Of a stretch of DNA of 64,000 nucleotides, positions 1-64,000 are shown in pieces (position 1 is the first letter of the stretch; each line of letters starts with the position of its first letter). The stretch spans positions 144,192 to 208,191 of the forward strand of contig CAYSXR010000001.1 of assembly GCA_964435035.1 (NCBI GenBank), in the 5' to 3' direction. The position numbers were made by a program, and so were the translations under genes. The notes beneath the pieces were generated by a model that made no database searches, had not been told where the DNA came from, and worked only from the letters and a program-made list of their open reading frames with translations. This DNA is from an uncultured Gammaproteobacteria bacterium. GTDB taxonomy: Bacteria > Patescibacteriota > Patescibacteriia > Magasanikbacterales > UBA922.

Positions 1-113
1 GTCGAAAGTAAAATACGCAACTGGTTGCGTCTAGTATGGTAGGTAGTATATACTAATTTCACCTCAAAATCAACCAGAATAAAGTTTAAAAGACCTAAAA
101 GGTTAAAGTAAGA

Positions 114-219
114 TTTTATCCGTTTCAATCCGTCAAATCCGTGTTATCTGTGTTCTATTGCACAACATTCGCTTAATGGAACACGGATTGAACGGATAAC
201 ACGGATATACACGGATTTT
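114..219. repeat. Inverted array of phased ATCCGT/ACGGAT words (family A, copy 1)
   Basis: Left arm has four ATCCGT/ATCTGT words spaced 9-10 bp. Right arm has four ACGGAT words in the opposite orientation. Shares the exact 14-mer acggattgaacgga with 3958-3998. Lies just upstream of the CDS at 240. Confidence 0.6.
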
Positions 220-239
220 AATCAATGTAAATCAATATT

Positions 240-1604
240 ATGGTTTATCCAAAACACATATTTAAAGCATACGACATTCGTGGGCTTGCAGAATCAGAAC
301 TTTCAGAAGAACTCGCTTGGTCAGTAGGGCACACATTTGCTCATATACTTGAAAAAAACGGAGTAGCATTGTCGGGTCGCTCCATTGTGGTTGGGTATGA
401 CATGAGACCAACAAGTATTCCCTTTGCCAAAAAAGTAATTGAAGGAATCCAGGCGCATGGAGTGTCGGTCGTGGATATTGGGCTTACCTCGACTCCGGTA
501 TTTAATTTTGCGTGTGCACATTACCCAGCTCATGCGGGGGGAATTATGGTGACTGCAAGTCATAATCCTGCAGAATACAATGGATTCAAGTTGACGTATG
601 AAAACGGATTGGCATTGGGTACCGGAAGCGGGATGGAAGAACTCCGTGATTTGATTATTTCCAATTATCGAGAAGAAAAACCAGAAAAAGGAGGGTATAC
701 AACATATGCGGTAGTGGATGAATATGTAGCATATATTTTGAGCTTAGTAGATACCTCAAAAATTAGACCCATGAAAATCGTGGTCGATGCGGGAAATGGA
801 ATGGCAAGTGTCTCAATTCCAAAATTACTCGAAAAACTTCCAGTCACTGTTGAGTATCTATTTCTCGAACCAGATGGGACATTCCCAAATCATGAAGCAA
901 ATCCACTGAAAGAGGAAACATTGAGAGATCTTCAAAAGAAAGTAATAGAAAATAACGCAGATTTTGGATTTGCACTTGATGGTGATGCTGATCGTATTGG
1001 ATTGGTAGATGAAATGGGCGAAGTGGTACCTGCATCATTTGTGGGTGGGCTGGTAGGGCTTGAAATTTTGAAATTACATCCAGGAGCACACATGTTCTAC
1101 GATCTTCGTATGAGTCGAAGTGTCAAAGAAGCATGGGAATCACATGGAGCAACTACTGAGATATGTAAGGTAGGGCATGCCAATATTAAGCGTATGATGA
1201 AAGATAAGAAAGCAATATTTGCGGCTGAGCTATCACTTCATTTGTTCTATCAAGATACGCATGATGTGGAGTCTACTGATTTTTCATTATTACTTGTCTT
1301 ATTGATGCTTTCGGGCACCGATAAAAAATTAAACGAATTGTGGAGGCCATTGCAAAAATATGCACATTCAGGAGAAATTAATTTTCATGTGGAGAATGCC
1401 GATGTGATTATTTCAGAATTAAAAGAAACGTATGCGGATGCAAAAATTAACGAACTTGACGGGGTATTATTTGAATATCCCGAATGTTGGATTAGCGTAC
1501 GCAAGAGTAATACTGAGCCGGTATTAAGGTTGATTATTGAAGCTGAAGACAAAAAGAAAATGGACCAATTGGTCAAAGAGATTTCCGCGAGTATCAGTGC
1601 ATAG
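240..1604 (+). CDS. Phosphomannomutase/phosphoglucomutase (alpha-D-phosphohexomutase family)
   Basis: 454-aa ORF with the active-site Ser loop TASHNPAEYNGFK, metal-binding loop DGDADR and N-terminal FKAYDIRG. Confidence 0.9.
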   Translation: MVYPKHIFKAYDIRGLAESELSEELAWSVGHTFAHILEKNGVALSGRSIVVGYDMRPTSIPFAKKVIEGIQAHGVSVVDIGLTSTPVFNFACAHYPAHAGGIMVTASHNPAEYNGFKLTYENGLALGTGSGMEELRDLIISNYREEKPEKGGYTTYAVVDEYVAYILSLVDTSKIRPMKIVVDAGNGMASVSIPKLLEKLPVTVEYLFLEPDGTFPNHEANPLKEETLRDLQKKVIENNADFGFALDGDADRIGLVDEMGEVVPASFVGGLVGLEILKLHPGAHMFYDLRMSRSVKEAWESHGATTEICKVGHANIKRMMKDKKAIFAAELSLHLFYQDTHDVESTDFSLLLVLLMLSGTDKKLNELWRPLQKYAHSGEINFHVENADVIISELKETYADAKINELDGVLFEYPECWISVRKSNTEPVLRLIIEAEDKKKMDQLVKEISASISA

Positions 1605-1608
1605 AATT

Positions 1609-3060
1609 TTAAGACTTTAATTCCTGCTGTAGTTCAATTAGAATAATTTTTTTGATGTCATCGACTAAACCTTCCTCATCTGTATAAGAGTCTTCAATTT
1701 CTTGCTCAAAGGAATCTTCGGAAATAGTTATGCCAGTACCGGCAAATTGTTCGTGGAAACTTCCAAATACATGAAGATCATTTTTTATCTGAAGAGTTGG
1801 AAATGTTTGGTGTAATTTATGTATGATTGTGTCAGCTAGTAAAATATCCTGCTCTCTGTTTCTTTCGGGTGAAACAAAGCTGTGGTACGTGGGAGTTTTT
1901 GCAGGTTCAACAGATGTATGGTAAACAGAATTATAGGTTTCTCCTATACCGAGATTGATTTTGACGGACTCTGTTGCGTAGGCACTTTTTTCTGGGAATA
2001 CCATTAACACGTCATTCCAAATGGTGATTGCACGTTCTTGTGCCAAAAAGCCTAACTCGAGCATAGCAGCCGTAGTCATTTTACTTTTTCCTAGGAATAT
2101 TTCATTAAATGCCTCTATTTTCCGATGCAAAGAGTAACGTTGTGCGTCTTTTTCAATAAGTTGTGCTTGTATAGTTTCCACTGCTTCTCTGCAGCTAGAG
2201 CGTTTATATGAAAATAAAATTGCCTTCATCTCTTTTTTTTTGGTGCGTCCTACGACATCGCCGACCATATCTTTATCATCGCAGGTTTTTAAAAATTCGA
2301 TAACTTCGTTATATAACAAAATTACCTCTGTTTCGGTAATATATTTATTTTGTAATTTTGTTGCGATTTCATTTTTTTTATAAATGTAATCTCGAATTTG
2401 TTGTTGGGTCCACTTGTCTAAGATCGTATCAATATCAATCATTCCTTCAGTCATCAAATTTTCAATGAGGGTGTGTGTAGGAATTTTCTCTTCGTTGTAG
2501 TGATAACGTGGTGTATATATTTTATTTTTAGGATCGGTAATATTAGTGAGTTCTCCGCGATTTCCAAAATTAGGATAATGAGGTGAAGAGCCATGTACCT
2601 CAATTTGATTGCCTTCAAATAATCCATACTGTCCGTCATATTGACAAGATAGGATAATCAGGTGGGCTGGGCGTATCGAAATAGAAAATTCATTGGGTTC
2701 TTTTTTTTGTCTATCAGACTGTGTTTGGTTGACTTGGGTTGATGGAGATTCAATAAGTCTGATTAATCTTCGTAAAAAGGAGGTAGTCAATTTTTTTTCA
2801 TGAGTAAGATCAACAGAAGTAATCTCATTCGGAGGAATTTTATTAGATAAATCTGGAATCAGTGCAGCTAGTTCTGCATCAATACAGCATGAAGATGTAT
2901 CTTTATCCCAGTCAACATCTTCTTCAAAAGAATCCAATGTTGCGTTTAACCATTGAAGCACGTGTTCACGAACTTCTCGTTTTTTTTCAGTTTCTAGATT
3001 AGGTTTTGTTTCGATTTTATTAAATTCGTCTGGTCTATGGTGAGACTCTGGGTTAGACAT
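1609..3060 (-). CDS. Hypothetical cytoplasmic protein
   Basis: 483-aa uninterrupted ORF with background AT-rich codon usage. No signal peptide, TM segment or recognisable motif. Confidence 0.6.
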   Translation of the reverse strand: MSNPESHHRPDEFNKIETKPNLETEKKREVREHVLQWLNATLDSFEEDVDWDKDTSSCCIDAELAALIPDLSNKIPPNEITSVDLTHEKKLTTSFLRRLIRLIESPSTQVNQTQSDRQKKEPNEFSISIRPAHLIILSCQYDGQYGLFEGNQIEVHGSSPHYPNFGNRGELTNITDPKNKIYTPRYHYNEEKIPTHTLIENLMTEGMIDIDTILDKWTQQQIRDYIYKKNEIATKLQNKYITETEVILLYNEVIEFLKTCDDKDMVGDVVGRTKKKEMKAILFSYKRSSCREAVETIQAQLIEKDAQRYSLHRKIEAFNEIFLGKSKMTTAAMLELGFLAQERAITIWNDVLMVFPEKSAYATESVKINLGIGETYNSVYHTSVEPAKTPTYHSFVSPERNREQDILLADTIIHKLHQTFPTLQIKNDLHVFGSFHEQFAGTGITISEDSFEQEIEDSYTDEEGLVDDIKKIILIELQQELKS

Positions 3061-3070
3061 ATGTATTATC

Positions 3071-3943
3071 TTACATTGTTCTCAGTCTCTTAACTCTTTC
3101 CTCAATCGGTGGGTGAGTAGAAAAAGCATTCGCAAACATTTTGCCTTTAAACGGATTTGAAATGAATAGATGAGCCGTTGCAGAGTTTGCAGTTTTCAAG
3201 GGTACATTTGATTGTTGAATTTTCTCGAGTGCCTTTGCTAGGCCTTCAGGGTATCGGGTCATGAGAGCCCCAGACGCATCAGCTAGATATTCACGTTTGC
3301 GTGAAACTGCAAGCTTGATAAGCTCTGCAATAATCGGGGAGAGGATGAGTAATACAATCCCAACGATTGCGAGAACTCCACCTGCTTTACTATCAGAATC
3401 ACGTTTTCCGCCAAAAAGACCAAATCGGAAAAACATATCAGCGAGAAGCGATACGGTTCCTACTAGTACAATGACAATGGTCATGACGCGAATATCAAAA
3501 TTTTTGACGTGTGATAATTCGTGTGCGAGTACCCCTTCAAGCTCTTCATTTTCAAGTGCATTGATAAGTCCGGTAGTAACGGCAATTGAAGCATGTTCAG
3601 GATCTCGTCCAGTCGCAAATGCATTTAAGGCAGGAGAATCGATAATGTGTACGCGTGGCGTAGACATGCCATTGGCAATTGCGAGGTTTTCTACCATGCG
3701 ATACACATAGGGATTATCTTCTTTTTTAATTTCCTTGGCACCGGTGGATCGGAGTGCAATTGCATCACCTTTGTAATACGAGATAAGAGTCATAACAATC
3801 GAGATGATGAATGCGAGGAAAACAGACTCGTATCCAAGACCAAGATAACTCGCGCCAAGCCAGCCAAGTCCAATGATGAATGCACAAAAAATTGCGATAA
3901 GCATTCTCGTTTTTCGTTTATTACTGTCGATTTGGCTATACAT
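3071..3943 (-). CDS. htpX: Zinc metalloprotease HtpX (peptidase M48)
   Basis: 290 aa with the HELSHV (HExxH) motif, N-terminal and central TM helices, and the typical htpX-lemA pairing. Confidence 0.9.
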   Translation of the reverse strand: MYSQIDSNKRKTRMLIAIFCAFIIGLGWLGASYLGLGYESVFLAFIISIVMTLISYYKGDAIALRSTGAKEIKKEDNPYVYRMVENLAIANGMSTPRVHIIDSPALNAFATGRDPEHASIAVTTGLINALENEELEGVLAHELSHVKNFDIRVMTIVIVLVGTVSLLADMFFRFGLFGGKRDSDSKAGGVLAIVGIVLLILSPIIAELIKLAVSRKREYLADASGALMTRYPEGLAKALEKIQQSNVPLKTANSATAHLFISNPFKGKMFANAFSTHPPIEERVKRLRTM

Positions 3944-3957
3944 ACATTAATAATAGA

Positions 3958-3998
3958 ACACAGATCTAACGGATTGAACGGAATTGAAACGGATTTAA
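3958..3998. repeat. Phased ACAGAT/ACGGAT word array (family A, copy 2)
   Basis: acagatcta-acggattga-acggaattgaa-acggattta. Shares the exact 14-mer with 181-200. Sits in the htpX upstream region. Confidence 0.55.
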
Positions 3999-4057
3999 TT
4001 TCTTAATTTCCAATTTCTCAATTTCGTATTTATTTTATCTGTGGTGAGAGGCTAATC

Positions 4058-4621
4058 CTAGAAAGTAACCTTCACATTTTCCCTCTCCTTCGCATCTTCG
4101 ATTTCGAAGTATTCAAACTTAGTGAATTTCAATTGTCCTGCAATCATGTTGTTTGGGAATGATTCAATTTTGGTATTGAAATCACGAACCATGGTGTTAT
4201 AGAAGCGACGCGATGCTTGTATTTTGTTCTCAGTATCTGATAATTCATCCATCAATTGTGCAACATTCGTATTTGCCTTGAGATCTGGATATGCTTCGAA
4301 AGCGACTTGTAATTTACCAAGACTACTTCCGAGCATGCTTTCAGCTGAGGCAAGAGCCTGAGTGTCGCCACTGCTTTGAGCAGACATTGCTGCTGTTCGG
4401 TATTTGGTTACATTTTCAAGAATTTCACGTTCATGAGTCATGAATCCTTTGACACTAGCGATTAAGTTGGGGATGAGATCATGGCGGCGTTTGAGCTGTA
4501 CATCAATATCACTCCATCCTTCTTGGGTACGGTTGCGAAGCCGGATAAGAGCGTTATAGAGAAAAATAACCCAGAGCACAATTACTCCTACTACTATTAA
4601 TACAATAACAAGTGGGGGCAT
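4058..4621 (-). CDS. lemA: LemA family membrane protein
   Basis: 187 aa with an N-terminal TM helix followed by a LemA-like helical region (YNALIRLRN...WSDIDVQLKRRHDLIPNL). Confidence 0.85.
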   Translation of the reverse strand: MPPLVIVLIVVGVIVLWVIFLYNALIRLRNRTQEGWSDIDVQLKRRHDLIPNLIASVKGFMTHEREILENVTKYRTAAMSAQSSGDTQALASAESMLGSSLGKLQVAFEAYPDLKANTNVAQLMDELSDTENKIQASRRFYNTMVRDFNTKIESFPNNMIAGQLKFTKFEYFEIEDAKERENVKVTF

Positions 4622-4812
4622 AGAGACATGATTAAGATTAACAATTTAAAATGAGTAACTAACAAGTGGTATTATGTTAGCCTTTCGCTGTTTAACGTTG
4701 CTTAAATGAAATTCATTCGGCTATTGAATAAAGGGCCTATGTGTGAAATAATTAGAACCGTACAATTTAATTGTAGAGAAAGTTTAACATTTGGTCAATA
4801 CTAAGCGAATTT

Positions 4813-5982
4813 ATGGTCACTATCCTATTGTTTATTGTTATACTTGGTGTTTTGGTAGTAGTACATGAATGGGGACATTATTACAGTGCAAAAAAATTTG
4901 GTATCAAAGTCCATGAATTTGGTTTTGGCTATCCACCGCGCGCTTTTGGGTGGTATCGTGATCCAAAGACCAAAAAGATCGTCTGGATCTGGGGAAAAGG
5001 TAAAAGTAGTCTCAAAGAGACGGTATCGGGTAATGAACAAAATTCTGAATTTCCTGGAATGCTTTGGAGTATAAATTGGCTTCCACTTGGTGGATTTGTG
5101 CGTATCAAGGGTGAGAATGGCGAACGAGCTAAGGAAGCTGATAGTTTTGGATACCATAAAGCGTGGAAACGAATTACTGTGTTAGCGGCTGGTGTCATTA
5201 TGAATTTTATTCTTGCTGCAGTGGTGCTGGGGTTTGGATTTATGATTGGACTTCCCACAGATCTGTCGGAGGGAATAGATAAACATGCACAAATCGTTGA
5301 AGCTCCAAGTGTTATCGTAGAATCAGTAGAAGAAGGATTGCCCGCTGATGTTGCAGGTATGGTATTTGGGGACAAAATTACTTCAGTCGATGGAGTTCTT
5401 GTAGCTGGGGCGAACGACTTAATTGAATATATCAAGACACATGGAGACAATGAAGTCACGGTGCGTATCATGCGTGGACAAGAAGAGCTTGATATAAAAC
5501 TTACGCCTACCGTGACAGATGGGGAGAGCGCTCCTCGACTTGGAATTTCGATTGCTGAAGCGGGAATCATTAGATACCCATGGTACATAGCAATCTATAA
5601 AGGATTTGCTGCGGCAGGAATTGGTCTTATAACGATATTTGTTTCATTTTATTATCTCATTGGAAGCCTTGTTACTGGGCAGGGTCTCATGTTTGATATC
5701 GCAGGGCCTGTGGGAATTGCGCAGATTGTAGGACAGAGCGCAAAACTTGGTTTCCATTATGTGTTAAATGTCGTCGCCATGCTCTCTCTTAGTCTTGCGG
5801 CGATTAATATTTTACCTATTCCAGCGCTAGATGGGGGACGTATCTTGTTTATCATCATTGAAAAAATTATTGGTCGACCAGTATCCATGAAATACGAGCA
5901 ACTTGCACATACGATTGGATTTCTATTATTAATGGCCCTTGTTGTAGTGGTCACCTGGAGAGATATCGCAAAACTCTTTTAA
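4813..5982 (+). CDS. rseP: RseP-like site-2 protease (peptidase M50) with PDZ domain
   Basis: HEWGHY (HExxH) in the first TM helix, NILPIPALDGG second motif, and a central PDZ-like segment (GLPADVAGMVFGDKITSVDG). Confidence 0.85.
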   Translation: MVTILLFIVILGVLVVVHEWGHYYSAKKFGIKVHEFGFGYPPRAFGWYRDPKTKKIVWIWGKGKSSLKETVSGNEQNSEFPGMLWSINWLPLGGFVRIKGENGERAKEADSFGYHKAWKRITVLAAGVIMNFILAAVVLGFGFMIGLPTDLSEGIDKHAQIVEAPSVIVESVEEGLPADVAGMVFGDKITSVDGVLVAGANDLIEYIKTHGDNEVTVRIMRGQEELDIKLTPTVTDGESAPRLGISIAEAGIIRYPWYIAIYKGFAAAGIGLITIFVSFYYLIGSLVTGQGLMFDIAGPVGIAQIVGQSAKLGFHYVLNVVAMLSLSLAAINILPIPALDGGRILFIIIEKIIGRPVSMKYEQLAHTIGFLLLMALVVVVTWRDIAKLF

Positions 5983-5985
5983 AAC

Positions 5986-6044
5986 ATTGATTTAGACAGA
6001 TTAAAACGGATTACGCAGAAAATATTTATCAGTCTAAATCAATT
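5986..6044. repeat. Inverted repeat with ACAGAT/ACGGAT words (family A-like); possible rseP terminator
   Basis: attgatttagacag ... cagtctaaatcaat are inverted arms with one mismatch. The loop carries acagatt and acggatt words. Confidence 0.45.
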
Positions 6045-6066
6045 GAATCTGTGTAATCAATGTTAT

Positions 6067-7098
6067 ATGATTGAAAAATTAGAAAGTATAAAAAAAGAAG
6101 CAATTACTGAGGTCAAAAAAGTAACGTCACTTATTGACCTTGAAGCTGTGCGTGAACGTTTTTTTTCTCGGAAAACGGGCACCTTTACAGTGCTTGTAAA
6201 AAACATGAAAGGATTGTCAGATGCTGAACGCAAAGCAGTGGGGCAAAAAATAAATGAAGTGAAAGTCGCGATTGAATCTGAATTTGAAAACAAAAAAGGA
6301 GAGTTTGAAAGCCAAGTATGGGATTCAATTGGAAAAACTGAGGTGCTTGATGTAACCCAACCAAAAGTTGAAGGAGTTAGTCGGGGCCATGTTCATCCAA
6401 TGTCTGCTGTCCACACTGAACTTGAGGATTTGTTTACCTCAATGGGATTCATTCTTCTTGATGGTCCTGAGCTTGAGAGTGAATATTATAATTTTGATGC
6501 CTTGAATATTCCAGAGAACCATCCAGCAAGAGATTCACAAGATACTTTTTTTATCAAAGATCATACTGAATGGGTGATGCGCACACACACCAGTCCGGTA
6601 CAGATCCGTGCAATGCAAAAATATGGCGCACCTTTGCGTGCAGTCGTCTCTGGTCGCTGTTTTAGAAATGAGTCAACTGATGCAAGTCACGAACATACAT
6701 TTTATCAAATGGAAGGTATTGTAATTGATAAAAATATTTCAATTGCAAACCTAATCGGGGTTATGAAAGAATTATTAAAAGGTGTACTCCGAAAAGATGT
6801 TGAAGTACGATTGCGCCCTGGATATTTTCCTTTTGTTGAACCGGGATTTGAACTTGATATGAAATGTTTGGTATGTGCGGGGGTAGGATGTGGTGCATGC
6901 AAACATAGTGGTTGGATCGAAACTTTGCCATGCGGTTTAGTTCACCCGAAAGTAATTGAAGCAGGAGGACTTGATCCGAAAGTATGGAGCGGTTTTGCAT
7001 TTGGTCTAGGATCCATGCGTCTCTGTATGCAAAAATATGGAATTGAAGATATTCGCCAATTGCATGGTGGAAATTTAAGTTTTCTTGAACAGTTTTAA
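6067..7098 (+). CDS. pheS: Phenylalanine--tRNA ligase alpha subunit
   Basis: Class II aaRS motifs (HPARDSQDTFF, FRNESTDASHEHTFYQMEG, GFAFGLGSMRL). Start set at ATG 6067, because the ORF-track start at 6043 is a TTG. Confidence 0.9.
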   Translation: MIEKLESIKKEAITEVKKVTSLIDLEAVRERFFSRKTGTFTVLVKNMKGLSDAERKAVGQKINEVKVAIESEFENKKGEFESQVWDSIGKTEVLDVTQPKVEGVSRGHVHPMSAVHTELEDLFTSMGFILLDGPELESEYYNFDALNIPENHPARDSQDTFFIKDHTEWVMRTHTSPVQIRAMQKYGAPLRAVVSGRCFRNESTDASHEHTFYQMEGIVIDKNISIANLIGVMKELLKGVLRKDVEVRLRPGYFPFVEPGFELDMKCLVCAGVGCGACKHSGWIETLPCGLVHPKVIEAGGLDPKVWSGFAFGLGSMRLCMQKYGIEDIRQLHGGNLSFLEQF

Positions 7099-7100
7099 TT

Positions 7101-9566
7101 ATGCTTATTTCATACAAGTGGCTCAAACAATACGTCGATCTTCCAGACTCTCTGTCGCCTGCAGAGCTGGGTTTGGCATTGACTATGTCGACGGTCGAAG
7201 TCGAAGGAGTGGAGTATCAGGGAAAACAATTTGAAAATTTGGTCGTTGGTATCATACAAAAAGTAAAAAAACATGAAAATGCTGACTCGCTCAAAGTGTG
7301 TGATGTAGATGCGGGGAGTGAAATAGTACAAATTGTGTGTGGTGGATCAAATGTACGTGAAGGAATGAAAGTTATTTTAGGAAAAGTTGGTGCACGGGTG
7401 AAATGGCATGGGGAAGGAGAGCTTGTGGAACTTGCTCCAACAAAAATTCGCGGAGTTGAATCATTTGGCATGATTTGCGGGTCAGATGAAGTTGGTCTCC
7501 TTGAAATGTTTCCAAAAAAAGAAGAAAAAGAAATCGCAGACTTATCAAAAGTCAAAGCAAAGGCAGGGACTCCGCTTGCAGAAGCGCTGGAGCTTAATGA
7601 TGTGGTAATTGAGGTGGATAATAAATCAATCAATCATCGTCCAGACCTGTGGGGGCACTATGGAATGGCTCGTGAAGTTGCTGCAAAATACCGAAAGAAA
7701 TGGTCAGTGTACACAGTTCCTGAGATAAAAGAAGGTGGTGAGAAAAAAATTAAAGTCACGATTGAGGATGCGGCGAATTCAATGAAATATACGGCGGTTG
7801 CACTGGATGGGATAACTATTGGTCCATCGCCCGAAAAACTGCAAGCGCGCCTCCGAGCTGTGGGAATTCGTCCGATCAATAATATTGTCGACATTACTAA
7901 CTACGTCATGTGTGATTTGGGTCAGCCAATGCATGCATTCGATAGTTCAAAACTCAAAAGTCAAAAGTCGAAACTAGAGATTTCAGTTAGAAGGGCAAAG
8001 CCTGGAGAGACACTGGTTGGAATTGATGGAAAAGAGCGAAATTTAAATGAAGAGATGCTTGTTATTGCAGATAGTGAAAAGCCAATCGCGCTTGCTGGAA
8101 TTATTGGTGGAAAAGAGACTGAAATTACTGATTCTACTACTTCAATTATTTTTGAGTCGGCTCATTTTAATGCTGCATTGATCAGAAAAACTACCACCAA
8201 ACTTGGACTCCGGACTGATTCAAGTTCTCGATTTGAAAAAAGTTTGGATCCGAATAATTGTATCTATGCACTTAAACGTGCGGTTGAACTCACACTCGAA
8301 GTCTGTTCTGGGGCACGAGTAGTGAGTAATATTGCTGAAAAGGGAAAATCAATTGTGTTCACGGGTCCAATTACTATTACCAAAAAATTTATTGATACAA
8401 AAATAGGAGCGAGTATTCCTACCAAAGAATGTGTACGAATTTTGGAAAATCTAGGATTTGGTGTTGCGGTTAGTGGTAAAAAAGAGGAAGAAACTCTGAA
8501 GATTGAGGTACCAAGCTGGAGAGGGACTAAAGATATCTCAACCCCCGAAGACATGGTTGAAGAAATCGCACGCATGTATGGATATGGAAATGTGGAAACA
8601 ACACTGCCTATGTTTACGATTACTCCACCCGAGCGAAATGAAGTGAAAATGGTGGAAAGAAAAGTTAGAAACACACTTTCGACCATGTTTGGGTTTACTG
8701 AAACTTTGAATTATTCTTTTGTTTCACCGCGATTGCTGCAGTTATTACATCTTGATGTGTCAGAACATATCGAACTTGCAAATCCAATTGCAAGTGACCG
8801 TCCATATCTTCGTCGAAGTTTATTGCCAAATATATTGGAATTAGTAGAAAGAAATTCGCATGAATATGATGAGGTGAAAGTGTATGAAATTGGAAAAACG
8901 TATCTGAGAGAAGAAGCGGGTCCACGTGTATCTGAAAGTGGTGATGATTTATTACCACGACAAGATGTGGTGTTGGGAATTGCCTGTTTGAAAAAAGGGG
9001 AAAACACTCCATTCTTTACTGTTGCAGAAGCAATTCGAGAAATTGGAAAAGTCTCTGGGGTTGAGCTCGTAATTGAACCAATGGTTGCTTCAGCTGACTA
9101 TATACACCCAGGTCGTGTTGCAAGAGTTGCAACAGCATCCGGAGACTATGTGGGTGATATGTTTGAACTTCACCCGAAGATTGCACAGGATTTTGGTTTT
9201 TCTGATCGAGTTGCATATGCAGAATTAAATCTACGTGTACTATCTGAATTCGCTCGTACTCATTCAAATTATAAGGCACTTTCATTATATCCAGTAGTTG
9301 TCCGTGATGTTGCATTTGCTGTACAGACTATGGTATTCCATCGTGATATCCACACAGCACTTGTAGAAGCTCATCCATTAATTACCTCAGTAACACTTTT
9401 TGATGTGTTTGAGGGAAAAAATGTGGGAGAGGGGAAGAAAAGTATGGCATATCGGATTACATATCAATCAAAAGAAAAAACACTGGAGACGTCTGAAATT
9501 GATGAGGCACATAAAACAGTAGAAAAAATTCTCAAAGAAAAATTCAAAGCTGAAATTCGAACCTAA
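7101..9566 (+). CDS. pheT: Phenylalanine--tRNA ligase beta subunit
   Basis: 821 aa starting MLISYKWLKQYV. Has the tRNA-binding, B3/4 and B5 layout and follows pheS after a 2-nt gap. Confidence 0.9.
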   Translation: MLISYKWLKQYVDLPDSLSPAELGLALTMSTVEVEGVEYQGKQFENLVVGIIQKVKKHENADSLKVCDVDAGSEIVQIVCGGSNVREGMKVILGKVGARVKWHGEGELVELAPTKIRGVESFGMICGSDEVGLLEMFPKKEEKEIADLSKVKAKAGTPLAEALELNDVVIEVDNKSINHRPDLWGHYGMAREVAAKYRKKWSVYTVPEIKEGGEKKIKVTIEDAANSMKYTAVALDGITIGPSPEKLQARLRAVGIRPINNIVDITNYVMCDLGQPMHAFDSSKLKSQKSKLEISVRRAKPGETLVGIDGKERNLNEEMLVIADSEKPIALAGIIGGKETEITDSTTSIIFESAHFNAALIRKTTTKLGLRTDSSSRFEKSLDPNNCIYALKRAVELTLEVCSGARVVSNIAEKGKSIVFTGPITITKKFIDTKIGASIPTKECVRILENLGFGVAVSGKKEEETLKIEVPSWRGTKDISTPEDMVEEIARMYGYGNVETTLPMFTITPPERNEVKMVERKVRNTLSTMFGFTETLNYSFVSPRLLQLLHLDVSEHIELANPIASDRPYLRRSLLPNILELVERNSHEYDEVKVYEIGKTYLREEAGPRVSESGDDLLPRQDVVLGIACLKKGENTPFFTVAEAIREIGKVSGVELVIEPMVASADYIHPGRVARVATASGDYVGDMFELHPKIAQDFGFSDRVAYAELNLRVLSEFARTHSNYKALSLYPVVVRDVAFAVQTMVFHRDIHTALVEAHPLITSVTLFDVFEGKNVGEGKKSMAYRITYQSKEKTLETSEIDEAHKTVEKILKEKFKAEIRT

Positions 9567-9580
9567 TTTAGTTAATTTAA

Positions 9581-10822
9581 ATGCCTGTTATGAAAATTAT
9601 TGAGATATTTGTGTGGTCAATTATAGTGACACTTGCTTTTGTCTACGCAGTAATTTTTCAGTGGATAATAAATCCACCCACTGTGCGAATGTCCAAGGTG
9701 GTTGCTCCAACTTCAACACCTGAAAATCAATTAGTAGAAAATGCTGAGAAAAAAGAGGGTATATGGGCTTTGCGATGGAAAGATGGTGAAGGTGAGGTAA
9801 TTCTCACAACATCAACAAATAAGAATGCGTGGTTAGGTTATTATCCAGATTCACTTGTTGTGCACTATAAGAAAGAAAACAAAGATCTTGTAGCTTTTTT
9901 CAAAGAGACCATAAGTCTTAAAGATGACACAAATATAATTTCTCATCAGCTTGTTTTGTTTGATGTGCTTACTAAAAAATCGAGTATTATTTTTGAATTA
10001 GAAAAGAAGGAGGGTGTTGTACCGCAGCAATTGGTATTAATTGGTGATACGGTGTACTTCTCTTTTACACGTGGGGAAGATGTGCTTGATAATAGTGTGA
10101 ATTATATCGATCTTTCAGAAAATAACATTTCGGTAAAAAAAATAATGGCTTCGGGTGCGAATCATTTGATTCAAAGATGGGGATATTATTGGTTAGAGGG
10201 TGGGTATGGGCATGCGGGAGCGTATGATAGTACTATGGTTTTTTTTGACACCGTTTCAAAGAAAACGGGTGAAGTCATTATTAGTGGATATGGGGGTGAG
10301 GAAGGATCGGATCTATTGGGTGTGACAAAGGATGGCATGGTTGTAATAGGATTTAAAAAGGAAGTAGGGGAAGAAGGGGGATGGGATATCACTGTTTATA
10401 ATAAGGTAACTACACATTTATTGAATAATGAAAATAAAAATACTGTAACACTCTTTGACGTAAGCGACATGCCGACGAATGTAGAAGATATTTTTTATAG
10501 AGAGGAAGAAAATGACCTATACTTAGTAGGTGATGAAGTGTGGTTATATGATTTTGATACCAAAAATACGGTAAAGATACGTCTCGATCAAAGTATGGTA
10601 GGTTTACGTATAACAAAATTTTTCGAGGGAGGTAGAAAGGTATGTTTGAGCAGTAGTCGATCCTGGAATGTAGGGGTACGCGCAATATGGAATACAGAAA
10701 ATAATTCAGTAGACTATTCTGATGTTTTATCATGCGAATCAAAAGCAGAAGATGAATCTATCAAAGCTCATTCGTTATTGCGTGAAGAGCTACCATTACA
10801 ATTGGAAGTTGTGGAAATATAG
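9581..10822 (+). CDS. Hypothetical membrane-anchored protein
   Basis: 413 aa with an N-terminal TM helix and then a beta-rich extracytoplasmic region. No recognised motif. Confidence 0.6.
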   Translation: MPVMKIIEIFVWSIIVTLAFVYAVIFQWIINPPTVRMSKVVAPTSTPENQLVENAEKKEGIWALRWKDGEGEVILTTSTNKNAWLGYYPDSLVVHYKKENKDLVAFFKETISLKDDTNIISHQLVLFDVLTKKSSIIFELEKKEGVVPQQLVLIGDTVYFSFTRGEDVLDNSVNYIDLSENNISVKKIMASGANHLIQRWGYYWLEGGYGHAGAYDSTMVFFDTVSKKTGEVIISGYGGEEGSDLLGVTKDGMVVIGFKKEVGEEGGWDITVYNKVTTHLLNNENKNTVTLFDVSDMPTNVEDIFYREEENDLYLVGDEVWLYDFDTKNTVKIRLDQSMVGLRITKFFEGGRKVCLSSSRSWNVGVRAIWNTENNSVDYSDVLSCESKAEDESIKAHSLLREELPLQLEVVEI

Positions 10823-10884
10823 TGATCATAAAAAATGAGTATCTTAGAACCGGGATGATTTGATAATGTGAAATAAGTACTTAT

Positions 10885-10915
10885 ACACACCTGAATTCAG
10901 GTGTGTTTATTTTTG
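10885..10915 (+). terminator. Rho-independent terminator
   Basis: Perfect 22-bp palindrome acacacctgaattcaggtgtgt followed by a T-run. Confidence 0.8.
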
Positions 10916-10963
10916 ATCAACAAATTATGGTATACTGTATTTATTAACTTTGTATGCCTGTCT

Positions 10964-11290
10964 ATGTTTGAAACTAGCCGCGACTTATTATATGTAGTGC
11001 TCTCACTCGCCATCATCTGGTTTACGGTATTTTTGTGCTGGCTCATGTATCAGGCAGGTAGAACACTTCGAAATGTAAATAGAATTGTAGAAACTGCGCT
11101 TGAAAAGATGGAATTGATATCTACCGCAGTAGAATTTATACGAAAAAAAGTAGATAATATGTCGAGTCACCTCGGAGCAGTGTCAGGAATTGCATCAGGG
11201 TTATTTGAAAAGTTCGTGGTAAGTAAGTTGTCTGACAAACTGGATGAAAAACTTTCAGGAAAGAAAGGAAAATCTAGAAAAGAAGATTAA
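10964..11290 (+). CDS. Small membrane protein, hypothetical
   Basis: The ORF-track start at 10901 (GTG) lies inside the upstream terminator. ATG 10964 follows an extended -10 (tggtatact). One TM helix plus an amphipathic tail. Confidence 0.55.
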   Translation: MFETSRDLLYVVLSLAIIWFTVFLCWLMYQAGRTLRNVNRIVETALEKMELISTAVEFIRKKVDNMSSHLGAVSGIASGLFEKFVVSKLSDKLDEKLSGKKGKSRKED

Positions 11291-11328
11291 TTTACCCGCC
11301 TGTTTAGGGAGGGATTAAAAAAATTTAT

Positions 11329-11895
11329 ATGAGGAGGGGAGCAGCAATCTTTATTTTAATTGGATTGTTTTTTGTGTTTGTAATTAGTGGAGTGGTGTAT
11401 TTTTTGAGTCTCGAAAATACGCGCACTTCTGAAACAACGGACGTCCCAGTTGTCTCGGGAGTTCTTCCACAAGGTGTGCGTATTATCGAAAAAGAAGGTA
11501 ATAGAATATTGAAGGACGAACGAGCGGGTTATGAGATGGAGTTACCAGAAGAAATTAGTGCCGTTGTTGGTAAAGATAATACAGTCTTATTTTATTCCGA
11601 TAGCAGTATTCCCGACTATGGGACAGTACTTGGAGGTATCGGTATTTTTGATAGGGATAATTTATCTCTCGAAGATTGGGTTGCGCGGTTGCACAAAGAA
11701 ACGTTTTTGGTCTTCTTTGAAGAAAGAGAAAGAATTGACAAGGGTGATTTAGAAATTATAAAAATTAAGATGGATGGACCAGGTGAACCTTATGACTATT
11801 TTTTTCTGCATAAGGATAAAATTATTAACGTATCGTGGGTCACAGGGGATTACCTGGATACCTATATTCAAAATATAGTTTTTATGAACTTATAA
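11329..11895 (+). CDS. Hypothetical membrane-anchored protein
   Basis: 188 aa with an N-terminal TM helix and an SD-like gaggagggg just upstream. Confidence 0.6.
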   Translation: MRRGAAIFILIGLFFVFVISGVVYFLSLENTRTSETTDVPVVSGVLPQGVRIIEKEGNRILKDERAGYEMELPEEISAVVGKDNTVLFYSDSSIPDYGTVLGGIGIFDRDNLSLEDWVARLHKETFLVFFEERERIDKGDLEIIKIKMDGPGEPYDYFFLHKDKIINVSWVTGDYLDTYIQNIVFMNL

Positions 11896-11899
11896 TTAT

Positions 11900-14800
11900 A
11901 TGAATAAAAGGAGGGGGAAGAAAACACAATTCTTAAGTTATTTTTTATTCTGCTTATTCATTTCTATTATTTTTGGAAAAAATGCGTTCGCTAGTCAGGA
12001 GATACAAAGGTTTCTTATCTTACCTTTTTCTAGTGAAATAAGGTTATTGCAGGGCTGGGAATATACTATGCTAGTTCGAGGTAATAAGATACATGGAGGG
12101 ATTGATTATGATTGTAATTTAGGAGATCCGATTTATGCATCATATGATGGTGAAGCAATGACATCGGTTCAAGTTGAAAAAAAGTCTGGAGCTGGTTATG
12201 GAAATTTTGTTTTTATAAAACACCATAATGGATATGCAACATTGTATGGACACTTAAACAAAGTTGCAGAACATATTACTTTGTATCCTTCTGGGCTACG
12301 AAGTAATACTAATTATGTTGAATGGACGTCAGTTCTGAAAGGAGATTATATTGGTGACTGCGGGACTTCTGGAACCGACAATGTGCATCTGCATTTTGAA
12401 GTGACTACGGGAAAATATTCAACAGGTAGAATAGATAGCTATGATCTATACAAGACCAAACAATTTTATCCACCGAATGCGTCATACACTACCATGGGGG
12501 AAAAACATTTGTGGATGAGCGATCCTCCCCAATATCTAGAAGCAAAACATGTCGAGAATCAAAAAGGTAGGGCAACTGAAGAAAATAAAAATATTTGGGA
12601 GACAATAAAAGATTGGTTTGCGTCAAAAGAATCTAAGTCAGTTGGTGTGGTGTTAGGTGGAGAAAAAGAGTTACCAGAGAAAAAGGAAGAATTAGGGTTA
12701 TCTTTTGTTGATAGAAAAATTTTTGTATCGTCCACCGCCACCACTGAGGATATCTCAGTGGTGGTACAAGCAAAAAATACTGGTTCAAAAATTTGGAAAA
12801 AACAGGAAATCTCGCTTAATGTAATTGGAGGACGTGAAGCAAATGCGCCATTTAGGCATGCCTCATGGATTACCGATCTGCGTCCTGCGCTTCTCGATAA
12901 TACAGATATAAAACCAGGAGAAACAGGTTCGTTTAGTTTTAGTATTAAAAGTTTGCCTGAAGGTCTACATACAATAAAATTAATGGTAGTAGAAGTGGGG
13001 ACATGGAAACAAATAGGGAGTGAATATGTTGAGATTGAAATATTGGTTGCTAAACCAGTTAAAGAGCTGACTGAAGAGAGCAGAGAAGAGGGAATAGCTG
13101 AAGGAGTTATTCATGGAATAAAAGAATTTGCTGAAACAGTGGTGGACAAGGTGGTCGATGTAATCAAATCAGTACCAAAAATTTTTAGAGGTGGAGGAGG
13201 GAGTGGTGGTTCTCGACAATCGAATGAGAGTGTTGATACTATCACCGAAAGTCCTACTGAAGAAGTGATCCTGATAGAAGAAGATAATATAGTAGATGAA
13301 GATAGTGAAATCGAAAGTGTTTCTGACATGAGTAGAGAAATCATATTCAATGAAATTGCATGGTCCGGGTCAAGTTCGGTCTGCACTGATCGAGAATGGA
13401 TTGAAATATATAATGCATCGAGTACAGTCCTCTCACTTGAAAATTGGAAATTAGATATTTCTACTGCAGAGTCTACAAGTAGTATTGCGTTAGTCGGATC
13501 AATTGAAGCATATGGATATTATCTCATCTCACACGCAAATATATTTTCTTCGTTTATTACAACAGATGCGATATTACCTCAGCAGATACAAATTCCAGAT
13601 AGTGGTGCGAGATTGGTATTAAAAAATCAAGATGGTGAAAACATTGATGAGATAGACCAAACCAATGGGTGGCTTGGTGGAGATATGGGGCAATTCCCAC
13701 ATACGCTTGAGCGTGTTGCATCAAGTACATGGGGCACTAGTAACTCAGTGCGATATGGGGCACAATCAGGCAATTGTGGACAAATCACTGGTAGTCCTCG
13801 AATGGAAAATGATGGATATGCATTTATTTCAGATGCCACGTTGGGCTTTTATTCAAGGAATGTAGAAGGAAATATAATACTTACTCAAGAGGAAAATCCG
13901 TATTTATTTTCTAGTGTTACGATACCAGAAGATGAGGTGGTCGAAATTGGTTCAGGTGTGGTTTTTGTAGGCACTAATCCAGAGTCAAGAATGGTGGTGC
14001 AAGGTGAATTGGTCTTGAAGGGGGAAGAAAATGATCCAGTTGTAGTTACTTCGAGACACGATCATGAAGTTGTGACAACAAGTGCGTTATTTTCTAGTAT
14101 CTTTACCGGAGACTTCGCACAAGCAGGAGATTGGCAAAATATTGAAGTTTTGGAAAGTGGAAAATTAAAGATTGATCACAGTGTGTTGAAATATGGGGGA
14201 AATAAATTTGGTGTGAGTGCATTCTGTCAGGGTTGTAGTCGTTCACAAGTAATTACTAATATTGGTGGTGAGGTTGTATTACAAAATGTTGAAATTGGAA
14301 ATGGATTTGAATTAGGAAGTGGCGCGGGTCCAGATGTACTAGTCTATTCAAACAATGGAACTCTTAACTTACAAAATGTACAACTCCATAATGGAAAACG
14401 GGCGCTGCATAGTGAGGGAAATACAGAAGTTTTAGCGAGGTCTGTAGATGTGCATAATTTTGATTTGTCAGATAAGGTAATATATGTTGAACAGAAAATG
14501 CCTGCTGTATGGGAAGATGTAGATTTTTTAGAAAATACACCCTCGTATGCGTATAGTCCTGCATTAGTTGTAACTAGTTCGTACACACTTTCACCTGATC
14601 ATGCGTTTGAGTTTGGTATGGTATCCATAGAATCAGGTGGAGAGCTTGTGCTCGACGGGGGAAATTTGTATGCGCGTGAAATTACCGTACAAGGAAACTT
14701 GCGTTCTGGTGAAAATGAACACATGAGTGAAATAGCAGGTGGTGTATCACCTTCATCAACATTTTCTCGAATATTATTTTCAGTTGGATCATTGGGTAAT

Positions 14801-15238
14801 CTTGAGAATATAAAAATTCGAGGCGGGGGATATTTTCAAAGTACTTCGGGTTATCCATTTTCTTCACCTCGTCCCTATATGATATGGGTTGATGGGGCGA
14901 CGGTCTCAATTTCGCATTCTCAGTTGATTGATTCAAGACGTCCTGGCGGAATAATGGTAGTTCGAAATGGAAAAGTAGATATACAGGACACGGAGATAGG
15001 ATGGAATAGTGGGTATAATAAATTAAACAGTTTCGTAGAATATGGAATGGTATTGAATACTCAATCAGTTGGTCATATTGAAAATGTAAACTTCAGAAAA
15101 ATGGATTATGTGGTCGAATTGAATCAAGGGTCAACTGTAACCTTTGATCGGATGAGTAAAGCAAATTTGATTGATTTGTATCCTGCATTTTTTCCGAGCA
15201 AAAATTGGTTCCCGACAAGTATATTTCCATTTCAATAG
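11900..15238 (+). CDS. Secreted M23 peptidase fused to a lamin-tail (LTD) domain and a beta-helix region
   Basis: Signal peptide. M23 motifs HGGIDYD (HxxxD) and HLHFEV (HxH). LTD-like segment IIFNEIAWSGSS...EWIEIYNAS...LENWKL. Long C-terminal repetitive beta-rich region. Confidence 0.8.
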   Translation: MNKRRGKKTQFLSYFLFCLFISIIFGKNAFASQEIQRFLILPFSSEIRLLQGWEYTMLVRGNKIHGGIDYDCNLGDPIYASYDGEAMTSVQVEKKSGAGYGNFVFIKHHNGYATLYGHLNKVAEHITLYPSGLRSNTNYVEWTSVLKGDYIGDCGTSGTDNVHLHFEVTTGKYSTGRIDSYDLYKTKQFYPPNASYTTMGEKHLWMSDPPQYLEAKHVENQKGRATEENKNIWETIKDWFASKESKSVGVVLGGEKELPEKKEELGLSFVDRKIFVSSTATTEDISVVVQAKNTGSKIWKKQEISLNVIGGREANAPFRHASWITDLRPALLDNTDIKPGETGSFSFSIKSLPEGLHTIKLMVVEVGTWKQIGSEYVEIEILVAKPVKELTEESREEGIAEGVIHGIKEFAETVVDKVVDVIKSVPKIFRGGGGSGGSRQSNESVDTITESPTEEVILIEEDNIVDEDSEIESVSDMSREIIFNEIAWSGSSSVCTDREWIEIYNASSTVLSLENWKLDISTAESTSSIALVGSIEAYGYYLISHANIFSSFITTDAILPQQIQIPDSGARLVLKNQDGENIDEIDQTNGWLGGDMGQFPHTLERVASSTWGTSNSVRYGAQSGNCGQITGSPRMENDGYAFISDATLGFYSRNVEGNIILTQEENPYLFSSVTIPEDEVVEIGSGVVFVGTNPESRMVVQGELVLKGEENDPVVVTSRHDHEVVTTSALFSSIFTGDFAQAGDWQNIEVLESGKLKIDHSVLKYGGNKFGVSAFCQGCSRSQVITNIGGEVVLQNVEIGNGFELGSGAGPDVLVYSNNGTLNLQNVQLHNGKRALHSEGNTEVLARSVDVHNFDLSDKVIYVEQKMPAVWEDVDFLENTPSYAYSPALVVTSSYTLSPDHAFEFGMVSIESGGELVLDGGNLYAREITVQGNLRSGENEHMSEIAGGVSPSSTFSRILFSVGSLGNLENIKIRGGGYFQSTSGYPFSSPRPYMIWVDGATVSISHSQLIDSRRPGGIMVVRNGKVDIQDTEIGWNSGYNKLNSFVEYGMVLNTQSVGHIENVNFRKMDYVVELNQGSTVTFDRMSKANLIDLYPAFFPSKNWFPTSIFPFQ

Positions 15239-15324
15239 TAGTCGTTGAGGATTTGTTAAGGGGTATTTTGTATATAGAAATGCATTTTTTTGGCTTATTT
15301 TAGGGAAATTATAGTACAAAAGTA

Positions 15325-15353
15325 TTGACAAATTGTCTCACGTGTGATACTAT
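15325..15353 (+). promoter_or_regulatory. Sigma70-type promoter (TTGACA-17-TACTAT)
   Basis: ttgaca at 15325-15330, a 17-nt spacer, then tactat at 15348-15353. Located 78 nt upstream of the GC-rich CDS at 15431. Confidence 0.6.
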
Positions 15354-15430
15354 TTTACATTCCAAGTGAAGAGGCGTCTGCCTTTTTACCTCTGGGATAT
15401 AACAAGATCCTTAGGTTATAGGTGTAACTC

Positions 15431-15772
15431 ATGGCTCGTTTGATCGACATGTACTTCACTGCCCCCGTGGTCAACCACTGGACTACCTTCTACGAGAAGG
15501 CGTTCATGGGGGAGCTGATCATGGTTTACATCCATGGGGTGGGACGTCGCTGGGTACTTCTCCAGGACTTTCGCAGTAACGAGGAGGCTAAGAAACTTGA
15601 GTTCAGGGTACAGATTGTGCCGGAGCCGGGTAAAAAAAACCGGGACTCGATACCAAACAGCTGGTTTACTGGCACCTACTCCTGGGAGACCAACGATGGT
15701 TACCTCAAACTGCCGTCGGTTATGCGGCCATTGCCGTCGGTTATCCTCTCAAGCTGGATCAACCACGCCTGA
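15431..15772 (+). CDS. Hypothetical protein, GC-rich islet gene 1
   Basis: 113-aa ORF with GC-biased codons unlike its neighbours. Own promoter and downstream terminator. No recognised motif. Confidence 0.55.
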   Translation: MARLIDMYFTAPVVNHWTTFYEKAFMGELIMVYIHGVGRRWVLLQDFRSNEEAKKLEFRVQIVPEPGKKNRDSIPNSWFTGTYSWETNDGYLKLPSVMRPLPSVILSSWINHA

Positions 15773-15784
15773 GGCAATAGCACA

Positions 15785-15841
15785 CCCGACGCGTGCACAA
15801 GATTTGTTCCCACATGGGCACAAAATCGCGCACGCGTCGGG
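15785..15841. repeat. Nested GC-rich inverted repeat (cruciform/hairpin)
   Basis: Perfect 12-bp arms cccgacgcgtgc / gcacgcgtcggg enclose an inner hairpin tttgttccca-ca-tgggcacaaa. Confidence 0.7.
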
Positions 15842-15849
15842 AACAATCT

Positions 15850-15880
15850 ACCCTATACCATGATTGGTATGGGGTTTTTG
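15850..15880 (+). terminator. Rho-independent terminator
   Basis: accctatacca-tga-ttggtatggggt hairpin followed by ttttt. Confidence 0.65.
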
Positions 15881-15975
15881 TTTACAAAAATATTTTTTAC
15901 ACGTAAAATATCTCACGTTGATTCTGCAATACATAGTGCAGAAATGGCTCCATCGAAAAAGAGGGGGTTCGCAAA

Positions 15976-16392
15976 ATGGTCTACGATAAAAAATACTCGG
16001 TCGTGCACGAATGGCTGAGACGATTCAATCTGCATGAGGTGGAAGGTCTCCTGGAGCTCTACGTTGAGAAGCCCGCTCATACCTCTATGGATATCAAAAA
16101 AGCACACCCGAAGACGTACGGCACTATCTATGGAAGGACCCCGCTGTCCCAGTGGTGGTACCGGTGCTTCGAGTGCGATCCGAATCTCAGGTACGAGATG
16201 GATCTGTACCTCTCGTCTGGAGGAGACACTGCAGTACTCGTCTACTTCGAGGGGGTCGGTGGTGGAAATCCTCCAGCACATCGGATGATCACCTTCACCT
16301 TCGAGGGTCTCCTGATCAAGAGTACGAAGACTGAAGATGTGGACGATCATAGTTCACACATTCGTGGTGCAATCAACCCACGAGCCAACTGA
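15976..16392 (+). CDS. NTF2/SnoaL-like fold protein (tentative), GC-rich islet gene 2
   Basis: 138 aa. The N-terminus EWLRRFNLHEVEGLLELYVEKP resembles the SnoaL/NTF2-like helix pattern. SD agaggggg and a tttaca-17-taaaat promoter lie upstream. Preferred over the antisense ORF 15913-16350. Confidence 0.5.
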   Translation: MVYDKKYSVVHEWLRRFNLHEVEGLLELYVEKPAHTSMDIKKAHPKTYGTIYGRTPLSQWWYRCFECDPNLRYEMDLYLSSGGDTAVLVYFEGVGGGNPPAHRMITFTFEGLLIKSTKTEDVDDHSSHIRGAINPRAN

Positions 16393-16533
16393 GTCTCACG
16401 GGGGGCACACTGACAAAAATAGCCCCCCAACCTGTACATATTGGTATATAGCAAGTATCTACAGGTTGGGAGGGAAAATGGGCTATGTTGTGATGCATGT
16501 AGTGCTACCCGATGCGTATCGTATTGATTAGAT

Positions 16534-16569
16534 ACAATAAAACTCTGAGTAATTTCAGAGTTTTATTGT
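16534..16569. terminator. Hairpin terminator between GC-rich islet and tRNA-Lys
   Basis: acaataaaactctga-gtaatt-tcagagttttattgt, with a T-run on the plus strand. Confidence 0.6.
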
Positions 16570-16574
16570 TTTTG

Positions 16575-16647
16575 TGACCCCGGTGGGGATCGAACCCACG
16601 ACCATTGGCTTAAAAGGCCACTGCTCTACCAGCTGAGCTACAGGGTC
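16575..16647 (-). tRNA. tRNA-Lys (anticodon UUU)
   Basis: The reverse complement folds as a cloverleaf: GACCCUG acceptor, GCUCAGCUGGUAGAGC D-arm, anticodon loop CUUUUAA, GGUUCGAUCC T-arm. CCA is not encoded. Confidence 0.9.
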
Positions 16648-16650
16648 TTA

Positions 16651-16736
16651 AATTAGTTCATAGCTAATAGCAAGAAAGTTCATAGGAAAATACAAATTCG
16701 TATTTCCATTGGCTATCCATCTATTGGCTATGAACT
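16651..16736. repeat. Palindromic intergenic repeat (family B, copy 1)
   Basis: agttcatagc ... gctatgaact are 10-bp arms. Shares aattagttcatag, agcaagaaag and ctattggctatga with the reverse complement of 34224-34297. Confidence 0.65.
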
Positions 16737-16794
16737 ACGAGAGACGCGAATATGATATACTAAGTAAACATAAAAGTCAAGTAAACTTTATCTC

Positions 16795-19470
16795 ATGAAA
16801 AAACAAGATTTTCATTCATTAAGTATCGCACATTCGCTCGATATTTTAAAGAGCAGTAAACAAGGCATCACTCATGAGGAGGCACGCCGACGACTGCAGG
16901 TCAACGGTAAAAATGAAATTCCCTCGGGAGATCGGGATGTTACTGGTTGGAAAATCTTTGGTGAGCAATTTGCAAGTCCACTTATTATTATTCTGATTGT
17001 TGCAACAGCAATCAGTTTTTTGCTCGGCGAATGGGTCGATGTAATGGTGATCGGTATAACTATCGGAGTAAATGTATTGGTTGGGTTTATTCAAGAATAT
17101 CAGGCAAATGCAGCACTTAAAAAACTGAAAAACATGGTGACGTATAATGCGACTGTAATTCGAAAAGGAGAATCAATGCGCATACCAAGTCGGGAAATAG
17201 TAGTAGGGGATATCATGATTATTCTTGCTGGGGACAAAATTCAAGCTGATGGTCGAGTAATTGAAGTGTCTGAATGCGAAGTAAATGAGTCTGTTCTCAC
17301 TGGTGAAGTAGAACCACAGAAAAAAATAAGCAATACGGTTCTCAAGAAACATATTCCCATAGCAGATCGAATGAATATGGTGTACCGTGGTACAGTCGTT
17401 ACTCGCGGGCGTGCACAGGTGGTAGTGACTGCAATTGGTGGGTCTACTGAAATTGGAAAAATCGCTGAGATGGTTGGAAGTATGGATGAGGAGTCTACTC
17501 CGTTGCAAAAACAAATTTCAAAATTAGGGAAAACATTAGGTGTATTGGTGGTAGTTATGTGCACAGGCATTCTCATGCTGGGATTTTTTTTACAATCTGA
17601 ACATAGTGAAAAAGGAATTGAATTATTTAAGACAGCGGTCGCAGTTGCAGTGGCTGCTATTCCTGAAGGATTGGCAATTTCAATGACTATTATTCTTGCA
17701 ATCGGAATGAAAAATATTCTCAAAAGAAAAGCGTTGGTCCGGAAATTACTTGCCGCAGAAACACTAGGTTCGGTTTCGGTGATTTGTACAGATAAAACAG
17801 GTACCTTGACTGAAGGAAATATGTCAGTCGTAAAAATAGTCACATCCCGTGCAGTATTTGGTGCATCAGATTTTATTGGTAAAGAGATAGGCGATGATTC
17901 TCTGGAACATGACGCGAGATATGCACTCAAGCTAGGAATACTCTGTAATGATGGGATGATTGAAAATTATACTAAGCCAGAAAGCGAATGGACAGTATCT
18001 GGAAATCTTACTGATTCCGCACTCATACGTTATGGTGCAAAAATAGGGTTATATAAGACTGAACTCGATCATGTATACGAACGCTTATCTGATATTCCGT
18101 TTGATAGTAAGAAGAAATACATGGGGGTATTAACTAATGAAAGCACTTCTCGGCTGGTGATTATGAAGGGTGCCCCTGAAAAAATGTATTCACGTGTGCG
18201 TTCGTATCAAGCTGAAGGAAAAGTATATGCGTGGGGTAAAAAAATTGAAGAGTATATTAAAGAAAAAGAAAGAGCACTTACAGGGGAAGGACTGCGAGTC
18301 ATCGGGGTGGCGTATAAAGAAACATATTCAGGAAAAAGAGTAGTAACTGAACATGATTTTTCTGACTTGGTATTTGTAGGATTGATTGCGTTTGCAGATC
18401 CACTACGGTCAGACGTACCGAAGACTGTTCAGGCTGCAAAGAAAGCTGGAATTCGGGTTATTATGATGACCGGAGATCATGCAGTGACTGCACATACGAT
18501 TGCGCAAAGTGCGGGAATAGGCGGACGTTTAGAGCGAGTTTGTGAGGGGGTTGAATTAGATCTATTATCTGATCGTGAATTGGAAGAAAAAATTAAAAAT
18601 ACTTCAGTATTTGCACGGGTTGAACCAAAACATAAAATGAGAGTAATCCAGACACTTCAATCAGAGGGGCATGTAGTCGCTATGACGGGGGACGGAGTAA
18701 ATGATGCTCCAGCACTTAAAGCTGCTGATATTGGGGTTGCAGTAGGGTCAGGAACTGATGTGGCAAAAGAAATTGCTGATGTAATTTTATTAGATAATTC
18801 ATTTACGACGATTGTGTCATCAGTCGAAGAAGGAAGGGGGATTTATCAGAACATTAAAAAAGTGGTGTTATATTTACTTTCCAGTAGTTTTTCCGAAGTA
18901 TTGTTGATTGCTTCAAGTATTATCGCGGGCATGCCACTACCAGTACTTCCAGTGCAGATTTTGTGGGTCAATTTGATCCAAGATACCTTTCCGGTAATTG
19001 CACTTGCCTTTGACCGTGGGAGTACACAGGTTATGGAAGAGCGTCCGCGCAAAAGAAATGCACCTATTATTGATCCTGAAATCAGGACCATTATTATTGC
19101 AAAAACAATTTTTGCGAATATTCTTTTATTTGGAATGTTTTTCTATTTTCATACCACAAGTGACGATATCGCACATACTCGCACCATCATGTTCCTCGCG
19201 TTTGCAGTGAATTCGCTGTTCTATATTTATGCAATTAGGGATTTAAGAAAACCAATGATTAAAATGCGATGGTTTGATAATCACTATCTCACGGCTGCGG
19301 TAATTTTTGGGTGGACGATGTTACTTCTTGCTACCTACGTCGCGCCATTCCAGAAAATTTTACACACGGTCCCACTGGGTGTGAATGAGTGGATCATATT
19401 GCTCGGATTCGGTGTAGCAAATTTGTTATTTATAGAAATACTCAAAGTAGTGATGAATAGAAAAAAGTAA
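16795..19470 (+). CDS. Cation-transporting P-type ATPase (P2, Ca2+/Mg2+-type)
   Basis: 891 aa with the phosphorylation motif ICTDKTGTLT, TGE loop, MTGDGVNDAPALKAADIGVAVG hinge and about 10 TM helices. Confidence 0.9.
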   Translation: MKKQDFHSLSIAHSLDILKSSKQGITHEEARRRLQVNGKNEIPSGDRDVTGWKIFGEQFASPLIIILIVATAISFLLGEWVDVMVIGITIGVNVLVGFIQEYQANAALKKLKNMVTYNATVIRKGESMRIPSREIVVGDIMIILAGDKIQADGRVIEVSECEVNESVLTGEVEPQKKISNTVLKKHIPIADRMNMVYRGTVVTRGRAQVVVTAIGGSTEIGKIAEMVGSMDEESTPLQKQISKLGKTLGVLVVVMCTGILMLGFFLQSEHSEKGIELFKTAVAVAVAAIPEGLAISMTIILAIGMKNILKRKALVRKLLAAETLGSVSVICTDKTGTLTEGNMSVVKIVTSRAVFGASDFIGKEIGDDSLEHDARYALKLGILCNDGMIENYTKPESEWTVSGNLTDSALIRYGAKIGLYKTELDHVYERLSDIPFDSKKKYMGVLTNESTSRLVIMKGAPEKMYSRVRSYQAEGKVYAWGKKIEEYIKEKERALTGEGLRVIGVAYKETYSGKRVVTEHDFSDLVFVGLIAFADPLRSDVPKTVQAAKKAGIRVIMMTGDHAVTAHTIAQSAGIGGRLERVCEGVELDLLSDRELEEKIKNTSVFARVEPKHKMRVIQTLQSEGHVVAMTGDGVNDAPALKAADIGVAVGSGTDVAKEIADVILLDNSFTTIVSSVEEGRGIYQNIKKVVLYLLSSSFSEVLLIASSIIAGMPLPVLPVQILWVNLIQDTFPVIALAFDRGSTQVMEERPRKRNAPIIDPEIRTIIIAKTIFANILLFGMFFYFHTTSDDIAHTRTIMFLAFAVNSLFYIYAIRDLRKPMIKMRWFDNHYLTAAVIFGWTMLLLATYVAPFQKILHTVPLGVNEWIILLGFGVANLLFIEILKVVMNRKK

Positions 19471-19477
19471 TAATACA

Positions 19478-19549
19478 AAACACCACCTACATCCTCCCTT
19501 TGCTGCTTCAAAATATTTTGGAGCAATAAAGGGTATGCAGGTGGTGTTT
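19478..19549. terminator. Long bidirectional hairpin between convergent genes
   Basis: aaacaccacctacat ... atgcaggtggtgttt arms (one mismatch), with inner cccttt/aaaggg pairing and the palindrome ttcaaaatattttgga. Confidence 0.6.
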
Positions 19550-19582
19550 GAAAACATCCTCCTCATACCTTGTAAAGACTAG

Positions 19583-19783
19583 TCACTCTACGGACTCTCC
19601 TTCGGTAGTGGCTTTCTCCGACTCTGAGTCGGGGTTGGTATCCTGCGGGCGCGCACGAGCGATCGTATCACTCATGGGACGCCGGATACATTTTCCATTT
19701 TTATCGTAGATCCACACTTTGCCGACGCCATTCTCGATCTCAAGGCGCATTGTCTTGCCGTCGGGTCTAGGAAAAAGTCCCAT
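19583..19783 (-). CDS. Small hypothetical protein, GC-rich islet gene 3
   Basis: 66-aa ORF that is GC-richer than its flanks. Strong SD gaggtga sits 6 nt before the ATG, with an AT-rich tttaca...tatact promoter upstream on the minus strand. Confidence 0.45.
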   Translation of the reverse strand: MGLFPRPDGKTMRLEIENGVGKVWIYDKNGKCIRRPMSDTIARARPQDTNPDSESEKATTEGESVE

Positions 19784-19914
19784 AGCTCACCTCGTTGTTG
19801 TGTCGTAGAAAGGACCTATCTCAGACAGTATACTAAAGTAAATAAACTGTAAATAGTATCGTATTGCCCCTTTTCTTCTTTCACGATACACTATGTTCAT
19901 CCTAATTTTTATAT

Positions 19915-21360
19915 ATGTCTAAAAGAATAAAACAAACAAAAATCGTTGCAACCATTGGTCCAGCATGTGAAAGTATCGAAATTCTTGAGCGCATGGTACA
20001 TGCAGGTATGAATGTTGCTCGATTGAATTTTTCCCACGGTACTCATGAAAATCATGCGATGCTTATCAAAAATATTCGTGAAGTGGAAAAGCGCACGGGA
20101 GAGCCAGTGGCAATTCTACAGGATTTGCAAGGGCCAAAATTACGACTAGGGGAATTGCCGCCTGAGGGTATTGAAATAGAAAAAGGCACAGAAATTGTGT
20201 TTGCATATAATCCCGAAACATCGGTGGAAATTCCAATTGGTTTTAAAGAATTGTGTGAATTTATGAAACCAGGAGAGCGTATTTTACTCGATGATGGGAA
20301 ATGCGAAGCACGTGTCTTCCGAATTGAAAAAGAAAAAATTATCACCACTGTAGTGGTGGGTGGAAAGCTCACGTCACACAAGGGAATCAATGTGCCTGAT
20401 ACTGATTTGAAAACACTTAAAGTGTTAACTGAAAAAGATAAAGAAGATTTGAAATTTGGTGTAGAACACGGAGTTGATTTGGTCGCATTGTCTTTTGTGA
20501 TGGACGCACAAGATATTCTTGACGTGAAGTTTTTTATTACTGAAATCGAGCAATCAACAAAAAAAGTGGGAAATAATCCAATTCGTATTATTGCAAAAAT
20601 AGAAAAACACGAAGCAGTACAGAAAATTGAAAAAATTATTGATGTTGCTGATGGAATCATGGTGGCACGTGGAGATTTGGGTATTGAAATACCTGCAGAG
20701 GAAGTGCCGCTTATTCAGAAAAGAATTATTGATTTGGCGCGTGAGGGAGCAAAGCCTGTGATTGTAGCAACTCAAATGCTTGATTCTATGCAACATAACC
20801 CTCGTCCGACGCGTGCAGAGGTGTCAGATGTGTCAAATGCGGTAATCGATCATACTGATGCAGTAATGCTTTCAAATGAGACGGCGACAGGAGAATATCC
20901 AGTTGAGACCATTGAAACTATGGCTTCAATCATCCGATCTGCAGAAGAATCAGATTATGATGATGTGAGTGTGGCTACAAGCTCTAGTTCAAAACGAAAA
21001 AATATTGATACGACGATTAGTGGATTATCAAAATTAGTTGCCGAAGAAGTGGGTGCAACATTGATTTTGGCAGCATCACTTTCCGGGGACACAGGTCGTC
21101 TGATCTCAAAATATCGTCCAGAGCTCCCCATTGCTGTTGCTGCAAGCTCGGATCGGGTACTTCGTCAGCTCAATCTTTCATGGGGCGTGAGACCATTTAT
21201 TCTCGAGGAATGCAAAACTATCGAAGAGCTGATTGAACGCTCAATTCTGATACTCAAAGATAGAAAAATGGTAGAAAAAGAAGATCGGATTATTATCGTT
21301 GCTGGGGAGCCAGTTGGGCAAGCAGGACATGTAAATTTACTGGAAGTTCGTGAGGTATAG
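19915..21360 (+). CDS. pyk: Pyruvate kinase
   Basis: 481 aa with TKIVATIGPA...GMNVARLNFSHG, MVARGDLGIEIP and the ATQMLDSM motif. Confidence 0.9.
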   Translation: MSKRIKQTKIVATIGPACESIEILERMVHAGMNVARLNFSHGTHENHAMLIKNIREVEKRTGEPVAILQDLQGPKLRLGELPPEGIEIEKGTEIVFAYNPETSVEIPIGFKELCEFMKPGERILLDDGKCEARVFRIEKEKIITTVVVGGKLTSHKGINVPDTDLKTLKVLTEKDKEDLKFGVEHGVDLVALSFVMDAQDILDVKFFITEIEQSTKKVGNNPIRIIAKIEKHEAVQKIEKIIDVADGIMVARGDLGIEIPAEEVPLIQKRIIDLAREGAKPVIVATQMLDSMQHNPRPTRAEVSDVSNAVIDHTDAVMLSNETATGEYPVETIETMASIIRSAEESDYDDVSVATSSSSKRKNIDTTISGLSKLVAEEVGATLILAASLSGDTGRLISKYRPELPIAVAASSDRVLRQLNLSWGVRPFILEECKTIEELIERSILILKDRKMVEKEDRIIIVAGEPVGQAGHVNLLEVREV

Positions 21361-21472
21361 TTTTTATAAGAATATAAAAAGACCCTGTAAAAGGGGCTTT
21401 TTTTATACACAAAATTGTTTAAAAATAACTGAAAAAGAGGTATACTATATCTGTGTTTGAAAACTATGACAC

Positions 21473-24400
21473 ATGACTAGATTAACATTTTATCGAAGAC
21501 TTTCAATTGTCTCAGGTTTAGTATTGGTATTACTAAACCATTTTGCGTTTGGTTTTTTGGGATTTTTTATTCCAGTCGCAAAGGCCGATGCGATAACATG
21601 GGTAGGTCCATCAACGGGTTATTGGGATAATCCAACAAATTGGAGTAGTGGCACTATACCAACTGCTTCAGATGAGGTGATAATCTCAGGGGACGACATG
21701 TTTATATTAGCAACATCAACTATTAATTTTGCTTCGCTTACTCTTGCGGGTCCTGATGTGCGTTTCAGTCTGTTGGGGGGTATTGGAACTGGAGGTGACC
21801 TTACGATCTCTGAGAGTTTGTTTATACAATCCACGTCAACACGTCAGACGATCAGTGGGACTTTAACAATTAATGATGGGGTGATGCAGCATCTACAAAA
21901 CACTTCAACAACGTTATATAAGCTTGATTTTGTGGCGGAAAATATTGTTATCGAGCCGGGCGGACATGTACGAGTGGATAATGAGGGTTCACCGGGAGGT
22001 GAAATAGGAGAAGACGGGTATGGAAATGGAGGGGGTGATGGAGATTCAAATATAAGTGCTGGTGCAGGTGGAAGCAATGCTGGGACCGGAGGATCGAGTA
22101 GTTCAGGAAACTATGGAGGGTTTTCAACCTGTACTTTTTCTGATGTTGGACCATCCTATGGCGGAAGTGGGGGAGGCGGAAGTGCTACCTCTACTGGAGG
22201 GGATGGGGGAGGATTTGTGCGTCTTGAAGCAAATAATACATTTACGATAAATGGACGTATTACCGCAGACGCTGATCATACTTCGGGGCAGACTGCAGGC
22301 GAAGGTGCGGGGGGTGGATCTGGAGGAACTATTTATCTAGTCGCTGATACGATTAGCGGAGTTCCAGAAGCTCCAATTTCTGCTCGTGGGGGAAATAGTT
22401 TTGATGCAAATGGAGGAGCTGGAGGTGGTGGGTGTGTCCGCTTACAATATACCACAACAAGTACCATCGATGGTGCAAATATTATTGTTGATGGTGGAGT
22501 TGGTTTTGAAAACGGTGGTGCTGGAGTTGCACTGGTAGAAAAAGAAGATCAGTCAATTCGAAAAATGTATGTAACTGCAACAACAACACTTAATTATGGA
22601 GTTGGACAGCTTTATAGCACTGCTGGTACAAATTTTATTTCCTTATCCGGCGCTGAGGAACTCACGACCTTGTCAGTCTCAACTTCTTCTGTATATATCA
22701 TTGGAGATTTTTTAGGTGCAAGTGAACTCACACTTACGGGGGCTACTCCATTTCAAGGCAGTAGTCCATCAGGTACCGTACGAATTCAGGGTGACGTAAA
22801 ATTAAAGCTGTCTTCAGGGGCAAGTATTGAGGATGTAACTCTGGAACTGTATCACGAAGATGTGTCTCGGCGTGCGCGTCTCGTAGATCGTGCTACAGAC
22901 GAATCAGCTACTCTTGATATTGTAATTGGTGACCAAGGGACGCTTCTTTTAAATAATTTCAATTCCACAACTCCCTTGATGGTTGAGACATTTACTGTTG
23001 CAGCCGGTGGAGTCGTGACTCATGAACAAAATAGTATCTCACCGGAACAAAGAGAAATGGTGAATATACAGGCTGAAAATATTACCATTGAGAGTGGTGG
23101 ATCTATTAATGTAGCTGGAAAAGGATACAGTGGGGGTAGAGGTTTAGGAGGTAGTGGCGATGGGCTTGGTGGTGGAGCCTATACGTCGAATGTAGGTGTA
23201 GGTGCGGGACATGGTGGAGATGGTACAGCAAATAATCTTGATGGCTCGTCTGCTGGAGCTGGTGGCACATCATATTGTGATGTTTCTAATCCTTCTACTA
23301 TTGGTTCAGGGGGAAGCTCAGGGTTGTTTAGTGGGAGCTTAGGGCGTAGAGGTGGAAATGGTGGGGGGATGGTATGGCTCGTAGCGACAAATACAATTAC
23401 GCTTGCAGGAGATATTTTTGCAGATGGCGAAAATGGGTCGTTTGACTCGTATGCAGGTGAAGAAACTTTTGAATCTATTTCCGGTGCAGGTTCAGGGGGG
23501 AGTGTAAAATTATTTGCTCCCACTATTGGAGGAGCAGGAGAAATTTTTGTAAGAGGTGGAAATAATGGGGTTGATCCAAGTCCGGCTCCTTCAGAATATG
23601 GCGGAGGCGGAGGCGGATGTGTATTGATAAACTATACGTATGACAATTCAGTTGTCACATCAAGTATATATATTACTGGAGGTGGACTTGATGCTGGGGT
23701 CGCAGAAGATGGACAATTGAGTATTGTGGAAGAAAATGAAGTTCCTGAGTTGTTTTTGAATTTTCATAAACCGGAATTTGTAGCTCGAGTTACAAGTACT
23801 ATTATTGATGGAGCTGGTGACCTGGCAGTTTCGGGCGATTATGCATATGTGGGAGGATTGATGGGTTCGAGTTTTGCGATTATCAATATCTCTAGTACTA
23901 CCAATCCGGCCGTAGTAGGAACCATAGAAACTACATCTGATTTGGCAGGTATATATGGAGTCGAGGTTTCGGGTAATTATGCGTATGTTGTTAATAGTTT
24001 TGACAATAGTTTTCGAGTGATCGATATTTCTAGTAGTACCAACCCGACTATTGTTGCAGGGATAGAGTTCGATACACCGATTCCAGAATTAATGAGCATT
24101 GCAGTATTAGGGAATTATGCTTATGTGATAGTAGGAGAAGATGGATACAGTTCACTCCGTGTGATAAATATTTCAAATCCGCTTTCTCCAACAGTAGTCG
24201 GGAGTATCATTAATGATTCTGACTTAGATTTTCTGAGTGATATTGTAGTTTCTGGAAGTTATGCATATGTTTCAACATTAGCAGCACAGTTTTCAATTAT
24301 TAATATCTCAAATCCAAGTTCGCCTGCCGTGGTAGGAAGTGTGCATGATACAACAATCCTTGATAATTCATTTGGTGTCGCAGTATCAGGAAATTACGCG

Positions 24401-27400
24401 TATGTAACTTCAGATGATAATAGTTCTGTTGCAGTTATTGATATTTCTGATCCAGAGAATCCGGATATAGTGAAAGTGGTGACTGGTGGTGAGTCGATAG
24501 TTGATAGTCTTCGGATGATTGTGATTGAGGGAGATTATGCGTATGTGGGAATGATTAGCCCTAATCCAGGAATTGGGATAATTGATATTACAAATCCACT
24601 CACTGCTAATTTTGTAGGGTATATTTTAGATCCAGATTTACTCACTACGCCAGCTAGAATGCAGGTAGCAGAGGGGGTGGTGTATATGACAGATTTTTCT
24701 GAGGATTCATTGAATATATTTAATGTATCACTGCCTTATTCGGTAAATCCTATTGTTCCATTTGATATTTCAGATGGTGATCGAGAAACACTCTCGGTGA
24801 AGGCAGAGTTTGTTCCTGGATCATGCGCGTACAGTGGTACGACATATGCAACGTTTGTTACCTCGACCGCAACATCAACCTATGGGGTTGCAATAGATAA
24901 TTCTGCAGTTGATAATCGAAGAATTAAAGATATTATCATTGACCCAGTTTCTGATTTTCCAATTACACAAGTAACCACCACATGGCACACCTCAGTAGAT
25001 ATTCCCGGTGATGAAGGGGAATATTGTATGTTTATGACTCCTTATGACGGTGAAGATGAAGGAATACGTGTAGCGGGTACGCTATTTGTCGATGATCCAT
25101 TACTCGCCCCAAACGCCCCTTCTCTCTCTGCCACCAAAACTCAAACCTCGATTACGCTTTCTTGGCCTGTGGCAAATGGGGCTAATCATTATGTGATTGT
25201 ATCAAGTATTTCGGGTATTCCTACAGAAACAGATGAAACTTCGGTGACTTACGCGGGTTTGGTAGCAGGGAATGAATATACTTTTCAGGTTAAATCGGTG
25301 GATAATTATGGTAATGAAAGTGCGTATTCAGAAGTATTTCCTGTTACTACTGTTGCACTAGGATCCTCTCCTCAACCCAGTGCACCCCCTCCTCCGTCAG
25401 ACACCACTCCTTCATCAACGACGACTTCAACGGTCTCGAATCCTTCTAGTCTCATTGTTATTAATAGTGGAGCATACTATACCAAATCACGAGAAGTGAA
25501 CGTGTTATTTAATACTGATTTTACGTCGGCGTATATGCTCGCAGACACTTTTGATTTTTCAGGAAAGATATACAAACCAATCGTTTCCTCAACAACCTAC
25601 ATACTCACTCCAGGAGACGGGGAAAAAAGAATTTATGCTCGTTTTAGTAATAATTATGGTATTTATGATGCGTATGATGTGATTGTGCTTGATACCGTGC
25701 CACCGAGCCAACCTACTATTAATGCAATTAGTTCTCCTGATTTTGTTCTAAAAACTGAAGGAGTGTATGGGCGAAAGAATACGAGTAGTACTGTGCGCAT
25801 CAAACCAACACTTGGAGGTACTGCTGAGCCAGGAAAACGAATTATGATCACTGTCTCCTATGGAGGAACAAATATGGTGATGATGATGTTAGCTGCAGTA
25901 GAAACATACTACACCACTGCAGACAGTAATGGAAATTGGTCGTTTACGTTTCCGAACGAACTTCAAAATACGTATTATACTATTTCGGTACAAACACAAG
26001 ATGAAGCAGAAAATAACTCAAGTGCAGTAGAAATAGAGCTTGACTTACGTAGTCTGGAGACTCTTCCTTGTACTATAAATTGTGAACCATTAGACGAACC
26101 TCCTCTAGAGGAGCCCCCTGAAGATCTGCTGCCAGTCGAAGAGCCATTAGACGAACTTCCTCCTATTGAAACAGCTGAAGAGATTCCTTCCTGTACGATT
26201 GATTGTGGGGGAGAAGAATCTTCACCTGTAGATACGGGAGGAGAGAGTTCAGGTACTGAAGAAGAAAATACAACTGATGCTACGAGTGGAGGTGATACAG
26301 AGGGTAATGTAGACAATAGTTCAAATGAACCAATAGGCGAGCAAGTTATTTCGAGTATTACTGATTCAGTGTCTATTATTTCAGATACAATTGAAACTTT
26401 TTTTACTGAAGTTGGTAACTTATTACAAGAGATACCTATGGTGCGGGGGATAGTAGAAACTGCATCAGTTGCAGTTGAAAAAACGAGAGAAGTTATTGAT
26501 AATCCAACAATTGAAAAAAGTAATGAAGTAATTGCTGCCCCTATAATCGCTGTAGCTGCAGCAGCAAACGTCGCAGTTGGCGGGGCAGGTCTTCTATCAC
26601 AAGCCATGTTGTATCTTCGTCTTATTTTCTCTCAGCCACTACTTTTACTTAAATTGAGAAAGCGTAAAAGGTGGGGTGTGGTATTCAATGCATACACCAA
26701 ATTACCACTTGATTTAGCAACGGTTCGTCTAGTAAATGGAAAAAGTGATTCAATTATAAGAACACAAGTGACTGATGCAAAAGGTAGATATTTTATGGTT
26801 GCTGAAAATGGTGTATATCGACTTGAAGCAAAAAAGGATGGGTTTGGAACTAATGTTAACGTGACTACGGAGGATTCAGCGTTTCCAAATGTGTACCATG
26901 GAGAAGAGTTGGAATTAGCAGAGGAATCGAATAATCTTAATTACAATATCCCACTCGAACCTATCGTAGAAGAAAAATCAAATACGCACGTGCTCCGAGA
27001 ATATGCGAGGAAAGCTACTCATAAAACGGTTAGTTTGATCGGAGCGGTGGCAACCATTGTTTCGCTGATTATTTCTCCGAAGCCATGGATCACTGCATTG
27101 CTTGTATTCCATATTGTCCTGTATAGCCTCATGAGGCGCCTTGCTCATAAAAAGATCAAAGGAACCTTTGGTTTAGTTACTGATAAAAAAACAGGTAAAG
27201 AGATTGGTAAAGTGGTAATCCGTGTTTTTGATGCAGCGTACAATAAGCTAGTTGAAACCGGAGTTACAGATTCAAAAGGTAGGTATGCAATTCTGGTAGG
27301 TCCAAGTATCTACTATATTACTGCAGAAAAAGAAGGTTTTATTACCTATCAATCACCAACGATAGATTTTTCAAGTGAGAAGACGGATGGTCTCGGAGGT

Positions 27401-27466
27401 GTAATTTCTGAGTCATGTAGTTTAAAACCCATTGATTTTCATGAGAAAAATGGCGACACGCTTTGA
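21473..27466 (+). CDS. Giant surface protein: Gly-rich beta-helix, LVIVD repeats, FN3, C-terminal multi-pass anchor
   Basis: 1997 aa with a signal peptide. Gly-rich repeats at about 21.96-23.7 kb. At least 7 LVIVD-type repeats (GNYAYV...IDIS.P..P) at about 23.8-24.7 kb. FN3 at about 25.1-25.35 kb. Acidic Pro-rich linker. TM helices alternate with two CarboxypepD_reg-like segments (TDAKGRY..., TDSKGRY...). Confidence 0.85.
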   Translation: MTRLTFYRRLSIVSGLVLVLLNHFAFGFLGFFIPVAKADAITWVGPSTGYWDNPTNWSSGTIPTASDEVIISGDDMFILATSTINFASLTLAGPDVRFSLLGGIGTGGDLTISESLFIQSTSTRQTISGTLTINDGVMQHLQNTSTTLYKLDFVAENIVIEPGGHVRVDNEGSPGGEIGEDGYGNGGGDGDSNISAGAGGSNAGTGGSSSSGNYGGFSTCTFSDVGPSYGGSGGGGSATSTGGDGGGFVRLEANNTFTINGRITADADHTSGQTAGEGAGGGSGGTIYLVADTISGVPEAPISARGGNSFDANGGAGGGGCVRLQYTTTSTIDGANIIVDGGVGFENGGAGVALVEKEDQSIRKMYVTATTTLNYGVGQLYSTAGTNFISLSGAEELTTLSVSTSSVYIIGDFLGASELTLTGATPFQGSSPSGTVRIQGDVKLKLSSGASIEDVTLELYHEDVSRRARLVDRATDESATLDIVIGDQGTLLLNNFNSTTPLMVETFTVAAGGVVTHEQNSISPEQREMVNIQAENITIESGGSINVAGKGYSGGRGLGGSGDGLGGGAYTSNVGVGAGHGGDGTANNLDGSSAGAGGTSYCDVSNPSTIGSGGSSGLFSGSLGRRGGNGGGMVWLVATNTITLAGDIFADGENGSFDSYAGEETFESISGAGSGGSVKLFAPTIGGAGEIFVRGGNNGVDPSPAPSEYGGGGGGCVLINYTYDNSVVTSSIYITGGGLDAGVAEDGQLSIVEENEVPELFLNFHKPEFVARVTSTIIDGAGDLAVSGDYAYVGGLMGSSFAIINISSTTNPAVVGTIETTSDLAGIYGVEVSGNYAYVVNSFDNSFRVIDISSSTNPTIVAGIEFDTPIPELMSIAVLGNYAYVIVGEDGYSSLRVINISNPLSPTVVGSIINDSDLDFLSDIVVSGSYAYVSTLAAQFSIINISNPSSPAVVGSVHDTTILDNSFGVAVSGNYAYVTSDDNSSVAVIDISDPENPDIVKVVTGGESIVDSLRMIVIEGDYAYVGMISPNPGIGIIDITNPLTANFVGYILDPDLLTTPARMQVAEGVVYMTDFSEDSLNIFNVSLPYSVNPIVPFDISDGDRETLSVKAEFVPGSCAYSGTTYATFVTSTATSTYGVAIDNSAVDNRRIKDIIIDPVSDFPITQVTTTWHTSVDIPGDEGEYCMFMTPYDGEDEGIRVAGTLFVDDPLLAPNAPSLSATKTQTSITLSWPVANGANHYVIVSSISGIPTETDETSVTYAGLVAGNEYTFQVKSVDNYGNESAYSEVFPVTTVALGSSPQPSAPPPPSDTTPSSTTTSTVSNPSSLIVINSGAYYTKSREVNVLFNTDFTSAYMLADTFDFSGKIYKPIVSSTTYILTPGDGEKRIYARFSNNYGIYDAYDVIVLDTVPPSQPTINAISSPDFVLKTEGVYGRKNTSSTVRIKPTLGGTAEPGKRIMITVSYGGTNMVMMMLAAVETYYTTADSNGNWSFTFPNELQNTYYTISVQTQDEAENNSSAVEIELDLRSLETLPCTINCEPLDEPPLEEPPEDLLPVEEPLDELPPIETAEEIPSCTIDCGGEESSPVDTGGESSGTEEENTTDATSGGDTEGNVDNSSNEPIGEQVISSITDSVSIISDTIETFFTEVGNLLQEIPMVRGIVETASVAVEKTREVIDNPTIEKSNEVIAAPIIAVAAAANVAVGGAGLLSQAMLYLRLIFSQPLLLLKLRKRKRWGVVFNAYTKLPLDLATVRLVNGKSDSIIRTQVTDAKGRYFMVAENGVYRLEAKKDGFGTNVNVTTEDSAFPNVYHGEELELAEESNNLNYNIPLEPIVEEKSNTHVLREYARKATHKTVSLIGAVATIVSLIISPKPWITALLVFHIVLYSLMRRLAHKKIKGTFGLVTDKKTGKEIGKVVIRVFDAAYNKLVETGVTDSKGRYAILVGPSIYYITAEKEGFITYQSPTIDFSSEKTDGLGGVISESCSLKPIDFHEKNGDTL

Positions 27467-27627
27467 ATATAATTACCGAAGAAGTAGAAAAGATTGTGTG
27501 ATGTAGTTAGTATGGTCTATTCACAAGAATATATGGGAAGTATTGATTAGTAGCTGGTGTGAATGTTTAAAAGTCGATTTATTAGTAGAATAAACGTATA
27601 CTTATTAGGGTAATCTATTATTACAAC

Positions 27628-29610
27628 ATGAGTAGTTTGATTAAAAAAATAATTTTCGCAGCTTTTCTTCTGTGGCTTGTGCCTTCAGTAATTTTTGCTT
27701 CAGATAGTAATGGTACAATCAATACAAGTCATAAATATGGATGGGGAGAAAACTTGGGTTGGATTAATTTTGCCCCAACTGATGGGTCGAGTAATTATCA
27801 CGGGCTTACCATTACTGATTCTGCTGTTACTGGCTATGCATGGTCAGAAGCCTATGGCTGGATTAATTTTGCTCCAAGTAATGGCGGAGTAACTAATAGC
27901 TGTACCGGACAACTTGGTGGTTGGGCATGGTCTACACAATTGGGCTGGATTTCCATGAGCGGAGTAACAATTGGATCGACCGGAGAATTTAATGGTGTAT
28001 CAGGTGGAACAACGCTTCCTTCGGGTAGAATTACCTTTGATTGTGATAATTGTGATGTGCGTACTGATTGGATTCCTTGCGCTGAGCGTGAAGAAGAAGG
28101 TGGTGGAGGCCCTCCGCCCACCTGTTCCAATGGCGCGTCAGATTATCCAACCTGTACACCACCCACTCCACCAACCTGTTCTAATGGTGCTTCGGATTAT
28201 CCTACCTGCACACCTCCTCCAGATCCCACCTGTTCCAATGGCGCATCAGATTATCCAACCTGTACACCACCCACTCCACCTCCAGATCCAGTCTGCTCTA
28301 ATGGCGCATCAGACTACCCAACTTGTACGCAGCCACCAGATCCCACCTGTTCCAATGGTGCATCAGACTACCCAGCTTGTACTGCCTCTACCGATGGGGG
28401 TGATGGAGGTACCGGAGAGGGTGATGGAGGTGCTAGTGATGGGGGAGAAAGTGAAGGGGCGGGGAGTAGTGGAGGCGGAGGTGGTGGTGTTGCCACAGAA
28501 ATAATTTCAAATATTACTGATTCAGTTGGGGTAGTGGCTGATGCAACAGTAGCTGTTTTGCAAGATGTAGCAGAAGTGCTGGTTACTATTCCCGGAGTAC
28601 AAACTGTAGTTAATGCGGCCCAAGTTGCTATAGAAAGAACAGAAAAAGTTATTAATAATCCTACGGTTGAAAAAATAGATGAAGCAGTTTCAACTCCAGT
28701 GCTCACAGCAACAGCTGTAGTAAACGTAGTAGTAGGTGGTGCAACATTATTTTCGCAGATTTTAATATTTCTCCGTTTATTGTTTTTGCAGCCCTTACTA
28801 TTATTATTCAAACGTCATAAACAAAAAACATGGGGAACGGTTTTCAATAGTCATACAAAGCAACCTCTTGATTTGGCAATGGTGCGTCTGGTGCATGGAG
28901 AAAATGACACAATTGTACGCACCCAGGTGACTGATGCCCAGGGTCGTTATTTTATGGCTGCAGGAAGTGGTACGTATATTTTGAAGACTACTAAAGAAGG
29001 TTTTGGTCCACATAGTGGAACGCAAGCTGAAGATTCGGTATATCCAAATTTGTATCGTGGAGAAAAATTGGAATTAGTGGACAGAGAAAGTGAACTTAAT
29101 TACAACATCCCGCTTGAACCAGTGTATGAGGCAAAGAGTACTGCTGATATAATCAAAGAATATTCGAGAAAAACATTCCAAAAAACGTTGAGTTTGATTG
29201 GTGCAATTGCAACGGTGGCATCACTGATTATTTCTCCAAACATTTGGATGGCTGCTCTTTTGGTAGTACATCTGCTTATCTATGTGGTCATGAAACGGTT
29301 TGCACAAAAAAAAGTAAAAGGTGATCGTGGAATAGTAGTGGATAGTAAAACTAAAAAACCAATGAAGAAGGTGGTGATCCGTGTGTTTGATAATGCATAC
29401 AATAAATTGGTGGACACTGCAATTACTGATAACAATGGGTGTTATGCGGTTCTAGTGGGTCCTAGTACTTATTATATTACTGCAGAAAAAGAAGGGTATG
29501 CTCCATATCAGTCTGATACGATTGATCTAACGAGTAAAAAGACTAATGGAATTGGAGGTGTTATTACAGAAAACTTCTCTTTGATGTCAGTTGATGAAAA
29601 GAAAAAGTAA
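27628..29610 (+). CDS. Surface protein with GW-type repeats, Cys/Pro tandem repeats and the same C-terminal anchor module
   Basis: 660 aa with a signal peptide and 3x YGWxxxLGWINFAP repeats. The tandem-repeat and anchor-module evidence is given under 28123..28383 and in the findings. Confidence 0.8.
   Translation: MSSLIKKIIFAAFLLWLVPSVIFASDSNGTINTSHKYGWGENLGWINFAPTDGSSNYHGLTITDSAVTGYAWSEAYGWINFAPSNGGVTNSCTGQLGGWAWSTQLGWISMSGVTIGSTGEFNGVSGGTTLPSGRITFDCDNCDVRTDWIPCAEREEEGGGGPPPTCSNGASDYPTCTPPTPPTCSNGASDYPTCTPPPDPTCSNGASDYPTCTPPTPPPDPVCSNGASDYPTCTQPPDPTCSNGASDYPACTASTDGGDGGTGEGDGGASDGGESEGAGSSGGGGGGVATEIISNITDSVGVVADATVAVLQDVAEVLVTIPGVQTVVNAAQVAIERTEKVINNPTVEKIDEAVSTPVLTATAVVNVVVGGATLFSQILIFLRLLFLQPLLLLFKRHKQKTWGTVFNSHTKQPLDLAMVRLVHGENDTIVRTQVTDAQGRYFMAAGSGTYILKTTKEGFGPHSGTQAEDSVYPNLYRGEKLELVDRESELNYNIPLEPVYEAKSTADIIKEYSRKTFQKTLSLIGAIATVASLIISPNIWMAALLVVHLLIYVVMKRFAQKKVKGDRGIVVDSKTKKPMKKVVIRVFDNAYNKLVDTAITDNNGCYAVLVGPSTYYITAEKEGYAPYQSDTIDLTSKKTNGIGGVITENFSLMSVDEKKK
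28123..28383 (+). repeat. Five in-frame tandem repeats encoding CSNGASDYPTCT + Pro-rich spacer
   Basis: tgttccaatggcgc(r)tcagattatccaacctgtaca recurs five times with 51-60 bp periods, mostly synonymous variation and variable PPxP spacers. Confidence 0.85.
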
Positions 29611-29664
29611 TAAACAGGTATATATTTTTGAAAAAAACTGAAATATGATATACTACTTGCATCT

Positions 29665-32600
29665 ATGAAATTGAGTATAAAAAAAGGTAAAAATAAAAAA
29701 AATAGTGCACGAGAATCCGCACATATTTTGTGGTTTGAAGAAATTGGAATTACTGATATTCCATTGGTTGGTGGAAAAAATGCGTCATTGGGGGAAATGT
29801 ATACTGGACTCAGATCAAAAAATATTGCAGTTCCGAATGGTTTTGCAATTACCGCAAAAGCGTATTGGGATTTTTTCGAAGCTCATGGATTAAATAAGAT
29901 AATCAAGAAAGAAATTAAAGGATTGAATGTACTTAAAATTAAAGATTTGAATCGAGTGGGAAAAAAGATACGATCACTCATTATTAACGCAAAATTTCCT
30001 GACGATTTACAAAAAGAAATTATTGAAGCGTACGAATCACTTAAAAAACAAGAAGGAGTAACTCATCTTTCAGTAGCGGTGCGATCGAGTGCAACTGCAG
30101 AAGATTTACCTGATGCAAGCTTTGCGGGTCAGCAAGAAACATATTTGAATATCGAAGGCCATGATGAATTATTGATTGCGGTAAAAAAATGTATTGCATC
30201 TCTATTCACTGATCGTGCGATTTCTTATCGTGAAACCAAAGGATTTGATCACATGGCAGTTGCTCTCTCGGTGACCGTGCAGACTATGGTTCGGTCAGAT
30301 GTGGGAGTCTCAGGAGTAATGTTCACGATTGATACTGAATCTGGTTTCCCTGGAGTAGTGCTTATTAATGCGTCATACGGGTTGGGTGAATATGTAGTCA
30401 AAGGTCAGGTAACTCCGGATCAGTTTTATGTGTTTAAAGAAGGTGTAAGAAAAGGGAAATCAGCAATTATCAGTAGAATCTTTGGTTCAAAAGAAGTGAA
30501 GTTGGTATATGGAAAACGCCTCACTACTCAAAATATTGTTCCGGCTGCTGATCGTCATAGATTGTGTATTTCAGATGAAGATGTGCTCACTCTTGCAAAA
30601 TGGGGGATGGAGATTGAGAAATTTTATAATAAAGCCCAAGATATTGAATGGGCAAAAGATGGTGTTACTGGGAAATTATATATCGTTCAGGCACGACCTG
30701 AAACAGTTCAGTCCCAAGCAAATCATGCGGTTATTGAGTCGTACGAGCTGAAAGAAAAAGGAAAATTAATTGCTCGCGGTATCTCAATTGGACAAAAAAT
30801 TGGGGCAGGTGTCGCGCGTATTATCAATGATCCTCGAGACATGAAGCTGTTTAAAAAAGGTGAAGTATTGGTAACCCGTATCACTGATCCTGATTGGGAG
30901 CCGATTATGCGTCTTGCGAGTGCAATTGTAACTGAACAAGGAGGAAAAACAAGTCATGCAGCAATTGTATCTCGTGAATTGGGAGTCCCTTGTGTAGTGG
31001 GTACCAAACAAGCACGTGCACTGATCAAAACAGGAGTAAAAGTAACGGTTTCGTGTGCTGAAAGCGAAGAGGGGCATGTGTATAAAGGCATGCTTCCGTT
31101 TGAAGTAAAAAAAACCACAATTACTGATATTGCAAAGACCAAGACTAAAATCATGATGAATGTGGGAGATCCGGATCATGCATTTGCATTATCATATTTA
31201 CCAAACGATGGAGTAGGACTTGCGCGCGAAGAATTTATATTTTCTAATTTTATTAGAATTCATCCACAAGCTCTCCTTAATTTTGACAAACTTAAAGATA
31301 AAAAAGCAAAAAAGAAAATTTCTGAATTAACTGTCGGGTACAAAGATAAACGCCAGTACGGAGTGGATAAACTCGCCGATGGTATTGCACGTATTGCTGC
31401 TGCATTCTACCCTCGCGATGTCATTGTACGTCTGTCTGATTTCAAAACCAATGAATACGCCACCTTGATTGGGGGGCTCGAATTTGAACCTAAAGAAGAA
31501 AATCCAATGATTGGTTGGCGTGGAGCTTCTCGGTATTATTCAGAGGAATATAAGACTGCATTTGGTATCGAGTGTGAAGCATTGAAAAAAGTTCGAAGCG
31601 ATTGGGGACTCAATAATGTAATTGTCATGGTGCCATTTTGTCGTACTCCAGAAGAAGGGAAGAATGTATTGAAAACCATGGCGGATTTTGGACTCAAACA
31701 AGGTGAAGATAAATTACAGGTCTATGTCATGTGTGAAATCCCATCAAACGTCATACTTGCAGAAGAATTCGCGAAAATTTTTGATGGATTCAGTATCGGA
31801 TCTAATGATTTAACGCAGTTGACGCTTGGGGTAGATCGTGATTCTGCATTAGTAAGCCATGTGTATGATGAGAAGAATAGTGCGGTAATGACACTGATCA
31901 AGCAGGTGATCAGAGTAGCTCATAAACATAAACGAAAAATTGGAATTTGTGGCCAAGCGCCAAGTGATTATCCAGAGTTTGCTGAATTTCTTGTGCGTGA
32001 AGGAATCGATAGCATCTCACTCAATCCAGATACGGTATTAGCAACACGCGCACGCATTGCAAAGACAGAAAAGAAAGTAGGTATGCGTGGCGGTACCACG
32101 AATCATAAATTTTTGACACTAGTATTTCTACTTGGGGTTTGCTCAGCAAGTATGATACTTCTTGGTGGTGGTTGCGGTGCAATCAAATCTGACAATTCGG
32201 TAAATACAATTACAACAGAATTAAGTCCGGCGCAAGTGAGAGCACAGTTTGAAGCGCGTGCATTGAGTGAGGCAGAAGAGCGTATTGAATCGAAACGAAG
32301 CACAATGACTATCTCCTCGCTAGGGTCATTTAAAGTTTCGTATCCACAAACGTGGGCAGTTGAAGAGCTTTCGAGTGTGCCAGGATATATGTTTTCAAAA
32401 CCTGAATCAAAAGCGCAGGTCGTAGTGGTAAAACAGAAAAAGTCTTCGACTACTGTGTCAGATGGTACTTCCTCCGTAGAGACTGCCGATACAGGTTTGT
32501 CTGCTGGAACAGTTGATAAGAATACTGCAAGCTCATACATCATAGTTGGTGAAAATACGCTAGAAGTCGAATATCGAAAAACTGAAGAGGGAACTGTTCT

Positions 32601-32802
32601 TACTGCAGTACATATTCCTCTTGATGAGGAAGAAGAATTATTTGTGTATGGGACACCAGGAAATGAATTTAATGACATTGTAGAAAGTCTTACGTTCACT
32701 GATCCTGAGGTGGCACCACCTCAAATATTACCAGATGCAGGAGAAGCTTGTATCCATGTAACACCTGATTCGGGTGGAAGTGATGCTGTTAGTTGTTACT
32801 AA
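29665..32802 (+). CDS. ppsA: Phosphoenolpyruvate synthase with in-frame C-terminal signal-peptide/lipobox extension
   Basis: VGGKNASLGEM, phospho-His TSHAAIVSRELGVPCVVG and CGQAPSDYPEF. The PpsA-like part ends near aa 806 (..SLNPDTVLATRARIAKTEKK). The frame then continues MRGGTTNHKFLTLVFLLGVCSASMILLGGGCG... for a further 239 aa. Confidence 0.85.
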   Translation: MKLSIKKGKNKKNSARESAHILWFEEIGITDIPLVGGKNASLGEMYTGLRSKNIAVPNGFAITAKAYWDFFEAHGLNKIIKKEIKGLNVLKIKDLNRVGKKIRSLIINAKFPDDLQKEIIEAYESLKKQEGVTHLSVAVRSSATAEDLPDASFAGQQETYLNIEGHDELLIAVKKCIASLFTDRAISYRETKGFDHMAVALSVTVQTMVRSDVGVSGVMFTIDTESGFPGVVLINASYGLGEYVVKGQVTPDQFYVFKEGVRKGKSAIISRIFGSKEVKLVYGKRLTTQNIVPAADRHRLCISDEDVLTLAKWGMEIEKFYNKAQDIEWAKDGVTGKLYIVQARPETVQSQANHAVIESYELKEKGKLIARGISIGQKIGAGVARIINDPRDMKLFKKGEVLVTRITDPDWEPIMRLASAIVTEQGGKTSHAAIVSRELGVPCVVGTKQARALIKTGVKVTVSCAESEEGHVYKGMLPFEVKKTTITDIAKTKTKIMMNVGDPDHAFALSYLPNDGVGLAREEFIFSNFIRIHPQALLNFDKLKDKKAKKKISELTVGYKDKRQYGVDKLADGIARIAAAFYPRDVIVRLSDFKTNEYATLIGGLEFEPKEENPMIGWRGASRYYSEEYKTAFGIECEALKKVRSDWGLNNVIVMVPFCRTPEEGKNVLKTMADFGLKQGEDKLQVYVMCEIPSNVILAEEFAKIFDGFSIGSNDLTQLTLGVDRDSALVSHVYDEKNSAVMTLIKQVIRVAHKHKRKIGICGQAPSDYPEFAEFLVREGIDSISLNPDTVLATRARIAKTEKKVGMRGGTTNHKFLTLVFLLGVCSASMILLGGGCGAIKSDNSVNTITTELSPAQVRAQFEARALSEAEERIESKRSTMTISSLGSFKVSYPQTWAVEELSSVPGYMFSKPESKAQVVVVKQKKSSTTVSDGTSSVETADTGLSAGTVDKNTASSYIIVGENTLEVEYRKTEEGTVLTAVHIPLDEEEELFVYGTPGNEFNDIVESLTFTDPEVAPPQILPDAGEACIHVTPDSGGSDAVSCY

Positions 32803-32898
32803 AAAATAAATCAAACACCTCCTTGTGGGGTGTTTTTGTAATACTTTGTTCTCATTGAATAAAACATAAAAAATTGGTATTCTAAGAATACTAATTCT

Positions 32899-34224
32899 AT
32901 GAAAAAATGGTCCCAAAAAATAACTTGCATTCTCATGCTTTTTAGCATGTCTATTGTGGTTTTTTTTGGTAGACCTGTGTATAGTTCAATCGAAGAACAG
33001 AAAGAGTTACAACAGGAGCTCAAAAATATCGAAGCAGAGATTGGGAAGCTTGAACAAGAAATTACAACTACAAAAGGCGAAAAGAAAACACTTGCAAGTA
33101 AGATTCAACAACTTAAACAAGAACAAAATAAAATTAAGCTTCAGATACAGGCAACTGCCCTGCACATTAAAGACCTGGAAAATAAAATTGATGTCACTCT
33201 TGATGAAATACAAAAGAATGAAGAAAAAAGTGAGGAGCTTAAAAATAATTTAGGCGTATTACTTCGTCTCTTGTACCAGAGAAATCAGGAAGCGCGGGCG
33301 TTTCGATTAATATTGCAGGGAAAGCTTAGTGATGCGATTGTTGAAGTAAGAAATTTGGAACGGTTGTCTGATTCAATCGGGGAGTTACTGGATGATGCAA
33401 AAAAAGTACGGAAAGATCTTGAAGTGCAGAAAGAGAAGTATGCGACTGACCAGGAAGACGCAAGTGAACTTTTGAAGCTTGTAGAAGCGGAGGGTGGTTC
33501 ACTTACGGGTAAGCTGCAGGAACAAGCAAAATTATTGAAGAGTACACAAGGCAAAGAAGAAAATTATCAGAGTCAGCTTCAGGATAATAAAAAACGCGCA
33601 GCAGAAATCAAGAGTCGAATTTATGAGCTTCTTGATGTGGGTACGCAAATTACCTTTGGTGAAGCGGTAACCATTTCTGAATGGGTGAGTGGACAGATTG
33701 GTGTGCCAGCTTCGCTTCAGCTCGCAATTCTGACCCAAGAATCAAATCTAGGTAAAAATGTAGGAACCTGTAATCGTCTGGGCGACCCCCCTGAAAAAAG
33801 CTGGAAAGTGATTATGAAGCCTGAACGGGACCAAGAGCCGTTCAAAAAAATTACCGAAGAATTGGGAAAAGATCCGGATATTACACCGGTGTCTTGTCCT
33901 ATGCGGAATAAAGATGGTAGTCAGCTCGGATGGGGAGGTGCTATGGGTCCAGCACAATTTATTCCTTCGACATGGGTGGGGTATAAGGCTAAAGTTTCAG
34001 CAATTACGGGTAAAACTCCAGCAGACCCTTGGGATATTCGAGATGCATTTCTCGCCTCTGCCTTGCTTCTCAAGGCAAATGGAGCTGATGGTACTCGTGA
34101 CGGGAATTGGAAAGCCGCAATGCGCTATTTTTCAGGTGGAATCAATCCAAAATATAGTTTTTATGGGGATAATGTGATAGCTCTTTCGGATAAGTACGAG
34201 GAAGATATTAAAGCGTTGAAATAG
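32899..34224 (+). CDS. Coiled-coil protein with C-terminal lytic transglycosylase (MltB/SLT_2-like) domain
   Basis: Signal/TM, then about 230 aa of heptad coiled coil resembling the EnvC/PcsB N-terminal region, then LAILTQESNLG...GAMGPAQFIPSTW. Confidence 0.75.
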   Translation: MKKWSQKITCILMLFSMSIVVFFGRPVYSSIEEQKELQQELKNIEAEIGKLEQEITTTKGEKKTLASKIQQLKQEQNKIKLQIQATALHIKDLENKIDVTLDEIQKNEEKSEELKNNLGVLLRLLYQRNQEARAFRLILQGKLSDAIVEVRNLERLSDSIGELLDDAKKVRKDLEVQKEKYATDQEDASELLKLVEAEGGSLTGKLQEQAKLLKSTQGKEENYQSQLQDNKKRAAEIKSRIYELLDVGTQITFGEAVTISEWVSGQIGVPASLQLAILTQESNLGKNVGTCNRLGDPPEKSWKVIMKPERDQEPFKKITEELGKDPDITPVSCPMRNKDGSQLGWGGAMGPAQFIPSTWVGYKAKVSAITGKTPADPWDIRDAFLASALLLKANGADGTRDGNWKAAMRYFSGGINPKYSFYGDNVIALSDKYEEDIKALK

Positions 34225-34297
34225 CTCATAGCCAATAGGAGGAAAATGCGAATCGGTACTCTTAATTGGCTTTCTTGCTTTCTCTCTATGAACTAAT
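34224..34297. repeat. Intergenic repeat (family B, copy 2, inverted orientation)
   Basis: Its reverse complement shares aattagttcatag, agcaagaaag and ctattggctatga with 16651-16736. It fills the gap between convergent hydrolase genes. Confidence 0.6.
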
Positions 34298-34866
34298 TAA
34301 AATTGTTTCATTATCCACATCACCTCGTCAGGGTAGGATGGGATCACGGTGCCATTGTAGTAGTATAATTTTCTTTTGACCGAAGGAGTCGAATACCATC
34401 GAGCAGTTCTCGGATTATCTCCACACAAATTTTTGCCTACTTCCTGTATTGCTTCATCAATATTTTTGAAAGGAATTTGGGCTCCTCCCCAACCAAAAGG
34501 ATTATTATACTGCATCCGCTTTCCACCAGTGGATTCGCGTACTGCAATTGCAGGAAGCAATCGCCAATCCAGTCCGCAGCTATCAGCAACTGCAATAAAA
34601 CTTTTACCATATCCAGCAAGCGGCATGTTATATTTTTCAAAATACGCATCAATCCTGTCTGCTCGCTCGTCGGCAATTGTTGGCTCTGTATATATGCGTG
34701 CAATAATATATATTGTAAGTCCTCCGAGTATACTCAAGATAAGAATTGTGCTCATGAGGTGTCTGCGATAACGAAGAAAAAGTACGGGGAATACTGGCTG
34801 TTTTTTGATGCGACGGTTTTTTTTCTGTTGAATAGAAAGAGTACTTCGTTTTTTTGTACGGGGCAT
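34297..34866 (-). CDS. Membrane-anchored lysozyme-like protein (GH73 glucosaminidase-like, tentative)
   Basis: 189 aa with a basic N-terminus plus TM helix. AIAVRESTGGK...NNPFGWG resembles the ..ES.WG...NN.FG pattern of glucosaminidase domains. Confidence 0.6.
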   Translation of the reverse strand: MPRTKKRSTLSIQQKKNRRIKKQPVFPVLFLRYRRHLMSTILILSILGGLTIYIIARIYTEPTIADERADRIDAYFEKYNMPLAGYGKSFIAVADSCGLDWRLLPAIAVRESTGGKRMQYNNPFGWGGAQIPFKNIDEAIQEVGKNLCGDNPRTARWYSTPSVKRKLYYYNGTVIPSYPDEVMWIMKQF

Positions 34867-34941
34867 ACAAATATGTTATTGCACTAGTATACCATAACAT
34901 ACCCCGTGGGTGGGGTATGTTATGGTAGGTGTAGGGTGTGA

Positions 34942-36417
34942 TTAGAGTTTTCCCAAATTTAATTCTTCAGTGATACGAATTTGTTCGACAAAATCTGGCA
35001 TATGAGATACGAGGATGATTGTTCCTTCATATTCATTGATAGCTTCTGCAATCACCGGGATGTGTCTGAAATTGATATGGTTGGTAGGCTCATCAAGAAT
35101 GAGAAGTCCAGGTTTTTGCAATACAAATCGGGCATAGCAGAGTAATCCTTTTTGTCCTTCTGAGAGTGACCCGACCGTATTTTTCATAATGTCAGAAGTC
35201 AGAAGAAATTGTGCACCTGTCGCATATATTTCCTGATTATCAGGCACGTCCATCATCTGAGCAAGAGAATCATACACCGTAGCTTCAAAATCAAGCCCAG
35301 AGAAGTCTTGTCGGTAATAACCAATCTTTATTCCCGGAGCAATAGTCGCGTGATCAGCAGGTTCAAGTGCAAGTTCTTTCAAAAGCGTGCTTTTCCCAAC
35401 GCCATTAGGTCCGACAATTTGTAGTCTGTTTCCTTTCCACAGTTTAATGTCCACTTTTTTACTGATGCGTTTATGATTAATAATAGCGCCCACATTTGAA
35501 ATAGTCACAACCACTTCAGACCATGATTGCGCAGGAATTGTAAATGGGCGGATGGTTTTGTCATCACGTTTTACCTCAACCATGTTATCTTCATCCTCTT
35601 CAACTTGGTCTTTGAGTTTGCTTGCGAGTTTTCGCATCTTACCTCCTTTGTGTGCAAAGAAGTTTACTTTATCTTTTTTGTCTTGGATATTTTTTCGGAG
35701 TTGTGCATTTTTTCGTTCTTCACGTTCAATTTGCGCTTTAATTTCCTCGATCACATCGAAATAGTTTCCCACATATTGCTCAACTTTTTTGGTATGAAAG
35801 TCTACGTTCAAAACTCCATCAGTAAATGAATTCAAAAATGCTGCATCATGGGAAATAACAATAACCGTTCCTTCATACATCACGAGGAAGGCAGTGAGAT
35901 GTGCAATACCATCAGCATCAAGATTATTGGTAGGTTCATCAAGTAGAAGAATGTCAGGTTTCTGTATGAGTGCATATGCCAAGAGCAGGCGCGCGTGTTG
36001 TCCACCTGAGAGTTCTTTTACTTTCTTTTCAAGTGGAATGCTGAGGTCAACTACTGAAAGTACATCAGTAACCAGTTTTTCAAGGTTATACAGATGTTCA
36101 GAAAATGCAGTCGCAAAATATTCAAGAATAGTTAAATCAAAAAATTCTTTGGGCATGACCTGGAGCCCGATCGCAATAGTTGCGTTGTCTGTAATATGTA
36201 TATTACCTGAATTTGGTTTGAGGATGTCAGGTTTGGTAGAGCCAGAAGCACCGAGAATAAGCTTGAATATCGTACTTTTTCCTACACCATTTTGTCCCAT
36301 GATGGTAATTTTTGCATTTTCACGAACCGAAAAAGAAGCCCCATCAAGGATTTGTTTATCATCGGTATAGGCGAATGATACGTTATCAAAACGCACAATA
36401 ACATTGCCGTGGCTCAT
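34942..36417 (-). CDS. ABC-F family ATPase (two fused ABC domains, no TM)
   Basis: Two Walker A motifs (GQNGVGKST, GPNGVGKST), two signature motifs (LSGGQ, LSEGQ), two Walker B motifs (LLLDEPTN, LILDEPTN) and a charged linker. Confidence 0.9.
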   Translation of the reverse strand: MSHGNVIVRFDNVSFAYTDDKQILDGASFSVRENAKITIMGQNGVGKSTIFKLILGASGSTKPDILKPNSGNIHITDNATIAIGLQVMPKEFFDLTILEYFATAFSEHLYNLEKLVTDVLSVVDLSIPLEKKVKELSGGQHARLLLAYALIQKPDILLLDEPTNNLDADGIAHLTAFLVMYEGTVIVISHDAAFLNSFTDGVLNVDFHTKKVEQYVGNYFDVIEEIKAQIEREERKNAQLRKNIQDKKDKVNFFAHKGGKMRKLASKLKDQVEEDEDNMVEVKRDDKTIRPFTIPAQSWSEVVVTISNVGAIINHKRISKKVDIKLWKGNRLQIVGPNGVGKSTLLKELALEPADHATIAPGIKIGYYRQDFSGLDFEATVYDSLAQMMDVPDNQEIYATGAQFLLTSDIMKNTVGSLSEGQKGLLCYARFVLQKPGLLILDEPTNHINFRHIPVIAEAINEYEGTIILVSHMPDFVEQIRITEELNLGKL

Positions 36418-36492
36418 AGTGAAATAGTTCTAAAATAAATAACTCGCACGTAGGAGTTATTCTGGTGGACAGGTTTTTAGTAAAACAATAAG

Positions 36493-36566
36493 CGGGCTGG
36501 ACGGGACTCGAACCCGCAACTTCTGCCGTGACAGGGCAGTGCTCTAACCAGTTGAACTACCAGCCC
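36493..36566 (-). tRNA. tRNA-Asp (anticodon GUC)
   Basis: The reverse complement is GGGCUGGUAGUUCAACUGGUUAGAGCACUGCCCUGUCACGGCAGAAGUUGCGGGUUCGAGUCCCGUCCAGCCCG. Loop is CUGUCAC, discriminator is G, and CCA is not encoded. Confidence 0.9.
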
Positions 36567-36607
36567 GCTTATTGTTTTACACATGTAAGGAAAAGGCCTT
36601 GGATGAC

Positions 36608-36727
36608 TTATTTCTGTGCGGTTGCAGCAGCCTTACGTACGCGCTTCAACTTTTTTTTGTCGCGTGTAACTTTGTCCACTTTCCATTGTGCCTTCATTTT
36701 ATTTCTCATTTTTTTGCGCATTCCCAT
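36608..36727 (-). CDS. 39-aa highly basic protein (possible small ribosomal-type protein; absent from ORF track)
   Basis: Manual translation gives MGMRKKMRNKMKAQWKVDKVTRDKKKLKRVRKAAATAQK*. It has its own TTGACA-17-TATTAT promoter and lies next to the infC-rpmI-rplT operon and tRNA-Asp. Confidence 0.5.
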   Translation of the reverse strand: MGMRKKMRNKMKAQWKVDKVTRDKKKLKRVRKAAATAQK

Positions 36728-36771
36728 ATGAGGTAAAGATAACCAATTAAATATCTGTGTGAATGAAATAT

Positions 36772-36800
36772 ATAATACGTTTTTTTTACACGTTTGTCAA
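36772..36800 (-). promoter_or_regulatory. Sigma70-type promoter for the 39-aa ORF
   Basis: On the minus strand: ttgaca, a 17-nt spacer (aacgtgtaaaaaaaacg), then tattat. Confidence 0.6.
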
Positions 36801-36819
36801 TATGTAGAGGGTCGTCTAC

Positions 36820-36917
36820 AAAACAAAAGACCCTTAGTGTGTCCGGCGCGGCAAGGGAGCGAAGGAGGGGGCGCTCCCGCCATCGCCAAACACACTAAGA
36901 GTCTTTAAGTGTTAGTA
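36820..36917 (-). ncRNA. Candidate small RNA: GC-rich long hairpin with C-rich apical loop
   Basis: Minus-strand TTGACA (36948-36953) with an 18-nt spacer to TACTAT (36924-36929). Then a hairpin of about 67-80 nt (10-bp cuuagugugu/acacacuaag base, gggagcg/cgcuccc top, loop CCCCCUCCUU), followed by UCUUUUGUUUU. Confidence 0.4.
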
Positions 36918-37093
36918 TACAAAATAGTACCATCCCAGAATAAGACGTGTCAAGGGTAATTAAGCGAAAAAAATTCTTATTTTTAGGGGATTGTAAACTG
37001 TATACTAATTAGATAGTAAAAAATTTTTAAGTATTAGTTTATGTAATAATTTCACCGGGAATATTACGTATGAAGTGTTGCTGTGTATAAAAT

Positions 37094-37114
37094 AATCCCC
37101 CAGAATGGGGGATT
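37094..37114 (-). terminator. Rho-independent terminator of infC-rpmI-rplT
   Basis: aatccccc-agaat-gggggatt hairpin, followed on the minus strand by auuuuau. Confidence 0.7.
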
Positions 37115-37151
37115 AGATACTGTTGAGGAATTTTGTACTGCTTGTAAGTGT

Positions 37152-37496
37152 TTAGGAAACTGATTTTACTATTGCAGCAAATACTTTTGGATGTTTTTCA
37201 GCAATCTGTGAGAGTACTTTGCGGTCAAATACCATATCATTCTTTTTCAATGCTCCCATGAATTTACTATAAGACATTCCGTGCTTGCGGATTTCAGCAT
37301 TGATCTTTACCTGCCATAGATTTCGTGTCGTACGTTTTTTTACTCGACGATCACGATATGCGTGTGCTCCAGCTTTAGTATCTGCAGTTTTTGCAAGTTT
37401 CAATAATTTTTTGCGACCACCTTCAAATCCTTTCACCCGTTTGAGAATGTTTGAACGTCTTTTGGCATGTCGCATTCCTCGTTTTACTCGTGGCAT
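37152..37496 (-). CDS. rplT: 50S ribosomal protein L20
   Basis: 114 aa beginning MPRVKRGMRHAKRRSNILKRVKGFEGGRKK, as expected for L20. Confidence 0.92.
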   Translation of the reverse strand: MPRVKRGMRHAKRRSNILKRVKGFEGGRKKLLKLAKTADTKAGAHAYRDRRVKKRTTRNLWQVKINAEIRKHGMSYSKFMGALKKNDMVFDRKVLSQIAEKHPKVFAAIVKSVS

Positions 37497-37523
37497 ACTA
37501 TCTTAAATAAGTCTTTTAATGGG

Positions 37524-37742
37524 TTAGTTTGAAGCAGCGTAGGGGAGTGCTTTCAATACGGTGCGCTGCAACGGGGTAGAAGTACTTCGATCCCGGCGTT
37601 TGTTTCTGCGTACGCTTCCTGATTCACGGGAATTAAAATGGTCCTGTCCGTCAGTGCGTTTGAGGACTTTTAATCCGTTCTTTCGTGATTTCTTTACTTG
37701 AAATCTTTTTGCGGTTGCTTTATGAGTTTTGAGTTTAGGCAT
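37524..37742 (-). CDS. rpmI: 50S ribosomal protein L35
   Basis: 72 aa starting MPKLKTHKATAKRF. Confidence 0.9.
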   Translation of the reverse strand: MPKLKTHKATAKRFQVKKSRKNGLKVLKRTDGQDHFNSRESGSVRRNKRRDRSTSTPLQRTVLKALPYAASN

Positions 37743-37797
37743 ACAAATTCATTATGTGCGGGCTAGTATATAGTATTTTGTGTCAGGAGTCAAGAGC

Positions 37798-38346
37798 TTA
37801 TTTCCGCACCACGACTGCAGTCACTTTCTTGCCCTGTCTCGTGATTTCTTGCTCAAATTTTACGGGGACCTTTGGTTCGAGCTTTTTGACCATGGTATCG
37901 ATGATTTCGTTCGCCAAATCACCTCTTGCATTCTCTCGTCCTTTGAGTACGACTTCAAGTCGTACCTTGTCCCCACGTAAGAGGAATTTCTCAGCCTGAT
38001 CAGCTTTGATCGTGAGATCATGATCGCTAATGCGGATAGAGAGACGGATTCCCTTGATTTCACTCACATGTGAATGAGCTTTTTGTTTGCGAGCTTCTTT
38101 TTCTTTTTGATACTTAAATTCAGTAAAATCAATCAGTTTTACGACGGGAGGAGTGCTTTTAGGGTTGATTTCAACTAGATCCAGTTCTTTCTCTTCTGCA
38201 AGAGCAAGTGCTTCTTTCGCAGTCATGACATTGATTCGTTTACCTTCTTCATCAAGAACCATAACTTCAGGAGAGTCAATTTCCTGATTTTTTCGATAGT
38301 GTGCAATGAGCGGCTTATCTGGTCTTTTTTTACGGGAAATTCGCAT
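37798..38346 (-). CDS. infC: Translation initiation factor IF-3
   Basis: 182 aa with NQEIDSPEVMVLDEEG.., the C-domain KGIRLSIRISDHDL, and conserved infC-rpmI-rplT order. The true start codon is uncertain. Confidence 0.88.
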   Translation of the reverse strand: MRISRKKRPDKPLIAHYRKNQEIDSPEVMVLDEEGKRINVMTAKEALALAEEKELDLVEINPKSTPPVVKLIDFTEFKYQKEKEARKQKAHSHVSEIKGIRLSIRISDHDLTIKADQAEKFLLRGDKVRLEVVLKGRENARGDLANEIIDTMVKKLEPKVPVKFEQEITRQGKKVTAVVVRK

Positions 38347-38374
38347 AGTTTAAAGTGAAAGGTAAATTTAAGTT

Positions 38375-38647
38375 CTACAAAGTTGAGTTATTTTCTAGAT
38401 AATATCTTAATTGTTTTTTTAAAAACTTCCATCCTGATCCACTTTTAAGAAATTTTTCTCTTCCGGTAGCATCTTTTTTGTTTAGATACAGTTCTGCATA
38501 AATTAATTTCCATGGCATGTGTTTTTTTGTTGATATCGTTGAACCTTGATTATGTTGAATTATTCTACGTTTAATATCCGTAGTCCAGCCGATATAATGC
38601 CGATTTGGGTCTTTAATTGATTCAATAAAATAAACTACATAATACAT
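38375..38647 (-). CDS. GIY-YIG nuclease family protein (small, stand-alone)
   Basis: 90 aa: YYVVYFIES...HYIGWTTDIKRRIIQHNQG supplies the GIY/YIG/Arg/His-Asn motif order. Confidence 0.8.
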   Translation of the reverse strand: MYYVVYFIESIKDPNRHYIGWTTDIKRRIIQHNQGSTISTKKHMPWKLIYAELYLNKKDATGREKFLKSGSGWKFLKKQLRYYLENNSTL

Positions 38648-38747
38648 ACTTCCTCCTTAAAAAAGTTGTATTGGCAGTGCCACGAGGGCGCGCTGTGCTT
38701 AGTAATGTTGCTGCCACGTAAAGTCGCTACGCTCCTACGTGGCACTC

Positions 38748-38774
38748 AAAGGCGCTCTGAGAATCGCGCCTTTT
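38748..38774. terminator. Bidirectional hairpin terminator 3' of tmRNA
   Basis: aaaggcgc-tctgagaatc-gcgcctttt. Confidence 0.65.
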
Positions 38775-38776
38775 CG

Positions 38777-39173
38777 TGGAGATGCCGGGAGTCGAACCCG
38801 GGTCTAGACGGGTTACCCCGATACTCTACATGTGTATCGATGTTTGGTGTTTCGCATACGAATATGAAACATCGAAAAATATCGCATGCTATCGCATGAA
38901 TGGTTTCAACTAACTTCCATACGAACAAAGTTAGTCTACGCTCGAACTAGGGTTGGCACCGTGGATCCACCATCGAGTATCGTGGGTACGATGGTCGTAG
39001 TGATTTAGGCTACAACAGAAGCAAAGCTAGGCATACTGAAAGCTTTCGCTACAGTGTTTTTAGCTCGCTCGAACAAGTTTGCACTTGTGGAATTGCCTAT
39101 TTGTTACAGAGACAGGCACTCTGACATGCATATACAAGATAACAGAATCCATCTATCGAAGCCTGTCATCCCC
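38777..39173 (-). ncRNA. ssrA: tmRNA (SsrA)
   Basis: 5' GGGGAUGACAGGCUUCGAUAG pairs with 3' ..GGGUUCGACUCCCGGCAUCUCCA, giving an acceptor stem with a G3:U pair and a T-arm. An internal tag frame ends ..PSFASVVA-UAA (stop at 39005-39007). It is adjacent to smpB. Confidence 0.9.
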
Positions 39174-39198
39174 GTTGGTCTTTTGTAAAGGACGCTCA

Positions 39199-39651
39199 TT
39201 AGTCGTCTCTTCCGTGCTTCAATATTCGTTGGAGCGATCGTTTGCTCTCTCGTTCTTTTATCGTACGGCGCTTGTCATGGGTTTTTTTACCTTTGGCAAT
39301 ACCGATCTCAAGTTTGATTAAAGTTCCCTTAGTATAGAGGGAAAGTGGCACGATTGTCAAGCCTTTTTCCTCGGTTTTTCCGCGTAAATAATTGATTTCT
39401 TTGGTACTCAAAAGTAATTTTCTGGTGGCATCGGGGACATAATGGGGATTGGTCGCGTACCGATAGGCTCCAATATGCATGTTTACGATTGTCGCACTTC
39501 GGCCTCTCACCATCACAAAACTCCCGTCTAATTTGGCACTGCCATTGCGGATAGATTTTACCTCGGCTCCAGTCAATACCAAACCTGCCTCGAGACTCTC
39601 AAGGATTTCATAGTCGAATCGTACTTTTTTATGAGTGGCGAGTGTAGGCAT
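39199..39651 (-). CDS. smpB: SsrA-binding protein SmpB
   Basis: ATHKKVRFDYEILESLEAGLVLTGAEVKSIRNG. Start moved to ATG 39651 because a ttgcaa-16-tatact promoter lies inside the longer ORF. Confidence 0.88.
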   Translation of the reverse strand: MPTLATHKKVRFDYEILESLEAGLVLTGAEVKSIRNGSAKLDGSFVMVRGRSATIVNMHIGAYRYATNPHYVPDATRKLLLSTKEINYLRGKTEEKGLTIVPLSLYTKGTLIKLEIGIAKGKKTHDKRRTIKERESKRSLQRILKHGRDD

Positions 39652-39746
39652 AATCAGTGCCAAGTATAGCGTATTTTTGCTATTTTGCAAGATAGAGGGG
39701 AAAAGTGTATACTTACCGTTACTTTATCGTATACCTAATCGTTTAT

Positions 39747-40187
39747 ATGGACACTGAATTCTCATCAACCAGAAAAATACCAGTCGTTATGTGGATTGTT
39801 TTAGGAGTAGTATTGGTCTCCGCCATTGCATTGGGAATATGGGCATTCCGTCATAAGGGTGAGATTTTGCCAGGTGGATTTGGTGGTACGAATGATTCAG
39901 GAAGTGCAACTACCCCTGTTCTCACGGAAAAAGAAATTAAAGATCGGTATGTGGCGTCACTTACTGCGATCGCGACCGAAGTTCAGACAATGAATGTTAC
40001 AAGTCAGGCTGAACTAGTAGAAAAAGTAGAAGAGAAACTGATGGAAGTTCGGGTACCAGGTGAGCGGAGAGATCTGTTTATACACACATTTTTAGCAATT
40101 GGAAAATTACGAGAGACAGGAGAGAATAGTGATGTGCTCAAAACAAAAATTCTGCAATTAATTAACTCATTGCGTACATCAACATAA
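39747..40187 (+). CDS. Hypothetical membrane-anchored protein
   Basis: One TM helix (VVMWIVLGVVLVSAIALGIWAF) followed by a helical domain. Start taken at the internal ATG 39747. Confidence 0.55.
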   Translation: MDTEFSSTRKIPVVMWIVLGVVLVSAIALGIWAFRHKGEILPGGFGGTNDSGSATTPVLTEKEIKDRYVASLTAIATEVQTMNVTSQAELVEKVEEKLMEVRVPGERRDLFIHTFLAIGKLRETGENSDVLKTKILQLINSLRTST

Positions 40188-40212
40188 GTTCTTGGTTGAT
40201 TGAGAAGTAGCT

Positions 40213-40968
40213 ATGAATAAAACGTTTACTATCAAAATAATTTCATGGCTTCTGCCATCGGTGGTACTTCTTGTTATTTTATTATTTCCCGATCTTTTTG
40301 TTGCACTCCTTGCGAGTGCAGTATGGTTTGGGTACATGGCGTATGTAGCAATCGTGTACCGGAGCCAGATTTATGAGCTACTTACCCAAGTCTTCACCAT
40401 GTTTTCACTGTTGTGGCTTCTGTTTCTGGTAGAGTCGTTGACCCTTCGGTGGTTTTTGGTCGGCATCTCACTTCCATTTTTCTTCTTTTTGATCTGGATG
40501 AGCTCAGAGCTTACGGGGATGCTCGTGCATATACAGGAGAAGCCGCTTCGCCGTATACGCATGATGATTCATGTGTTCAATATGTATGCAGGATGTCTTG
40601 CGTTATTTGCGGTAAATATTTTTTTTCCAGGAATTCCGTTTGTGGCTGTTGCAGTGATTGGAGGAATGTATGCGGCAATCATCTCATTACTTATTTGGAA
40701 ATTATATTTCAAAGTACCCATTCGTGAATTTGCCTTGCCTCTTCTTGCAGTATCAGTCGGTGTGACCGAACTTATGTGGGCATTGCATTTGATGCCATTT
40801 GGATATCTCGCACAAGGGCTGCTCGTGGTATGGGTATGGTATATATTACAGCTCTTAGTTCGTTTTCATCGAAGTCCTCGGGGAATTGTGTGGAAAGAAC
40901 AGGCTATTTTTTTGGGTATCAACGCTGTATTATTTATGTCAGTACTTGCATTTATTCGCTGGGTTTGA
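40213..40968 (+). CDS. Polytopic integral membrane protein, hypothetical
   Basis: 251 aa with about 7-8 hydrophobic helices and no recognised motif. Confidence 0.6.
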   Translation: MNKTFTIKIISWLLPSVVLLVILLFPDLFVALLASAVWFGYMAYVAIVYRSQIYELLTQVFTMFSLLWLLFLVESLTLRWFLVGISLPFFFFLIWMSSELTGMLVHIQEKPLRRIRMMIHVFNMYAGCLALFAVNIFFPGIPFVAVAVIGGMYAAIISLLIWKLYFKVPIREFALPLLAVSVGVTELMWALHLMPFGYLAQGLLVVWVWYILQLLVRFHRSPRGIVWKEQAIFLGINAVLFMSVLAFIRWV

Positions 40969-41016
40969 GAAGTTTAGAGTAGTTTAGGTTAATTAGAATA
41001 ATTTGTATTAATTTGT

Positions 41017-42069
41017 ATGTCCCATCCTCCACATCTACCACTTCCTGAAAAAGATTCTTCAATACAGGTGCAACAGCAGAGGATGTTTGTCATACTGGTA
41101 AATGTGGTATTATCTCTTGGTGCAGGGATAGTTGGGGCACTGAGTGTATTCGCGTGGATTATTCCTGGCGGGTATATAGATGGTGGAGTATTAGTTTCTA
41201 GAGGACAATCTGGATTCAATACTGCTGTATATAATGAGCCAGAAATTTCAGTAATACGAAAAGTGAAAAATGTTACTGCTGATGTATTTCAGAAAAGTCA
41301 GATTCTTCCGAATGGGTATTATGGAAGTGAGGCGCAAGTTGGTAGTGGTGTGATGCTTACCTCTAATGGGTGGGGGGTAGTGTATGCTCCACAATTAGTG
41401 AGTGCAGGAACAATTCCCGCACTCACCGTGCGAGATGCTCAGGGTGTGTGGTACACACCAGACATGGTAGTTGCAGATAAAGAAAATGGACTCGTGTATT
41501 TCAAACTCACGGGAAACGAATTTTATGTAACGACTTTTCCTGATTGGCGGACCCTTGCAACGGGAGGCGAAGTTTGGACTTTTACCGGACGTGAATGGAG
41601 AGGTCGAGTCTTAGGAGAAATGGAGCCTGTTTCAGATGAGATGGTGTTTGCTGCGGTAGACGAACACACTCGATTTAGGTTGTCTCCGGTGAGTACGATA
41701 AATACGGGCACCGTTATTTCAGATGCAGGAGATTTTATTGGATTTAGTGATGCAAATGGAGTATTGCATGATGCATGGATTATTGAATATTCAATTCCAA
41801 AATTACTCGAGTTGGGTGTAATCGAAAAAGCAGAGATAGAGTGGAAAGGTTCGATAGTCGAAGCAATGGAAGAGGGAAAATTAGTCAAAGGATTTTTGGT
41901 TGATCAACCAGGGAAAACAACGGTGAATGGGCTCAAGCGGGGGGATATTGTACGTGCAGTTAATGGGACTCCTGTTACTGAAATGAATCTCTATCGTCTA
42001 GTGAGGGAAACACCACTAAACGCGACGATATGGAGAGATGGGCAAGTTTTTGATATACTAGTACCGTAA
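41017..42069 (+). CDS. Membrane-anchored PDZ-domain protein with degenerate trypsin/HtrA-like region (tentative)
   Basis: TM helix, then GSGVMLTSNGWGV resembling the HtrA N-lobe. C-terminal PDZ-like LKRGDIVRAVNGTPVTEMNLYRLV. No clear GNSGGP catalytic Ser motif. Confidence 0.5.
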   Translation: MSHPPHLPLPEKDSSIQVQQQRMFVILVNVVLSLGAGIVGALSVFAWIIPGGYIDGGVLVSRGQSGFNTAVYNEPEISVIRKVKNVTADVFQKSQILPNGYYGSEAQVGSGVMLTSNGWGVVYAPQLVSAGTIPALTVRDAQGVWYTPDMVVADKENGLVYFKLTGNEFYVTTFPDWRTLATGGEVWTFTGREWRGRVLGEMEPVSDEMVFAAVDEHTRFRLSPVSTINTGTVISDAGDFIGFSDANGVLHDAWIIEYSIPKLLELGVIEKAEIEWKGSIVEAMEEGKLVKGFLVDQPGKTTVNGLKRGDIVRAVNGTPVTEMNLYRLVRETPLNATIWRDGQVFDILVP

Positions 42070-42070
42070 G

Positions 42071-42183
42071 TAAATTCAAAACTTAAATCTCAAAATTCAA
42101 AACTGGAATTCAAAATTCCGGGAGATGAAAGTTTTAAGATTTAAGTTATAGTTTTGAACTTTGAGTTTTACATTTTGAATTTA
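42071..42183. repeat. A/T-word intergenic repeat (family C, copy 1)
   Basis: Built from aaattcaaaac / cttaaa / gttttgaac words. Shares the exact 20-mer gttttgaactttgagtttta with 61816-61835 and the 16-mer aaattcaaaacttaaa with 51673-51688. Confidence 0.6.
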
Positions 42184-42220
42184 ATATATTATTTCCATCA
42201 CTATTTAAACTTAGTCTACT

Positions 42221-42832
42221 ATGGACCTCCCCATGACTCATTCACCAATGAAACGCCTCGCCAGATCAAAAAAATTGCTTATTGCGGTCGGAATACTCTG
42301 TGGATTGATTGCGGGAGGGGCAACATTAGCATTTCCACTCAAATATCGGGCAGACGCACAGGTTTATATTCTTTCTCAGGCACGTTTTGGAGTTGATCCC
42401 TATACGGTTGCAAAATCAGGAGAACGAATTGCCGAGAATTTGGCACAGATCATGAAGACCGAAGATTTTTATGAAAAAACAAAATCAGAAACCAGCTACG
42501 CAGTAGACTGGAGTTATTTTGAAAACAAGACGCTAAGAGATCGAAAAAAAATGTGGGAGAAAACAATTGATCCAGCGGTAGTGTATGGATCAAGCGTGCT
42601 CACGGTAAGCGCGTATCACGAAGAACCTGCACAGGCAATCGCAATTGCAGGTGCAGCAGCGACTGCTCTCGTCACCAAGACAAGTGAGTACGTAGGTGGT
42701 GATGTATCGATTCGATTGGTGAGTCGCCCTATCGCGACACAGTTTCCGGTAAAACCAAATCCACTCGTGAATGCATTTCTGGGAGCCGGAGTGGGAATAC
42801 TTTTTGCGGCTCTGCTATTACTTAGAAAATAG
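42221..42832 (+). CDS. Wzz-like polysaccharide chain-length determinant (PCP) protein
   Basis: 203 aa with an N-terminal TM after KRLARSKK. The C-terminal proline motif PVKPNPLVNAFLGAGVGILFAALLLL is typical of PCP TM2. Confidence 0.7.
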   Translation: MDLPMTHSPMKRLARSKKLLIAVGILCGLIAGGATLAFPLKYRADAQVYILSQARFGVDPYTVAKSGERIAENLAQIMKTEDFYEKTKSETSYAVDWSYFENKTLRDRKKMWEKTIDPAVVYGSSVLTVSAYHEEPAQAIAIAGAAATALVTKTSEYVGGDVSIRLVSRPIATQFPVKPNPLVNAFLGAGVGILFAALLLLRK

Positions 42833-42848
42833 ATATTAATTTTTTTCT

Positions 42849-43172
42849 ATGCCTGGTCCGCTTTATTTTACTGATGAATATATTCGGAAACTGTTGGTAG
42901 AAGAATCGATTACATTTTCAGAAGCTGAAAGCAGGGTGTATATCCCGCGTTTTGTTGCACTGATAGAAGAAAAACTGGGTGGCGTACTCATGGAAAAACT
43001 CACTGATGCTCAACTTACTGAATTCGAAAAGCTATTTTCAGATGCACAGACTACTGGAGAACAGTGGAAAATATTTTGGAACAAAAGTATTCCGAATTTT
43101 TCTCTGTTTGTGGAGGAATACTTGCATAGCTGCACCGGAGAACTCAAAGGGCTTTTGAAAAATAATGTATAG
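42849..43172 (+). CDS. Hypothetical protein
   Basis: 107 aa, helical, first gene of a tightly packed three-gene unit. Confidence 0.55.
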   Translation: MPGPLYFTDEYIRKLLVEESITFSEAESRVYIPRFVALIEEKLGGVLMEKLTDAQLTEFEKLFSDAQTTGEQWKIFWNKSIPNFSLFVEEYLHSCTGELKGLLKNNV

Positions 43173-43377
43173 AGGTATGTCGCAGATGAAAGATTTTGGT
43201 GTACAAAAATCAACCCTGCATGAAGCGGATGTGCTTCTTGGTGAGTACGAAGAATTAATGGTAGAAATTAGGGATTTGAAAAAGAAAGCGATGCGTCTAT
43301 ACTCGGAGGTAGAGAAAGACCAGAATAAATCAGAAGTCGTACAAGCTCTTGGAAAAATTTTAGAAATTCCTGAATAA
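43165..43377 (+). CDS. Hypothetical small coiled-coil protein
   Basis: 70 aa. Its start overlaps the upstream stop by 8 nt (ATGTATAG), suggesting translational coupling. Confidence 0.5.
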   Translation: MYRGMSQMKDFGVQKSTLHEADVLLGEYEELMVEIRDLKKKAMRLYSEVEKDQNKSEVVQALGKILEIPE

Positions 43378-43399
43378 ATTATTTTTTAAATCTGTGTGT

Positions 43400-46240
43400 A
43401 TGGTAGCGATATCCCCCGAACAATCAGTACCGCAAGAATCACGAAAGAAAAAAACACCTGATACGGTAAAAATAGAGAAATATAGTGAGGTGTGGGAGCA
43501 TGCAAAAAATCTGGAGGGTAAAATAAAAAAACTCAAAGAACATGCAATCGATGCGGATGAAATCGGAGAAATAGAAGGTATTCTCAAAGATGCAAAAGGA
43601 TATTTTTCTAGATTTGGAGAGAAAAAAGATAAAGGCAGAAGTGTTGCTCAGCTTGAAGAGAGGCGTAAGGCTGCAGTAGAAAAACTTACTGACCTTAATC
43701 GGCGCATGGTGTCGATGCTTGAAAAATTAGGACAACCAATTCCTAATACTCTTTTGTCGTACAAAGACAGTGGATTTGTTGATATTGTAAAAGAATCTAA
43801 TAAAGAAGGGTTGTCTGAAGAAAAAAAAGAAGAAGTGTCTGAAGTTGTGGGTGCTCATATAATTCAGCCCCCTGAAAATTATTCTAAAGAGTCATTGGGT
43901 GATTCAGAAATTGGTGGTGTGAATAGTATCGAGGCGCCAGAGAAGAAGGAAGAAGTGTTGGTTTCTGCCGAAGAGTCGCCTGTAAATGTACGAGAGGAAT
44001 CATCCTCACCTGAAACACCAATAGAAGATGTTATCAAGATTTCTTCAGGAGGAAAAACATATGAATTCGGCTGGCACGAACAGGTGGTTTACACTACTGC
44101 AAAGGGTAAGCAGCTTGAGTGTATTGTGCTTGGAAAATCAAATGATGAGAATAAGCCGGGGCTTATTTTGAAAGATCTTGAAAAAGGAAAAGTATTTGCT
44201 CTTGGTGCAGATGCGGTTGCAAAACGGGTACATGTTTCTGATGGTGAAATAGTTTCTCCACGTGTAGAAAATAATAAGGCCGATTCTGGTCAATCTGCTG
44301 AAGGTGAAGATATTGATAGAGAAGAAAAAGCTGCTCTTGAAAAAATGAAAAAAGACCAGAGGGAAGTAGAAGAGAAAAAAGCTCAAGAATTAAGTGAATT
44401 ATTAGCACAAGCTGGAAAGTCTGCCGAAGATGACACTTCATTTGTACACACAAGCACAGATGAGAGGGGAAGTTTCGATCAGAAGATGGTTGATAAACTT
44501 GTAGCTGATGGATCGATTGAAAAAATTAACACGTTATTGAAAAATAAATCCGAGGTGTGGGTACAGGAAGATGGTAAATGGTATCAGGGTGTAGTGCAAG
44601 ATATTACCGGAGCACAGGTGGGTGTTACTGTAGGAGAGGAGGGTCGAGAGAAAAAATATTTCTATGTGGATGCTGAAGAATTTTTGGGCATGCAGGATCG
44701 AGCGAAAAAATTGTTGAAATACAAAAAAGAATTAGAGCTTCCCTCGGTGGTGGTGGACACCGAATTCCTCGCTCGTCCAGATACGATCACCAAAGGTGAA
44801 ATTTTTACTCCTCCGACCGAGAGAAAGACCGTACCTGACGTGCCTCTAGTGAGTATTGATACTCCATTGCCGGTACGAGAACGAAAAACCTACCCAGAAG
44901 TTTCAGAAAAAAAAGCAATACAGATGATTCAATCAGTCGCTGAAGAATTTGAAAAAACATGGAAAGGAATGCGCATGATGACGACAGAAAAACAAAAGAC
45001 CGGATGGCTCCAGAGTAAGGAAGTTGAACGAGAGATGACGGTGACAGAAAAAAAGGAGCAATTAGAAGCGTGGCTTGATATGGTGGAGCAGGCATTTGAT
45101 TCACTCGACAAGCAAAAAGATGGGACACACATGGAAAAACCAGTACTCATGTGGCATCAGGCACAGGCATTAATTCGCGCATTAGAAAATGAACTTCGGT
45201 ATACAGAAGAAACGAATAAAAGTGAAGAGTGGGATCACGCACTTGAGGCTTTTAGTAGTATAATTAATGAAAGAAGCACACGTCTCAAGGAAAAAAAGAA
45301 AGGGTCATTGATTGCACCGTGGGCCATGAAAACGACACTTGCTGCCTTGGGTGCTTTTGCAATCGGAAATGCAACAAACAATCGAATAGAAGATGTGGCT
45401 GCAGTGAGTGAACGATATATGGAAGCAGGTGAAAAAAAATATGAATTACCCAGAGAAGAACATACGGGTGATGCACAGAGAAATATGCTAGATTTTGTAA
45501 TTAATATGAATCGGATGATAAACGAGCCCACACTTTCGATAACACCCGTTGCAATTGATGCTCGACTTACTCCACAGATCAAGGATAAAATATCAGGGAA
45601 AGTTCCGGGTTTGGCTGGTGCAGAAATAGCATCTGATGGAAAATCAGTTACATTGACTTTTGATAATAACCAAACAGTTGAAAGTCGTCCTGAAAAAATA
45701 CAAAAGTCGGGTCGCGATAGTTGGAAACTGAAGACAGCTGAGAAAAAGGGTCCGGAGTATGGCGAACAAATGTTGAGAGAATTAAGGAAAGTATTGGGTG
45801 AAGTAAAGCAAGAGTTTCCTGATATGTTTCGTGGACCAGAATCATCTTCCAAGCAAAAGAGAGTAGTAAGAACAGTAGTACAGGCCGAAAAGAAATTACG
45901 AGAAGCAGAGGTAGTAATACCGAGAAGTGGTGAGGCGAGAAGACAGTTGGAACAAGTAAAACAGGTGTTGGAACAAGTAAAACCAGGACTCGAATCTATT
46001 TCAAAAGAGATTGTAGATGAGATTAAGGCAGAGGATCTCGAATTGCCACAGGATGTATTTGTGCGTTTTAGTCGAGAGGTTACGTTTGATCCAAAGGCAG
46101 ATGCTCTATTTGAGGAATGGGGAAATGCACGAAATTCTCTCAAAGCAGCACAGGAAGCAGGAGATCAAGAGGGGGTAAAGAAAAGTAACGAGGAGTTGCG
46201 TAAGGTTATTGAAAAAATAACGAAAGAGTATAGTAAATAA
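43400..46240 (+). CDS. Large charged hypothetical protein with two SH3/Tudor-like beta segments
   Basis: About 946 aa, rich in Lys/Glu coiled-coil-like stretches, with one central hydrophobic segment (TTLAALGAFAIGNA). ATG 43400 preferred over GTG 43394. Confidence 0.6.
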   Translation: MVAISPEQSVPQESRKKKTPDTVKIEKYSEVWEHAKNLEGKIKKLKEHAIDADEIGEIEGILKDAKGYFSRFGEKKDKGRSVAQLEERRKAAVEKLTDLNRRMVSMLEKLGQPIPNTLLSYKDSGFVDIVKESNKEGLSEEKKEEVSEVVGAHIIQPPENYSKESLGDSEIGGVNSIEAPEKKEEVLVSAEESPVNVREESSSPETPIEDVIKISSGGKTYEFGWHEQVVYTTAKGKQLECIVLGKSNDENKPGLILKDLEKGKVFALGADAVAKRVHVSDGEIVSPRVENNKADSGQSAEGEDIDREEKAALEKMKKDQREVEEKKAQELSELLAQAGKSAEDDTSFVHTSTDERGSFDQKMVDKLVADGSIEKINTLLKNKSEVWVQEDGKWYQGVVQDITGAQVGVTVGEEGREKKYFYVDAEEFLGMQDRAKKLLKYKKELELPSVVVDTEFLARPDTITKGEIFTPPTERKTVPDVPLVSIDTPLPVRERKTYPEVSEKKAIQMIQSVAEEFEKTWKGMRMMTTEKQKTGWLQSKEVEREMTVTEKKEQLEAWLDMVEQAFDSLDKQKDGTHMEKPVLMWHQAQALIRALENELRYTEETNKSEEWDHALEAFSSIINERSTRLKEKKKGSLIAPWAMKTTLAALGAFAIGNATNNRIEDVAAVSERYMEAGEKKYELPREEHTGDAQRNMLDFVINMNRMINEPTLSITPVAIDARLTPQIKDKISGKVPGLAGAEIASDGKSVTLTFDNNQTVESRPEKIQKSGRDSWKLKTAEKKGPEYGEQMLRELRKVLGEVKQEFPDMFRGPESSSKQKRVVRTVVQAEKKLREAEVVIPRSGEARRQLEQVKQVLEQVKPGLESISKEIVDEIKAEDLELPQDVFVRFSREVTFDPKADALFEEWGNARNSLKAAQEAGDQEGVKKSNEELRKVIEKITKEYSK

Positions 46241-46261
46241 CATTTTGATATAGAGAAGAAA

Positions 46262-46297
46262 AATCACTGATAGCAGTCGGTGATTTTTTGTTTTTTT
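46262..46297 (+). terminator. Rho-independent terminator
   Basis: aatcactga-tagcag-tcggtgatt hairpin, then ttttttgttttttt. Confidence 0.75.
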
Positions 46298-46416
46298 AAG
46301 GTGTTTGGGCTAGAAATGTGCTAAAAAGTATGAGAGTAGTCAAAAGGGGCTACACCCTTTACTTTTTGTCAAAATTTGCATAAAGTACGTTAATGCTTAT
46401 TGTGGCAGGGGTATAC

Positions 46417-46445
46417 TTGACAAAAAGGTATAAATATGCTATAGT
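46417..46445 (+). promoter_or_regulatory. Consensus sigma70-type promoter (TTGACA-17-TATAGT) driving the GC-rich island
   Basis: acTTGACAaaaaggtataaatatgcTATAGTac is near-identical in layout to the promoter at 63780-63808. Confidence 0.7.
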
Positions 46446-46655
46446 ACTGCGTTATTTCAAAAGCCCTACATAGGTCTTCGAAATAGCAATCCAGGGGCCC
46501 CATCAGAGAGGATATGTGTCCCTTCTGATGGAGTCCCTGGTCTAGGAGCTCCCACTGTGGCCCGTTCGGGCAATAGTGAGAGCCTTAGGCTCATTACAAT
46601 CGAAGAAGCTAGAACACGTGCCCCTATGAAAGGGGTGTAAACGAGGAGATCAGAA
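46446..46655 (+). promoter_or_regulatory. Structured 5' leader of about 200 nt
   Basis: Nested helices ccaggg[ccatcaga...tctgatgg]ccctgg, gcccg-tt-cgggc, gagcc-tta-ggctc, and cccct-atgaa-agggg just before SD gaggag. No known riboswitch recognised. Confidence 0.45.
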
Positions 46656-48104
46656 ATGATTGACCGCAACAAGAAGAGCAACAAGAAGAGCACGCCCGTG
46701 AAGGGCGGCGCTGCGGCGAACCCGCAGGCGATGGCAACCGTGGCGTCTCACAAGGACGACACGGCTCAGATCGATGTGGTGGTCGAGACCAATCCCGAGG
46801 CCGACAAGGTCGAGGGTGAGGTCAAGGCCGATGAAGAGGCGAAGGTCGAAGAGACCGTCGCCACCGCCCCGACCGAGAACGTCGAGAAGAGCGAGGAGCC
46901 GGCCGTTGTGGTCGACCCCGAGCCCGAGCTCGAGCAGAAGCGGAACTTCCGTAAGGAAGACCTCCGCCTCCGGTACAACGACAACCCGCAGGTGCTGCTC
47001 ACCTCCGCGGATCTCAGCGAAGAGGACAAGGTCCTCATCGGCGAGATCGCGAGCGAGCAGAACCAGGTCGTCCGCGACTATGCCGCGCTGGCACAGGAGC
47101 TGACCGACGAGAAGGACCAGCTCGAGCAGAAGCTCGACGCGACCAACTCCAAGCTGGGGAACGTCACCAACCTCATCGCGACCACGGTCAAGGAGACCGT
47201 GGGACAGGTGGACAAGGAGACGTCGGCCTTGATCGAAGGTCTGAAGATCGAGATCGAGGGCGTCATCGGCAAGGGTAACGGCGTGAAGAACGCCGTCACG
47301 AAGATCGGGGACGATGTCAACAAGGACATCGGCTCGCTCAAGGGTCAGGTCAACGCCAACGCCAAGTCGGTCAACGACAAGGTCGATGGGATGGCCGCGA
47401 TGCTCGGGAAGATCGACGAGAAGATCTCCGAGATCAAGTCCCCGCCGCCCCCGCAGCAGCCGCCGGCTCAGTCCAGCACCACCCCGTCCTCCGGATCCTC
47501 CGGGTGGCCGTGGGTCGTGGCCGTGGGCATCTTGCTCGCGGCCGTGATCGCGGTCTTCCTCCTGAACAAGGATGTGAAGATCGAGGTCCAGGTGCAGCAG
47601 CCGGCGGTGAACACCGTGAAGGGTGTGGTGCCGCCGGTGGTGGACAACGCTCTCGGGGTGACCTCGCAGCAGGTGACCCCGGGTGGACCGGGGAATCCGA
47701 TCGTGCCCACGGTGGTCGGTGCCACGTCCGAGGATCCCTGCAAGGGGAAGGTCGGTGGGGAGCTCGGGTCGTGTGTCCTTCAGCTGGAGAAGTTCCGGCC
47801 GAAGGGGTTCACTGATGCGCACTGGAACACGGTCGTCGAGACCTTCCAGAACGTCATCATGGTCCCCTTGAGCGTTCCGTTCAAGGACATCAAGCACCAC
47901 GACAAGGCCATCGAGCACAACATGAGGAAAGACGCGGCACTGCAGGCGTGCGTCGACGCATACGTCTTGAAGACGGATGATGTCGAGTCGAACGTCCGGT
48001 GTCAGCGGGCGGTCGATTGTCTGTTCACTTCGGTGGACGAGGCAGCACAGTGCTACATGACGCATACGCGCTCGATCACGGGCGTTTTGGTCACTGTCAA
48101 CTGA
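46656..48104 (+). CDS. Bitopic membrane protein: acidic coiled-coil N-domain, Pro-rich linker, TM, Cys-containing C-domain (island gene a)
   Basis: 482 aa with an SD upstream. TM helix WPWVVAVGILLAAVIAVFLL. Seven Cys residues, all C-terminal to the TM. Extreme GC3 codon usage (AAG/GAG/GAC/AAC/ATC). Confidence 0.75.
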   Translation: MIDRNKKSNKKSTPVKGGAAANPQAMATVASHKDDTAQIDVVVETNPEADKVEGEVKADEEAKVEETVATAPTENVEKSEEPAVVVDPEPELEQKRNFRKEDLRLRYNDNPQVLLTSADLSEEDKVLIGEIASEQNQVVRDYAALAQELTDEKDQLEQKLDATNSKLGNVTNLIATTVKETVGQVDKETSALIEGLKIEIEGVIGKGNGVKNAVTKIGDDVNKDIGSLKGQVNANAKSVNDKVDGMAAMLGKIDEKISEIKSPPPPQQPPAQSSTTPSSGSSGWPWVVAVGILLAAVIAVFLLNKDVKIEVQVQQPAVNTVKGVVPPVVDNALGVTSQQVTPGGPGNPIVPTVVGATSEDPCKGKVGGELGSCVLQLEKFRPKGFTDAHWNTVVETFQNVIMVPLSVPFKDIKHHDKAIEHNMRKDAALQACVDAYVLKTDDVESNVRCQRAVDCLFTSVDEAAQCYMTHTRSITGVLVTVN

Positions 48105-48119
48105 ACCTCAACCCAACTA

Positions 48120-48145
48120 GTCCGACCTCCCTCGGGAGGTCGGAC
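48120..48145 (+). other. Intercistronic GC hairpin
   Basis: gtccgacctcc-ctcg-ggaggtcggac forms a perfect 11-bp stem between island genes a and b. No T-run, so probably not a full terminator. Confidence 0.5.
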
Positions 48146-48159
48146 ACAGGAGAACAGAC

Positions 48160-49095
48160 ATGAAGCAGCTCGTCGCGAAGATCGTGGTTTATTACATCGT
48201 ACTTCTCTCGGCGTCGGCCTTCGGCTCGACGCCGAACCCCGGTGACCAGTTCGACCTGATCCAGGGAGGGATCCCGGCGAAGGTCGAGGTCACGCAGCAG
48301 GAGATCAAGGCGATGGACACGTCCATCGACCAGCTCCTGAAGCGCACCGGCGGTCTCCTCAAGAAGGACGCCGAGCTCAAGAAGGAGCTCGAGGACCTCA
48401 AGAAGGAGCTCGAGGACCTCAAGAGCAAGCTCGACAAGGTGGTGAAGCCGGGTGATCTCACGGTCATCCGAGTGGATCTGGGAAGGTTGTGGACGCAAGT
48501 CAACAACCATGGACAGCGCCTCACCGAGCTCGAGCAGGACGTCGAAGATCTGAAGAGGAGCGACAAGGCTCAGGACGATCGACTCGGTGATCACGACCAG
48601 AAAATCGAGGACATCAACAAGCGCCTCGATCGAGGTCTCGGAGTGAAGTTCGGCATCGGAGCCTATGGCGTCTACGGGACGCAAGGCTCGATCAACGGTG
48701 GAGCTTCGGCTCGGCTGAGGATCCCGCTGTCCGGTGGATGGCAAGCGATCGTCAATGGCGGAGTCGGCGGCAACCATCAGGGAGCTTCAGGATTCGCCGA
48801 TCTGTCGGTCGGCTACCAGTTCGCGAGCGGCATCTACCTGGGGGCAACCCTCGGTATCGACGCCAACTGCGACGGTATGTGCACCAGGCTCCTCACGGAG
48901 ATCTGGGGCGCAGGTCCCGACATCGGCTACCTGTCCGACGATGGACTCTTCATCCGGGCTCGTGTGCTCTTCGGGAGCGAGTGGATCAAGGGTCCGACGA
49001 TGCAGATCGAGTACCCGGATCGTACGGTCTTCAAGACCGACGAGTCCCGGGAGTTCGGCATCTCGGCTTTGATCCAGCTCGGTCACGAGTTCTAG
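48160..49095 (+). CDS. Signal-peptide protein with coiled coil and C-terminal OMP-like beta-barrel ending in Phe (island gene b)
   Basis: 311 aa with signal peptide ..LLSASAFG and heptads ELKKELEDLKKELEDLKSKLD. The last 150 aa or so have alternating Gly/aromatic beta-strand patterns and end ..ALIQLGHEF. Confidence 0.7.
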   Translation: MKQLVAKIVVYYIVLLSASAFGSTPNPGDQFDLIQGGIPAKVEVTQQEIKAMDTSIDQLLKRTGGLLKKDAELKKELEDLKKELEDLKSKLDKVVKPGDLTVIRVDLGRLWTQVNNHGQRLTELEQDVEDLKRSDKAQDDRLGDHDQKIEDINKRLDRGLGVKFGIGAYGVYGTQGSINGGASARLRIPLSGGWQAIVNGGVGGNHQGASGFADLSVGYQFASGIYLGATLGIDANCDGMCTRLLTEIWGAGPDIGYLSDDGLFIRARVLFGSEWIKGPTMQIEYPDRTVFKTDESREFGISALIQLGHEF

Positions 49096-49346
49096 ACTTC
49101 AAGATTCGGGGAGTGTCTCTACTCCCCGGACCCCTCACCTCGCCGACTTCAAGGCAGAAGGGATAAGACAATGAGACAAACACTCGAGTAAACGGCGTGG
49201 TCGCACAACGCGGCCCCCAATACTGGAGCATGGGCGATATTTCGAAAGAAATGTCGCCCCTCGCACAGCGTATATCAGTCTCTGGTATGCGATGACGAGA
49301 AAAGCATCTCACGTAAATCCCGACTAAATCGGGACACGTGACAAGC

Positions 49347-49375
49347 TTGACAAACGAGAGTATTTATGCTATACT
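49347..49375 (+). promoter_or_regulatory. Consensus sigma70-type promoter (TTGACA-17-TATACT)
   Basis: gcTTGACAaacgagagtatttatgcTATACTaag, located inside an AT-rich spacer of the GC-rich island. Confidence 0.7.
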
Positions 49376-49498
49376 AAGCTGTTACAAAATAAAGAAGTGC
49401 CATGGGAAATCTCGATGTAGTCGGGGTATCTATGGTAGATCGTCATGCACTGCATGGTGGTCCATTGAACCTTACAATATATGCGAAATGTATAAAAA

Positions 49499-49543
49499 GC
49501 TTGAAAGGCTAGAAAGGCCGGAAAGGCTTGAAATGCTAGAGAA
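49499..49543 (+). repeat. Five tandem 9-nt repeats (GCYNGAAAG) in a 5' leader
   Basis: gcttgaaag gctagaaag gccggaaag gcttgaaat gctagagaa. Confidence 0.75.
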
Positions 49544-49551
49544 CGTATCTT

Positions 49552-49677
49552 GTGACGTGAAGAAAGAAATTTTCAATAAGAATTTTTTCTTAGCGTCACG
49601 AGGAGTTCTCAGGCGTGAAAACTTCTCGTGTGGTACACGAGGAAGCAACAACAAAACCCCGATTGAATCGGGGAGGA
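49552..49677 (+). promoter_or_regulatory. Leader with mutually exclusive hairpins and a hairpin abutting the SD
   Basis: gtgacg...cgtcac hairpin. cttctcgtg (49622-30) can pair with cacgaggag (49597-605) or with cacgaggaag (49636-45). ccccga-ttgaa-tcgggg overlaps the 5' edge of SD ggaggag. Confidence 0.45.
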
Positions 49678-49685
49678 GAAGAGTC

Positions 49686-51452
49686 ATGAAGAAGTTCAAC
49701 AAGTTCCTGTTCGTCGTCATGTTCATCTCGTTCGTCGCGGCCATCACGGGCTGCGCCGATCACGGTGGCGAGACGGTCGTCGTCAAGGGTGACGATGGGG
49801 AGAGCGTCAAGCTCTGCCCCGAGGAGCATCAGTGCTCCTCGGCCGAGTTCTGCAACTCGCAGGGTCTCTGCGTCATCCCCGGTGCCAACGGCACCAACGG
49901 CGAGGACTTCGAGCGATGCTCGAATAGTCGTGGTGACTGTGTCGGTAACGAGCTCTGCAACTCGCAGGGCGTGTGTGTGCTCGAAGGTCCGCAAGGGCCG
50001 GCGGGGGAGTCCTGTACCGTGTCGACGAAGGTCGACGGGTGCTTCTTCCTCTACTGTGGCGCAAGCGTCACGGAGATCTGCGACGGCGAGGACGGTGTGT
50101 CCTGCACGGTCGCAGGGCAGCCGGACGGCAGCGCTCAGGTCGAGTGCTCGGACGGTTCGTTCGCGACCATCCTCCCCGGACAAGACGGCGAGGACGGTCT
50201 CAACGGCACGAGCTGCACGGCCTCGACGGTCAAAGGTTGCCTCGTGGTGACCTGCGGAACGCAGTCGACGGAGATCTGCCCGGAGGATCTTCCGGATCCC
50301 GAGCCGGTCGACGGCTGCCAGAAGGACTCGGACTGCACGGACGGCAGCGAGTGCACCAACGACATCTGCGATCTCAACACCGGCACCTGCCGGTACGTGT
50401 CGCAGGTGTGTGATGACGGCGTCGCCTGCACCAACGACTGGTGTGACACGAACGGCTACTGCCGTTCGACCGCGGACAATGATCAGTGCAGCGGCGGCGA
50501 CTTCTGCTTGCCGACCGGTTACTGGTTTTGGTCCTCGGCGGTGGGTTCTGAGGAACTCGCTGACGGAGGCTGTTACGAGTGCCGCTGGGACTCTGATTGT
50601 GCCGACGGCGACGCGTGTACGGTCGACACCTGCGACGCGGGTGTTTGCAAGAAGGAAACGCGCGAGTGCCCCACGGGTGCGACGTGCGTCGAGTACTCGA
50701 GCAACTACTACGACGACTCGGAGTGGAACTACGTGTGCCAGGACAATCCGTCGTGCAGCAACAACAGCCAGTGCGACGACGGCAAGTACTGGACGACGGA
50801 TGCGTGCGTGGCCGGGGAGTGTGTCTACACCCAGGTGTCGTGCAACGACAACAACGCATGCACCGTGGACACGGTGAACTCGAGTGGGCAGTGCACCTAC
50901 GCCCAGATCTCGTGCGACGATGGCAAATCCGCCACGGTCGACACGTGCTCTGCGAATACGGGGTGCGTACACACGCCGGTGAACACCGGCTGCGAGCACG
51001 ATCTCGATTGCGATGACGTCGACGGTACGACCACGGACCTGTGCGAGGACAACGGGAGCTGTACACATACTCCCAATGCCCAGTGCAAGTCCCTGACGGT
51101 CAAGGTCGGCTGGGCCATCCTGTGGTCGCGCGGTCCCGAGATCGGAACCACCAATGTCCCGATGGGCAACTGGCGTAGCTGCGAGGAAGACGAGGCGGAG
51201 AACTGCCGTACCATGTCGTGGTGCGGTGACGACATCGTGGAGTTCAATGTTCAGCAGATGCCGAACGTGGCAGGTGCCGACTGGCTCGTGAAGAACGAGA
51301 AAGGCGACAGCCCTTGCACGTCGAACGCAGATGCGACCTTGAACTACACGCCCGCTGATCTCTTCGTCGGGGCGACGCCGGTGCAGAAGGGCTGTTCGCT
51401 CTTCTGCGACCCGAACGGGTACACCAACTACACCTGCGATTCCGCGGAGTAG
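49686..51452 (+). CDS. Cys-rich repeat lipoprotein (island gene c)
   Basis: Start MKKFNKFLFVVMFISFVAAITGC (lipobox) follows SD ggggaggag. Repeats of the form C.(D/N)D.C....G.C, resembling Dictyostelium-CTDC-type units. The ORF-track start at 49338 was rejected. Confidence 0.75.
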   Translation: MKKFNKFLFVVMFISFVAAITGCADHGGETVVVKGDDGESVKLCPEEHQCSSAEFCNSQGLCVIPGANGTNGEDFERCSNSRGDCVGNELCNSQGVCVLEGPQGPAGESCTVSTKVDGCFFLYCGASVTEICDGEDGVSCTVAGQPDGSAQVECSDGSFATILPGQDGEDGLNGTSCTASTVKGCLVVTCGTQSTEICPEDLPDPEPVDGCQKDSDCTDGSECTNDICDLNTGTCRYVSQVCDDGVACTNDWCDTNGYCRSTADNDQCSGGDFCLPTGYWFWSSAVGSEELADGGCYECRWDSDCADGDACTVDTCDAGVCKKETRECPTGATCVEYSSNYYDDSEWNYVCQDNPSCSNNSQCDDGKYWTTDACVAGECVYTQVSCNDNNACTVDTVNSSGQCTYAQISCDDGKSATVDTCSANTGCVHTPVNTGCEHDLDCDDVDGTTTDLCEDNGSCTHTPNAQCKSLTVKVGWAILWSRGPEIGTTNVPMGNWRSCEEDEAENCRTMSWCGDDIVEFNVQQMPNVAGADWLVKNEKGDSPCTSNADATLNYTPADLFVGATPVQKGCSLFCDPNGYTNYTCDSAE

Positions 51453-51669
51453 TCGTACCCACAAACATTTCGTGTAAAAGCTTTGAGTAGCCTAGCTACC
51501 AGACTCAAAGTTCAATCAACGTAGCGGGAGGGGGCACAAGCGTTCATCTGAATTGCGCAAGCGATTCAGTGACGAGTGCCTCCCTCCCATTCCAACATAT
51601 CTTTATCAAAATTCAGAACTCAGATTACAGTGAGAGACTAGTGAGTATTGGTAGAGAGATGTGGGGATG

Positions 51670-51727
51670 GAAAATTCAAAACTTAAAACTTAAAACTCAA
51701 AATTTAGATTTAAGTTGTGAGTTATTA
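51670..51727. repeat. A/T-word intergenic repeat (family C, copy 2) inside the GC-rich island
   Basis: gaaaattcaaaacttaaaacttaaaactcaaaatttagatttaagttgtgag. Confidence 0.55.
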
Positions 51728-51795
51728 CAAACCCTTTCCATCATTATGATGGTTTCAATTCCCCTCAACCGCGACGACAGAAATGTCACGCGCGG

Positions 51796-51821
51796 AAAAA
51801 ACCCGCGCATGCGGGTTTTTT
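51796..51821. terminator. Strong bidirectional terminator
   Basis: aaaaaacccgc-gcat-gcgggtttttt. Confidence 0.85.
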
Positions 51822-51913
51822 AAATTCCATTACCTCGGGTATATCGTATAATGATGGTATATCTATGGTAGAGGAATTCTACACGCCAGTTCACAAAAAC
51901 CAGGAGGGGACAC

Positions 51914-52651
51914 ATGTTGGGTATGACGTTTCGTTTGTTTGTTTTCTGTCTCACCGTGTTCACCGCCGCATGCATCGAGGATATGCGGCGGGAGGAAGCG
52001 TCCATGGTCCAGGTCGATACGTCGACTGGCATCATGGATATGGTGGAGGAAGTCAAAGACGTACCAGATTCACGGGTCCGTGATCGGTATGATATCGAAT
52101 TTCCTCCTACAGCCGACGAGTGTGTCGTCGATGAATTCATCGCAGAGGGAAGCCCTTGCGATGATGGCGATGCATGCACGATCGATGTCTGTATCCAGGG
52201 CATGTGTCGTAATCGAGCTATCGACTGCGACGACGGAAATCCCTGGACGGATGACGAGTGCATCGTCGACACTGGGGCGTGCTCCAGTGTACATCGGGTG
52301 ACTCATTTCACCGTTCGCGCGGAGCGTCCGGGAAAGGTGAAGCTTTGGTATGGGAATCACACCGAGCCAGAGACCTATCCCATGAACTCGAGCTTCGAGA
52401 TCCAGAAGATGGATCTCTGCGTCGAGAACCGTGTGCTCACGCTCGCGGTAGAGGACGAAGAGTTCCCGGGAACCTACTGGGGTTGTAACCCTGGCCTTCC
52501 TTCGAAGAGGGAACTCGCAGTCGAGATCGACGGGGTGGACACGCCCGGTTATTTCGCTGCGGATCTCGGATGGGAGGTGCCCAACTCTGCGTGTGGTGGG
52601 AAGGGAGAGGGTGACCTCTACTTCTTGCGGGCGCAACTCGCATGTGACTGA
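51914..52651 (+). CDS. Small Cys-rich lipoprotein sharing the C-terminal domain of gene e (island gene d)
   Basis: SD aggagggg upstream. Signal peptide ..LTVFTAAC. Two Cys-rich units (CDDGDACTIDVC, CDDGNPWTDDEC). The C-domain motif CNPGLPSKRELAVEIDGV matches CNPGFPSKSTLTVMVNGV in gene e. Confidence 0.7.
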   Translation: MLGMTFRLFVFCLTVFTAACIEDMRREEASMVQVDTSTGIMDMVEEVKDVPDSRVRDRYDIEFPPTADECVVDEFIAEGSPCDDGDACTIDVCIQGMCRNRAIDCDDGNPWTDDECIVDTGACSSVHRVTHFTVRAERPGKVKLWYGNHTEPETYPMNSSFEIQKMDLCVENRVLTLAVEDEEFPGTYWGCNPGLPSKRELAVEIDGVDTPGYFAADLGWEVPNSACGGKGEGDLYFLRAQLACD

Positions 52652-52739
52652 TGACCGGGTGTCTCGCGAAGGATAGGATGGCGTATACGCTATGCTGTCC
52701 ACCTTCGCGAGCACCACTAATTCAACAAATAGAATTATA

Positions 52740-52768
52740 TTGACAAAATACTCTTTTCCTGATATGTT
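52740..52768 (+). promoter_or_regulatory. Putative promoter (TTGACA-17-TATGTT)
   Basis: The -35 is consensus and the -10 is weak. A leader of about 220 nt follows, with the long hairpin ctagagg..ccctctag (52881-52946). Confidence 0.45.
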
Positions 52769-52998
52769 GATACGATTGTATCTACGCATATCGGATATCT
52801 AGAGAGGTATCTGGTATGCGCCACTGGAGAATCATTCTCAAGTGTGTATGTTCATTATAATCACATAAGTTTTTTGTTCAGCTAGAGGATGGGTGCAGAT
52901 AGAGGTATATGTAACATATCTTGTATCGATAGCCACCCTCTAGCTGAGACACAGTGTCACTGCTGGAGTTCAACGGCCTCACAACGGAGGAAGGCCAA

Positions 52999-55041
52999 AT
53001 GCGTCTGAAGAACAACAACAACCGGATGTTCATCATCACGGTTGCCCTCGCCATGGGGTTCATGGCGGCGTGCACGGAACACGGCGGCGACGAGCCGATC
53101 GTGGTCGTGATGAAGGCGGACCTCGACCTCGACGAGGTCCCCAACAACGTCGACAACTGCCCGGGGGACAACAACCCCGATCAGTTGGACACCGACGGCG
53201 ACGGCATGGGCGATGCGTGCGACAACGACGTCGACGGCGACGGGGTCTTGAACCCCGCCGACAACTGCCCCGACAACTTCAACCCCGACCAGGCGAACCT
53301 CGACAAGGTCCTGGCCGACAGCGGCAACGTCACCGTGGTCGCGGATCTCTTCGGAGACGTCTGCGACAACGACGACGACGGCGACGTGGTCTGCGACCCC
53401 TGGCTCGGCGTGGACGGGTGGGAAGAATTCCATCCCGGTCAGGGCGAGACGTGTCAGGGCGAGGACAACTGTCCCGACGTCGCCAACGCCGACCAGGCGA
53501 ACCTCGACAAGGACTTCGAGGGCGACGTCTGCGACAACGACGTCGACGGCGACGGCGACCTCAACGGCGCAGACAACTGCCCGCTCGTGACCAACGCCGA
53601 CCAGGCAAACCTGGATCGGGACGACTGGGGCGACGCCTGCGACACCGACGACGACAACGACAGCTTCTGCGACGAAGCTGCCCCCGTCTCGATGCCGCGA
53701 AATGCGCCCGCGATGCCCCTCTGCGAGGGCGAGGACAACTGCCCCCGCTTCAAGAACGCGGGACAGGAAGACATGGACGAGGACGGCATGGGCGACGTCT
53801 GCGACGACGACTGCGACGGGGACCTCTACCCCGAAGCGTCGCCCTGGGATTTCCCCAACCTGTCGTGCTTCGTGTATTGCAATCCGGAAGGTCCGGGAAC
53901 CGAGTGCGACGACGCGAACACGTGCACCACGGACACCTGCAACGGGCAGGGCGTTTGCGAGTACGTGTTCACGCAGTCCGAGACGTGCGAATGCGTCTTG
54001 GACTCCGACTGCGAGCCGACCGACGCCTGCGTCACCGAGATGGCGTGCGTGGAAAACACGTGCGTCGAGACCGGATGGAAGGTCCTGACCGACGGGGACA
54101 ACTGCACCATCGACACCTGTGATCCCTCGACCGGCGTGGTCACCCACGTCGAGAAGGACTGTGGTGGGGACCTCTGCGGAGGAGGCCTCTCGTGTAACCG
54201 CATGACCGGAGAGTGCAGCACACCCGTGCCGCAAATTCCGATCAACGACAGCAACGCCTGCACCACCGACGCGTGCGATCCCGAGACCGGCGTGGTCACC
54301 CACGTCGCGATCGTCTGCGACGATGGGAACGCATGCAACGGCACCGAGACGTGCAACCCGGCTTCCGGGTGCGTCGCGGGTACGCCGCTCACGTGCGATG
54401 ACGGAAGCGTCTGCACGATCGACAGTTGTTCGGCAAACACCTGCCAACACGTGGCGGTGACGACGAACGACAACAACATGTGCACCACCGACACCTGCGA
54501 TCCCGAGATGGGGGTGCAGCACACGGCGGTGGTGTGCAACGACGTGAACTCCAACACCACCGACACCTGCGATCCGGCGACGGGTTGCGTGCACACGCCG
54601 ACGGGGAACTGCACGGTCAACGCGGATTGCAACGACAGCAATCCCCTGACCTACGACACCTGCGTCGCGCTCGTCTGCCAACATGTGGAAGGTGTCCGCG
54701 TGCAGGTCTCGTCGACCGACACGTCGGAGACCTGGCAGGTCAATTTCTACTACAACGGTACGACGATCTCCGGCAACCTGCCCTTCGACGGGACCTTGCC
54801 GAAGACGCTCGCATGCAGCTGGGGCGCCGACATCGCCGTCAACCGTCCGAGCACGAACTTGTTCTTGGACTGCAACCCGGGGTTCCCCTCGAAGTCCACC
54901 CTGACCGTCATGGTCAATGGTGTCACGAAGGCGAACGACTTCCAGGTTCGTTCGCAGGCATGCGACGGCGCTCCGCCGGGCAACCTGTGGCTCTCCGACG
55001 AGAGCGGTGACAACGACCTGGGATGCCCCGCGGCACCCTAG
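52999..55041 (+). CDS. Lipoprotein with thrombospondin-type-3-like Ca-binding repeats and Cys-rich repeats (island gene e)
   Basis: SD ggaggaagg, then MRLKNNNNRMFIITVALAMGFMAAC. Repeated DNCPxxxNxDQxDxDxDGxGDxCDxDxDGD units, then repeated CxxDxCDPxTGxxH units. The mature N-terminus CTEHGGDE resembles CADHGGE of gene c. Confidence 0.75.
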   Translation: MRLKNNNNRMFIITVALAMGFMAACTEHGGDEPIVVVMKADLDLDEVPNNVDNCPGDNNPDQLDTDGDGMGDACDNDVDGDGVLNPADNCPDNFNPDQANLDKVLADSGNVTVVADLFGDVCDNDDDGDVVCDPWLGVDGWEEFHPGQGETCQGEDNCPDVANADQANLDKDFEGDVCDNDVDGDGDLNGADNCPLVTNADQANLDRDDWGDACDTDDDNDSFCDEAAPVSMPRNAPAMPLCEGEDNCPRFKNAGQEDMDEDGMGDVCDDDCDGDLYPEASPWDFPNLSCFVYCNPEGPGTECDDANTCTTDTCNGQGVCEYVFTQSETCECVLDSDCEPTDACVTEMACVENTCVETGWKVLTDGDNCTIDTCDPSTGVVTHVEKDCGGDLCGGGLSCNRMTGECSTPVPQIPINDSNACTTDACDPETGVVTHVAIVCDDGNACNGTETCNPASGCVAGTPLTCDDGSVCTIDSCSANTCQHVAVTTNDNNMCTTDTCDPEMGVQHTAVVCNDVNSNTTDTCDPATGCVHTPTGNCTVNADCNDSNPLTYDTCVALVCQHVEGVRVQVSSTDTSETWQVNFYYNGTTISGNLPFDGTLPKTLACSWGADIAVNRPSTNLFLDCNPGFPSKSTLTVMVNGVTKANDFQVRSQACDGAPPGNLWLSDESGDNDLGCPAAP

Positions 55042-55226
55042 AACTTCTCCTGCGACGACTGCAGGAGCATCTCGAAGTGAACGTGTGATTCGCTTCTGTA
55101 GGTGAATGTTCGAAGACAATCACACAAACCGGGGGAAGTGCGCTCGCTACTACAGCGACCGCTTCCTCCCCTCTACTCTGAATTCAAGTACGATCTTGAG
55201 AATAGAGTAGAAGGGCACGCTAGAAT

Positions 55227-55248
55227 AACCGCACTATGCGGTTTTTTT
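55227..55248 (+). terminator. Rho-independent terminator at right edge of island
   Basis: aaccgca-cta-tgcggtt followed by ttttt. Confidence 0.8.
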
Positions 55249-55253
55249 GTTAT

Positions 55254-55355
55254 GTCATTCCGAGCGAGTGCACCCGAGCCGAGGAATCTTTCCTGTATAA
55301 GACCATGTAAGAAAGATTCCTCGACTCCCTCGGAGACTCGGTCGCTCGGAATGAC
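55254..55355. repeat. Palindromic MITE-like element (family D, solo copy)
   Basis: Perfect 14-bp termini gtcattccgagcga / tcgctcggaatgac and inner 13-bp inverted repeat cgaggaatctttc / gaaagattcctcg. Its arms match the arms of the copies at 61107 and 61583. Confidence 0.75.
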
Positions 55356-55416
55356 TATCGTCACTTTTTCTTTTTTTAATTTCCCCCTTGCTTGTGATAT
55401 ACTTATCTAGAATTTT

Positions 55417-56493
55417 ATGAAACAAATCCATGTCGTGCATATCATTCCCAAGCTTGGTTTCGGTGGAGCCGAGCGTTTTGTGGTTGAACTTGCCAAGCAT
55501 ATGCCATCCAAGAATATCCGCCAGTCAATTATTACCCTGTGGGATGATCGTCCGCTGATGAAGGAATTACCTGATTCAGTTTCGTGCACCGTGTTTCCTT
55601 TTGATCGTATCGGATATATACATCGGATTCCAAAGCTTACAAAAATGCTTCGAGAAATGCAGGCTGATATAGTGCATACACATCTTTTTAGTGCAGATCT
55701 ATGGGGGAGGCTTGCAGCAAAGTCACTGGGGATTCCGGTAGTTACGACTGAACATAATATCAATGTAGGAGAATCGTGGCTCTGGGGAAGAATCAAACGT
55801 GCAATGAAAAAATATTCTCGCGTGTACACCGCACCATCAAGTGCTGTTCGAGAGTATATGAAAACGGCGTATGGGATTGCAGTTGAAAATACTCGAGTGA
55901 TTATGCATGGTATCGAATTAGAACATTTTATCAAAATAAAACCTGCAGCTTTTGCCCCACCATACAAGCTACTCATGATGGGAAGAATGGTAGAACAAAA
56001 AGGGCATTCAATTGCGCTTGATGCATTACAAAAAATTAGAGATATTTCGTGTACGCTTACGATGGTGGGTGATGGAGAAAAAAAAGAATCGCTCATGCAC
56101 TATGCAAAAGAATTAGGAGTAAGTGATCGAGTGATATGGAAATCAGCCACCGAGAATGTGTCGAGAGAATATGCAACAGCAGACATCGTACTCGTTCCAT
56201 CACGATGGGAAGGATTGGGAATTGTGGTATTTGAAGCGCTCGCAAGTGAGAGATTGGTAATCGGATCTCGGGTCGGAGGAATTCCTGAAATTATTATTGA
56301 TGGAGAAAATGGTCGATTGATTCCCGTAGAAAATAGCGACGCACTTGCAGATGCAATTCGGGCAAGTGTGAAAAATCAATTAGCTTCAAAAAAAATTGCA
56401 AAGCAGGGTCGTGTCTGGGTAAAAGAACAAGGAAGTGTTGCACGTATGACTGAAGCATATGAGGCACTGTATCAGGAAGTAGTAAAAAAATAA
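55417..56493 (+). CDS. Glycosyltransferase family 4 (GT-B)
   Basis: 358 aa with N-terminal GGAERFV and a C-terminal EGLGIVVFEALASERLVIGSRVGGIPEII (E-x7-E region). Confidence 0.85.
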   Translation: MKQIHVVHIIPKLGFGGAERFVVELAKHMPSKNIRQSIITLWDDRPLMKELPDSVSCTVFPFDRIGYIHRIPKLTKMLREMQADIVHTHLFSADLWGRLAAKSLGIPVVTTEHNINVGESWLWGRIKRAMKKYSRVYTAPSSAVREYMKTAYGIAVENTRVIMHGIELEHFIKIKPAAFAPPYKLLMMGRMVEQKGHSIALDALQKIRDISCTLTMVGDGEKKESLMHYAKELGVSDRVIWKSATENVSREYATADIVLVPSRWEGLGIVVFEALASERLVIGSRVGGIPEIIIDGENGRLIPVENSDALADAIRASVKNQLASKKIAKQGRVWVKEQGSVARMTEAYEALYQEVVKK

Positions 56494-56500
56494 TCTACGT

Positions 56501-57976
56501 ATGGCTGAAGCGACGACTTCAAAATTTACCTGGTTTCTCGGTGTTTCCACACTTATGGTGGCACTTATTTTTGCTATCATGTTGAAGGGGAATATAGTGG
56601 TTGCAGCCATCCTTGGGTTTTTGATAATTTTATTTTTTTCCTATCATTTGGAAATTGGTCTGTATGTATTACTCATTCTCTATCCACTCATCGGATGGGA
56701 ATTCCATGCAAATATGTTTCGGGGACTACTCGGTTCGAGTTCTACGGTGCTTGAATTCTATGCGCCGATGGTCGATGTGTGGGCACTTCTTATGGTTGGT
56801 GCATATGTCTTTTATCTAATTCGCAAGTGGCTGTATGGCGAGAAGCATCGGATTTACCTGCCCGAATTTGGATGGTATTCATTATTTATTATCTCAGCAG
56901 TACTGTCTCTGATAAATGTTGCAGGGTGGGAATTACAGACAAGTGTTTCGTATATTGTCCGTTTCCTCTTGTTTGTGTATCTAGCATATGTAGTACTTGG
57001 TACAAATATTATGCGTACCAAAAAAATATTACATCGTGCACTTGAAGTCGTCGTATGGATTAGTGTGCTTGGTGCACTATTAGGACTTCTCTCGTTTGCG
57101 ATTGGTCCGGGGCGTGGAGTGATGCGTGCAGTTCCTATTCCTGTATTTGGATGGCAACCATTCAATTATGATATGGTGAGTGGACATATCCTTCTAGCAG
57201 AAGTGCTTGTAGTGGCATTCCCAATCGCCATATATCTCGCATTGAGGGCGAAAACTGATGCACAAAAAATTGCATATACCATTGCGAGTGCGATATGTGG
57301 AATAACTGCATTTCTTACCTTTTCTCGCGCGAGCTGGCTCACACTTATGGTGCAGGGAATGTTGGCACTCTATATATTTCGTTCGCAGATCAAATGGACA
57401 AAAATCAGAGGATATTTTTTTACCTCACTCCTATTCTTGATTCCGGCAGGAGCGTATATGGCACTGCTTCTACAGAGTGCAGTGGTATCGTCATCCAATA
57501 GTACGCGTATTACTCTAACTGAAGTTGCATGGAGTTTTTTTCTCGAACATCCTCTCGTAGGACAGGGTGCAGGAACATTTGTAGAGAGATTGCGTGATAT
57601 ACATTATTTTACGTATGAATTTGGCGCTCCGATTGATGCGCATAGTATTCTTATGAAAATTCTTGCTGAGCAGGGAATACTCGGGATCGTCACCTTTGGG
57701 TTGTTTATCGGATTATTATTATTTTCAATATATAAGCGAACAATTGCCAAAGAATATAGCGCTGAAGCTCGTGGAGTGGCACAGCTGTGTTTGTTTTTAA
57801 TCATTGTGCCCTTATTTTTTCAGATGTTTAATACACAATATTATTCGGCGCGTATGTGGGTACCATTCATGCTCGCGATTGCGGCACATCTCCTGTATCG
57901 CCACGAGCATGAAGGGGACGCATTCTATACGCACTTCCGTCCGAATAAATACAAGATTGATACTGACGTTACCTAA
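56501..57976 (+). CDS. O-antigen ligase/polymerase-like (Wzy_C) membrane protein
   Basis: 491 aa with more than 10 TM helices and a central FSRASWLTLMV-type loop. Confidence 0.75.
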   Translation: MAEATTSKFTWFLGVSTLMVALIFAIMLKGNIVVAAILGFLIILFFSYHLEIGLYVLLILYPLIGWEFHANMFRGLLGSSSTVLEFYAPMVDVWALLMVGAYVFYLIRKWLYGEKHRIYLPEFGWYSLFIISAVLSLINVAGWELQTSVSYIVRFLLFVYLAYVVLGTNIMRTKKILHRALEVVVWISVLGALLGLLSFAIGPGRGVMRAVPIPVFGWQPFNYDMVSGHILLAEVLVVAFPIAIYLALRAKTDAQKIAYTIASAICGITAFLTFSRASWLTLMVQGMLALYIFRSQIKWTKIRGYFFTSLLFLIPAGAYMALLLQSAVVSSSNSTRITLTEVAWSFFLEHPLVGQGAGTFVERLRDIHYFTYEFGAPIDAHSILMKILAEQGILGIVTFGLFIGLLLFSIYKRTIAKEYSAEARGVAQLCLFLIIVPLFFQMFNTQYYSARMWVPFMLAIAAHLLYRHEHEGDAFYTHFRPNKYKIDTDVT

Positions 57977-57981
57977 ACTTT

Positions 57982-59061
57982 ATGATGACTATTGTGCAGA
58001 TTATTCCCCGATTGTATCCTGGTGGTGCTGAGCGCCTGGTCTTGCAATATGCAGAAGAATTCAGCTCTCGCGATTGTTCGGTCCATGTGATGAGTAGTGT
58101 GGGTGATGGCGCACTTCGTCCGTTGTTTGAGAGTACAAACGCAGAACTTATTGTAGGTAGTCGTGAAAAACACGGGGGACGATGGGGTGTATGGAAATTT
58201 TTAAAAAAAGAATTGCAGCGGATTCAGCCAGATATTGTGCATACGCATTTGATGGGCGGAGACATGATTGGATATCTCTGGAAACGTATATCACCTCAAA
58301 CGATCTGGATTTCGACTGCGCATAATGTGGAATTTCATACACTTTGGATCAAACGATTTGCATGGAAAATATTTTTGAAAAAAGTTGATGTAGTAATTGC
58401 CGTGTCTGACGCGGTAGCATCGTACTCCCATGAAGAGTTTGGTGTTCCAAAAGAAAAAATTCAGACGATTTATAATGGCGTAGAAATAGGGAAGTGGAAA
58501 AAAATTCCAACAAAAAAAATTGACCCGCGTACACCGGTGTTTGCAACTATTGGACGATTGGAAGAGCAAAAAGGACATATATTCGCGCTTCGAGCGCTTG
58601 CAGAATTGCAATCGCTGCCATGGATCTATCATGTGTATGGAGATGGAAGTTTGCTTAGCATGTTACAATATACTGCTCAGGCATTGGGGATTGCCAATCG
58701 TATTGTTTGGCATGGGAATCAGAGTGATATGGCGAGTGCTTTGAAAGAGATTGATGTAGTGGTACAGCCGTCGCTGTGGGAAGGGATGAGTCTGGTGGTG
58801 CTTGAATCAATGGCAGCAGGACGCACGGTGATTGCAAGTACTGCAGCAGGCGCAGGAATTATTGAACATGGGCGTACGGGATTTTTATTTGAAACAGGTA
58901 ATACGAAAGAATTAGTACGCACATTCAAAGATGTGTTGGAAAATCCAACAGATGTTACACGTATTGCAAAACAAGCGCGCACTTATGCAGAAAAAAATTT
59001 TGATATGAAACATCATTATCGTGCAGTGAAAAATCTTTATTCATCTCTTGTGTCATCATAA
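57982..59061 (+). CDS. Glycosyltransferase family 4 (GT-B)
   Basis: 359 aa with GGAERLV and EGMSLVVLESMAAGRTVIASTAAGAGIIE. Confidence 0.85.
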   Translation: MMTIVQIIPRLYPGGAERLVLQYAEEFSSRDCSVHVMSSVGDGALRPLFESTNAELIVGSREKHGGRWGVWKFLKKELQRIQPDIVHTHLMGGDMIGYLWKRISPQTIWISTAHNVEFHTLWIKRFAWKIFLKKVDVVIAVSDAVASYSHEEFGVPKEKIQTIYNGVEIGKWKKIPTKKIDPRTPVFATIGRLEEQKGHIFALRALAELQSLPWIYHVYGDGSLLSMLQYTAQALGIANRIVWHGNQSDMASALKEIDVVVQPSLWEGMSLVVLESMAAGRTVIASTAAGAGIIEHGRTGFLFETGNTKELVRTFKDVLENPTDVTRIAKQARTYAEKNFDMKHHYRAVKNLYSSLVSS

Positions 59062-59064
59062 GGT

Positions 59065-61074
59065 ATGGTGCCTGTCCGTCGGCTACAATACATGGTGTAT
59101 ACGCTGCTCGTGGTTTTTTGTAGCACCTTTTTTCAGATACCGGTACACGCGAATACTGCTCCAAAAAAAGCAAATTATTTTTTGAAATGGAGTATTACTG
59201 ATTTTGAAATGCAAGAATTAGCAAAATGGGATTTGCTTATTCTTGATATGGAAAATCAAATAACTAATCCATCAAAATTAAAAAAAATCAGAGAATTAAA
59301 TCCGGATATTATGATACTTGCCTATATTACATCGCAAGAAATTCGTGTGGATGCACGCGGGGGTCCGGGTGTAATGCGAGACCGTCTAGCGCGGGGAATT
59401 CCTGATGCGTGGTATCTCACCAATAGTAAAAATGTACCGTTCAGTTTTTGGCCAGGTACACACATGCTCAATGTTACTAATTATGCACCAGTCGTTGAAG
59501 GAAGAAGATTCAATGAATATTTAGCTGATTTTGTGGCTTCAGAAGTAATTTCAAGTGGTCTGTGGGACGGAGTTTTTTATGATAATGCGTGGAAAGATGT
59601 ATCATGGTTCACCGGCACCGATGTGGATTATGATCGAAGTAATTCTCCTGATGGAAGTGTGGATGCAAAATGGTATGAGGGGATGGTTGCGTTATATGGG
59701 CACACTAGAGCAAAGGTGGCGAGTAATATTATTATTGTAGGAAATGGACACACTGAAGGGTATGTCGAAGCACTCAACGGGAAGATGATAGAAAATTTTG
59801 AAAAACATCGGTGGAAGGATATTATGCAGACGTACGCCTTGAATCAAAGCGCAAAACATCAGCCCAACGTAAATATTATCAATTCAAATACGGGAAATGT
59901 GGAGAATTCTTACAATTATCGAGCAATGCGTTTTGGACTCACGAGCGCTTTATTAGAAGATGGATATTATTCATTTGATTATGGTGACGAGGATCATGCA
60001 CGTACCTGGTATTATGATGAATACGATGTCTCTTTGGGTAATGCACTAGGTAAATCAAGTTCACGAAGTGGTGCTGCTGACTATACTGAAGATATATGGT
60101 CACGAAATTTTGAAAATGGGATTGCGGTCGTCAATAGTACTAATGAAGTAAGGACCGTTTCATTGAATGGTGAATATGAAAAAATTCATGGTGTACAAGA
60201 TTCGGCGGTGAATGATGGATCGATTGTATCAGAAGTCACACTTGCACCAAAAGATGGTCTCATACTTCTGAAAACGTTTGAAACATTGAAGAAAGTAGTA
60301 TTTACCAATGGTTTTTTTGCTCGCTTTTTCAAGCCTACGGGAGAGCGTGCACGAAATGGTATGTTTGTATTCGAAGAAGGTCAGGAAGGTGGCGCGCAAA
60401 TTGCACATCTTGATCTTGATTTTAATAATAAAGAAGAATTGATTATCGTAGATAATAACAAAATTTTGGCCTGGAGAGATGATGAGCAGCCATTATTCAA
60501 AATATATCCGTATGGAGCGAATTACACAGGCTCACTGCAGGTTGCAGTAGGCGACTTGAATAACGATGGTTTTTATGAGATCTATGTGGCGCCGAGTGCG
60601 GGATTCAAAGAACCAATTCGTGCGTACAATCGTCATGGAGATGTGGTGGTATCTGATTTTTTTCCGTTTGGAAAAAACTACAAGGGTGGATATCATATAG
60701 CTCTCACCAAAGCAGTCGAAAAAGTTCCTTCACGTCTGATTATTGGATCAGGGACAGGAGTCGCCCCAACGATTACGTTATTTGAATACAGATTCAAAAA
60801 ATTAAAAAGTTTTACTGCGTTTGAATCAGGATTCCGTGGTGGTGTGAGTGTGGCTGCAGGAGACCTCGATGGAGATGGAGTCCAAGAAATCATTGCTGGA
60901 AAAGGGCAGGGAGGTAGTCCGACTGTGCGAGTGTTCTCCTTAGATGGAAAAGAAAAGTATAAATCATTCAATGCGTACACTACACTGTTCAAACCAGGAA
61001 TAGATGTCCGAGCACTTGATATTGATTTTGATGGGGTAGATGAGATTATGACATTGAGTGAAAGTGCGCTATAA
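59065..61074 (+). CDS. Secreted putative glycoside-hydrolase-like TIM-barrel protein with C-terminal FG-GAP/VCBS repeats
   Basis: Signal peptide. The N-terminal region (WDLLILDMENQ...PDIMILAYITSQE) resembles the GH114/GHL type. The C-terminus has VGDLNNDGFYEIYV, AGDLDGDGVQEIIAG and LDIDFDGVDEI. Confidence 0.6.
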   Translation: MVPVRRLQYMVYTLLVVFCSTFFQIPVHANTAPKKANYFLKWSITDFEMQELAKWDLLILDMENQITNPSKLKKIRELNPDIMILAYITSQEIRVDARGGPGVMRDRLARGIPDAWYLTNSKNVPFSFWPGTHMLNVTNYAPVVEGRRFNEYLADFVASEVISSGLWDGVFYDNAWKDVSWFTGTDVDYDRSNSPDGSVDAKWYEGMVALYGHTRAKVASNIIIVGNGHTEGYVEALNGKMIENFEKHRWKDIMQTYALNQSAKHQPNVNIINSNTGNVENSYNYRAMRFGLTSALLEDGYYSFDYGDEDHARTWYYDEYDVSLGNALGKSSSRSGAADYTEDIWSRNFENGIAVVNSTNEVRTVSLNGEYEKIHGVQDSAVNDGSIVSEVTLAPKDGLILLKTFETLKKVVFTNGFFARFFKPTGERARNGMFVFEEGQEGGAQIAHLDLDFNNKEELIIVDNNKILAWRDDEQPLFKIYPYGANYTGSLQVAVGDLNNDGFYEIYVAPSAGFKEPIRAYNRHGDVVVSDFFPFGKNYKGGYHIALTKAVEKVPSRLIIGSGTGVAPTITLFEYRFKKLKSFTAFESGFRGGVSVAAGDLDGDGVQEIIAGKGQGGSPTVRVFSLDGKEKYKSFNAYTTLFKPGIDVRALDIDFDGVDEIMTLSESAL

Positions 61075-61106
61075 AGTAAAAGCTTAAAACGCAAAAGTAT
61101 TAATGT

Positions 61107-61244
61107 GTCATCCCGAGGGAGGAGTGCATCCGACGATTCGAGGGATCTTTCCTGCATAAGGCTGATTAGGAAAAATGTATTTAAAGCTTAGTAAGGACTT
61201 GGTAGGAAAGATTCCTCGACTCGGGTGCACTCGCTCGGAATGAC
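61107..61244. repeat. Palindromic MITE-like element (family D, copy 2)
   Basis: gtcatcccgaggga...tcgctcggaatgac. The right arm matches the reverse complement of the left arm of 55254-55355 with one mismatch. Flanks extend the inverted repeat (taatgt/acatta). Confidence 0.75.
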
Positions 61245-61287
61245 ACATTAAGTAATTGTATTGGGTGGTAAAAAGTAAGGGGGTAGT

Positions 61288-61566
61288 ATGAAAACATACT
61301 ATGTGTATATTATGTCGAGCATTAATCAAACACTCTATGTCGGTATAACCAATAATTTATTCCGTAGAGTTTTTGAACATAGGATGAAACTCAATGAAGG
61401 TTTTACAGAAAAATATCAGATATATAAATTAGTATATGCTGAATACTATACAAATGTGCAGGAGGCAATACGTCGTGAAAAACAAATCAAAAAGTGGCGT
61501 CGAGAGAAGAAAATCAAATTGATTGAAAAAGATAATCCCGATTGGGTGGATCTCGCAAGGAATTAA
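61288..61566 (+). CDS. GIY-YIG nuclease family protein (small, stand-alone)
   Basis: 92 aa: YYVYIMSS..QTLYVGITNNLFRRVFEHRMK...E...REKQIKKW. Confidence 0.8.
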   Translation: MKTYYVYIMSSINQTLYVGITNNLFRRVFEHRMKLNEGFTEKYQIYKLVYAEYYTNVQEAIRREKQIKKWRREKKIKLIEKDNPDWVDLARN

Positions 61567-61582
61567 TGGTGTGATTGGTATT

Positions 61583-61719
61583 GTCATTCCGAGCGACCGA
61601 GTCTTCGAGGGAGTCGAGGAATCTTTCCTGTATAGTATTCTGTAAAAAAATGTAACTATAGTTTGGTAAATACTTTGCAGGAAAGATTTCTCGACTCGGG
61701 TGCACTCACTCGAAATGAC
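61583..61719. repeat. Palindromic MITE-like element (family D, copy 3)
   Basis: gtcattccgagcgaccgagtcttcgagggagtcgaggaatctttcctg ... caggaaagatttctcgactcgggtgcactcactcgaaatgac. It has the same two arm types as the 55254 copy, in inverted order. Confidence 0.75.
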
Positions 61720-61794
61720 AGTGAATAGCTCGGAATCAGGTCACAGAAGTTGCAAATATGCTTGGATCAAGTATCATTACCTTGAAGAATAAGA

Positions 61795-61843
61795 AGTTTT
61801 AAATTTTTAGTTTCAGTTTTGAACTTTGAGTTTTAAGTTTTGA
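61795..61843. repeat. A/T-word intergenic repeat (family C, copy 3)
   Basis: Contains the exact 20-mer gttttgaactttgagtttta (61816-61835) also found at 42151-42170. Confidence 0.55.
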
Positions 61844-61854
61844 GATAGATATCT

Positions 61855-63705
61855 ATGAAATACGTTGAGAATCATCTAACCAAACATCACCTCCTCCACG
61901 CTCCTCATCGATGGTTCTTCGCATTTCTCGCATCCCCAATTCATTTTGCTGAGATGCACTATAAAAATCGATATCATCTACAGTTTTCTCACGCTCGGAA
62001 ACTGTTCTTATTCGACATTTCTTTAGTTGCAACACTCCTCGTCATTCTCGGAGCATTTCTCGGATGGAGTGTGTATAATCCTACCGTAACTGATCTGGTG
62101 TATGTATCAGTCACTCCGTCAAAAGATCGAATATTGAGTGGTGAATATGTAGGCTATACGATTGGGTATATCAACGAAAGTACAGTTCGACTCACTGATG
62201 CAGTGCTCTCACTTGAATTACCCGAGGGTTATATTGTAGATGCGACGACACCCAAAGACACGTATAATTCTGAATCAAACGAGTTTGTGCTTGAGAATAT
62301 TTCTCCAGGTGATGAGGGTAAAGTATCAGTCTCAGGCTGGTTTTATGGTACACCAAATATTGAAGATAGTATTCATGCAAGCATTACGTATCGCCAAGAT
62401 GGAAAAACACGTATCGAAGAAAAGACTAGTCCGCATATTATCTTTTTGCGCGGATCACTCCTTACTTCATCGGTTGAACTCCGGGAACAGGTGGTCGAGG
62501 GTTCGCGAGTACCTATAAAAATCAAGCTTACTAATGAGGGTGATGAACCACTGCAAAATATTTCATTTTCTTTTGATCCACTGATGGTAATTGGTGTGGT
62601 AGAAGATATGTCTGCAACTATCGGATCAGCAACCGAACACACATGGTCTGTTCCTGAGCTTACCCCTGGCCAGTCAGGAGAATTTACGGGAATCGTACAT
62701 GTTTTAGATACTCTTGGGCAATCAGAATATCTGCTCGAACTTGCTCCAGCATTGATAGTACGCGGTAAAGCTATTCCACAATCAATTATAAAAAAGAACA
62801 TACGTATAGCACAACCAAAAGTGCAAGTTGGTGCGGAGTGGGATGGGGGAGTTGCGGCTTTTAAACCTGGAGAAACAGGTAGGCTTATAGTTTCTATTAG
62901 AAATACTGGAAATGTTGAAATAGTTGATGGAATCGTAGAAGTTCCATTGCCAAGAGGTGTAGTAAATATGTCAGAGGCTGCACGAGCAAATACAGGATCG
63001 ATTAGTCAGAGTACGCTTGTATTGAATGCTGGAAAGCATAGTGGTTTACGTTCAATACAACCAGGAGAATCTCGTGTGATTGCAGTATTACTTCCTGTTA
63101 TTTCTACTTCAGATGCTGGAACAAATGTGGTATTACAACCAACGGTTCGATTCAAAGGTGTGGTCGAGGTTGCAAAAGAGGTGATGGTTGAAGATGTATC
63201 TACTGCGGGGTCTGTAAAAATAGGGACTGATCTTCAGCTAGAGGGTGAGGTGAGATATTATACCGCAGAAGGTGATCAACTCGGACGAGGACCATTACCT
63301 CCTGAGGTTGGAAAAGAGACCAAATATGCAGCATTATTCACCATTAGAAATACAACAAGTAATGTAGTTGGAGGGGTCTTTACCGCACGTCTTGCTCCGG
63401 GTGCGGTATGGACGGGGAAAACGAGTGTTACTCAAGGTTCGGCTCCTGTATATAGTCCTTCTACACGAACGGTTCGTTGGAGTTTGGGGACTATTCCCGC
63501 ACATGCTAATGCAGGGCTATTTTTTGAACTTAGCTTGACTCCGACAGAGGTAGATAGAGGTACTACACCAGCCATGATTATGGGTGCAGAAATCACTGGA
63601 TCTGACTCATATGTAGGGTATTCAATGGTTAAAACGAGTGGTTTTTTGGATAGTTCGTTGAGAACTGATGCTAAAGGTAGTCAAAAGGGTAGTATTGTTC
63701 AGTAG
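61855..63705 (+). CDS. Membrane-anchored surface protein with repeated Ig-like (CARDB/DUF11-like) segments (tentative)
   Basis: 616 aa with a TM helix near aa 60. Repeated motifs of the type ..(L/I)(T/R)N(E/T)G(D/N).. (LTNEGDEPLQNISF, IRNTGNVEIVDG, IRNTTSNVVGG). Confidence 0.6.
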   Translation: MKYVENHLTKHHLLHAPHRWFFAFLASPIHFAEMHYKNRYHLQFSHARKLFLFDISLVATLLVILGAFLGWSVYNPTVTDLVYVSVTPSKDRILSGEYVGYTIGYINESTVRLTDAVLSLELPEGYIVDATTPKDTYNSESNEFVLENISPGDEGKVSVSGWFYGTPNIEDSIHASITYRQDGKTRIEEKTSPHIIFLRGSLLTSSVELREQVVEGSRVPIKIKLTNEGDEPLQNISFSFDPLMVIGVVEDMSATIGSATEHTWSVPELTPGQSGEFTGIVHVLDTLGQSEYLLELAPALIVRGKAIPQSIIKKNIRIAQPKVQVGAEWDGGVAAFKPGETGRLIVSIRNTGNVEIVDGIVEVPLPRGVVNMSEAARANTGSISQSTLVLNAGKHSGLRSIQPGESRVIAVLLPVISTSDAGTNVVLQPTVRFKGVVEVAKEVMVEDVSTAGSVKIGTDLQLEGEVRYYTAEGDQLGRGPLPPEVGKETKYAALFTIRNTTSNVVGGVFTARLAPGAVWTGKTSVTQGSAPVYSPSTRTVRWSLGTIPAHANAGLFFELSLTPTEVDRGTTPAMIMGAEITGSDSYVGYSMVKTSGFLDSSLRTDAKGSQKGSIVQ

Positions 63706-63726
63706 ATATAACATGCTTGAAAGTGC

Positions 63727-63754
63727 AAAAAAACGCTTATTTTAGCGTTTTTTT
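63727..63754 (+). terminator. Rho-independent terminator
   Basis: aaaaaaacgct-tatttt-agcgttttttt. Confidence 0.75.
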
Positions 63755-63779
63755 GTTTTAAGTTACATGGATTGAACAC

Positions 63780-63808
63780 TTGACAAAAGTATATAGATGT
63801 GGTATAGT
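63780..63808 (+). promoter_or_regulatory. Consensus sigma70-type promoter (TTGACA-17-TATAGT, TGn-extended)
   Basis: acTTGACAaaagtatatagatgtggTATAGTac, 43 nt upstream of ATG 63851. Confidence 0.7.
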
Positions 63809-63850
63809 ACGTTGTTCGTAATAATAATTTTACACACCCTAACCAATAGT

Positions 63851-64000
63851 ATGCGTATAGCCATGATTGGACAAAAAGGTATCCCTGCAATCTATGGTGG
63901 CGTCGAAAGACACGTTCATGATCTTTCGGTACGCCTGGTTCAGCGTGGACATAATGTAGTGGTATATTCCCGAAAATGGTATACCACTGAGAATGGAATG
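63851..64000 (+). CDS. Glycosyltransferase (GT4/DUF1972-type N-terminus), truncated by window end
   Basis: Manual translation gives MRIAMIGQKGIPAIYGGVERHVHDLSVRLVQRGHNVVVYSRKWYTTENGM. Only 50 codons are present. Confidence 0.7.
   Translation, partial: MRIAMIGQKGIPAIYGGVERHVHDLSVRLVQRGHNVVVYSRKWYTTENGM

What the first reader, a model, noticed from the sequence alone, without database searches (positions are those of the whole stretch)
49376..49685. AT-rich leader of about 300 nt with a 9-nt tandem repeat array and alternative hairpins ahead of a GC-rich lipoprotein gene
Downstream of the consensus promoter at 49347-49375 the leader contains several structured elements. (i) Five tandem 9-mers GCYNGAAAG at 49499-49543. 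(ii) A long gtgacg...cgtcac hairpin at 49552-49599. (iii) A segment cttctcgtg (49622-30) that can pair either with cacgaggag (49597-605) or with cacgaggaag (49636-45), giving mutually exclusive structures. (iv) A ccccga-ttgaa-tcgggg hairpin whose 3' arm runs into the SD ggaggag. This is the general shape of an attenuator or riboregulator, and the tandem GAAAG units could be a protein-binding platform. I cannot match it to any known riboswitch class.
Basis: seen in the sequence. Interest (0 to 1): 0.55.

Follow-up and report, generated by a model that had tools for sequence, protein, structure and literature searches.

The report
Conserved structured leader of lipoprotein gene
The ~310-nt stretch ahead of this lipoprotein gene is a real, heavily folded mRNA leader that is kept, with compensating base changes, in related uncultured (Magasanikbacteria-like) bacteria, but it lacks the parts of a classical attenuator, and its eye-catching 9-nt repeat is a recent add-on found only in this lineage.

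Summary
All four features are at the stated coordinates and exceed chance. The leader folds at z = -7.0. The 9-mer array has 0 matches expected by chance.

Host and setting:
- The host is a ~40% GC Magasanikbacteria-like CPR bacterium.
- The gene lies in a 63% GC island of fast-diverging surface-protein genes (GC3 0.65-0.89, against about 0.30 elsewhere).

I recovered four other full-length versions of the leader from related genomes (L003, L021, L023, L029):
- The near-consensus promoter is conserved.
- Hairpins H1 and H2 are conserved, with 7 pairs changed on both sides.
- The long hairpin is conserved.
- A four-segment module (49549-49645) has two near-isoenergetic folds in every ortholog.
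- The plus strand always folds better than the minus strand, which points to RNA-level structure.

- No hairpin is followed by a U-tract.
- No leader segment pairs with the SD.
- There is no conserved upstream ORF.
- There is no Rfam match.
- The 9-mer array is absent from all four other leader types and has the same copy number in the one other strain sampled.

Most likely this is a 5'-UTR expression or stability module, conserved together with the signal peptide while the mature protein is swapped. Whether the two-fold module senses anything is untested.

The parts
49347..49375 (+). Near-consensus sigma-70-type promoter with extended -10: TTGACA, 17 nt, TGcTATACT
   Evidence: 11 of 12 matches. 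The -35, the TG and the -10 are conserved in L002, L003, L021, L023 and L029, while spacer bases vary. It is 74% identical to the promoter ahead of g1 at 46416-46446 (family D19). The TSS is inferred at about 49382 and has not been mapped.
49376..49685 (+). 5' leader (5' UTR) of the lipoprotein gene, about 305-310 nt
   Evidence: z = -7.0. Orthologs give z = -5.1 to -7.5. The plus strand folds at -107.8 and the minus strand at -76.7 kcal/mol, with 21 G-U pairs among 103. It is single-copy in the window. No Rfam match.
49398..49437 (+). Hairpin H1: conserved outer stem, variable inner stem and tip
   Evidence: 4 inner pairs keep pairing with both sides changed. The tip exists in at least 4 sequence versions that all still pair.
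49438..49462 (+). Hairpin H2
   Evidence: 10 pairs. 3 have both sides changed (A-U to G-C, G-C to A-U, C-G to G-C). 100% of cells are paired.
49467..49478 (+). Conserved unpaired motif GAACCUUACAAU
   Evidence: Invariant in 4 of the 5 leader types. L029 has GUACAUUACAAC. CCUUACAA also occurs in the non-homologous leader of L022.
49499..49543 (+). Five tandem 9-mers (GCYNGAAAG); a lineage-specific insertion
   Evidence: Absent from L003, L021, L023 and L029, which carry about 30 unrelated nt at that position. Identical, with the same copy number, in L001 and in strain SRR34217543 (L031).
49549..49602 (+). Long A/U-rich hairpin H4. Its base is the S1:S2 pairing (CUUGUG / CACGAG).
   Evidence: 22 pairs. 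17 are invariant and 4 vary on one side compatibly. 98.9% of cells are paired.
49597..49630 (+). Alternative hairpin S2:S3 (cacgaggagtt / aacttctcgtg)
   Evidence: 11 bp in the window, 12 bp plus a bulge in L003 and L021, and a perfect 11 bp in L029 (and by hand).
49622..49645 (+). Hairpin S3:S4 (cttctcgtg / cacgaggaag)
   Evidence: Present in the MFE of the S1-S4 module of the window, L023, L003 and L029; in L021 the module MFE is the S2:S3 fold. U-A changes to C-G on both sides in L003 and L021, and the register shifts in L029 (by hand).
49646..49656 (+). Unstructured CA/A-rich linker (CAACAACAAAA)
   Evidence: Unpaired in the MFE. The region is A-rich in all orthologs.
49657..49673 (+). SD-adjacent hairpin CCCCGA-UUGAA-UCGGGG
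   Evidence: Pairing probability about 1.0. Kept in L023 and L029, where a compensating change extends the stem. Replaced by CCGG-N9-CCGG in L003 and L021. Read on the minus strand it looks like a terminator.
49672..49688 (+). Shine-Dalgarno GGAGGAG and start codon (ATG at 49686)
   Evidence: Read directly from the sequence. The SD pairs only weakly (0.2) with codons +18 to +22, and never with upstream leader segments.
49686..51452 (+). g3: lipoprotein, 588 aa. Signal peptide plus lipobox ITGC, and Dicty_CTDC Cys-rich repeats. GC3 is 0.84.
   Evidence: Orthologs share only the signal peptide and GCADHGG.ETV. Their mature part is collagen-like.
49096..49312 (+). IG2a: a conserved ~215-nt closed multi-hairpin RNA domain that starts at the stop codon of g2, upstream of the promoter
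   Evidence: 68 predicted pairs, 12 with both sides changed, in 7 sequences. No Rfam match.
49313..49343 (+). 31-nt insertion just upstream of the -35, carrying the palindrome TCCCGActaaaTCGGGA
   Evidence: Present in the window, L002 and L023. Absent from L003, L021, L004 and L029.

Best explanation
49376-49685 is the 5' untranslated leader of a surface-lipoprotein mRNA.

Shown:
- It lies directly downstream of a strong, conserved sigma-70-type promoter; transcription from that promoter is inferred, because the TSS is unmapped.
- It folds in the plus sense into a chain of conserved domains: H1, H2, a conserved unpaired motif, a long A/U-rich hairpin, a four-segment module, an A-rich linker and an SD-adjacent hairpin.
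- The four-segment module can adopt two folds. One is two side-by-side hairpins (S1:S2 + S3:S4). The other is a three-way junction (S1:S4 + S2:S3).
- The ribosome-binding site is left largely free.
- The module is inherited together with the signal-peptide coding region, while the mature part of the protein is replaced or diverges.

Inferred:
- The leader acts as an expression module. It would set mRNA lifetime, processing and translation efficiency for an abundant, fast-evolving surface protein.
- The ~22-bp hairpin is a plausible RNase III-type processing site.
- The two-fold module could be a point where a trans-acting factor or a processing event changes the fold.

The 9-mer array is a recent tandem duplication that adds one extra small stem-loop between conserved domains. 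It is not part of the conserved mechanism.
For: Structure is real and on the RNA strand:
- z = -7.0. Orthologs give -5.1 to -7.5.
- The plus strand is more stable than the minus strand in all five leaders, and the window has 21 G-U pairs.

Covariation:
- 97.9% of cells are paired, against 40-56% when partners are slid.
- 7 pairs have both sides changed, against 0-2 when slid.
- The covariation score is 0.237, against 0.119 or less when slid.

Promoter: the hexamers are conserved while the spacer varies.

Two folds of the module: within 0-3.5 kcal/mol of each other in all five orthologs.

RBS is not sequestered by the leader.

Leader and signal peptide are conserved while the mature protein is swapped:
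- g3 aligns to L023 only over residues 1-40, to L021 over 1-109 at 39% identity, and to L029 over 1-108 at 35%.
- In strain SRR34217543 the last 227 nt of the leader are 226/227 identical, while the coding sequence diverges from the third codon onward.

The same design recurs in the island:
- The leaders of g1 and g5 also have near-consensus promoters.
- Their folding z-scores are -6.9 and -5.4.

Precedent: S-layer slpA mRNAs combine a strong promoter with a stabilising structured 5' UTR that exposes the RBS (PMC10221546).
Against: - No TSS, half-life or processing data exist. The role in stability or translation is inferred only from anatomy and analogy.
- H1 begins about 16 nt after the inferred TSS. 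Classical 5' stabilisers sit at the very 5' end (my own knowledge).
- Only five distinct leader types from close relatives are available. Core genes are 90-93% identical at the nucleotide level for L023 and L005/L021, the only leader-bearing relatives for which core genes were held. The types are also mosaics of each other. Covariation events are therefore few and not independent.
- Overall leader identity is 81% to L023 and about 70-85% to L021. That is only moderately above the neutral yardstick of 75% and 66.5% at four-fold sites.
- A conserved pair of near-isoenergetic folds is unexpected for a purely passive stabiliser.
Confidence: 0.5

Rival explanations
1. A true riboregulator. The S1-S4 module would be a switch set by a metabolite, protein, small RNA or temperature. 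Its output would be something other than intrinsic termination or SD masking, for example exposing or hiding an RNase cleavage site.
For: - Four alternately complementary segments are conserved in all five leader types.
- The two folds lie within 0-3.5 kcal/mol of each other, and L021's MFE is the alternative fold.
- The U to C change in the shared segment S3 stays compatible with both partners. With S2 a G-U becomes G-C. With S4 either A becomes G, or the C pairs with the formerly bulged G.
Against: - There is no U-tract terminator on the plus strand.
- The SD and AUG are never partners of leader segments.
- No aptamer-like family is matched.
- S1 resembles S3 and S2 resembles S4, so any such repeat creates alternative folds automatically.
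- The downstream gene is a structural surface protein with no obvious ligand logic.
Confidence: 0.2
2. A DNA-level role. The conserved intergenic blocks would serve mainly as homology anchors for exchanging divergent surface-protein alleles between strains. Their RNA structure would be secondary.
For: - Between two strains the host gene g0 is 640/640 identical and the last part of the leader is 226/227 identical. Yet g1 is 89% and g2 93% identical at the nucleotide level, with the changes clustered in patches.
- L023's leader is a mosaic of window-type and L003-type segments.
- In L022, IG4, IG5 and g5 are 88-94% identical to the window, against 46% at neutral sites.
Against: - This does not explain strand-specific folding (31 kcal/mol better on the plus strand, many G-U pairs).
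- It does not explain the compensatory changes inside hairpins.
- It is compatible with, rather than an alternative to, a UTR function.
Confidence: 0.15
3. The 9-mer array is the functional core. It would be either a platform for a repeat-binding RNA protein, or a slippage-prone tract that phase-varies expression.
For: The array is statistically real and unique in the window.
Against: - It is absent from all four other leader types.
- The units are only 78% alike.
- Copy number and sequence are identical in the window, L001 and strain SRR34217543.
- It contains only one GGA, and no regular UAG/GAG spacing (from the sequence).
Confidence: 0.05
4. An independent small RNA gene, or a repeated or mobile intergenic element such as a REP or MITE, rather than a leader. 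Alternatively, a 5' extension of the coding frame starting at GTG 49338.
For: - A strong promoter is followed by stable hairpins.
- The frame upstream of the ATG is open for 116 codons, and the 9-nt period is in frame.
Against: - There is no plus-strand terminator before the ATG.
- The leader is single-copy in the window, and there is no hit in viral contigs.
- Ortholog lengths from promoter start to ATG are about 340, 314, 323 and 321 nt. The differences are not multiples of 3.
- The ATG at 49403 is lost in L021.
- GTG 49338 lies upstream of the promoter.
- GC is 43% here, against 63% in the gene.
Confidence: 0.05

Closest known systems
Stabilising structured 5' UTRs of abundant surface-protein mRNAs (Lactobacillus slpA, review PMC10221546; E. 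coli ompA and B. subtilis aprE leaders, from my own knowledge)
   Same: - Strong promoter.
- Long 5' UTR with stable stem-loops.
- RBS left exposed.
- The cargo is an envelope or surface protein.
   Different: - This leader is much longer (~310 nt) and has several domains.
- The first hairpin is not at the inferred 5' end.
- It contains a conserved module with two folds.
- No half-life data exist, and there is no sequence relation.
Mycoplasma variable surface lipoprotein genes (vsp/vpma): conserved 5' UTR and signal peptide with a variable mature region (PMC3365025)
   Same: The leader and the lipoprotein signal peptide are conserved, while the mature part is replaced or hypervariable. The genes lie in a cluster of surface lipoproteins.
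   Different: - In Mycoplasma the conserved 5' block (~70 bp) is shared by many paralogs in one genome and is used by a Xer-type recombinase. Here it is single-copy per genome and conserved between orthologous loci.
- The g4 and g5 leaders are unrelated to this one.
- I did not search the window for a recombinase gene.
Four-segment transcription attenuators (trp-leader type; my own knowledge)
   Same: Segments 1:2, 2:3 and 3:4 are alternately complementary, and the folds are mutually exclusive.
   Different: - No U-tract follows the 3:4 hairpin.
- There is no leader peptide.
- There is no tRNA-sensing or ligand-sensing domain.
- Segments 1 and 4 can also pair, which gives a three-way junction.
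RNase III-processed leaders (E. coli pnp and rnc, phage lambda N and T7 early mRNAs; my own knowledge)
   Same: A dsRNA hairpin of about 22 bp with small internal loops inside a 5' leader. Cleavage there would free S2 and re-set downstream folding.
   Different: This is purely an anatomical resemblance. Neither the presence of RNase III in this organism nor any cleavage was tested.
Repeat platforms for RNA-binding proteins (CsrB/RsmZ GGA repeats; TRAP (G/U)AG repeats; my own knowledge)
   Same: A short motif repeated in tandem within a leader.
   Different: - The repeat is not conserved in orthologs.
- The motif is neither GGA nor (G/U)AG.
- There are only 5 imperfect units.

Membership tests
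Any curated Rfam family (riboswitches, T-box, leaders, thermometers, small RNAs) | Covariance-model match at or near the family's gathering score | tested here: not met
   There were no matches in the leader at gathering score. At E up to 10 the only hits were spurious miRNA-hairpin matches to the long hairpin (27 bits against a gathering score of 92) and a ROSE_3 hit upstream (13 bits against 43).
Rho-independent transcription attenuator (trp, T-box or riboswitch type) | Mutually exclusive antiterminator and terminator pairings | tested here: met
   S1:S2 + S3:S4 versus S2:S3 (+ S1:S4) is conserved in five orthologs, within 0-3.5 kcal/mol.
Rho-independent transcription attenuator (trp, T-box or riboswitch type) | A terminator hairpin followed by a U-tract before the gene | tested here: not met
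   There is no plus-strand terminator-like site in 49376-49685. S3:S4 is followed by CAACAACAAAA, and the last hairpin is followed by AGGAGAAG.
Rho-independent transcription attenuator (trp, T-box or riboswitch type) | A sensing element: a leader peptide, a tRNA specifier with T-box, or an aptamer | tested here: not met
   No upstream ORF is conserved. The indels are not multiples of 3, and the ATG at 49403 is lost in L021. No T-box or aptamer model matched.
Translational riboregulator or RNA thermometer | The SD or AUG is paired with an upstream anti-SD in one conformer | tested here: not met
   Base-pair probabilities show that the AGGAG core pairs only with codons +18 to +22 (0.2 in the window, 0.8 in L023), and never with the leader. 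The hairpin covers only two G. The CUUCUC:GAGAAG pairing that is possible in the window is absent in L003 and L021.
Stabilising 5' UTR of surface-protein mRNAs (slpA/ompA type) | A strong promoter, a long structured 5' UTR and an exposed RBS | tested here: met
   Promoter 11 of 12 matches. z = -7.0. The SD is unpaired in the MFE.
Stabilising 5' UTR of surface-protein mRNAs (slpA/ompA type) | A hairpin at the very 5' end, and a measured lengthening of mRNA half-life | not testable with these tools
   The TSS is unmapped. With the inferred TSS near 49382, H1 starts about 16 nt downstream. No expression data are available.
Variable surface lipoprotein module (Mycoplasma vsp/vpma type) | Conserved 5' UTR and signal peptide with a variable mature region | tested here: met
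Variable surface lipoprotein module (Mycoplasma vsp/vpma type) | The same 5' block shared by several paralogs in one genome, with a neighbouring site-specific recombinase | tested here: not met
   The leader is single-copy in the 64-kb window. The g1, g4 and g5 leaders share only the promoter hexamers. I did not search specifically for a recombinase.
Repeat platform for an RNA-binding protein, or a phase-variable tandem repeat | The repeat is conserved in orthologs (platform), or is polymorphic in copy number between strains (phase variation) | tested here: not met
   The array is absent from 4 of the 5 leader types. It has an identical 5-unit form in three assemblies from two strains. The sample is small.

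The most novel reading that the evidence does not exclude
The leader is one of a set of uncatalogued structured RNA domains that frame every gene of this island. They include a 215-nt closed multi-hairpin 3' element (IG2a) and the long 5' leaders of g1, g3 and g5.

The island genes are hypervariable and have GC3 of 0.65-0.89, in a CPR genome whose GC3 is about 0.30. In this reading the conserved, AT-richer, structured UTRs do two jobs. They act as expression scaffolds, and they act as fixed recombination anchors between which surface-protein coding 'cassettes' are exchanged or diversified.

The extreme, lineage-persistent GC enrichment of the coding parts would be a by-product of that process, for example GC-biased gene conversion, or would be selected together with it.
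Probability: 0.2. Interest if true: 0.7.

Novelty: new member of a known kind. Interest (0 to 1): 0.45.

Why it matters
CPR/Patescibacteria are uncultured, probably host-attached bacteria. Almost nothing is known about how they control their surface proteins, and few RNA motifs from them have been catalogued.

What this locus provides:
- Candidate cis-acting RNA elements supported by covariation: the leader, and the neighbouring 215-nt 3' element.
- A clear case where UTRs stay fixed while the surface-protein coding regions between them turn over and keep a codon composition foreign to the genome.

If the two-fold module or the long hairpin proves to be a processing or regulatory site, it would be a first handle on post-transcriptional control in this group.

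If not, the result is still useful. The striking 9-mer repeat and the 'attenuator' look are not the conserved, functional part.

Tried and rejected
- **Rfam.** I scanned at gathering score and at permissive E-values. Nothing credible turned up.
- **Orthologs through the lipoprotein itself.** This gave only an identical Logan contig. All other hits were repeat-only matches at 24-47% identity. I switched to the neighbouring genes g2 and g0, which produced loci L002-L005, L022-L024 and L027-L031.
- **Genome-collection scan with g2.** No result. An exact 20-mer from IG2a then found L021.
- **Metagenome scan with a leader 17-mer.** It returned 15 loci, none of them a homologous leader; L009 and L016 were inspected directly and are chance matches.
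- **Viral contigs.** No hits.
- **Upstream coding extension or leader peptide.** Rejected. Indels break the frame and start codons are lost.
- **MITE or REP element.** Rejected. The leader is single-copy.
- **SD masking by S3 (CUUCUC:GAGAAG).** Rejected. It is not conserved and is not seen in the ensemble.
- **ops/JUMPstart-like GGTAG.** Considered by eye. Its invariance is explained by pairing at the H1/H2 junction, and it matches only 6 of the 10 specified positions of the ops consensus as I recall it.
- **'Intergenic regions more conserved than the genes means extraordinary constraint'.** I first read the data this way, then corrected it. Core genes of L023 and L005/L021 are 90-93% identical (L022 about 80%). 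The unusual thing is therefore the hyper-divergence of g0-g3, not the conservation of the UTRs.
- **Literature.** Searches for Magasanikbacteria plus lipoprotein or GC-rich found nothing. The Gracilibacteria hypervariable-gene paper (PMC6851277) concerns a coding repeat and is not relevant here.

Full report
**Observation**

- The promoter TTGACA-17-TATACT, with a TG extension, lies at 49347-49375 and scores 11 of 12.
- Five 9-mers lie at 49499-49543. TRF reports period 9, 5.1 copies and 78% matches.
- A three-unit pattern matches nowhere else in 64 kb, with 0.00 expected from shuffles.
- The gtgacg/cgtcac hairpin extends to 49549-49602.
- cttctcgtg (49622-30) can pair with either cacgaggag (49597-605) or cacgaggaag (49636-45).
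- The ccccga/tcgggg hairpin (49657-73) abuts GGAGGAG, and the ATG is at 49686.
- Folding 49376-49700 gives -109 kcal/mol against -73.9 +/- 5.0 for dinucleotide shuffles, z = -7.0.

**Context**

The window is about 40% GC. The gene sits in a 63% GC island (46656-55041) of five plus-strand genes.
- The island genes are two coiled-coil proteins, g1 and g2 (only weak, sub-threshold coiled-coil Pfam hits), and three lipoproteins (g3-g5). The lipoproteins carry Dicty_CTDC or thrombospondin-3 repeats.
- Their GC3 is 0.65-0.89, against 0.26-0.45 for host genes.
- The spacers between them are 42-47% GC.
- Three spacers carry near-consensus promoters, at 46417, 49347 and 52740.
- All the spacers fold far better than shuffles, with z = -5.4 to -11.5.
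- Names attached to near-identical proteins identify the organism as Candidatus Magasanikbacteria-like, in the CPR.

**Homologous leaders**

The lipoprotein has no close relative apart from one identical contig. I therefore reached orthologous loci through the neighbouring genes g2 and g0 and through an exact 20-mer.

This gave four further full-length leader types (L003, L021 = L005, L023, L029). It also gave a second strain of the window's own type (L002 + L031).

The genomes behind L023 and L005/L021 are close relatives of the window's:
- Core genes such as infC, smpB and the tmRNA gene are 90-94.7% identical at the nucleotide level to L023 and L005/L021.
- Four-fold degenerate sites are 74.8% identical to L023 and 66.5% identical to L005/L021.
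- L003 and L029 could not be calibrated in this way, because no core-gene comparison was made for them.

The leader is 81% identical to L023. Its alignable blocks are about 85-90% identical to L021, and about 70% overall with gaps. That is moderately above the neutral level.

My first impression was that the spacers are exceptionally conserved. That was wrong. What is exceptional is that g0-g3 are only 40-57% identical in protein between these close relatives.

**Structure evidence**

On the five-row alignment A2 (four full-length leader types plus the partial L002) the consensus fold has 54 pairs:
- 97.9% of cells are paired, against 40-56% when the partners are slid.
- 7 pairs have both sides changed, against 0-2 when slid.
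- The covariation score is 0.237, against 0.119 or less when slid.

The evidence differs by helix:
- H2 (49438-62) has three double changes.
- The inner stem of H1 exists in at least four different sequences that all pair.
- The long hairpin H4 is nearly invariant, and its few changes are one-sided and compatible.

The plus strand folds better than the minus strand in all five leaders. In the window the values are -107.8 and -76.7 kcal/mol, with 21 G-U pairs among 103. The constraint therefore acts on a plus-sense RNA, not on a DNA palindrome.

The promoter hexamers are conserved while spacer bases vary.

**The alternative pairings**

| Segment | Sequence | Coordinates |
|---|---|---|
| S1 | CUUGUG | 49549-54 |
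| S2 | CACGAGG.. | 49597-607 |
| S3 | ..CUUCUCGUG | 49620-30 |
| S4 | CACGAGGAAG | 49636-45 |

Two folds exist in every ortholog. One is S1:S2 (the base of H4) plus S3:S4. The other is a three-way junction with S1:S4, the top of H4, and S2:S3. They differ by 3.5, 2.1, 0.8, 0 and 0.3 kcal/mol in the window, L023, L003, L021 and L029.

S3 carries a U to C change in L003, L021 and L029.
- With S2, this turns a G-U into a G-C.
- With S4, it is matched by A to G in L003 and L021, or the C pairs with the formerly bulged G in L029 (by hand).

This is consistent with selection on both folds. But it rests on one or two evolutionary events, and because S1 resembles S3 and S2 resembles S4, alternative folds arise automatically.

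**What is missing for an attenuator or riboswitch**

- No plus-strand hairpin in the leader is followed by a U-run.
- In the ensemble, the AGGAG core pairs only with codons +18 to +22 (probability 0.2 in the window). It never pairs with a leader segment, and the adjacent hairpin covers only two G.
- No upstream ORF is conserved. The length differences between orthologs are not multiples of 3, and the ATG at 49403 is lost in L021.
- Rfam gives nothing.
- The SD-adjacent hairpin is kept in L023 and L029 but replaced by an unrelated CCGG hairpin in L003 and L021.

**The 9-mer array**

- It is absent from all four other leader types. They carry about 30 unrelated nt at that position.
- Its last unit aligns with the TCTAGAC/TCTAAAC found there. 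The array therefore looks like a local tandem duplication.
- It is identical in sequence and copy number in L001 and in strain SRR34217543 (L031). In that strain the last 227 nt of the leader are 226/227 identical.
- It is therefore neither a conserved binding platform nor, on this small sample, a hypermutable tract.

**Interpretation**

The leader and the signal peptide travel together, up to GCADHGG.ETV. The mature protein differs: Dicty_CTDC repeats here, and collagen-like in L003, L021 and L023. In the second strain the coding sequence starts to diverge at the third codon, immediately after a perfectly conserved leader.

The best-supported reading is a 5'-UTR expression module for an abundant, fast-evolving surface lipoprotein.
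- It works like the structured, RBS-exposing slpA-type leaders (PMC10221546).
- In organisation it resembles the conserved 5' UTR plus signal peptide blocks of Mycoplasma vsp genes (PMC3365025).
- It is not a member of either family.

The ~22-bp H4 hairpin is a plausible RNase III site, and the two-fold module may be a regulatory point. Both ideas are inferences.

**Confidence**

| Reading | Confidence |
|---|---|
| Expression or stability module | about 0.5 |
| Genuine switch with an unconventional output | about 0.2 |
| Recombination anchor (not exclusive of the others) | about 0.15 |
| 9-mer array as the functional core | about 0.05 |
| Small RNA, mobile element or coding extension | about 0.05 |

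**Novelty and interest**

This is a new, uncatalogued member of a known kind, a structured cis-acting leader. It has a narrow known distribution in one group of CPR genomes. Its interest is moderate.

The more unusual observation is the island as a whole. Structured UTRs that stay comparatively conserved frame hypervariable coding regions whose GC3 of about 0.8-0.9 is foreign to the genome. A distant relative shows the same contrast at a syntenic site: in L026 the lipoprotein genes have GC3 of 0.75-0.82, against 0.39 for its Wzy gene, and that Wzy is only 32% identical to the window's.

Noticed in passing
window 46656-55041 (g1-g5); L026 923-2017 and 4001-5179: The five island genes have GC3 of 0.65-0.89, in a genome whose other genes have GC3 of 0.26-0.45. 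The spacers between them are 42-47% GC. A distant relative shows the same contrast next to the same Wzy/GT4 genes: lipoprotein genes at GC3 0.75-0.82, against 0.39 for its Wzy, which is only 32% identical to the window's. This is therefore not a recent transfer awaiting amelioration. It remains unexplained.
   Followed up: partly
window 49096-49312 (also L002, L003, L004, L021, L023, L029): A ~215-nt closed multi-hairpin RNA domain begins at the stop codon of g2 and ends about 35 nt before the g3 promoter. It has 68 predicted pairs, 12 with compensatory double changes, across 7 sequences, and no Rfam match. In L004 the sequence after it diverges from the g3 promoter before that contig ends, so it may belong to the 3' end of g2. 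It is a candidate new 3'-UTR or ncRNA element.
   Followed up: partly
window 46241-46655, 51453-51913, 52652-52998, 55042-55416: All other island spacers are also very structured (z = -7 to -10). All but the last fold better on the plus strand. They are conserved in relatives at 72-97% identity. Two carry near-consensus promoters (46417, 52740). The 3' parts of the spacers begin with G/C-rich hairpins of the GGGRAG...CUYCCC type that lack U-tracts.
   Followed up: partly
window 43394-51452 compared with L002/L031, L021, L023, L029: The proteins g0-g3 are only 40-57% identical between the window and L023 or L005/L021, whose core genes are 90-93% identical to it at the nucleotide level. L029 shows similar or lower protein identities, but its core genes were not compared. 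Between two strains, the g0 3' end is 640/640 identical, but g1 is 89% and g2 93% identical, with the changes in patches and about as many non-synonymous as synonymous codon changes. This points to mosaic allele exchange or targeted diversification.
   Followed up: partly
window 49319-49333, 49411-49425, 49658-49672: The only three matches to CCCGA-N5-TCGGG (up to 1 mismatch) in the 64-kb window all lie in this one spacer, against 0.9 expected. One is 13 nt upstream of the -35, one is at the tip of H1, and one is beside the SD. They occur together in the window, L002 and L023 type and are all replaced in the L003 and L021 type. They might be sites for a common factor, or they might simply be generic small GC hairpins, since the same motif also occurs outside the island in L023 and L029.
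   Followed up: partly
window 61075-61854, 15773-15912, 16351-16573, 15431-16350: Other spacers outside the island are also extremely structured (z = -12.3, -9.7 and -6.3). A second small GC-rich patch (an ORF with GC3 of 0.72) lies at 15431-15772.
   Followed up: no
window 51678-51706, 42072-42118, 61794-61844: Tandem 7-mers AAAACTT / AAGTTTT and relatives recur in several spacers. TTACAA occurs 4 times on the plus strand in 2188 nt of island spacers, against about 0.9 expected. CCUUACAA also appears in the non-homologous leader of L022 (15646-15653).
   Followed up: no
L021 (CAYUTO010000002.1); gene calls in L005, L022, L023, L029: The public record title calls this MAG 'uncultured Gammaproteobacteria', although its genes match the Magasanikbacteria-like window at 90-93%. 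Several GC-rich island genes in public gene calls are placed on the minus strand. These are probably miscalls caused by long antisense ORFs in GC-rich DNA.
   Followed up: no
L022 15420-15797: In a relative that lacks g2 and this leader, the g3-like lipoprotein gene has a non-homologous leader built on the same plan: several long hairpins, then a C5...G5 hairpin directly before AAAGGA and the ATG.
   Followed up: no

What the first reader, a model, noticed from the sequence alone, without database searches (positions are those of the whole stretch)
49686..55041. Paralogous family of three Cys-rich lipoproteins with eukaryote-flavoured repeats
Genes c, d and e all start with lipobox-type signal peptides (..AAITGC, ..FTAAC, ..FMAAC). 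Genes c and e share the mature N-terminus C(A/T)(D/E)HGG(E/D). Genes d and e share a C-terminal domain (CNPGLPSKRELAVEIDGV versus CNPGFPSKSTLTVMVNGV, with conserved Cys spacing). The bodies are modular. Gene e has about 6-7 thrombospondin-type-3-like calcium-binding units (DNCPxxxNxDQxDxDxDGxGDxCDxD). All three carry units of roughly 24 residues of the form CxDxNxCTxDxCDxxTGxCxH, resembling Dictyostelium CTDC repeats. Variable repeat number on a conserved head and tail is the pattern expected of adhesins or variable surface ligands.
Basis: partly seen in the sequence, partly recalled or inferred. Interest (0 to 1): 0.65.

Follow-up and report, generated by a model that had tools for sequence, protein, structure and literature searches.

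The report
GC-rich surface lipoprotein island in Patescibacteria
Three related cysteine-rich surface lipoprotein genes sit in a five-gene, fast-evolving island of an ultra-small (CPR) bacterium, and the island's coding regions alone are written in G/C-ending codons inside an A/T-rich genome, a bias that seems to be actively maintained.

Summary
Genes c (49686-51452), d (51914-52651) and e (52999-55041) are real paralogues. BLASTP gives 2e-16 to 5e-8. All three have rule-conforming lipoboxes. Gene e has strong TSP_3 and Dicty_CTDC matches.

The repeats are not eukaryotic in origin, because thousands of prokaryotic proteins carry them.

The host is a Candidatus Magasanikiibacteriota (CPR) bacterium. 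The three genes are the right half of a five-gene island at 46.6-55.1 kb. The left half holds a bitopic membrane protein (a) and a coiled-coil protein ending in an OmpX/Ail-like 8-stranded barrel (b).

Two other MAGs carry the same island at the same locus, and a 3-kb contig carries its left part. Heads, repeat blocks and two tail types are shuffled between versions. dN/dS is 0.6-0.7, against 0.05-0.14 in the flanks. A d-e block was recently exchanged between lineages.

The island ORFs have GC3 of 0.65-0.89, against 0.26-0.42 in host genes. The spacers stay AT-rich and hold conserved promoters and structured leaders. No outside homologue exists for a, for the b barrel or for the tail. At fourfold sites, G/C-to-A/T changes are about 9-fold depleted (p=1.5e-12). 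The bias is therefore maintained in place and is not simply left over from gene transfer.

The most likely function is partner or surface adhesion and recognition. This is inferred, not shown.

The parts
46417..46445 (+). Sigma-70-type promoter of the a-b operon (TTGACA-17-TATAGT, with TG extension)
   Evidence: 11 of 12 matches. The sequence block is conserved in L009 and L010.
46446..46600 (+). Conserved structured 5' leader of gene a, with three hairpins
   Evidence: Nearly invariant in three genomes whose gene a proteins are only 31-53% identical. The consensus fold is -72.9 kcal/mol with 55 pairs. No Rfam match.
46656..48104 (+). Gene a: 482-aa bitopic membrane protein. It has an acidic, coiled-coil N-terminal part, one TM helix and a C-terminal domain with 6 conserved Cys. 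GC3 is 0.88.
   Evidence: No Pfam or NCBIfam family. No homologue of the C-terminal domain in 5.8 billion proteins or in the PDB. Orthologues are in L009, L010 and L013.
48160..49095 (+). Gene b: 311 aa. It has a signal peptide, a long coiled coil and a C-terminal 8-stranded beta-barrel ending in ...LGHEF. GC3 is 0.81.
   Evidence: AF2 gives pLDDT 80-92 over residues about 161-311, with 8 strands. Foldseek top hits are Ail, NspA, OmpX, OmpA-TM, OmpW and OprF-N at probability 1.0. Only 2 homologues exist among 1.84 billion representatives.
49347..49375 (+). Promoter of gene c (TTGACA-17-TATACT), nearly the same as the gene a promoter
   Evidence: Conserved in L010 and L013.
49545..49685 (+). 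Conserved structured leader of gene c. It has a stem of about 27 pairs and a hairpin whose 3' arm overlaps the Shine-Dalgarno sequence.
   Evidence: W, L010 and L013; 49 pairs, 5 with compensatory changes.
49686..51452 (+). Gene c: 588-aa lipoprotein. Signal and lipobox end at C23, followed by the CADHGG head, novel Cys repeats, about 4 CTDC-like units (residues about 206-465) and tail type 2 (residues about 468-588). GC3 is 0.84.
51787..51811 (.). GC-rich hairpin with T-run, a terminator-like site between c and d
   Evidence: Partly conserved in L009.
51914..52651 (+). Gene d: 245-aa lipoprotein. Lipobox Cys is C20. It has 2 CTDC-like units (residues about 79-125) and tail type 1 (residues about 126-245). 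GC3 is 0.65.
   Evidence: The orthologue in L009 is 79% identical.
52740..52768 (+). Promoter of gene e (TTGACA-17-TATGTT)
   Evidence: The spacer is about 95% identical in L009.
52999..55041 (+). Gene e: 680-aa lipoprotein. Lipobox Cys is C25, followed by the CTEHGG head, 5 TSP-3 calcium-binding repeats (about 53104-53890), 7 CTDC units (about 53896-54678) and tail type 1 (54679-55038). GC3 is 0.89.
   Evidence: The TSP-3 part matches COMP (8e-36) and thrombospondin-2 in the PDB.
55227..55243 (+). Intrinsic terminator after e. It marks the right edge of the island and of the recently exchanged d-e block.
   Evidence: W-L009 nucleotide identity falls from 0.99 to 0.57 between the windows that start at 55012 and 55162.

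Best explanation
Genes c, d and e are members of a lineage-specific family of exported, N-terminally lipid-anchored, disulfide-rich and calcium-binding modular surface proteins of a Candidatus Magasanikiibacteriota (CPR/Patescibacteria) bacterium.

They form the right half of a five-gene island inserted in a cell-envelope glycan locus (Wzz ... GT4-Wzy_C-GT4-GHL15). The left half is an operon. It encodes a bitopic membrane protein with a Cys6 ectodomain (a) and a coiled-coil protein ending in an OmpX/Ail-type 8-stranded beta-barrel (b).

Inferred mechanism. After Sec export and lipidation, the lipoproteins project rigid stalks from the cell surface. The stalks are built of TSP-3 calcium 'wires' and stacked CTDC disulfide hairpins. 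They present a small 4-Cys tail domain and act as adhesins or recognition ligands for a partner cell or surface. Proteins a and b would supply a membrane-anchored tether.

The island is a diversification hotspot. Modules are shuffled between paralogues and lineages, protein evolution is about 10-fold accelerated, and allele blocks are exchanged between species.

Each transcription unit keeps an AT-rich, conserved promoter and structured leader. The ORFs alone are held in G/C-ending codons by a force that removes G/C-to-A/T synonymous changes. That force could be selection on the mRNA or its translation, or ORF-restricted biased conversion. It is not a passive relic of a recent import.

Shown: the family relationship, the domains, the lipobox rule, the barrel fold (as a model), synteny, the rates, the exchange and the codon statistics. 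Inferred: lipidation, surface exposure, adhesion and the nature of the force on codons.
For: Family and domains.

Host identity: 90%-identity clusters of flanking proteins are named Candidatus Magasanikbacteria. L009 is titled Candidatus Magasanikiibacteriota.

The island is not an artefact. Identical sequence occurs in Logan contigs from three runs. The same GC-rich-ORF and AT-rich-spacer mosaic sits at the same locus in L009 and L005/L010, and upstream of the same GT4 gene at the contig end in L008. L013, a 3-kb contig without flanks, shows the same mosaic.

Barrel.

Rates: flanks W-L010 have dN/dS 0.05-0.14 with dS 0.39-0.66. Gene a has dN/dS 0.72 with dS 0.55, and gene b has 0.69.

Exchange: e W-L009 has dS 0.19 (0.02-0.08 over codons 423-680), against flank dS of 1.1-2.1. 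Identity is 83-99% over 52182-55160, against about 72% in the flanks.

Codon anomaly: GC3 is 0.65-0.89 against 0.26-0.42. Spacers are 0.42-0.47, except the 55-nt a-b gap inside the operon (0.60), and host intergenic DNA is 0.34. AAA falls from 0.80 to 0.06, ATC rises from 0.20 to 0.97 and TTC rises from 0.20 to 0.93, while K/(K+R) and the FYMINK/GARP fractions of a and b stay host-like.

Active maintenance: at fourfold sites the S>W:S>S ratio is 34:58 in the island and 100:19 in the flanks (odds ratio 0.11, p=1.5e-12). GC3 stays at 0.8-0.9 in lineages whose synonymous sites are saturated.

No outside donor was found.
Against: - No experiment or expression data exist. Lipidation machinery (Lgt, LspA) and disulfide machinery could not be checked from one window.
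- The tail domain could not be modelled (pLDDT 44), so no binding function can be read from structure.
- An OMP-type barrel has no obvious home in a lineage thought to lack an outer membrane (PMC12102498). This would fit a foreign origin.
- c and e use Val over Ile as GC-rich genomes do.
- TSP-3 and CTDC proteins abound in GC-rich Myxococcota-like bacteria.
- The polarised counts still show net S>W over W>S (34 against 11), strongest on the L010 branch. Slow decay is therefore not excluded.
- Only 3 MAGs and a few short contigs carry the island.
- Parsimony counts at divergent sites are approximate.
Confidence: 0.6

Rival explanations
1. The island is a block acquired by horizontal transfer from a GC-rich diderm bacterium, for example Myxococcota or Bdellovibrionota-like or the CPR cell's own partner. 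The GC-ending codons would be a donor signature that has not yet ameliorated. The island then spread among Magasanikiibacteriota by recombination.
For: - GC1/GC2/GC3 of 0.53-0.62, 0.37-0.51 and 0.65-0.89 (0.81-0.89 in four of the five genes) resemble genes of a genome of roughly 60-65% GC (values; the genome-GC comparison is from memory and was not computed).
- The gene set looks like that of a diderm: an OMP-like barrel plus lipoproteins.
- The TSP-3 region gives a partial hit to Myxococcus MtsC (114 bits). Many repeat hits are in Polyangiaceae, Bradymonadia and Deltaproteobacteria.
- Inter-lineage exchange of d-e is demonstrated.
- Val is favoured over Ile in c and e.
- There is net S>W flux on the L010 branch.
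Against: - No homologue of a, the b barrel or tail 1 exists outside this clade in 1.8-5.8 billion proteins.
- The spacers are AT-rich, with promoters and leaders conserved across the lineages.
- dS of a (0.55) equals that of the flanks (0.39-0.66), as expected for vertical descent.
- GC3 is still 0.8-0.9 in lineages with saturated synonymous sites.
- S>W changes are about 9-fold depleted relative to S>S compared with host genes.
- a and b remain Lys-rich, with K/(K+R) of 0.59-0.79 against 0.62 in the host.
- No integrase, flanking tRNA or flanking direct repeats were found.
Confidence: 0.22
2. The GC-ending codons result from GC-biased gene conversion in a recombination hotspot, not from selection. 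Frequent conversion between paralogous repeats and between strains would push synonymous sites toward G/C.
For: - The island demonstrably recombines and is full of paralogous repeat DNA.
- Recombining bacterial genes tend to have higher GC3 (PMC4450053).
- The substitution pattern, with S>W depleted and S>S free, is what biased conversion predicts.
Against: - The effect is far larger than I recall for bacterial biased conversion, which is a few percent of GC3. That size is from memory; the passages read give none.
- The effect stops at ORF boundaries. The promoter-proximal part of the b-c spacer is about 43% GC (windows 49250-49699), and the spacers as a whole are 42-47% GC.
- Genes a and b are not repeated yet are equally biased.
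- The adjacent upstream gene (43394-46240) is also hypervariable and phylogenetically incongruent, yet has a normal GC3 of 0.31.
Confidence: 0.15
3. The pattern is an artefact: a chimeric assembly or a mis-binned GC-rich contaminant joined to a CPR contig.
For: There is an abrupt GC change. Logan contigs break near the right junction.
Against: - AT-rich spacers alternate with GC-rich ORFs within single contigs.
- The same arrangement appears in independent assemblies from different projects. In L009, L010 and the window, CPR genes lie on both sides.
- The Logan breaks coincide with copies of a palindromic repeat (55254-55355, 61230-61244), not with the GC boundary.
Confidence: 0.01

Closest known systems
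Thrombospondin/COMP type-3 repeat 'calcium wire' (Pfam TSP_3, PF02412) as found in many bacterial surface proteins
   Same: Gene e has 5 units of DNCPxxxNxDQxDxDxDGxGDxCD above the Pfam threshold. It matches the solved COMP and TSP-2 signature domains at 8e-36 and 7e-28.
   Different: There is no C-terminal lectin-like thrombospondin domain, no EGF repeats and no coiled-coil oligomeriser. The anchor is a lipobox. The repeats are fused to CTDC units and a novel tail. c and d have no TSP_3.
Dictyostelium CTDC repeat (Pfam PF00526)
   Same: There are units of about 24 residues of the form CxDxNxCTxDxCDxxTGxCxH. Gene e scores 96.4 bits with 7 units.
   Different: The name is historical. The repeat is common in bacteria and archaea. 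c (26.8 bits) and d (21.2 bits) fall below Pfam's cut-off of 27 and are tied in only through e.
Myxococcus TraA/TraB kin-recognition adhesin pair (PMC6372800)
   Same: TraA/TraB is a polymorphic surface receptor with Cys-rich repeats and a lipid-type anchor. It is encoded beside an outer-membrane beta-barrel partner, and TSP-3 repeats are part of the system. It evolves rapidly and determines which cells stick together.
   Different: No PA14-like variable domain, MYXO-CTERM tag or OmpA domain was detected. TSP-3 sits on the lipoprotein here, not on the barrel protein. The host is a CPR bacterium presumed to be monoderm. There is no sequence-level homology beyond the repeats.
Myxococcus MtsC cell-cell cohesion protein (NCBIfam NF047638)
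   Same: It is a TSP-3-repeat surface protein. Gene e aligns over about 150 residues (114.5 bits).
   Different: The score is far below the family cut-off of 350, and there is no MYXO-CTERM. Gene e is not a member.
OmpX/Ail/NspA/OmpA-N family of 8-stranded outer-membrane barrels (for gene b)
   Same: The predicted fold, strand number, alternating Gly/aromatic strands and C-terminal Phe all agree.
   Different: No sequence-family hit. There is a roughly 135-residue N-terminal coiled coil. The organism is from a lineage thought to lack an outer membrane (PMC12102498).
Borrelia vls antigenic-variation locus, a GC-rich surface-lipoprotein locus in an AT-rich genome. This is recalled from memory and was not verified; searches did not retrieve the statement.
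   Same: It is a surface lipoprotein locus whose coding DNA is much more GC-rich than the genome and is recombination-active.
   Different: There are no silent cassettes, no strong GC skew and no single expression site. Each gene here has its own promoter.

Membership tests
Bacterial lipoprotein (signal peptidase II substrate; PROSITE PS51257-type) | N-terminal signal peptide with K/R, a hydrophobic core and a lipobox [LIVMFWSTAG](2)-[LIVMFYSTAGCQ]-[AGS]-C, with the Cys at position 15-35 | tested here: met
   c has C23, d has C20 and e has C25. 11 of the 12 family N-termini tested pass, counting two partial sequences. L010 c' narrowly fails. Cys counts after the lipobox are even in 10 of 10 full-length members.
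Bacterial lipoprotein (signal peptidase II substrate; PROSITE PS51257-type) | Presence of Lgt and LspA in the genome, and actual acylation | not testable with these tools
   Only 64 kb of the genome is available, and no lgt or lspA gene was seen among the window genes scanned.
TSP_3 (PF02412) | Score above the Pfam gathering threshold (25 bits) | tested here: met
   Gene e scores 78.2 bits with 5 stretches. c and d give no hit, so only e is a member.
Dicty_CTDC (PF00526) | Score above the Pfam gathering threshold (27 bits) | tested here: inconclusive
   Gene e scores 96.4 bits (met). Gene c scores 26.8 bits, just under the threshold. Gene d scores 21.2 bits (not met). The c and d repeats align significantly to the CTDC region of e.
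MtsC (NF047638) and MYXO-CTERM surface proteins | Equivalog score of at least 350, and a C-terminal MYXO-CTERM sorting tag | tested here: not met
   114.5 bits only. No MYXO-CTERM model hit was found in any island protein.
TraA/TraB outer-membrane-exchange receptor | PA14-like variable domain plus Cys-rich repeats plus MYXO-CTERM (TraA); barrel plus TSP-3 plus OmpA domain (TraB) | tested here: not met
   There are no PA14, OmpA or MYXO-CTERM hits. Only the module types (Cys repeats, TSP-3, barrel) recur. The resemblance is functional, and the architecture is taken from PMC6372800.
8-stranded OMP barrel (OmpX/Ail/OmpA-N) | An 8-stranded antiparallel transmembrane barrel with a C-terminal aromatic residue | tested here: met
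   The AF2 model has 8 strands at pLDDT 80-92. Foldseek gives probability 1.0 to Ail, NspA, OmpX and OmpW. The C-terminus is F or W in 4 of 5 homologues. This rests on a model, and there is no sequence-family hit.
8-stranded OMP barrel (OmpX/Ail/OmpA-N) | An outer membrane and BAM machinery in the producing cell | not testable with these tools
   The rest of the genome is not available. The literature proposes that Patescibacteria have no outer membrane (PMC12102498).
Classical horizontally acquired genomic island or mobile element | Deviant composition plus mobility genes, tRNA or direct-repeat borders, and an identifiable donor | tested here: not met
   Composition is deviant. There is no integrase or transposase, no flanking tRNA and no flanking direct repeats. 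There are no PHROG hits beyond coiled-coil noise, no viral relatives and no donor homologues.
Cassette-based antigenic variation (vls/pilS type) | One expression site plus arrays of promoterless silent cassettes | tested here: not met
   Three of the four transcription units have a scanner-called promoter, and d has a candidate -10 upstream. The genes start with full signal peptides and have Shine-Dalgarno sites. No truncated copies were found.

The most novel reading that the evidence does not exclude
The ORF-restricted G/C-ending 'codon dialect' is an adaptive, selected property of a partner-interaction module. It would be neither a transfer relic nor biased conversion. The genes would be kept apart from the cell's normal translational or RNA-decay regime, for example by rare-codon or tRNA-gated translation, or by protection of very long-lived mRNAs. 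The module would include an OMP-type barrel that a monoderm CPR cell can use only by planting it in the outer membrane of its diderm partner, as a coiled-coil harpoon. The Cys-rich lipoproteins would then determine partner specificity.
Probability: 0.12. Interest if true: 0.9.

Novelty: new variant of a known kind. Interest (0 to 1): 0.68.

Why it matters
CPR/Patescibacteria are mostly uncultured epibionts, and how they recognise and hold on to partners is largely unknown. This island offers a concrete, fast-evolving candidate apparatus: lipoprotein stalks, a membrane protein and an OMP-like barrel.

Two further points are of general interest.

(1) A set of genes in an AT-rich genome has kept GC3 near 0.85, in coding sequence only, through saturating divergence, and there is a measurable filter against G/C-to-A/T synonymous changes. 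That is hard to explain with standard amelioration or translational-selection ideas. It makes the question of selection against biased conversion directly testable with the existing read sets.

(2) Standard gene callers trained on the host genome mis-call these ORFs, choosing in-phase antisense or wrong-frame ORFs. Families like this are therefore systematically missing from protein databases, and similar islands may be overlooked elsewhere.

Tried and rejected
- Chimera or contamination was rejected.
- I first read the Logan contig breaks at 55326-55355 as population heterogeneity of the island. I rejected this because the breaks coincide with copies of a palindromic repeat that also occurs at 61230 and 61583.
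- A profile search with tail type 1 (A2) in the 5.8-billion-protein set returned only one 87-aa fragment.
- The C-terminal domain of gene a returned nothing.
- A2 was too divergent for the search for related loci. The e/e' tail alignment found only two loci in GTDB genomes.
- A metagenome scan with a 17-mer from the gene a leader gave 54 hits. All were chance matches, with no extended similarity.
- The viral-contig scan gave nothing.
- Rfam on the island gave only sub-threshold noise.
- PHROGs and PADLOC gave only coiled-coil noise for b.
- AF2 of the CTDC-plus-tail region of d was unusable (pLDDT 43.8), so no fold search was run.
- PDB sequence searches for the gene a ectodomain, tail 1 and c gave nothing.
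- The highest-coverage (P0012) and a CTDC-type (P0022) non-self hit to e lie in ordinary large genomes and share only repeats.
- Translational selection toward the host's preferred codons was rejected. infC and the two ORFs beside it (probably L35 and L20, judged from their sequences alone) have GC3 of 0.26-0.40 and mostly use AAA.
- Dual coding by the long antisense ORFs was rejected. They are the in-phase complements, and they stay open simply because TTA, CTA and TCA codons are absent.
- A literature search found no description of this island or of GC3-recoded genes in CPR.

Full report
**Observation.** An independent gene caller made the same calls on Logan contigs that are base-for-base identical to the window. 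All three N-termini satisfy a PROSITE-type lipoprotein rule, with lipobox Cys at positions 23, 20 and 25. In all ten full-length family members I collected, the number of Cys residues after the lipobox Cys is even (60, 12 and 56 in c, d and e). This is expected if the first Cys is lipidated and the rest are disulfide-paired. BLASTP gives c-e 2e-16, d-e 2e-8 and c-d 5e-8. Pfam gives e Dicty_CTDC 96.4 bits (7 units) and TSP_3 78.2 bits (5 units). Gene c scores 26.8 bits for CTDC against a cut-off of 27, and d scores 21.2. The TSP-3 part of e matches the solved COMP and thrombospondin-2 structures. Two corrections apply. The 4-Cys C-terminal domain is shared by d and e but not by c. Gene c has a second tail type, whose only relative is the c gene of another MAG (45% identity, 7e-29).

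**'Eukaryote-flavoured' is nominal.** The e query returned 5,547 significant proteins, almost all from bacterial and archaeal genomes and metagenomes. They share only the repeats, at no more than 53% identity over no more than 53% of the query.

**Host and context.** Flanking genes are ordinary bacterial housekeeping genes: PheT, PGM, PPDK, pyruvate kinase, IF3, SmpB and a tmRNA. Their 90%-identity clusters are named Candidatus Magasanikbacteria, which belongs to the Patescibacteria/Parcubacteria group. The island lies inside an envelope-glycan locus, with Wzz upstream and GT4-Wzy_C-GT4-GHL15 downstream.

**The three genes are half of an island.** The window is about 40% GC except for 46.6-55.1 kb. 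Five consecutive + strand ORFs there have GC3 of 0.88, 0.81, 0.84, 0.65 and 0.89, against 0.26-0.42 for 23 host genes. The four long spacers between transcription units drop back to 42-47% GC, while the 55-nt a-b gap inside the operon is 60%. Pooled host intergenic DNA is 34% GC.
- Gene a (46656-48104) is a bitopic membrane protein with a 6-Cys C-terminal domain.
- Gene b (48160-49095) has a signal peptide, a coiled coil and a C-terminal domain. AlphaFold models that domain as an 8-stranded barrel (pLDDT 80-92). Its best structural matches are Ail, NspA, OmpX, OmpA-TM, OmpW and OprF-N.
- The a-b operon, c and e each have a near-consensus sigma-70 promoter. Gene d has only a candidate -10 box, read by eye. 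Leaders are long, Shine-Dalgarno sites are strong and terminators are present.

**The island is not an artefact and not private to this genome.** The same mosaic of GC-rich ORFs and AT-rich spacers lies at the same locus in GCA_964447765.1 (L005/L010) and in MAG_812 (L009). It also lies upstream of the same GT4 gene at the contig end in GCA_018061425.1 (L008). A further 3-kb Logan contig (L013), which has no flanking genes, shows the same mosaic. Gene content differs between versions:
- The window has a, b, c, d and e.
- L009 has a short a, then b, a different c, d and e.
- L010 has a, b, a collagen-containing c with tail 1, an extra gene x, e, and a 756-aa collagen/CTDC gene f.

Heads (CADHGG), repeat blocks and the two tails are recombined in different ways. 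The database gene caller placed wrong-frame and antisense ORFs across the island in the NCBI MAG. This explains why a and b are absent from the protein collection, and why c and e are on record there only from Logan contigs. The antisense ORFs are the in-phase complements. They stay open because TTA, CTA and TCA codons are essentially absent.

**Evolutionary dynamics.** Downstream flanks are 89-94% identical between the window and L010, and 69-73% identical to L009. Within the island, a and b are 53% and 41% identical to L010, while d and e are 79% and 82% identical to L009 but only 53% to L010.

| Comparison | dN/dS | dS |
|---|---|---|
| Flanks, W-L010 | 0.05-0.14 | 0.39-0.66 |
| Gene a, W-L010 | 0.72 | 0.55 |
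| Gene b, W-L010 | 0.69 | 0.83 |

The dS of a matches the flanks, so a looks vertically inherited while its protein evolves about ten times faster. For e, window against L009, dS is 0.19 overall and 0.02-0.08 over the last 260 codons, whereas flank dS is 1.1-2.1. Nucleotide identity is 83-99% over 52182-55160 and collapses at the terminator after e. A d-e block was therefore exchanged recently between species-level lineages. Spacer elements are more conserved than the ORFs. The gene a leader (three hairpins) is nearly invariant in three genomes, and the gene c leader is conserved in three.

**The codon anomaly.** Synonymous usage is inverted:

| Codon | Host fraction | Island fraction |
|---|---|---|
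| AAA | 0.80 | 0.06 |
| GAA | 0.73 | 0.18 |
| ATC | 0.20 | 0.97 |
| TTC | 0.20 | 0.93 |
| AAC | 0.14 | 0.87 |

The amino-acid make-up of a and b remains host-like. K/(K+R) is 0.79 and 0.59 against 0.62 in the host, and the FYMINK and GARP fractions are similar. c and e do favour Val over Ile. infC and the two small ORFs beside it (probably ribosomal proteins L35 and L20, judged from their sequences alone) use A/T-ending codons, so the island does not use the host's 'optimal' set.

GC3 at conserved fourfold sites is 0.73-0.94 in all island versions except gene b of L010, where it is about 0.55. This holds even where synonymous identity has fallen to the level expected from composition alone, in the L009-L010 comparisons of a and b. 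Parsimony counts at fourfold sites with conserved residues give:

| Change | Island | Flanks |
|---|---|---|
| S>S | 58 | 19 |
| S>W | 34 | 100 |
| W>S | 11 | 134 |

The S>W:S>S ratio is about 9-fold lower in the island (odds ratio 0.11, p=1.5e-12). G/C-to-A/T synonymous changes are therefore being filtered in place.

The evidence against a simple recent import from a GC-rich donor is as follows:
- That filter on synonymous changes.
- Conserved synteny across the lineages.
- AT-rich conserved spacers.
- No homologue of a, the b barrel or tail 1 outside the clade. Tail 1 found one 87-aa fragment, a found none, and the b barrel found 2 of 1.84 billion representatives.
- No mobility genes or border repeats.

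An ancient import is not excluded. The diderm-like gene set (barrel plus lipoproteins) and the Val/Ile usage would fit it. The L010 branch also shows net decay.

GC-biased conversion (PMC4450053) predicts the substitution pattern, but it fits the other data poorly. The bias stops at the ORF ends. The non-repeated genes a and b are equally biased. The equally hypervariable upstream gene (43394-46240) has a normal GC3 of 0.31.

**Function.** Nothing here is experimental. From the architecture I infer lipid-anchored, calcium-stiffened, disulfide-rich stalks presenting small tail domains. Their rapid diversification and allele exchange fit adhesion or recognition of a partner cell, or evasion of something that targets them. 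The closest functional analogue I could document is the Myxococcus TraA/TraB pair. It is a polymorphic Cys-repeat surface receptor with a barrel/TSP-3 partner (PMC6372800). Its defining domains (PA14, MYXO-CTERM, OmpA) are absent here, and the MtsC model is missed by a wide margin. The OMP-type barrel is puzzling in a lineage proposed to lack an outer membrane (PMC12102498). It may be a relic of a diderm origin, or it may act on a partner's outer membrane.

**Verdict.** As proteins, these are a new variant of a known kind: prokaryotic TSP-3/CTDC surface proteins. The region earns a higher score for three reasons: the ORF-restricted and apparently maintained GC-ending recoding, the OMP-like barrel in a CPR genome, and the systematic mis-annotation that hides such genes.

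Noticed in passing
window 46446-46600 (also L009 3691-3845, L010 2303-2455): A structured element of about 155 nt with three hairpins lies between the promoter and gene a. It is nearly invariant across three genomes whose flanking genes are about 72-90% identical and whose gene a proteins are 31-53% identical. No Rfam family matches. It is a candidate new cis-regulatory leader or small RNA.
   Followed up: partly
window 49545-49685 (also L010 5215-5365, L013 2632-2779): A conserved leader lies upstream of gene c. It has a stem of about 27 pairs and a second hairpin whose 3' arm overlaps the Shine-Dalgarno sequence, so translational control is possible. A segment of about 200 nt just after gene b (49097-49300) is also 91% conserved in L010.
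   Followed up: partly
window 55245-55355, 61110-61250 and 61583-61725: There are three copies of a palindromic, MITE-like repeat of about 110-140 nt, with ends GTCATTCCGAGCGA...TCGCTCGGAATGAC. By eye, the two right-hand copies bracket a small ORF at about 61289-61567 that looks like a GIY-YIG nuclease; this was not tested. The copy at 55245-55355 is absent from L009 and L010. Short-read (Logan) contigs break at these repeats.
   Followed up: partly
L005 873-8140 (NCBI GCA_964447765.1) and the window island: The public gene calls in the GC-rich island are wrong-frame or antisense ORFs, for example a 748-aa antisense 'protein' opposite the e orthologue. The window has matching in-phase antisense ORFs of 720, 622 and 471 aa. 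The real proteins are therefore missing from protein databases.
   Followed up: yes
window 43394-46240: The 948-aa Lys/Glu-rich protein just upstream of the island has no Pfam match. It is itself fast-evolving (dN/dS 0.28) and phylogenetically incongruent, being closer to L009 (64%) than to L010 (51%), unlike the downstream flanks. Its GC3 is nonetheless normal for the host (0.31).
   Followed up: partly
L010 / L005 (contig CAYUTO010000002.1): This MAG is titled 'uncultured Gammaproteobacteria bacterium'. Its genes at this locus are 89-94% identical to the window's Magasanikiibacteriota genes, so the label is probably a misclassification.
   Followed up: no
window 49495-49540 and 51678-51706: There are short AT-rich tandem repeats inside the spacers: 5 copies of a 9-nt unit AAAGGCTAG and 4 copies of a 7-nt unit AAAACTT. 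Both fall in spacer stretches that align poorly with L009 and L010.
   Followed up: no
window 11900-15238, 21473-27466, 27628-29610: Other large predicted surface proteins (M23 peptidase with lamin-tail domain; a 1997-aa LVIVD/Big_13/fn3 protein; a CarboxypepD_reg protein) have normal host codon usage with GC3 of 0.27-0.28. The GC-ending bias is therefore not a general property of exported proteins in this genome.
   Followed up: partly
L010 5366-6703 and 10856-13126; L013 2780-3007: Relatives of gene c and the extra gene f contain collagen-like G-X-Y runs (Pfam Collagen, 1e-12 and 3e-11). The c genes of L009 and L010 also contain a repeated Cys unit ending in GxWGxWGxC that matched no Pfam or NCBIfam family in these scans. 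Neither module is present in the window's copies.
   Followed up: partly

What the first reader, a model, noticed from the sequence alone, without database searches (positions are those of the whole stretch)
61107..61719. GIY-YIG nuclease gene bracketed by two copies of a long palindromic element
Two 137-138 bp elements (61107-61244 and 61583-61719) flank the 92-aa GIY-YIG ORF at distances of 43 and 16 bp. Each element is a long hairpin with gtcat(t/c)ccgag... / ...ctcg(g/a)aatgac termini. Each is built from two arm types, alpha (..gagtgcacccgag.cgaggaatctttc) and beta (..gaccgagtct.cgagggagtcgaggaatctttc), which recur in different orders and orientations among the three copies in the window. 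This tight association suggests that the small nuclease and the hairpin elements form a selfish or mobile unit, or that the hairpins are the nuclease's substrates. This is analogous in logic, though not in sequence, to REP/RAYT or homing-endonuclease systems. I am not aware of a described mechanism for this pairing.
Basis: partly seen in the sequence, partly recalled or inferred. Interest (0 to 1): 0.65.

Follow-up and report, generated by a model that had tools for sequence, protein, structure and literature searches.

The report
Ssn-type ssDNA nuclease with hairpin repeats
A tiny nuclease gene flanked by hairpin repeats in a candidate-phyla-radiation bacterium is a new example of the Ssn nuclease and repeat pairing described in 2025, and comparison with sister genomes shows that both the gene block and a gene-less repeat were inserted here.

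Summary
Three long hairpins (61107-61244, 61583-61719, 55254-55355) exist, and two of them bracket a 92-aa GIY-YIG ORF (61288-61566).

The pairing is not undescribed. The protein is 47% identical to the Neisseria SsnA orthologue and keeps the residues whose mutation inactivates that enzyme. SsnA is the type member of the Ssn family of site-specific single-stranded-DNA nucleases (Chenal et al. 2025, PMC11893778).

Each long hairpin is a convergent pair of 35-41-nt arms. Each arm has the features that SsnA needs in its NTS/SRM repeat: GTC, a short palindrome (ATYYC...GRRAT) and a following C. The Neisseria ssnA locus shows the same paired-arm layout.

In 80 genomes from many phyla, such arms are about 30 times denser within 300 bp of homologues than further away. 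The arm stem covaries: 147 of 156 arms are complementary, against 34 in permutations.

Two points go beyond the paper:
- The arms are a variant with a conserved tandem G·A, and the published SRM search pattern does not match them.
- Three related Magasanikbacteria genomes have empty sites for the gene block, and two of them also lack the gene-less hairpin.

Cleavage by this protein and the means of spread are inferred, not shown. Verdict: a new member of a known kind, of modest interest.

The parts
61288..61566 (+). ssn-like gene: a 92-aa single-domain GIY-YIG nuclease, with a Shine-Dalgarno-like AAGGGGG shortly upstream of the ATG
   Evidence: Pfam PF01541 E = 4e-14. 47% identity and E = 8e-28 to the N. 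gonorrhoeae SsnA orthologue. Y7, Y17 and E64 align with the Y6, Y17 and E64 whose mutation kills Nm SsnA. AlphaFold pLDDT 90.6 with a GIY-YIG fold.
61107..61147 (+). SRM-like arm, left arm of element 1 (alpha variant; stem ATCCCGAG/CGAGGGAT)
   Evidence: Scores 8 of 8 with tandem G·A in my detector. GTC and the C after the stem are invariant in A4.
61210..61244 (-). SRM-like arm, right arm of element 1 (alpha; stem ATTCCGAG/CGAGGAAT)
61107..61244 (.). Composite element 1: a convergent pair of arms with a 62-bp spacer (138 bp). The palindrome extends to 61100-61251.
   Evidence: single-stranded DNA fold -35.2 kcal/mol, z = -8.0.
61583..61623 (+). SRM-like arm, left arm of element 2 (beta, with a nested CCGAG-TCTT-CGAGG mini-hairpin)
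61685..61719 (-). SRM-like arm, right arm of element 2 (alpha; compensated stem ATTTCGAG/CGAGAAAT)
61583..61719 (.). Composite element 2: a convergent pair of arms with a 61-bp spacer (137 bp). Its right half, including part of the spacer, matches element 1 (75 nt at 84%).
   Evidence: repeat D1; z = -5.3.
61728..61744 (.). Short remnant resembling the outer end of a right arm (GCTCGGAAT...GTCAC)
   Evidence: Read directly from the sequence. It lies inside the segment that is absent from the relatives. Not tested further.
61086..61745 (.). Whole inserted block (hairpin, ssn gene, hairpin), absent from the orthologous spacer in three related genomes. The boundaries are good to about 15 nt either way.
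   Evidence: The spacer between the 669-aa and 616-aa genes is 780 bp here, against 19, 7 and 132 bp in L083, L084 and L086. Window 61748-61854 aligns with the L086 spacer.
55254..55288 (+). SRM-like arm, left arm of element 3 (alpha)
55315..55355 (-). SRM-like arm, right arm of element 3 (beta)
55254..55355 (.). Composite element 3: a gene-less convergent pair of arms (102 bp), 5.9 kb from the ssn gene and inserted just after an intrinsic terminator
   Evidence: Single-stranded DNA fold -34.7 kcal/mol, z = -9.1. Exact empty site in L087, and also absent from L088.

Best explanation
This is a member of the Ssn system: a small single-domain GIY-YIG nuclease gene surrounded by its own recognition repeats (SRM, the wider class that includes the Neisseria NTS).

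Each long palindrome is two SRM-like arms facing each other. Every arm reads T-GTC-AT(Y)(Y)C-GA-N...N-GA-G(R)(R)AT-C-T. It can form a short stem of five Watson-Crick pairs, a tandem G·A/A·G pair and one closing pair, around a 19- or 25-nt loop.

By homology with the four Ssn enzymes tested in vitro, the protein should behave as follows (inferred):
- It binds an arm only when the DNA is single-stranded and in the GTCAT orientation.
- It cuts a few nucleotides 5' of the GTC, in a pyrimidine-rich flank.
- It leaves double-stranded DNA and RNA alone.

Because the arms are convergent, each strand of a composite carries one cleavable arm.

Shown here: the anatomy, the homology, the cross-phylum association, the stem covariation, and the absence of both the gene-bearing block and the gene-less composite from the same sites in related genomes.

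The whole therefore behaves as a self-associated, horizontally spreading module. How new copies arise is not known. There is no target-site duplication, and GIY-YIG enzymes are not known to have a strand-transfer activity. The most likely route is host recombination or repair acting on nuclease-cut ssDNA, such as incoming transforming DNA or replication intermediates.
For: Homology:
- tblastn against the single N. gonorrhoeae locus gives E = 4e-18, and BLASTP gives 47% identity over 85 residues. That locus is flanked by canonical NTS repeats.
- The catalytic Tyr, Tyr and Glu are conserved.
- The protein is a single GIY-YIG domain.

Repeat features:
- All six arms keep GTC, the palindrome and the following C. 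In Neisseria these are the positions needed for cutting and binding.
- In Neisseria the NTS repeats also form ~108-bp convergent pairs, three of them upstream of ssnA.

Generality:
- 61 of 80 loci have at least one arm within 300 bp of the gene, and 40 of 80 have arms on both sides. Densities are 3.54, 0.12 and 0.004 per kb for near, far and shuffled sequence.
- The commonest layout is [+]gene[-], at 16 of 80 loci.

Covariation: 147 of 156 arms have complementary YYY/RRR across seven stem variants, against 34 +/- 5 after permutation. With one arm per locus the figures are 54 of 58 against 11.9.

Insertion polymorphism:
- for the gene block and for the gene-less copy.
- No arm and no ssn gene in 49.5 kb of syntenic DNA from three relatives.

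Homologues at 55-63% identity occur in Acidobacteriota, Planctomycetota, Patescibacteria, Chloroflexota, Bacillota, Actinomycetota and Pseudomonadota. That spread points to horizontal transfer.
Against: - No enzymatic test of this protein exists.
- The published degenerate SRM pattern does not match any arm in the window, and matches at only 2 of the 80 loci. It does find the Neisseria NTS repeats as a positive control. These arms therefore lie outside the repeat class for which cleavage was shown.
- Single arms do not fold better than shuffled sequence under nearest-neighbour DNA parameters (z about 0). The long arm-to-arm hairpin is much more stable, so it could hide the arms in single-stranded DNA.
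- No target-site duplication was found, and no step that would join DNA is known. Mobility is therefore inferred from presence and absence only.
- The relatives are 66-85% identical in the neighbouring protein. Deletion from the relatives cannot be formally excluded for the gene block. It is unlikely for element 3, whose empty site is clean.
- CDD cd10448 membership could not be checked.
Confidence: 0.8

Rival explanations
1. A domesticated host function rather than a selfish mobile unit. As proposed for Neisseria, the nuclease and its repeats are kept because cutting repeat-bearing single-stranded DNA modulates natural transformation or recombination around particular genes. Here those genes would be a surface polysaccharide and cell-surface protein cluster. 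On this view the presence and absence between genomes reflects ordinary recombination, not transposition.
For: - In N. meningitidis, SsnA lowers integration of NTS-bearing transforming DNA about 5-fold, and NTS repeats cluster around surface-protein genes.
- All three elements here lie in a cluster of glycosyltransferase, Wzy and surface-repeat protein genes.
- In the Terriglobales loci L002, L008, L016 and L027 the gene sits in the same flanking sequence, which suggests vertical inheritance.
- There is no target-site duplication.
Against: - Only three elements occur in 64 kb, far from the hundreds of copies seen in Neisseria.
- The very wide, patchy distribution at 55-63% identity, the tandem gene copies in L015 and L069, and the clean insertion of a gene-less copy next to a terminator look more like an element that spreads.
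- Competence has not been shown for this organism.
Confidence: 0.3
2. The hairpins are generic intergenic palindromes, such as terminators, mRNA stabilisers or REP-like elements. On this view another enzyme moves or maintains them, and they sit next to the GIY-YIG gene by chance.
For: - All three lie between genes, just downstream of convergently ending or same-strand ORFs.
- Element 3 follows a terminator.
- Long hairpins of this stability could stall transcription.
Against: - A 30-fold enrichment next to homologues in 80 unrelated genomes.
- Strand-specific conserved GTC and C on both arms.
- No run of T after the stems, and only one weak terminator-like match.
- No Rfam family matches.
- Two of the three elements lie within 45 bp of a gene that occupies 0.4% of the window.
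Confidence: 0.03
3. A free-standing GIY-YIG homing endonuclease. It would cut the empty double-stranded site between the two neighbouring genes and be copied in by repair, with the hairpins as passengers.
For: - GIY-YIG enzymes include classic homing endonucleases.
- The block is an insertion relative to the sister genomes.
Against: - The protein is 92 aa with no DNA-binding domain.
- Its tested homologues do not cut dsDNA.
- There is no intron or intein context.
- No PHROGs match.
- The gene-less hairpin inserted on its own at a different, unrelated site.
Confidence: 0.04
4. The arms act as RNA. Transcribed hairpins would regulate or stabilise the ssn mRNA, or encode a small RNA.
For: - The arms lie 43 bp upstream and 16 bp downstream of the ORF, so they are probably co-transcribed.
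- The stem covaries.
Against: - The same arm occurs in both orientations around the gene, so only half of the arms would give the same RNA.
- G·A tandems and GTC/C flanks match the DNA recognition features of Ssn.
- SsnA does not bind RNA.
- No Rfam hit.
Confidence: 0.03

Closest known systems
Ssn family with NTS/SRM repeats (SsnA of Neisseria meningitidis, NMV_0044/NMB0047; Chenal et al., Nat Commun 2025, PMC11893778)
   Same: - A ~92-94-aa single-domain GIY-YIG protein, 47% identical to the N. gonorrhoeae orthologue, with conserved Y/Y/E.
- The gene is flanked on both sides by hairpin repeats that begin (C/T)GTCAT and end GGRATC.
- The repeats also occur as convergent pairs and as gene-less copies elsewhere.
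   Different: - The arm stem is 5 bp plus a tandem G·A and one closing pair, around a 19-25-nt loop. In NTS it is an 8-9-bp perfect stem with a 4-nt loop.
- The published SRM search pattern does not match these arms.
- Only three composites occur in 64 kb, not hundreds per genome.
- The host is a Patescibacteria (CPR) bacterium.
- Cleavage is untested.
REP/BIME elements with RAYT (IS200/IS605-type Y1 transposase)
   Same: The logic is the same. A small nuclease gene is flanked by the short palindromes it recognises as single-stranded hairpins. Extra gene-less copies are dispersed, often in inverted pairs, and there is no target-site duplication.
   Different: - The enzyme is a hydrolytic GIY-YIG nuclease, not an HUH/Y1 transposase that forms a covalent intermediate and rejoins DNA.
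- No transposition chemistry is known for it.
- The sequences are unrelated.
Miniature inverted-repeat transposable elements (MITEs, e.g. Correia elements)
   Same: The gene-less composites are 100-140 bp, have terminal inverted repeats, fold into long hairpins and show insertion polymorphism with a clean empty site.
   Different: - No target-site duplication was found.
- The partner protein is not a DDE transposase.
- The terminal repeats are themselves internally paired recognition hairpins.
UPF0213 / YhbQ-type bacterial GIY-YIG proteins and eukaryotic Slx1
   Same: These are the closest solved folds: BH0048 (1ZG2), Slx1 and EF2693. All have a small URI/GIY-YIG core. Slx1 is structure-selective.
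   Different: - Only about 22-25% identity.
- These families are not reported to be associated with flanking repeats.
- Slx1 needs Slx4 and cuts branched duplex DNA.

Membership tests
Ssn nuclease family (cd10448; PMC11893778) | Single-domain GIY-YIG protein of about 90-100 aa with no extra DNA-binding domain | tested here: met
   92 aa. Pfam GIY-YIG covers residues 4-76. The AlphaFold model is one compact domain with pLDDT 90.6. The nearest folds are GIY-YIG cores.
Ssn nuclease family (cd10448; PMC11893778) | Sequence homology to Neisseria SsnA (the paper's criterion is tblastn E < 1e-10) | tested here: met
   tblastn E = 4e-18 to the only matching place in two N. gonorrhoeae chromosomes. BLASTP gives 47% identity and E = 8e-28. 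That locus is flanked by canonical NTS repeats. The test used the N. gonorrhoeae orthologue, because the N. meningitidis protein itself was not available.
Ssn nuclease family (cd10448; PMC11893778) | Assignment to CDD model cd10448 (GIY-YIG_unchar_3) | not testable with these tools
   CDD is not among the libraries available. NCBIfam has no model that hits the protein.
Ssn nuclease family (cd10448; PMC11893778) | Catalytic residues corresponding to Y6, Y17 and E64 of Nm SsnA | tested here: met
   Y7, Y17 and E64 are invariant in alignment A1 of 34 homologues. They align with the Neisseria residues.
Ssn nuclease family (cd10448; PMC11893778) | Gene flanked by SRM repeats as defined by the published pattern HGTCWYN(0-2)YYVSBRHN(0-5)WNVSBRGN(0-2)RNCYNB | tested here: not met
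   0 matches in the window, and matches at 2 of 80 homologue loci. The same regular expression finds 8 NTS repeats at the Neisseria locus. The failure comes from the tandem G·A and the longer loop.
Ssn nuclease family (cd10448; PMC11893778) | Flanking hairpin repeats with the experimentally important features: GTC 5' of a palindrome, and C immediately 3' of it | tested here: met
   All six arms have these features. The same architecture occurs at 61 of 80 loci. The stem covaries.
Ssn nuclease family (cd10448; PMC11893778) | Site-specific cleavage of ssDNA only, a few nucleotides upstream of the repeat | not testable with these tools
   Needs purified protein and oligonucleotide substrates.
REP/RAYT and IS200/IS605 | HUH/Y1 transposase encoded between or beside the palindromes | tested here: not met
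   The only ORF between the elements is GIY-YIG. The neighbouring genes are syntenic host genes.
Classical MITE | Terminal inverted repeats together with a target-site duplication | tested here: not met
   Terminal inverted repeats are present. No consistent direct repeat is found at the three window elements or at 16 simple gene units (mean 1.38 nt against a null of 0.94).
GIY-YIG homing endonuclease (I-TevI type) | Nuclease domain joined to a DNA-binding domain, usually in an intron or a phage intergenic context | tested here: not met
   92 aa and a single domain. No PHROGs family matches. The context is a chromosomal intergenic spacer.

The most novel reading that the evidence does not exclude
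The arm-ssn-arm unit would be an autonomous mobile element of a new mechanistic kind, moved by a 92-aa hydrolytic ssDNA nuclease acting on hairpin ends. The convergent arm pairs would be its non-autonomous, MITE-like derivatives. The two insertions seen here against empty sites in sister Magasanikbacteria genomes would then be direct footprints of that mobility. The tandem-G·A arm, which the published search pattern does not match, would mark a large unexplored branch of nuclease and repeat specificities.
Probability: 0.35. Interest if true: 0.65.

Novelty: new member of a known kind. Interest (0 to 1): 0.3.

Why it matters
The case itself is ordinary once the 2025 Ssn paper is known. It still adds three useful points.

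- Ssn-type modules occur in candidate-phyla-radiation bacteria (Magasanikbacteria, and other Patescibacteria among the 80 loci).
- The dominant repeat class around this protein clade, across many phyla, has a conserved tandem G·A in the stem and a long loop. The published SRM search pattern does not match it, so surveys based on that pattern undercount repeat and nuclease pairs. These arms would be new specificities for ssDNA tools.
- There are clean filled-versus-empty site comparisons for both a gene-bearing block and a gene-less arm pair. That is the kind of evidence needed to decide whether these modules are mobile elements, a question the original paper left as a hypothesis.

Tried and rejected
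- An Rfam scan at gathering thresholds over the whole window, and at E <= 1 around element 3, gave nothing credible at the elements.
- NCBIfam, PADLOC and PHROGs have no model for the protein.
- A PDB sequence search found only UPF0213 BH0048, and no solved Ssn structure.
- The published SRM pattern gave no match in the window. I therefore wrote a detector for GTC, W, an 8-nt stem allowing tandem G·A, then C. I checked it on shuffles and on the Neisseria locus.
- Folding single arms as DNA showed no stability above shuffles. Support for the within-arm stem therefore rests on covariation, not thermodynamics.
- A search for target-site duplications found nothing significant.
- The supplements of the Ssn paper are not held. 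A 2026 preprint that mentions SsnA could not be opened.
Taxonomy came instead from the named orthologues of the neighbouring gene.
- The exact boundaries of the gene-bearing insertion could not be fixed to better than about 15 nt, because the nearest informative relative is too diverged.

Full report
**Observation**

A 138-bp element lies at 61107-61244 and a 137-bp element at 61583-61719. They lie 43 bp upstream and 16 bp downstream of a 92-codon ORF (61288-61566, + strand). A third, 102-bp copy is at 55254-55355.

- The terminal motif and the inner motif are both over-represented relative to dinucleotide shuffles. The counts are 7 against 1.7, and 6 against 0.54 with no shuffle out of 100 reaching 6.
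- As single-stranded DNA the three elements fold at -35.2, -28.0 and -34.7 kcal/mol, with z-scores of -8.0, -5.3 and -9.1.
- Aligning the six arms (A4) confirms two arm types that differ in their inner part, used in different orders in the three copies.
- The ORF is a GIY-YIG domain (Pfam E = 4e-14). Its AlphaFold model is confident (pLDDT 90.6). The nearest solved folds are the small bacterial UPF0213 proteins, Slx1 and the UvrC N-terminal domain.

**What the arms are**

Every arm reads (T)GTC-AT(Y)(Y)C-GA-G ... C-GA-G(R)(R)AT-C(T). The segment after GTC can pair with the segment before the final C. The pairing is five Watson-Crick pairs, a tandem G·A/A·G, and a closing G-C pair.

Within the window this short stem changes in a compensated way. 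It is ATCCC/GGGAT at 61107, ATTCC/GGAAT in four arms, and ATTTC/GAAAT at 61719. These changes keep the pairing inside an arm, but they create mismatches in the long arm-to-arm hairpin. The conserved unit is therefore the arm, and each long palindrome is a convergent pair of arms.

Under nearest-neighbour DNA parameters single arms are not more stable than shuffles. The case for the within-arm stem therefore rests on covariation, not on energy.

**Related sequences**

The protein has hundreds of homologues at 55-65% identity. A scan of one genome per species returned 80 loci. They come from Acidobacteriota, Planctomycetota, Verrucomicrobiota, Patescibacteria, Chloroflexota, Bacillota, Bifidobacterium and several classes of Pseudomonadota.

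Reading their flanks showed the same kind of arm nearly everywhere. Most often there is one arm upstream in the GTCAT orientation and one downstream in the opposite orientation. I wrote a detector for GTC, A/T, an 8-nt stem allowing a tandem G·A, then C.

- It finds all six window arms at full score.
- In the 80 loci it finds 3.54 arms per kb within 300 bp of the gene, 0.12 per kb further away and 0.004 per kb in shuffled sequence.
- 61 of 80 loci have at least one arm near the gene, and 40 of 80 have arms on both sides.
- 214 of 242 arms carry the tandem G·A.
- The commonest layout is [+]gene[-] (16 of 80 loci), in units of 338-513 bp. Convergent pairs without a gene, like the window's long hairpins, occur 37 times.

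I also ran a test that does not build the pairing into the search. Arms were located with a purine/pyrimidine-only pattern. In that set 147 of 156 arms have fully complementary YYY/RRR triplets across seven stem variants, against 34 +/- 5 when partners are permuted. With one arm per locus the figures are 54 of 58 against 11.9.

**Literature**

A full-text search led to Chenal et al. 2025 (PMC11893778). They describe SsnA of Neisseria meningitidis, a 94-aa single-domain GIY-YIG protein of CDD family cd10448.

- It binds the repeat NTS (CGTCATTCCCGCGMAVGCGGGAATCYRG) only as single-stranded DNA and only in one orientation.
- It cuts a few nucleotides upstream of the repeat.
- The three bases upstream of the palindrome (GTC) matter most for cutting. 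The C just after the palindrome matters most for binding.
- The Y6A, Y17A and E64A mutants are inactive.
- With the authors' degenerate pattern, 71% of homologues have such repeats (SRM) nearby.
- The authors note that the NTS-ssnA-NTS layout resembles an insertion sequence, and they draw the REP/RAYT parallel.

A further search found no other paper on the family.

**Membership**

Two N. gonorrhoeae chromosomes are filed as plasmids in PLSDB. Each has one match to the window protein, at E = 4e-18.

- The translated locus is 47% identical over 85 residues, E = 8e-28.
- Y7, Y17 and E64 of the window protein align with the residues mutated in SsnA, and they are invariant among 34 homologues.
- The Neisseria gene is surrounded by canonical NTS repeats. 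Upstream of it these form three convergent pairs of ~108 bp, which is the same composite architecture as in the window.
- The published SRM pattern matches none of the window arms and hits only 2 of the 80 loci. My implementation of it does find the Neisseria repeats.

By protein the window gene is therefore an Ssn-family member. Its repeats share the experimentally important features, but they belong to a variant class (tandem G·A, 19-25-nt loop) outside the published search pattern. CDD assignment and enzymatic activity could not be tested.

**Mobility**

Named orthologues of the downstream 616-aa gene place the window in Candidatus Magasanikbacteria. Three related genomes, whose orthologues are 85%, 79% and 66% identical, keep the gene order Wzy, glycosyltransferase, 669-aa protein, 616-aa protein, glycosyltransferase. 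In them the two middle genes are 19, 7 and 132 bp apart, against 780 bp in the window.

The 132-bp spacer of the third genome aligns with window 61748-61854. The block from about 61086 to 61745 (hairpin, gene, hairpin) is therefore extra.

The gene-less element 3 has an exact empty site:
- The relative reads GCGGTTTTTTGTTTGTTA|TTTTTTCTTTTTAATTTT.
- The window reads GCGGTTTTTTTGTTAT[102-bp element]TATCGTCACTTTTTCTTTTTTTAATTTC.
- The element is also missing in the second relative.

The 49.5 kb of syntenic DNA from the relatives contains no arm and no ssn gene. No target-site duplication is evident, either here or at 16 simple gene units. The base before GTC is T in 80% of arms, and positions -2 to -10 are pyrimidine-rich and poor in G.

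An independent assembly of the same organism breaks 70 bp upstream of the gene, inside element 1, as repeats often cause.

**Mechanism**

Shown: the anatomy, the homology, the association, the covariation and the insertion polymorphism.

Inferred from the tested homologues: the protein binds an arm in single-stranded DNA and cuts just 5' of it. With convergent arms, either strand offers one cleavable site.

Unknown: how copies spread, whether the long hairpin hides or presents the arms, and what the module does for or to a Magasanikbacteria cell. I consider a selfish, horizontally spreading module the most likely reading. A host function retained as in Neisseria is the main rival.

Chance adjacency, a double-strand homing endonuclease and an RNA role are each contradicted by specific results.

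**Verdict**

The pairing is known, however, so this is a new member of a known kind. It adds a variant repeat class and usable filled-versus-empty sites.

Noticed in passing
window ~46000-55050: A ~9-kb island of 55-58% G+C sits in a ~40% G+C genome. It ends with a 695-aa Cys/Asp-rich protein with thrombospondin-type-3-like repeats (52954-55041). The same high-GC gene end and the same G+C jump are present in two related genomes (L087, L088). It is therefore conserved in the lineage and not an assembly chimera. Element 3 lies 213 bp after the stop of its last ORF.
   Followed up: partly
window 55060-55250; L087 3975-4148; L088 1515-1690: A conserved non-coding stretch of ~170 nt lies downstream of the high-GC ORF. 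It has several predicted hairpins followed by an intrinsic terminator. The consensus fold of three sequences is -59 kcal/mol, with two pairs changed on both sides. L088 has a different terminator sequence at the same place. No credible Rfam match was found. It may be a small structured RNA or a 3'-UTR element.
   Followed up: partly
L081 (NZ_CP119142.1, 1880219-1883473), about 1490-1505: Two 2.17-Mb N. gonorrhoeae chromosomes are filed as plasmids in PLSDB. In this record the ssnA reading frame has no in-frame ATG: the nearby ATG at 1494 is one base out of frame. That suggests either a frameshift or a homopolymer sequencing error.
   Followed up: no
window 61728-61744: A short sequence, GCTCGGAATCAGGTCAC, resembles the outer end of a right arm. 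It lies just beyond element 2 and inside the segment that is absent from the relatives. It may be a remnant of an earlier arm.
   Followed up: no
L015 4001-4261 and 4678-4938; L069 3268-3486, 4001-4270 and 4833-4982: Two loci carry two or three tandem copies of the ssn-like gene a few hundred bp apart. This suggests local amplification of the unit.
   Followed up: no
L002, L006, L008, L016, L027 (Terriglobales loci), upstream of the gene: These loci carry a further arm variant (GTCACCCTGAGCG...GTCGAAGGGCCCCTAC) that my strict detector misses. The upstream flanking sequence is shared among L002, L008, L016 and L027, so the association counts are conservative. In this lineage the gene also appears to be inherited at a fixed site.
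   Followed up: no
window 38774-39173 (-), 16575-16647 (-), 36493-36566 (-): One tmRNA gene and two tRNA genes were found by Rfam. They are unrelated to the finding.
   Followed up: no
L082 (Logan assembly SRR12762285_56997), contig start: An independent short-read assembly of the same organism starts 70 bp upstream of the ssn gene, which is inside element 1. This is consistent with the repeat breaking the assembly.
   Followed up: no
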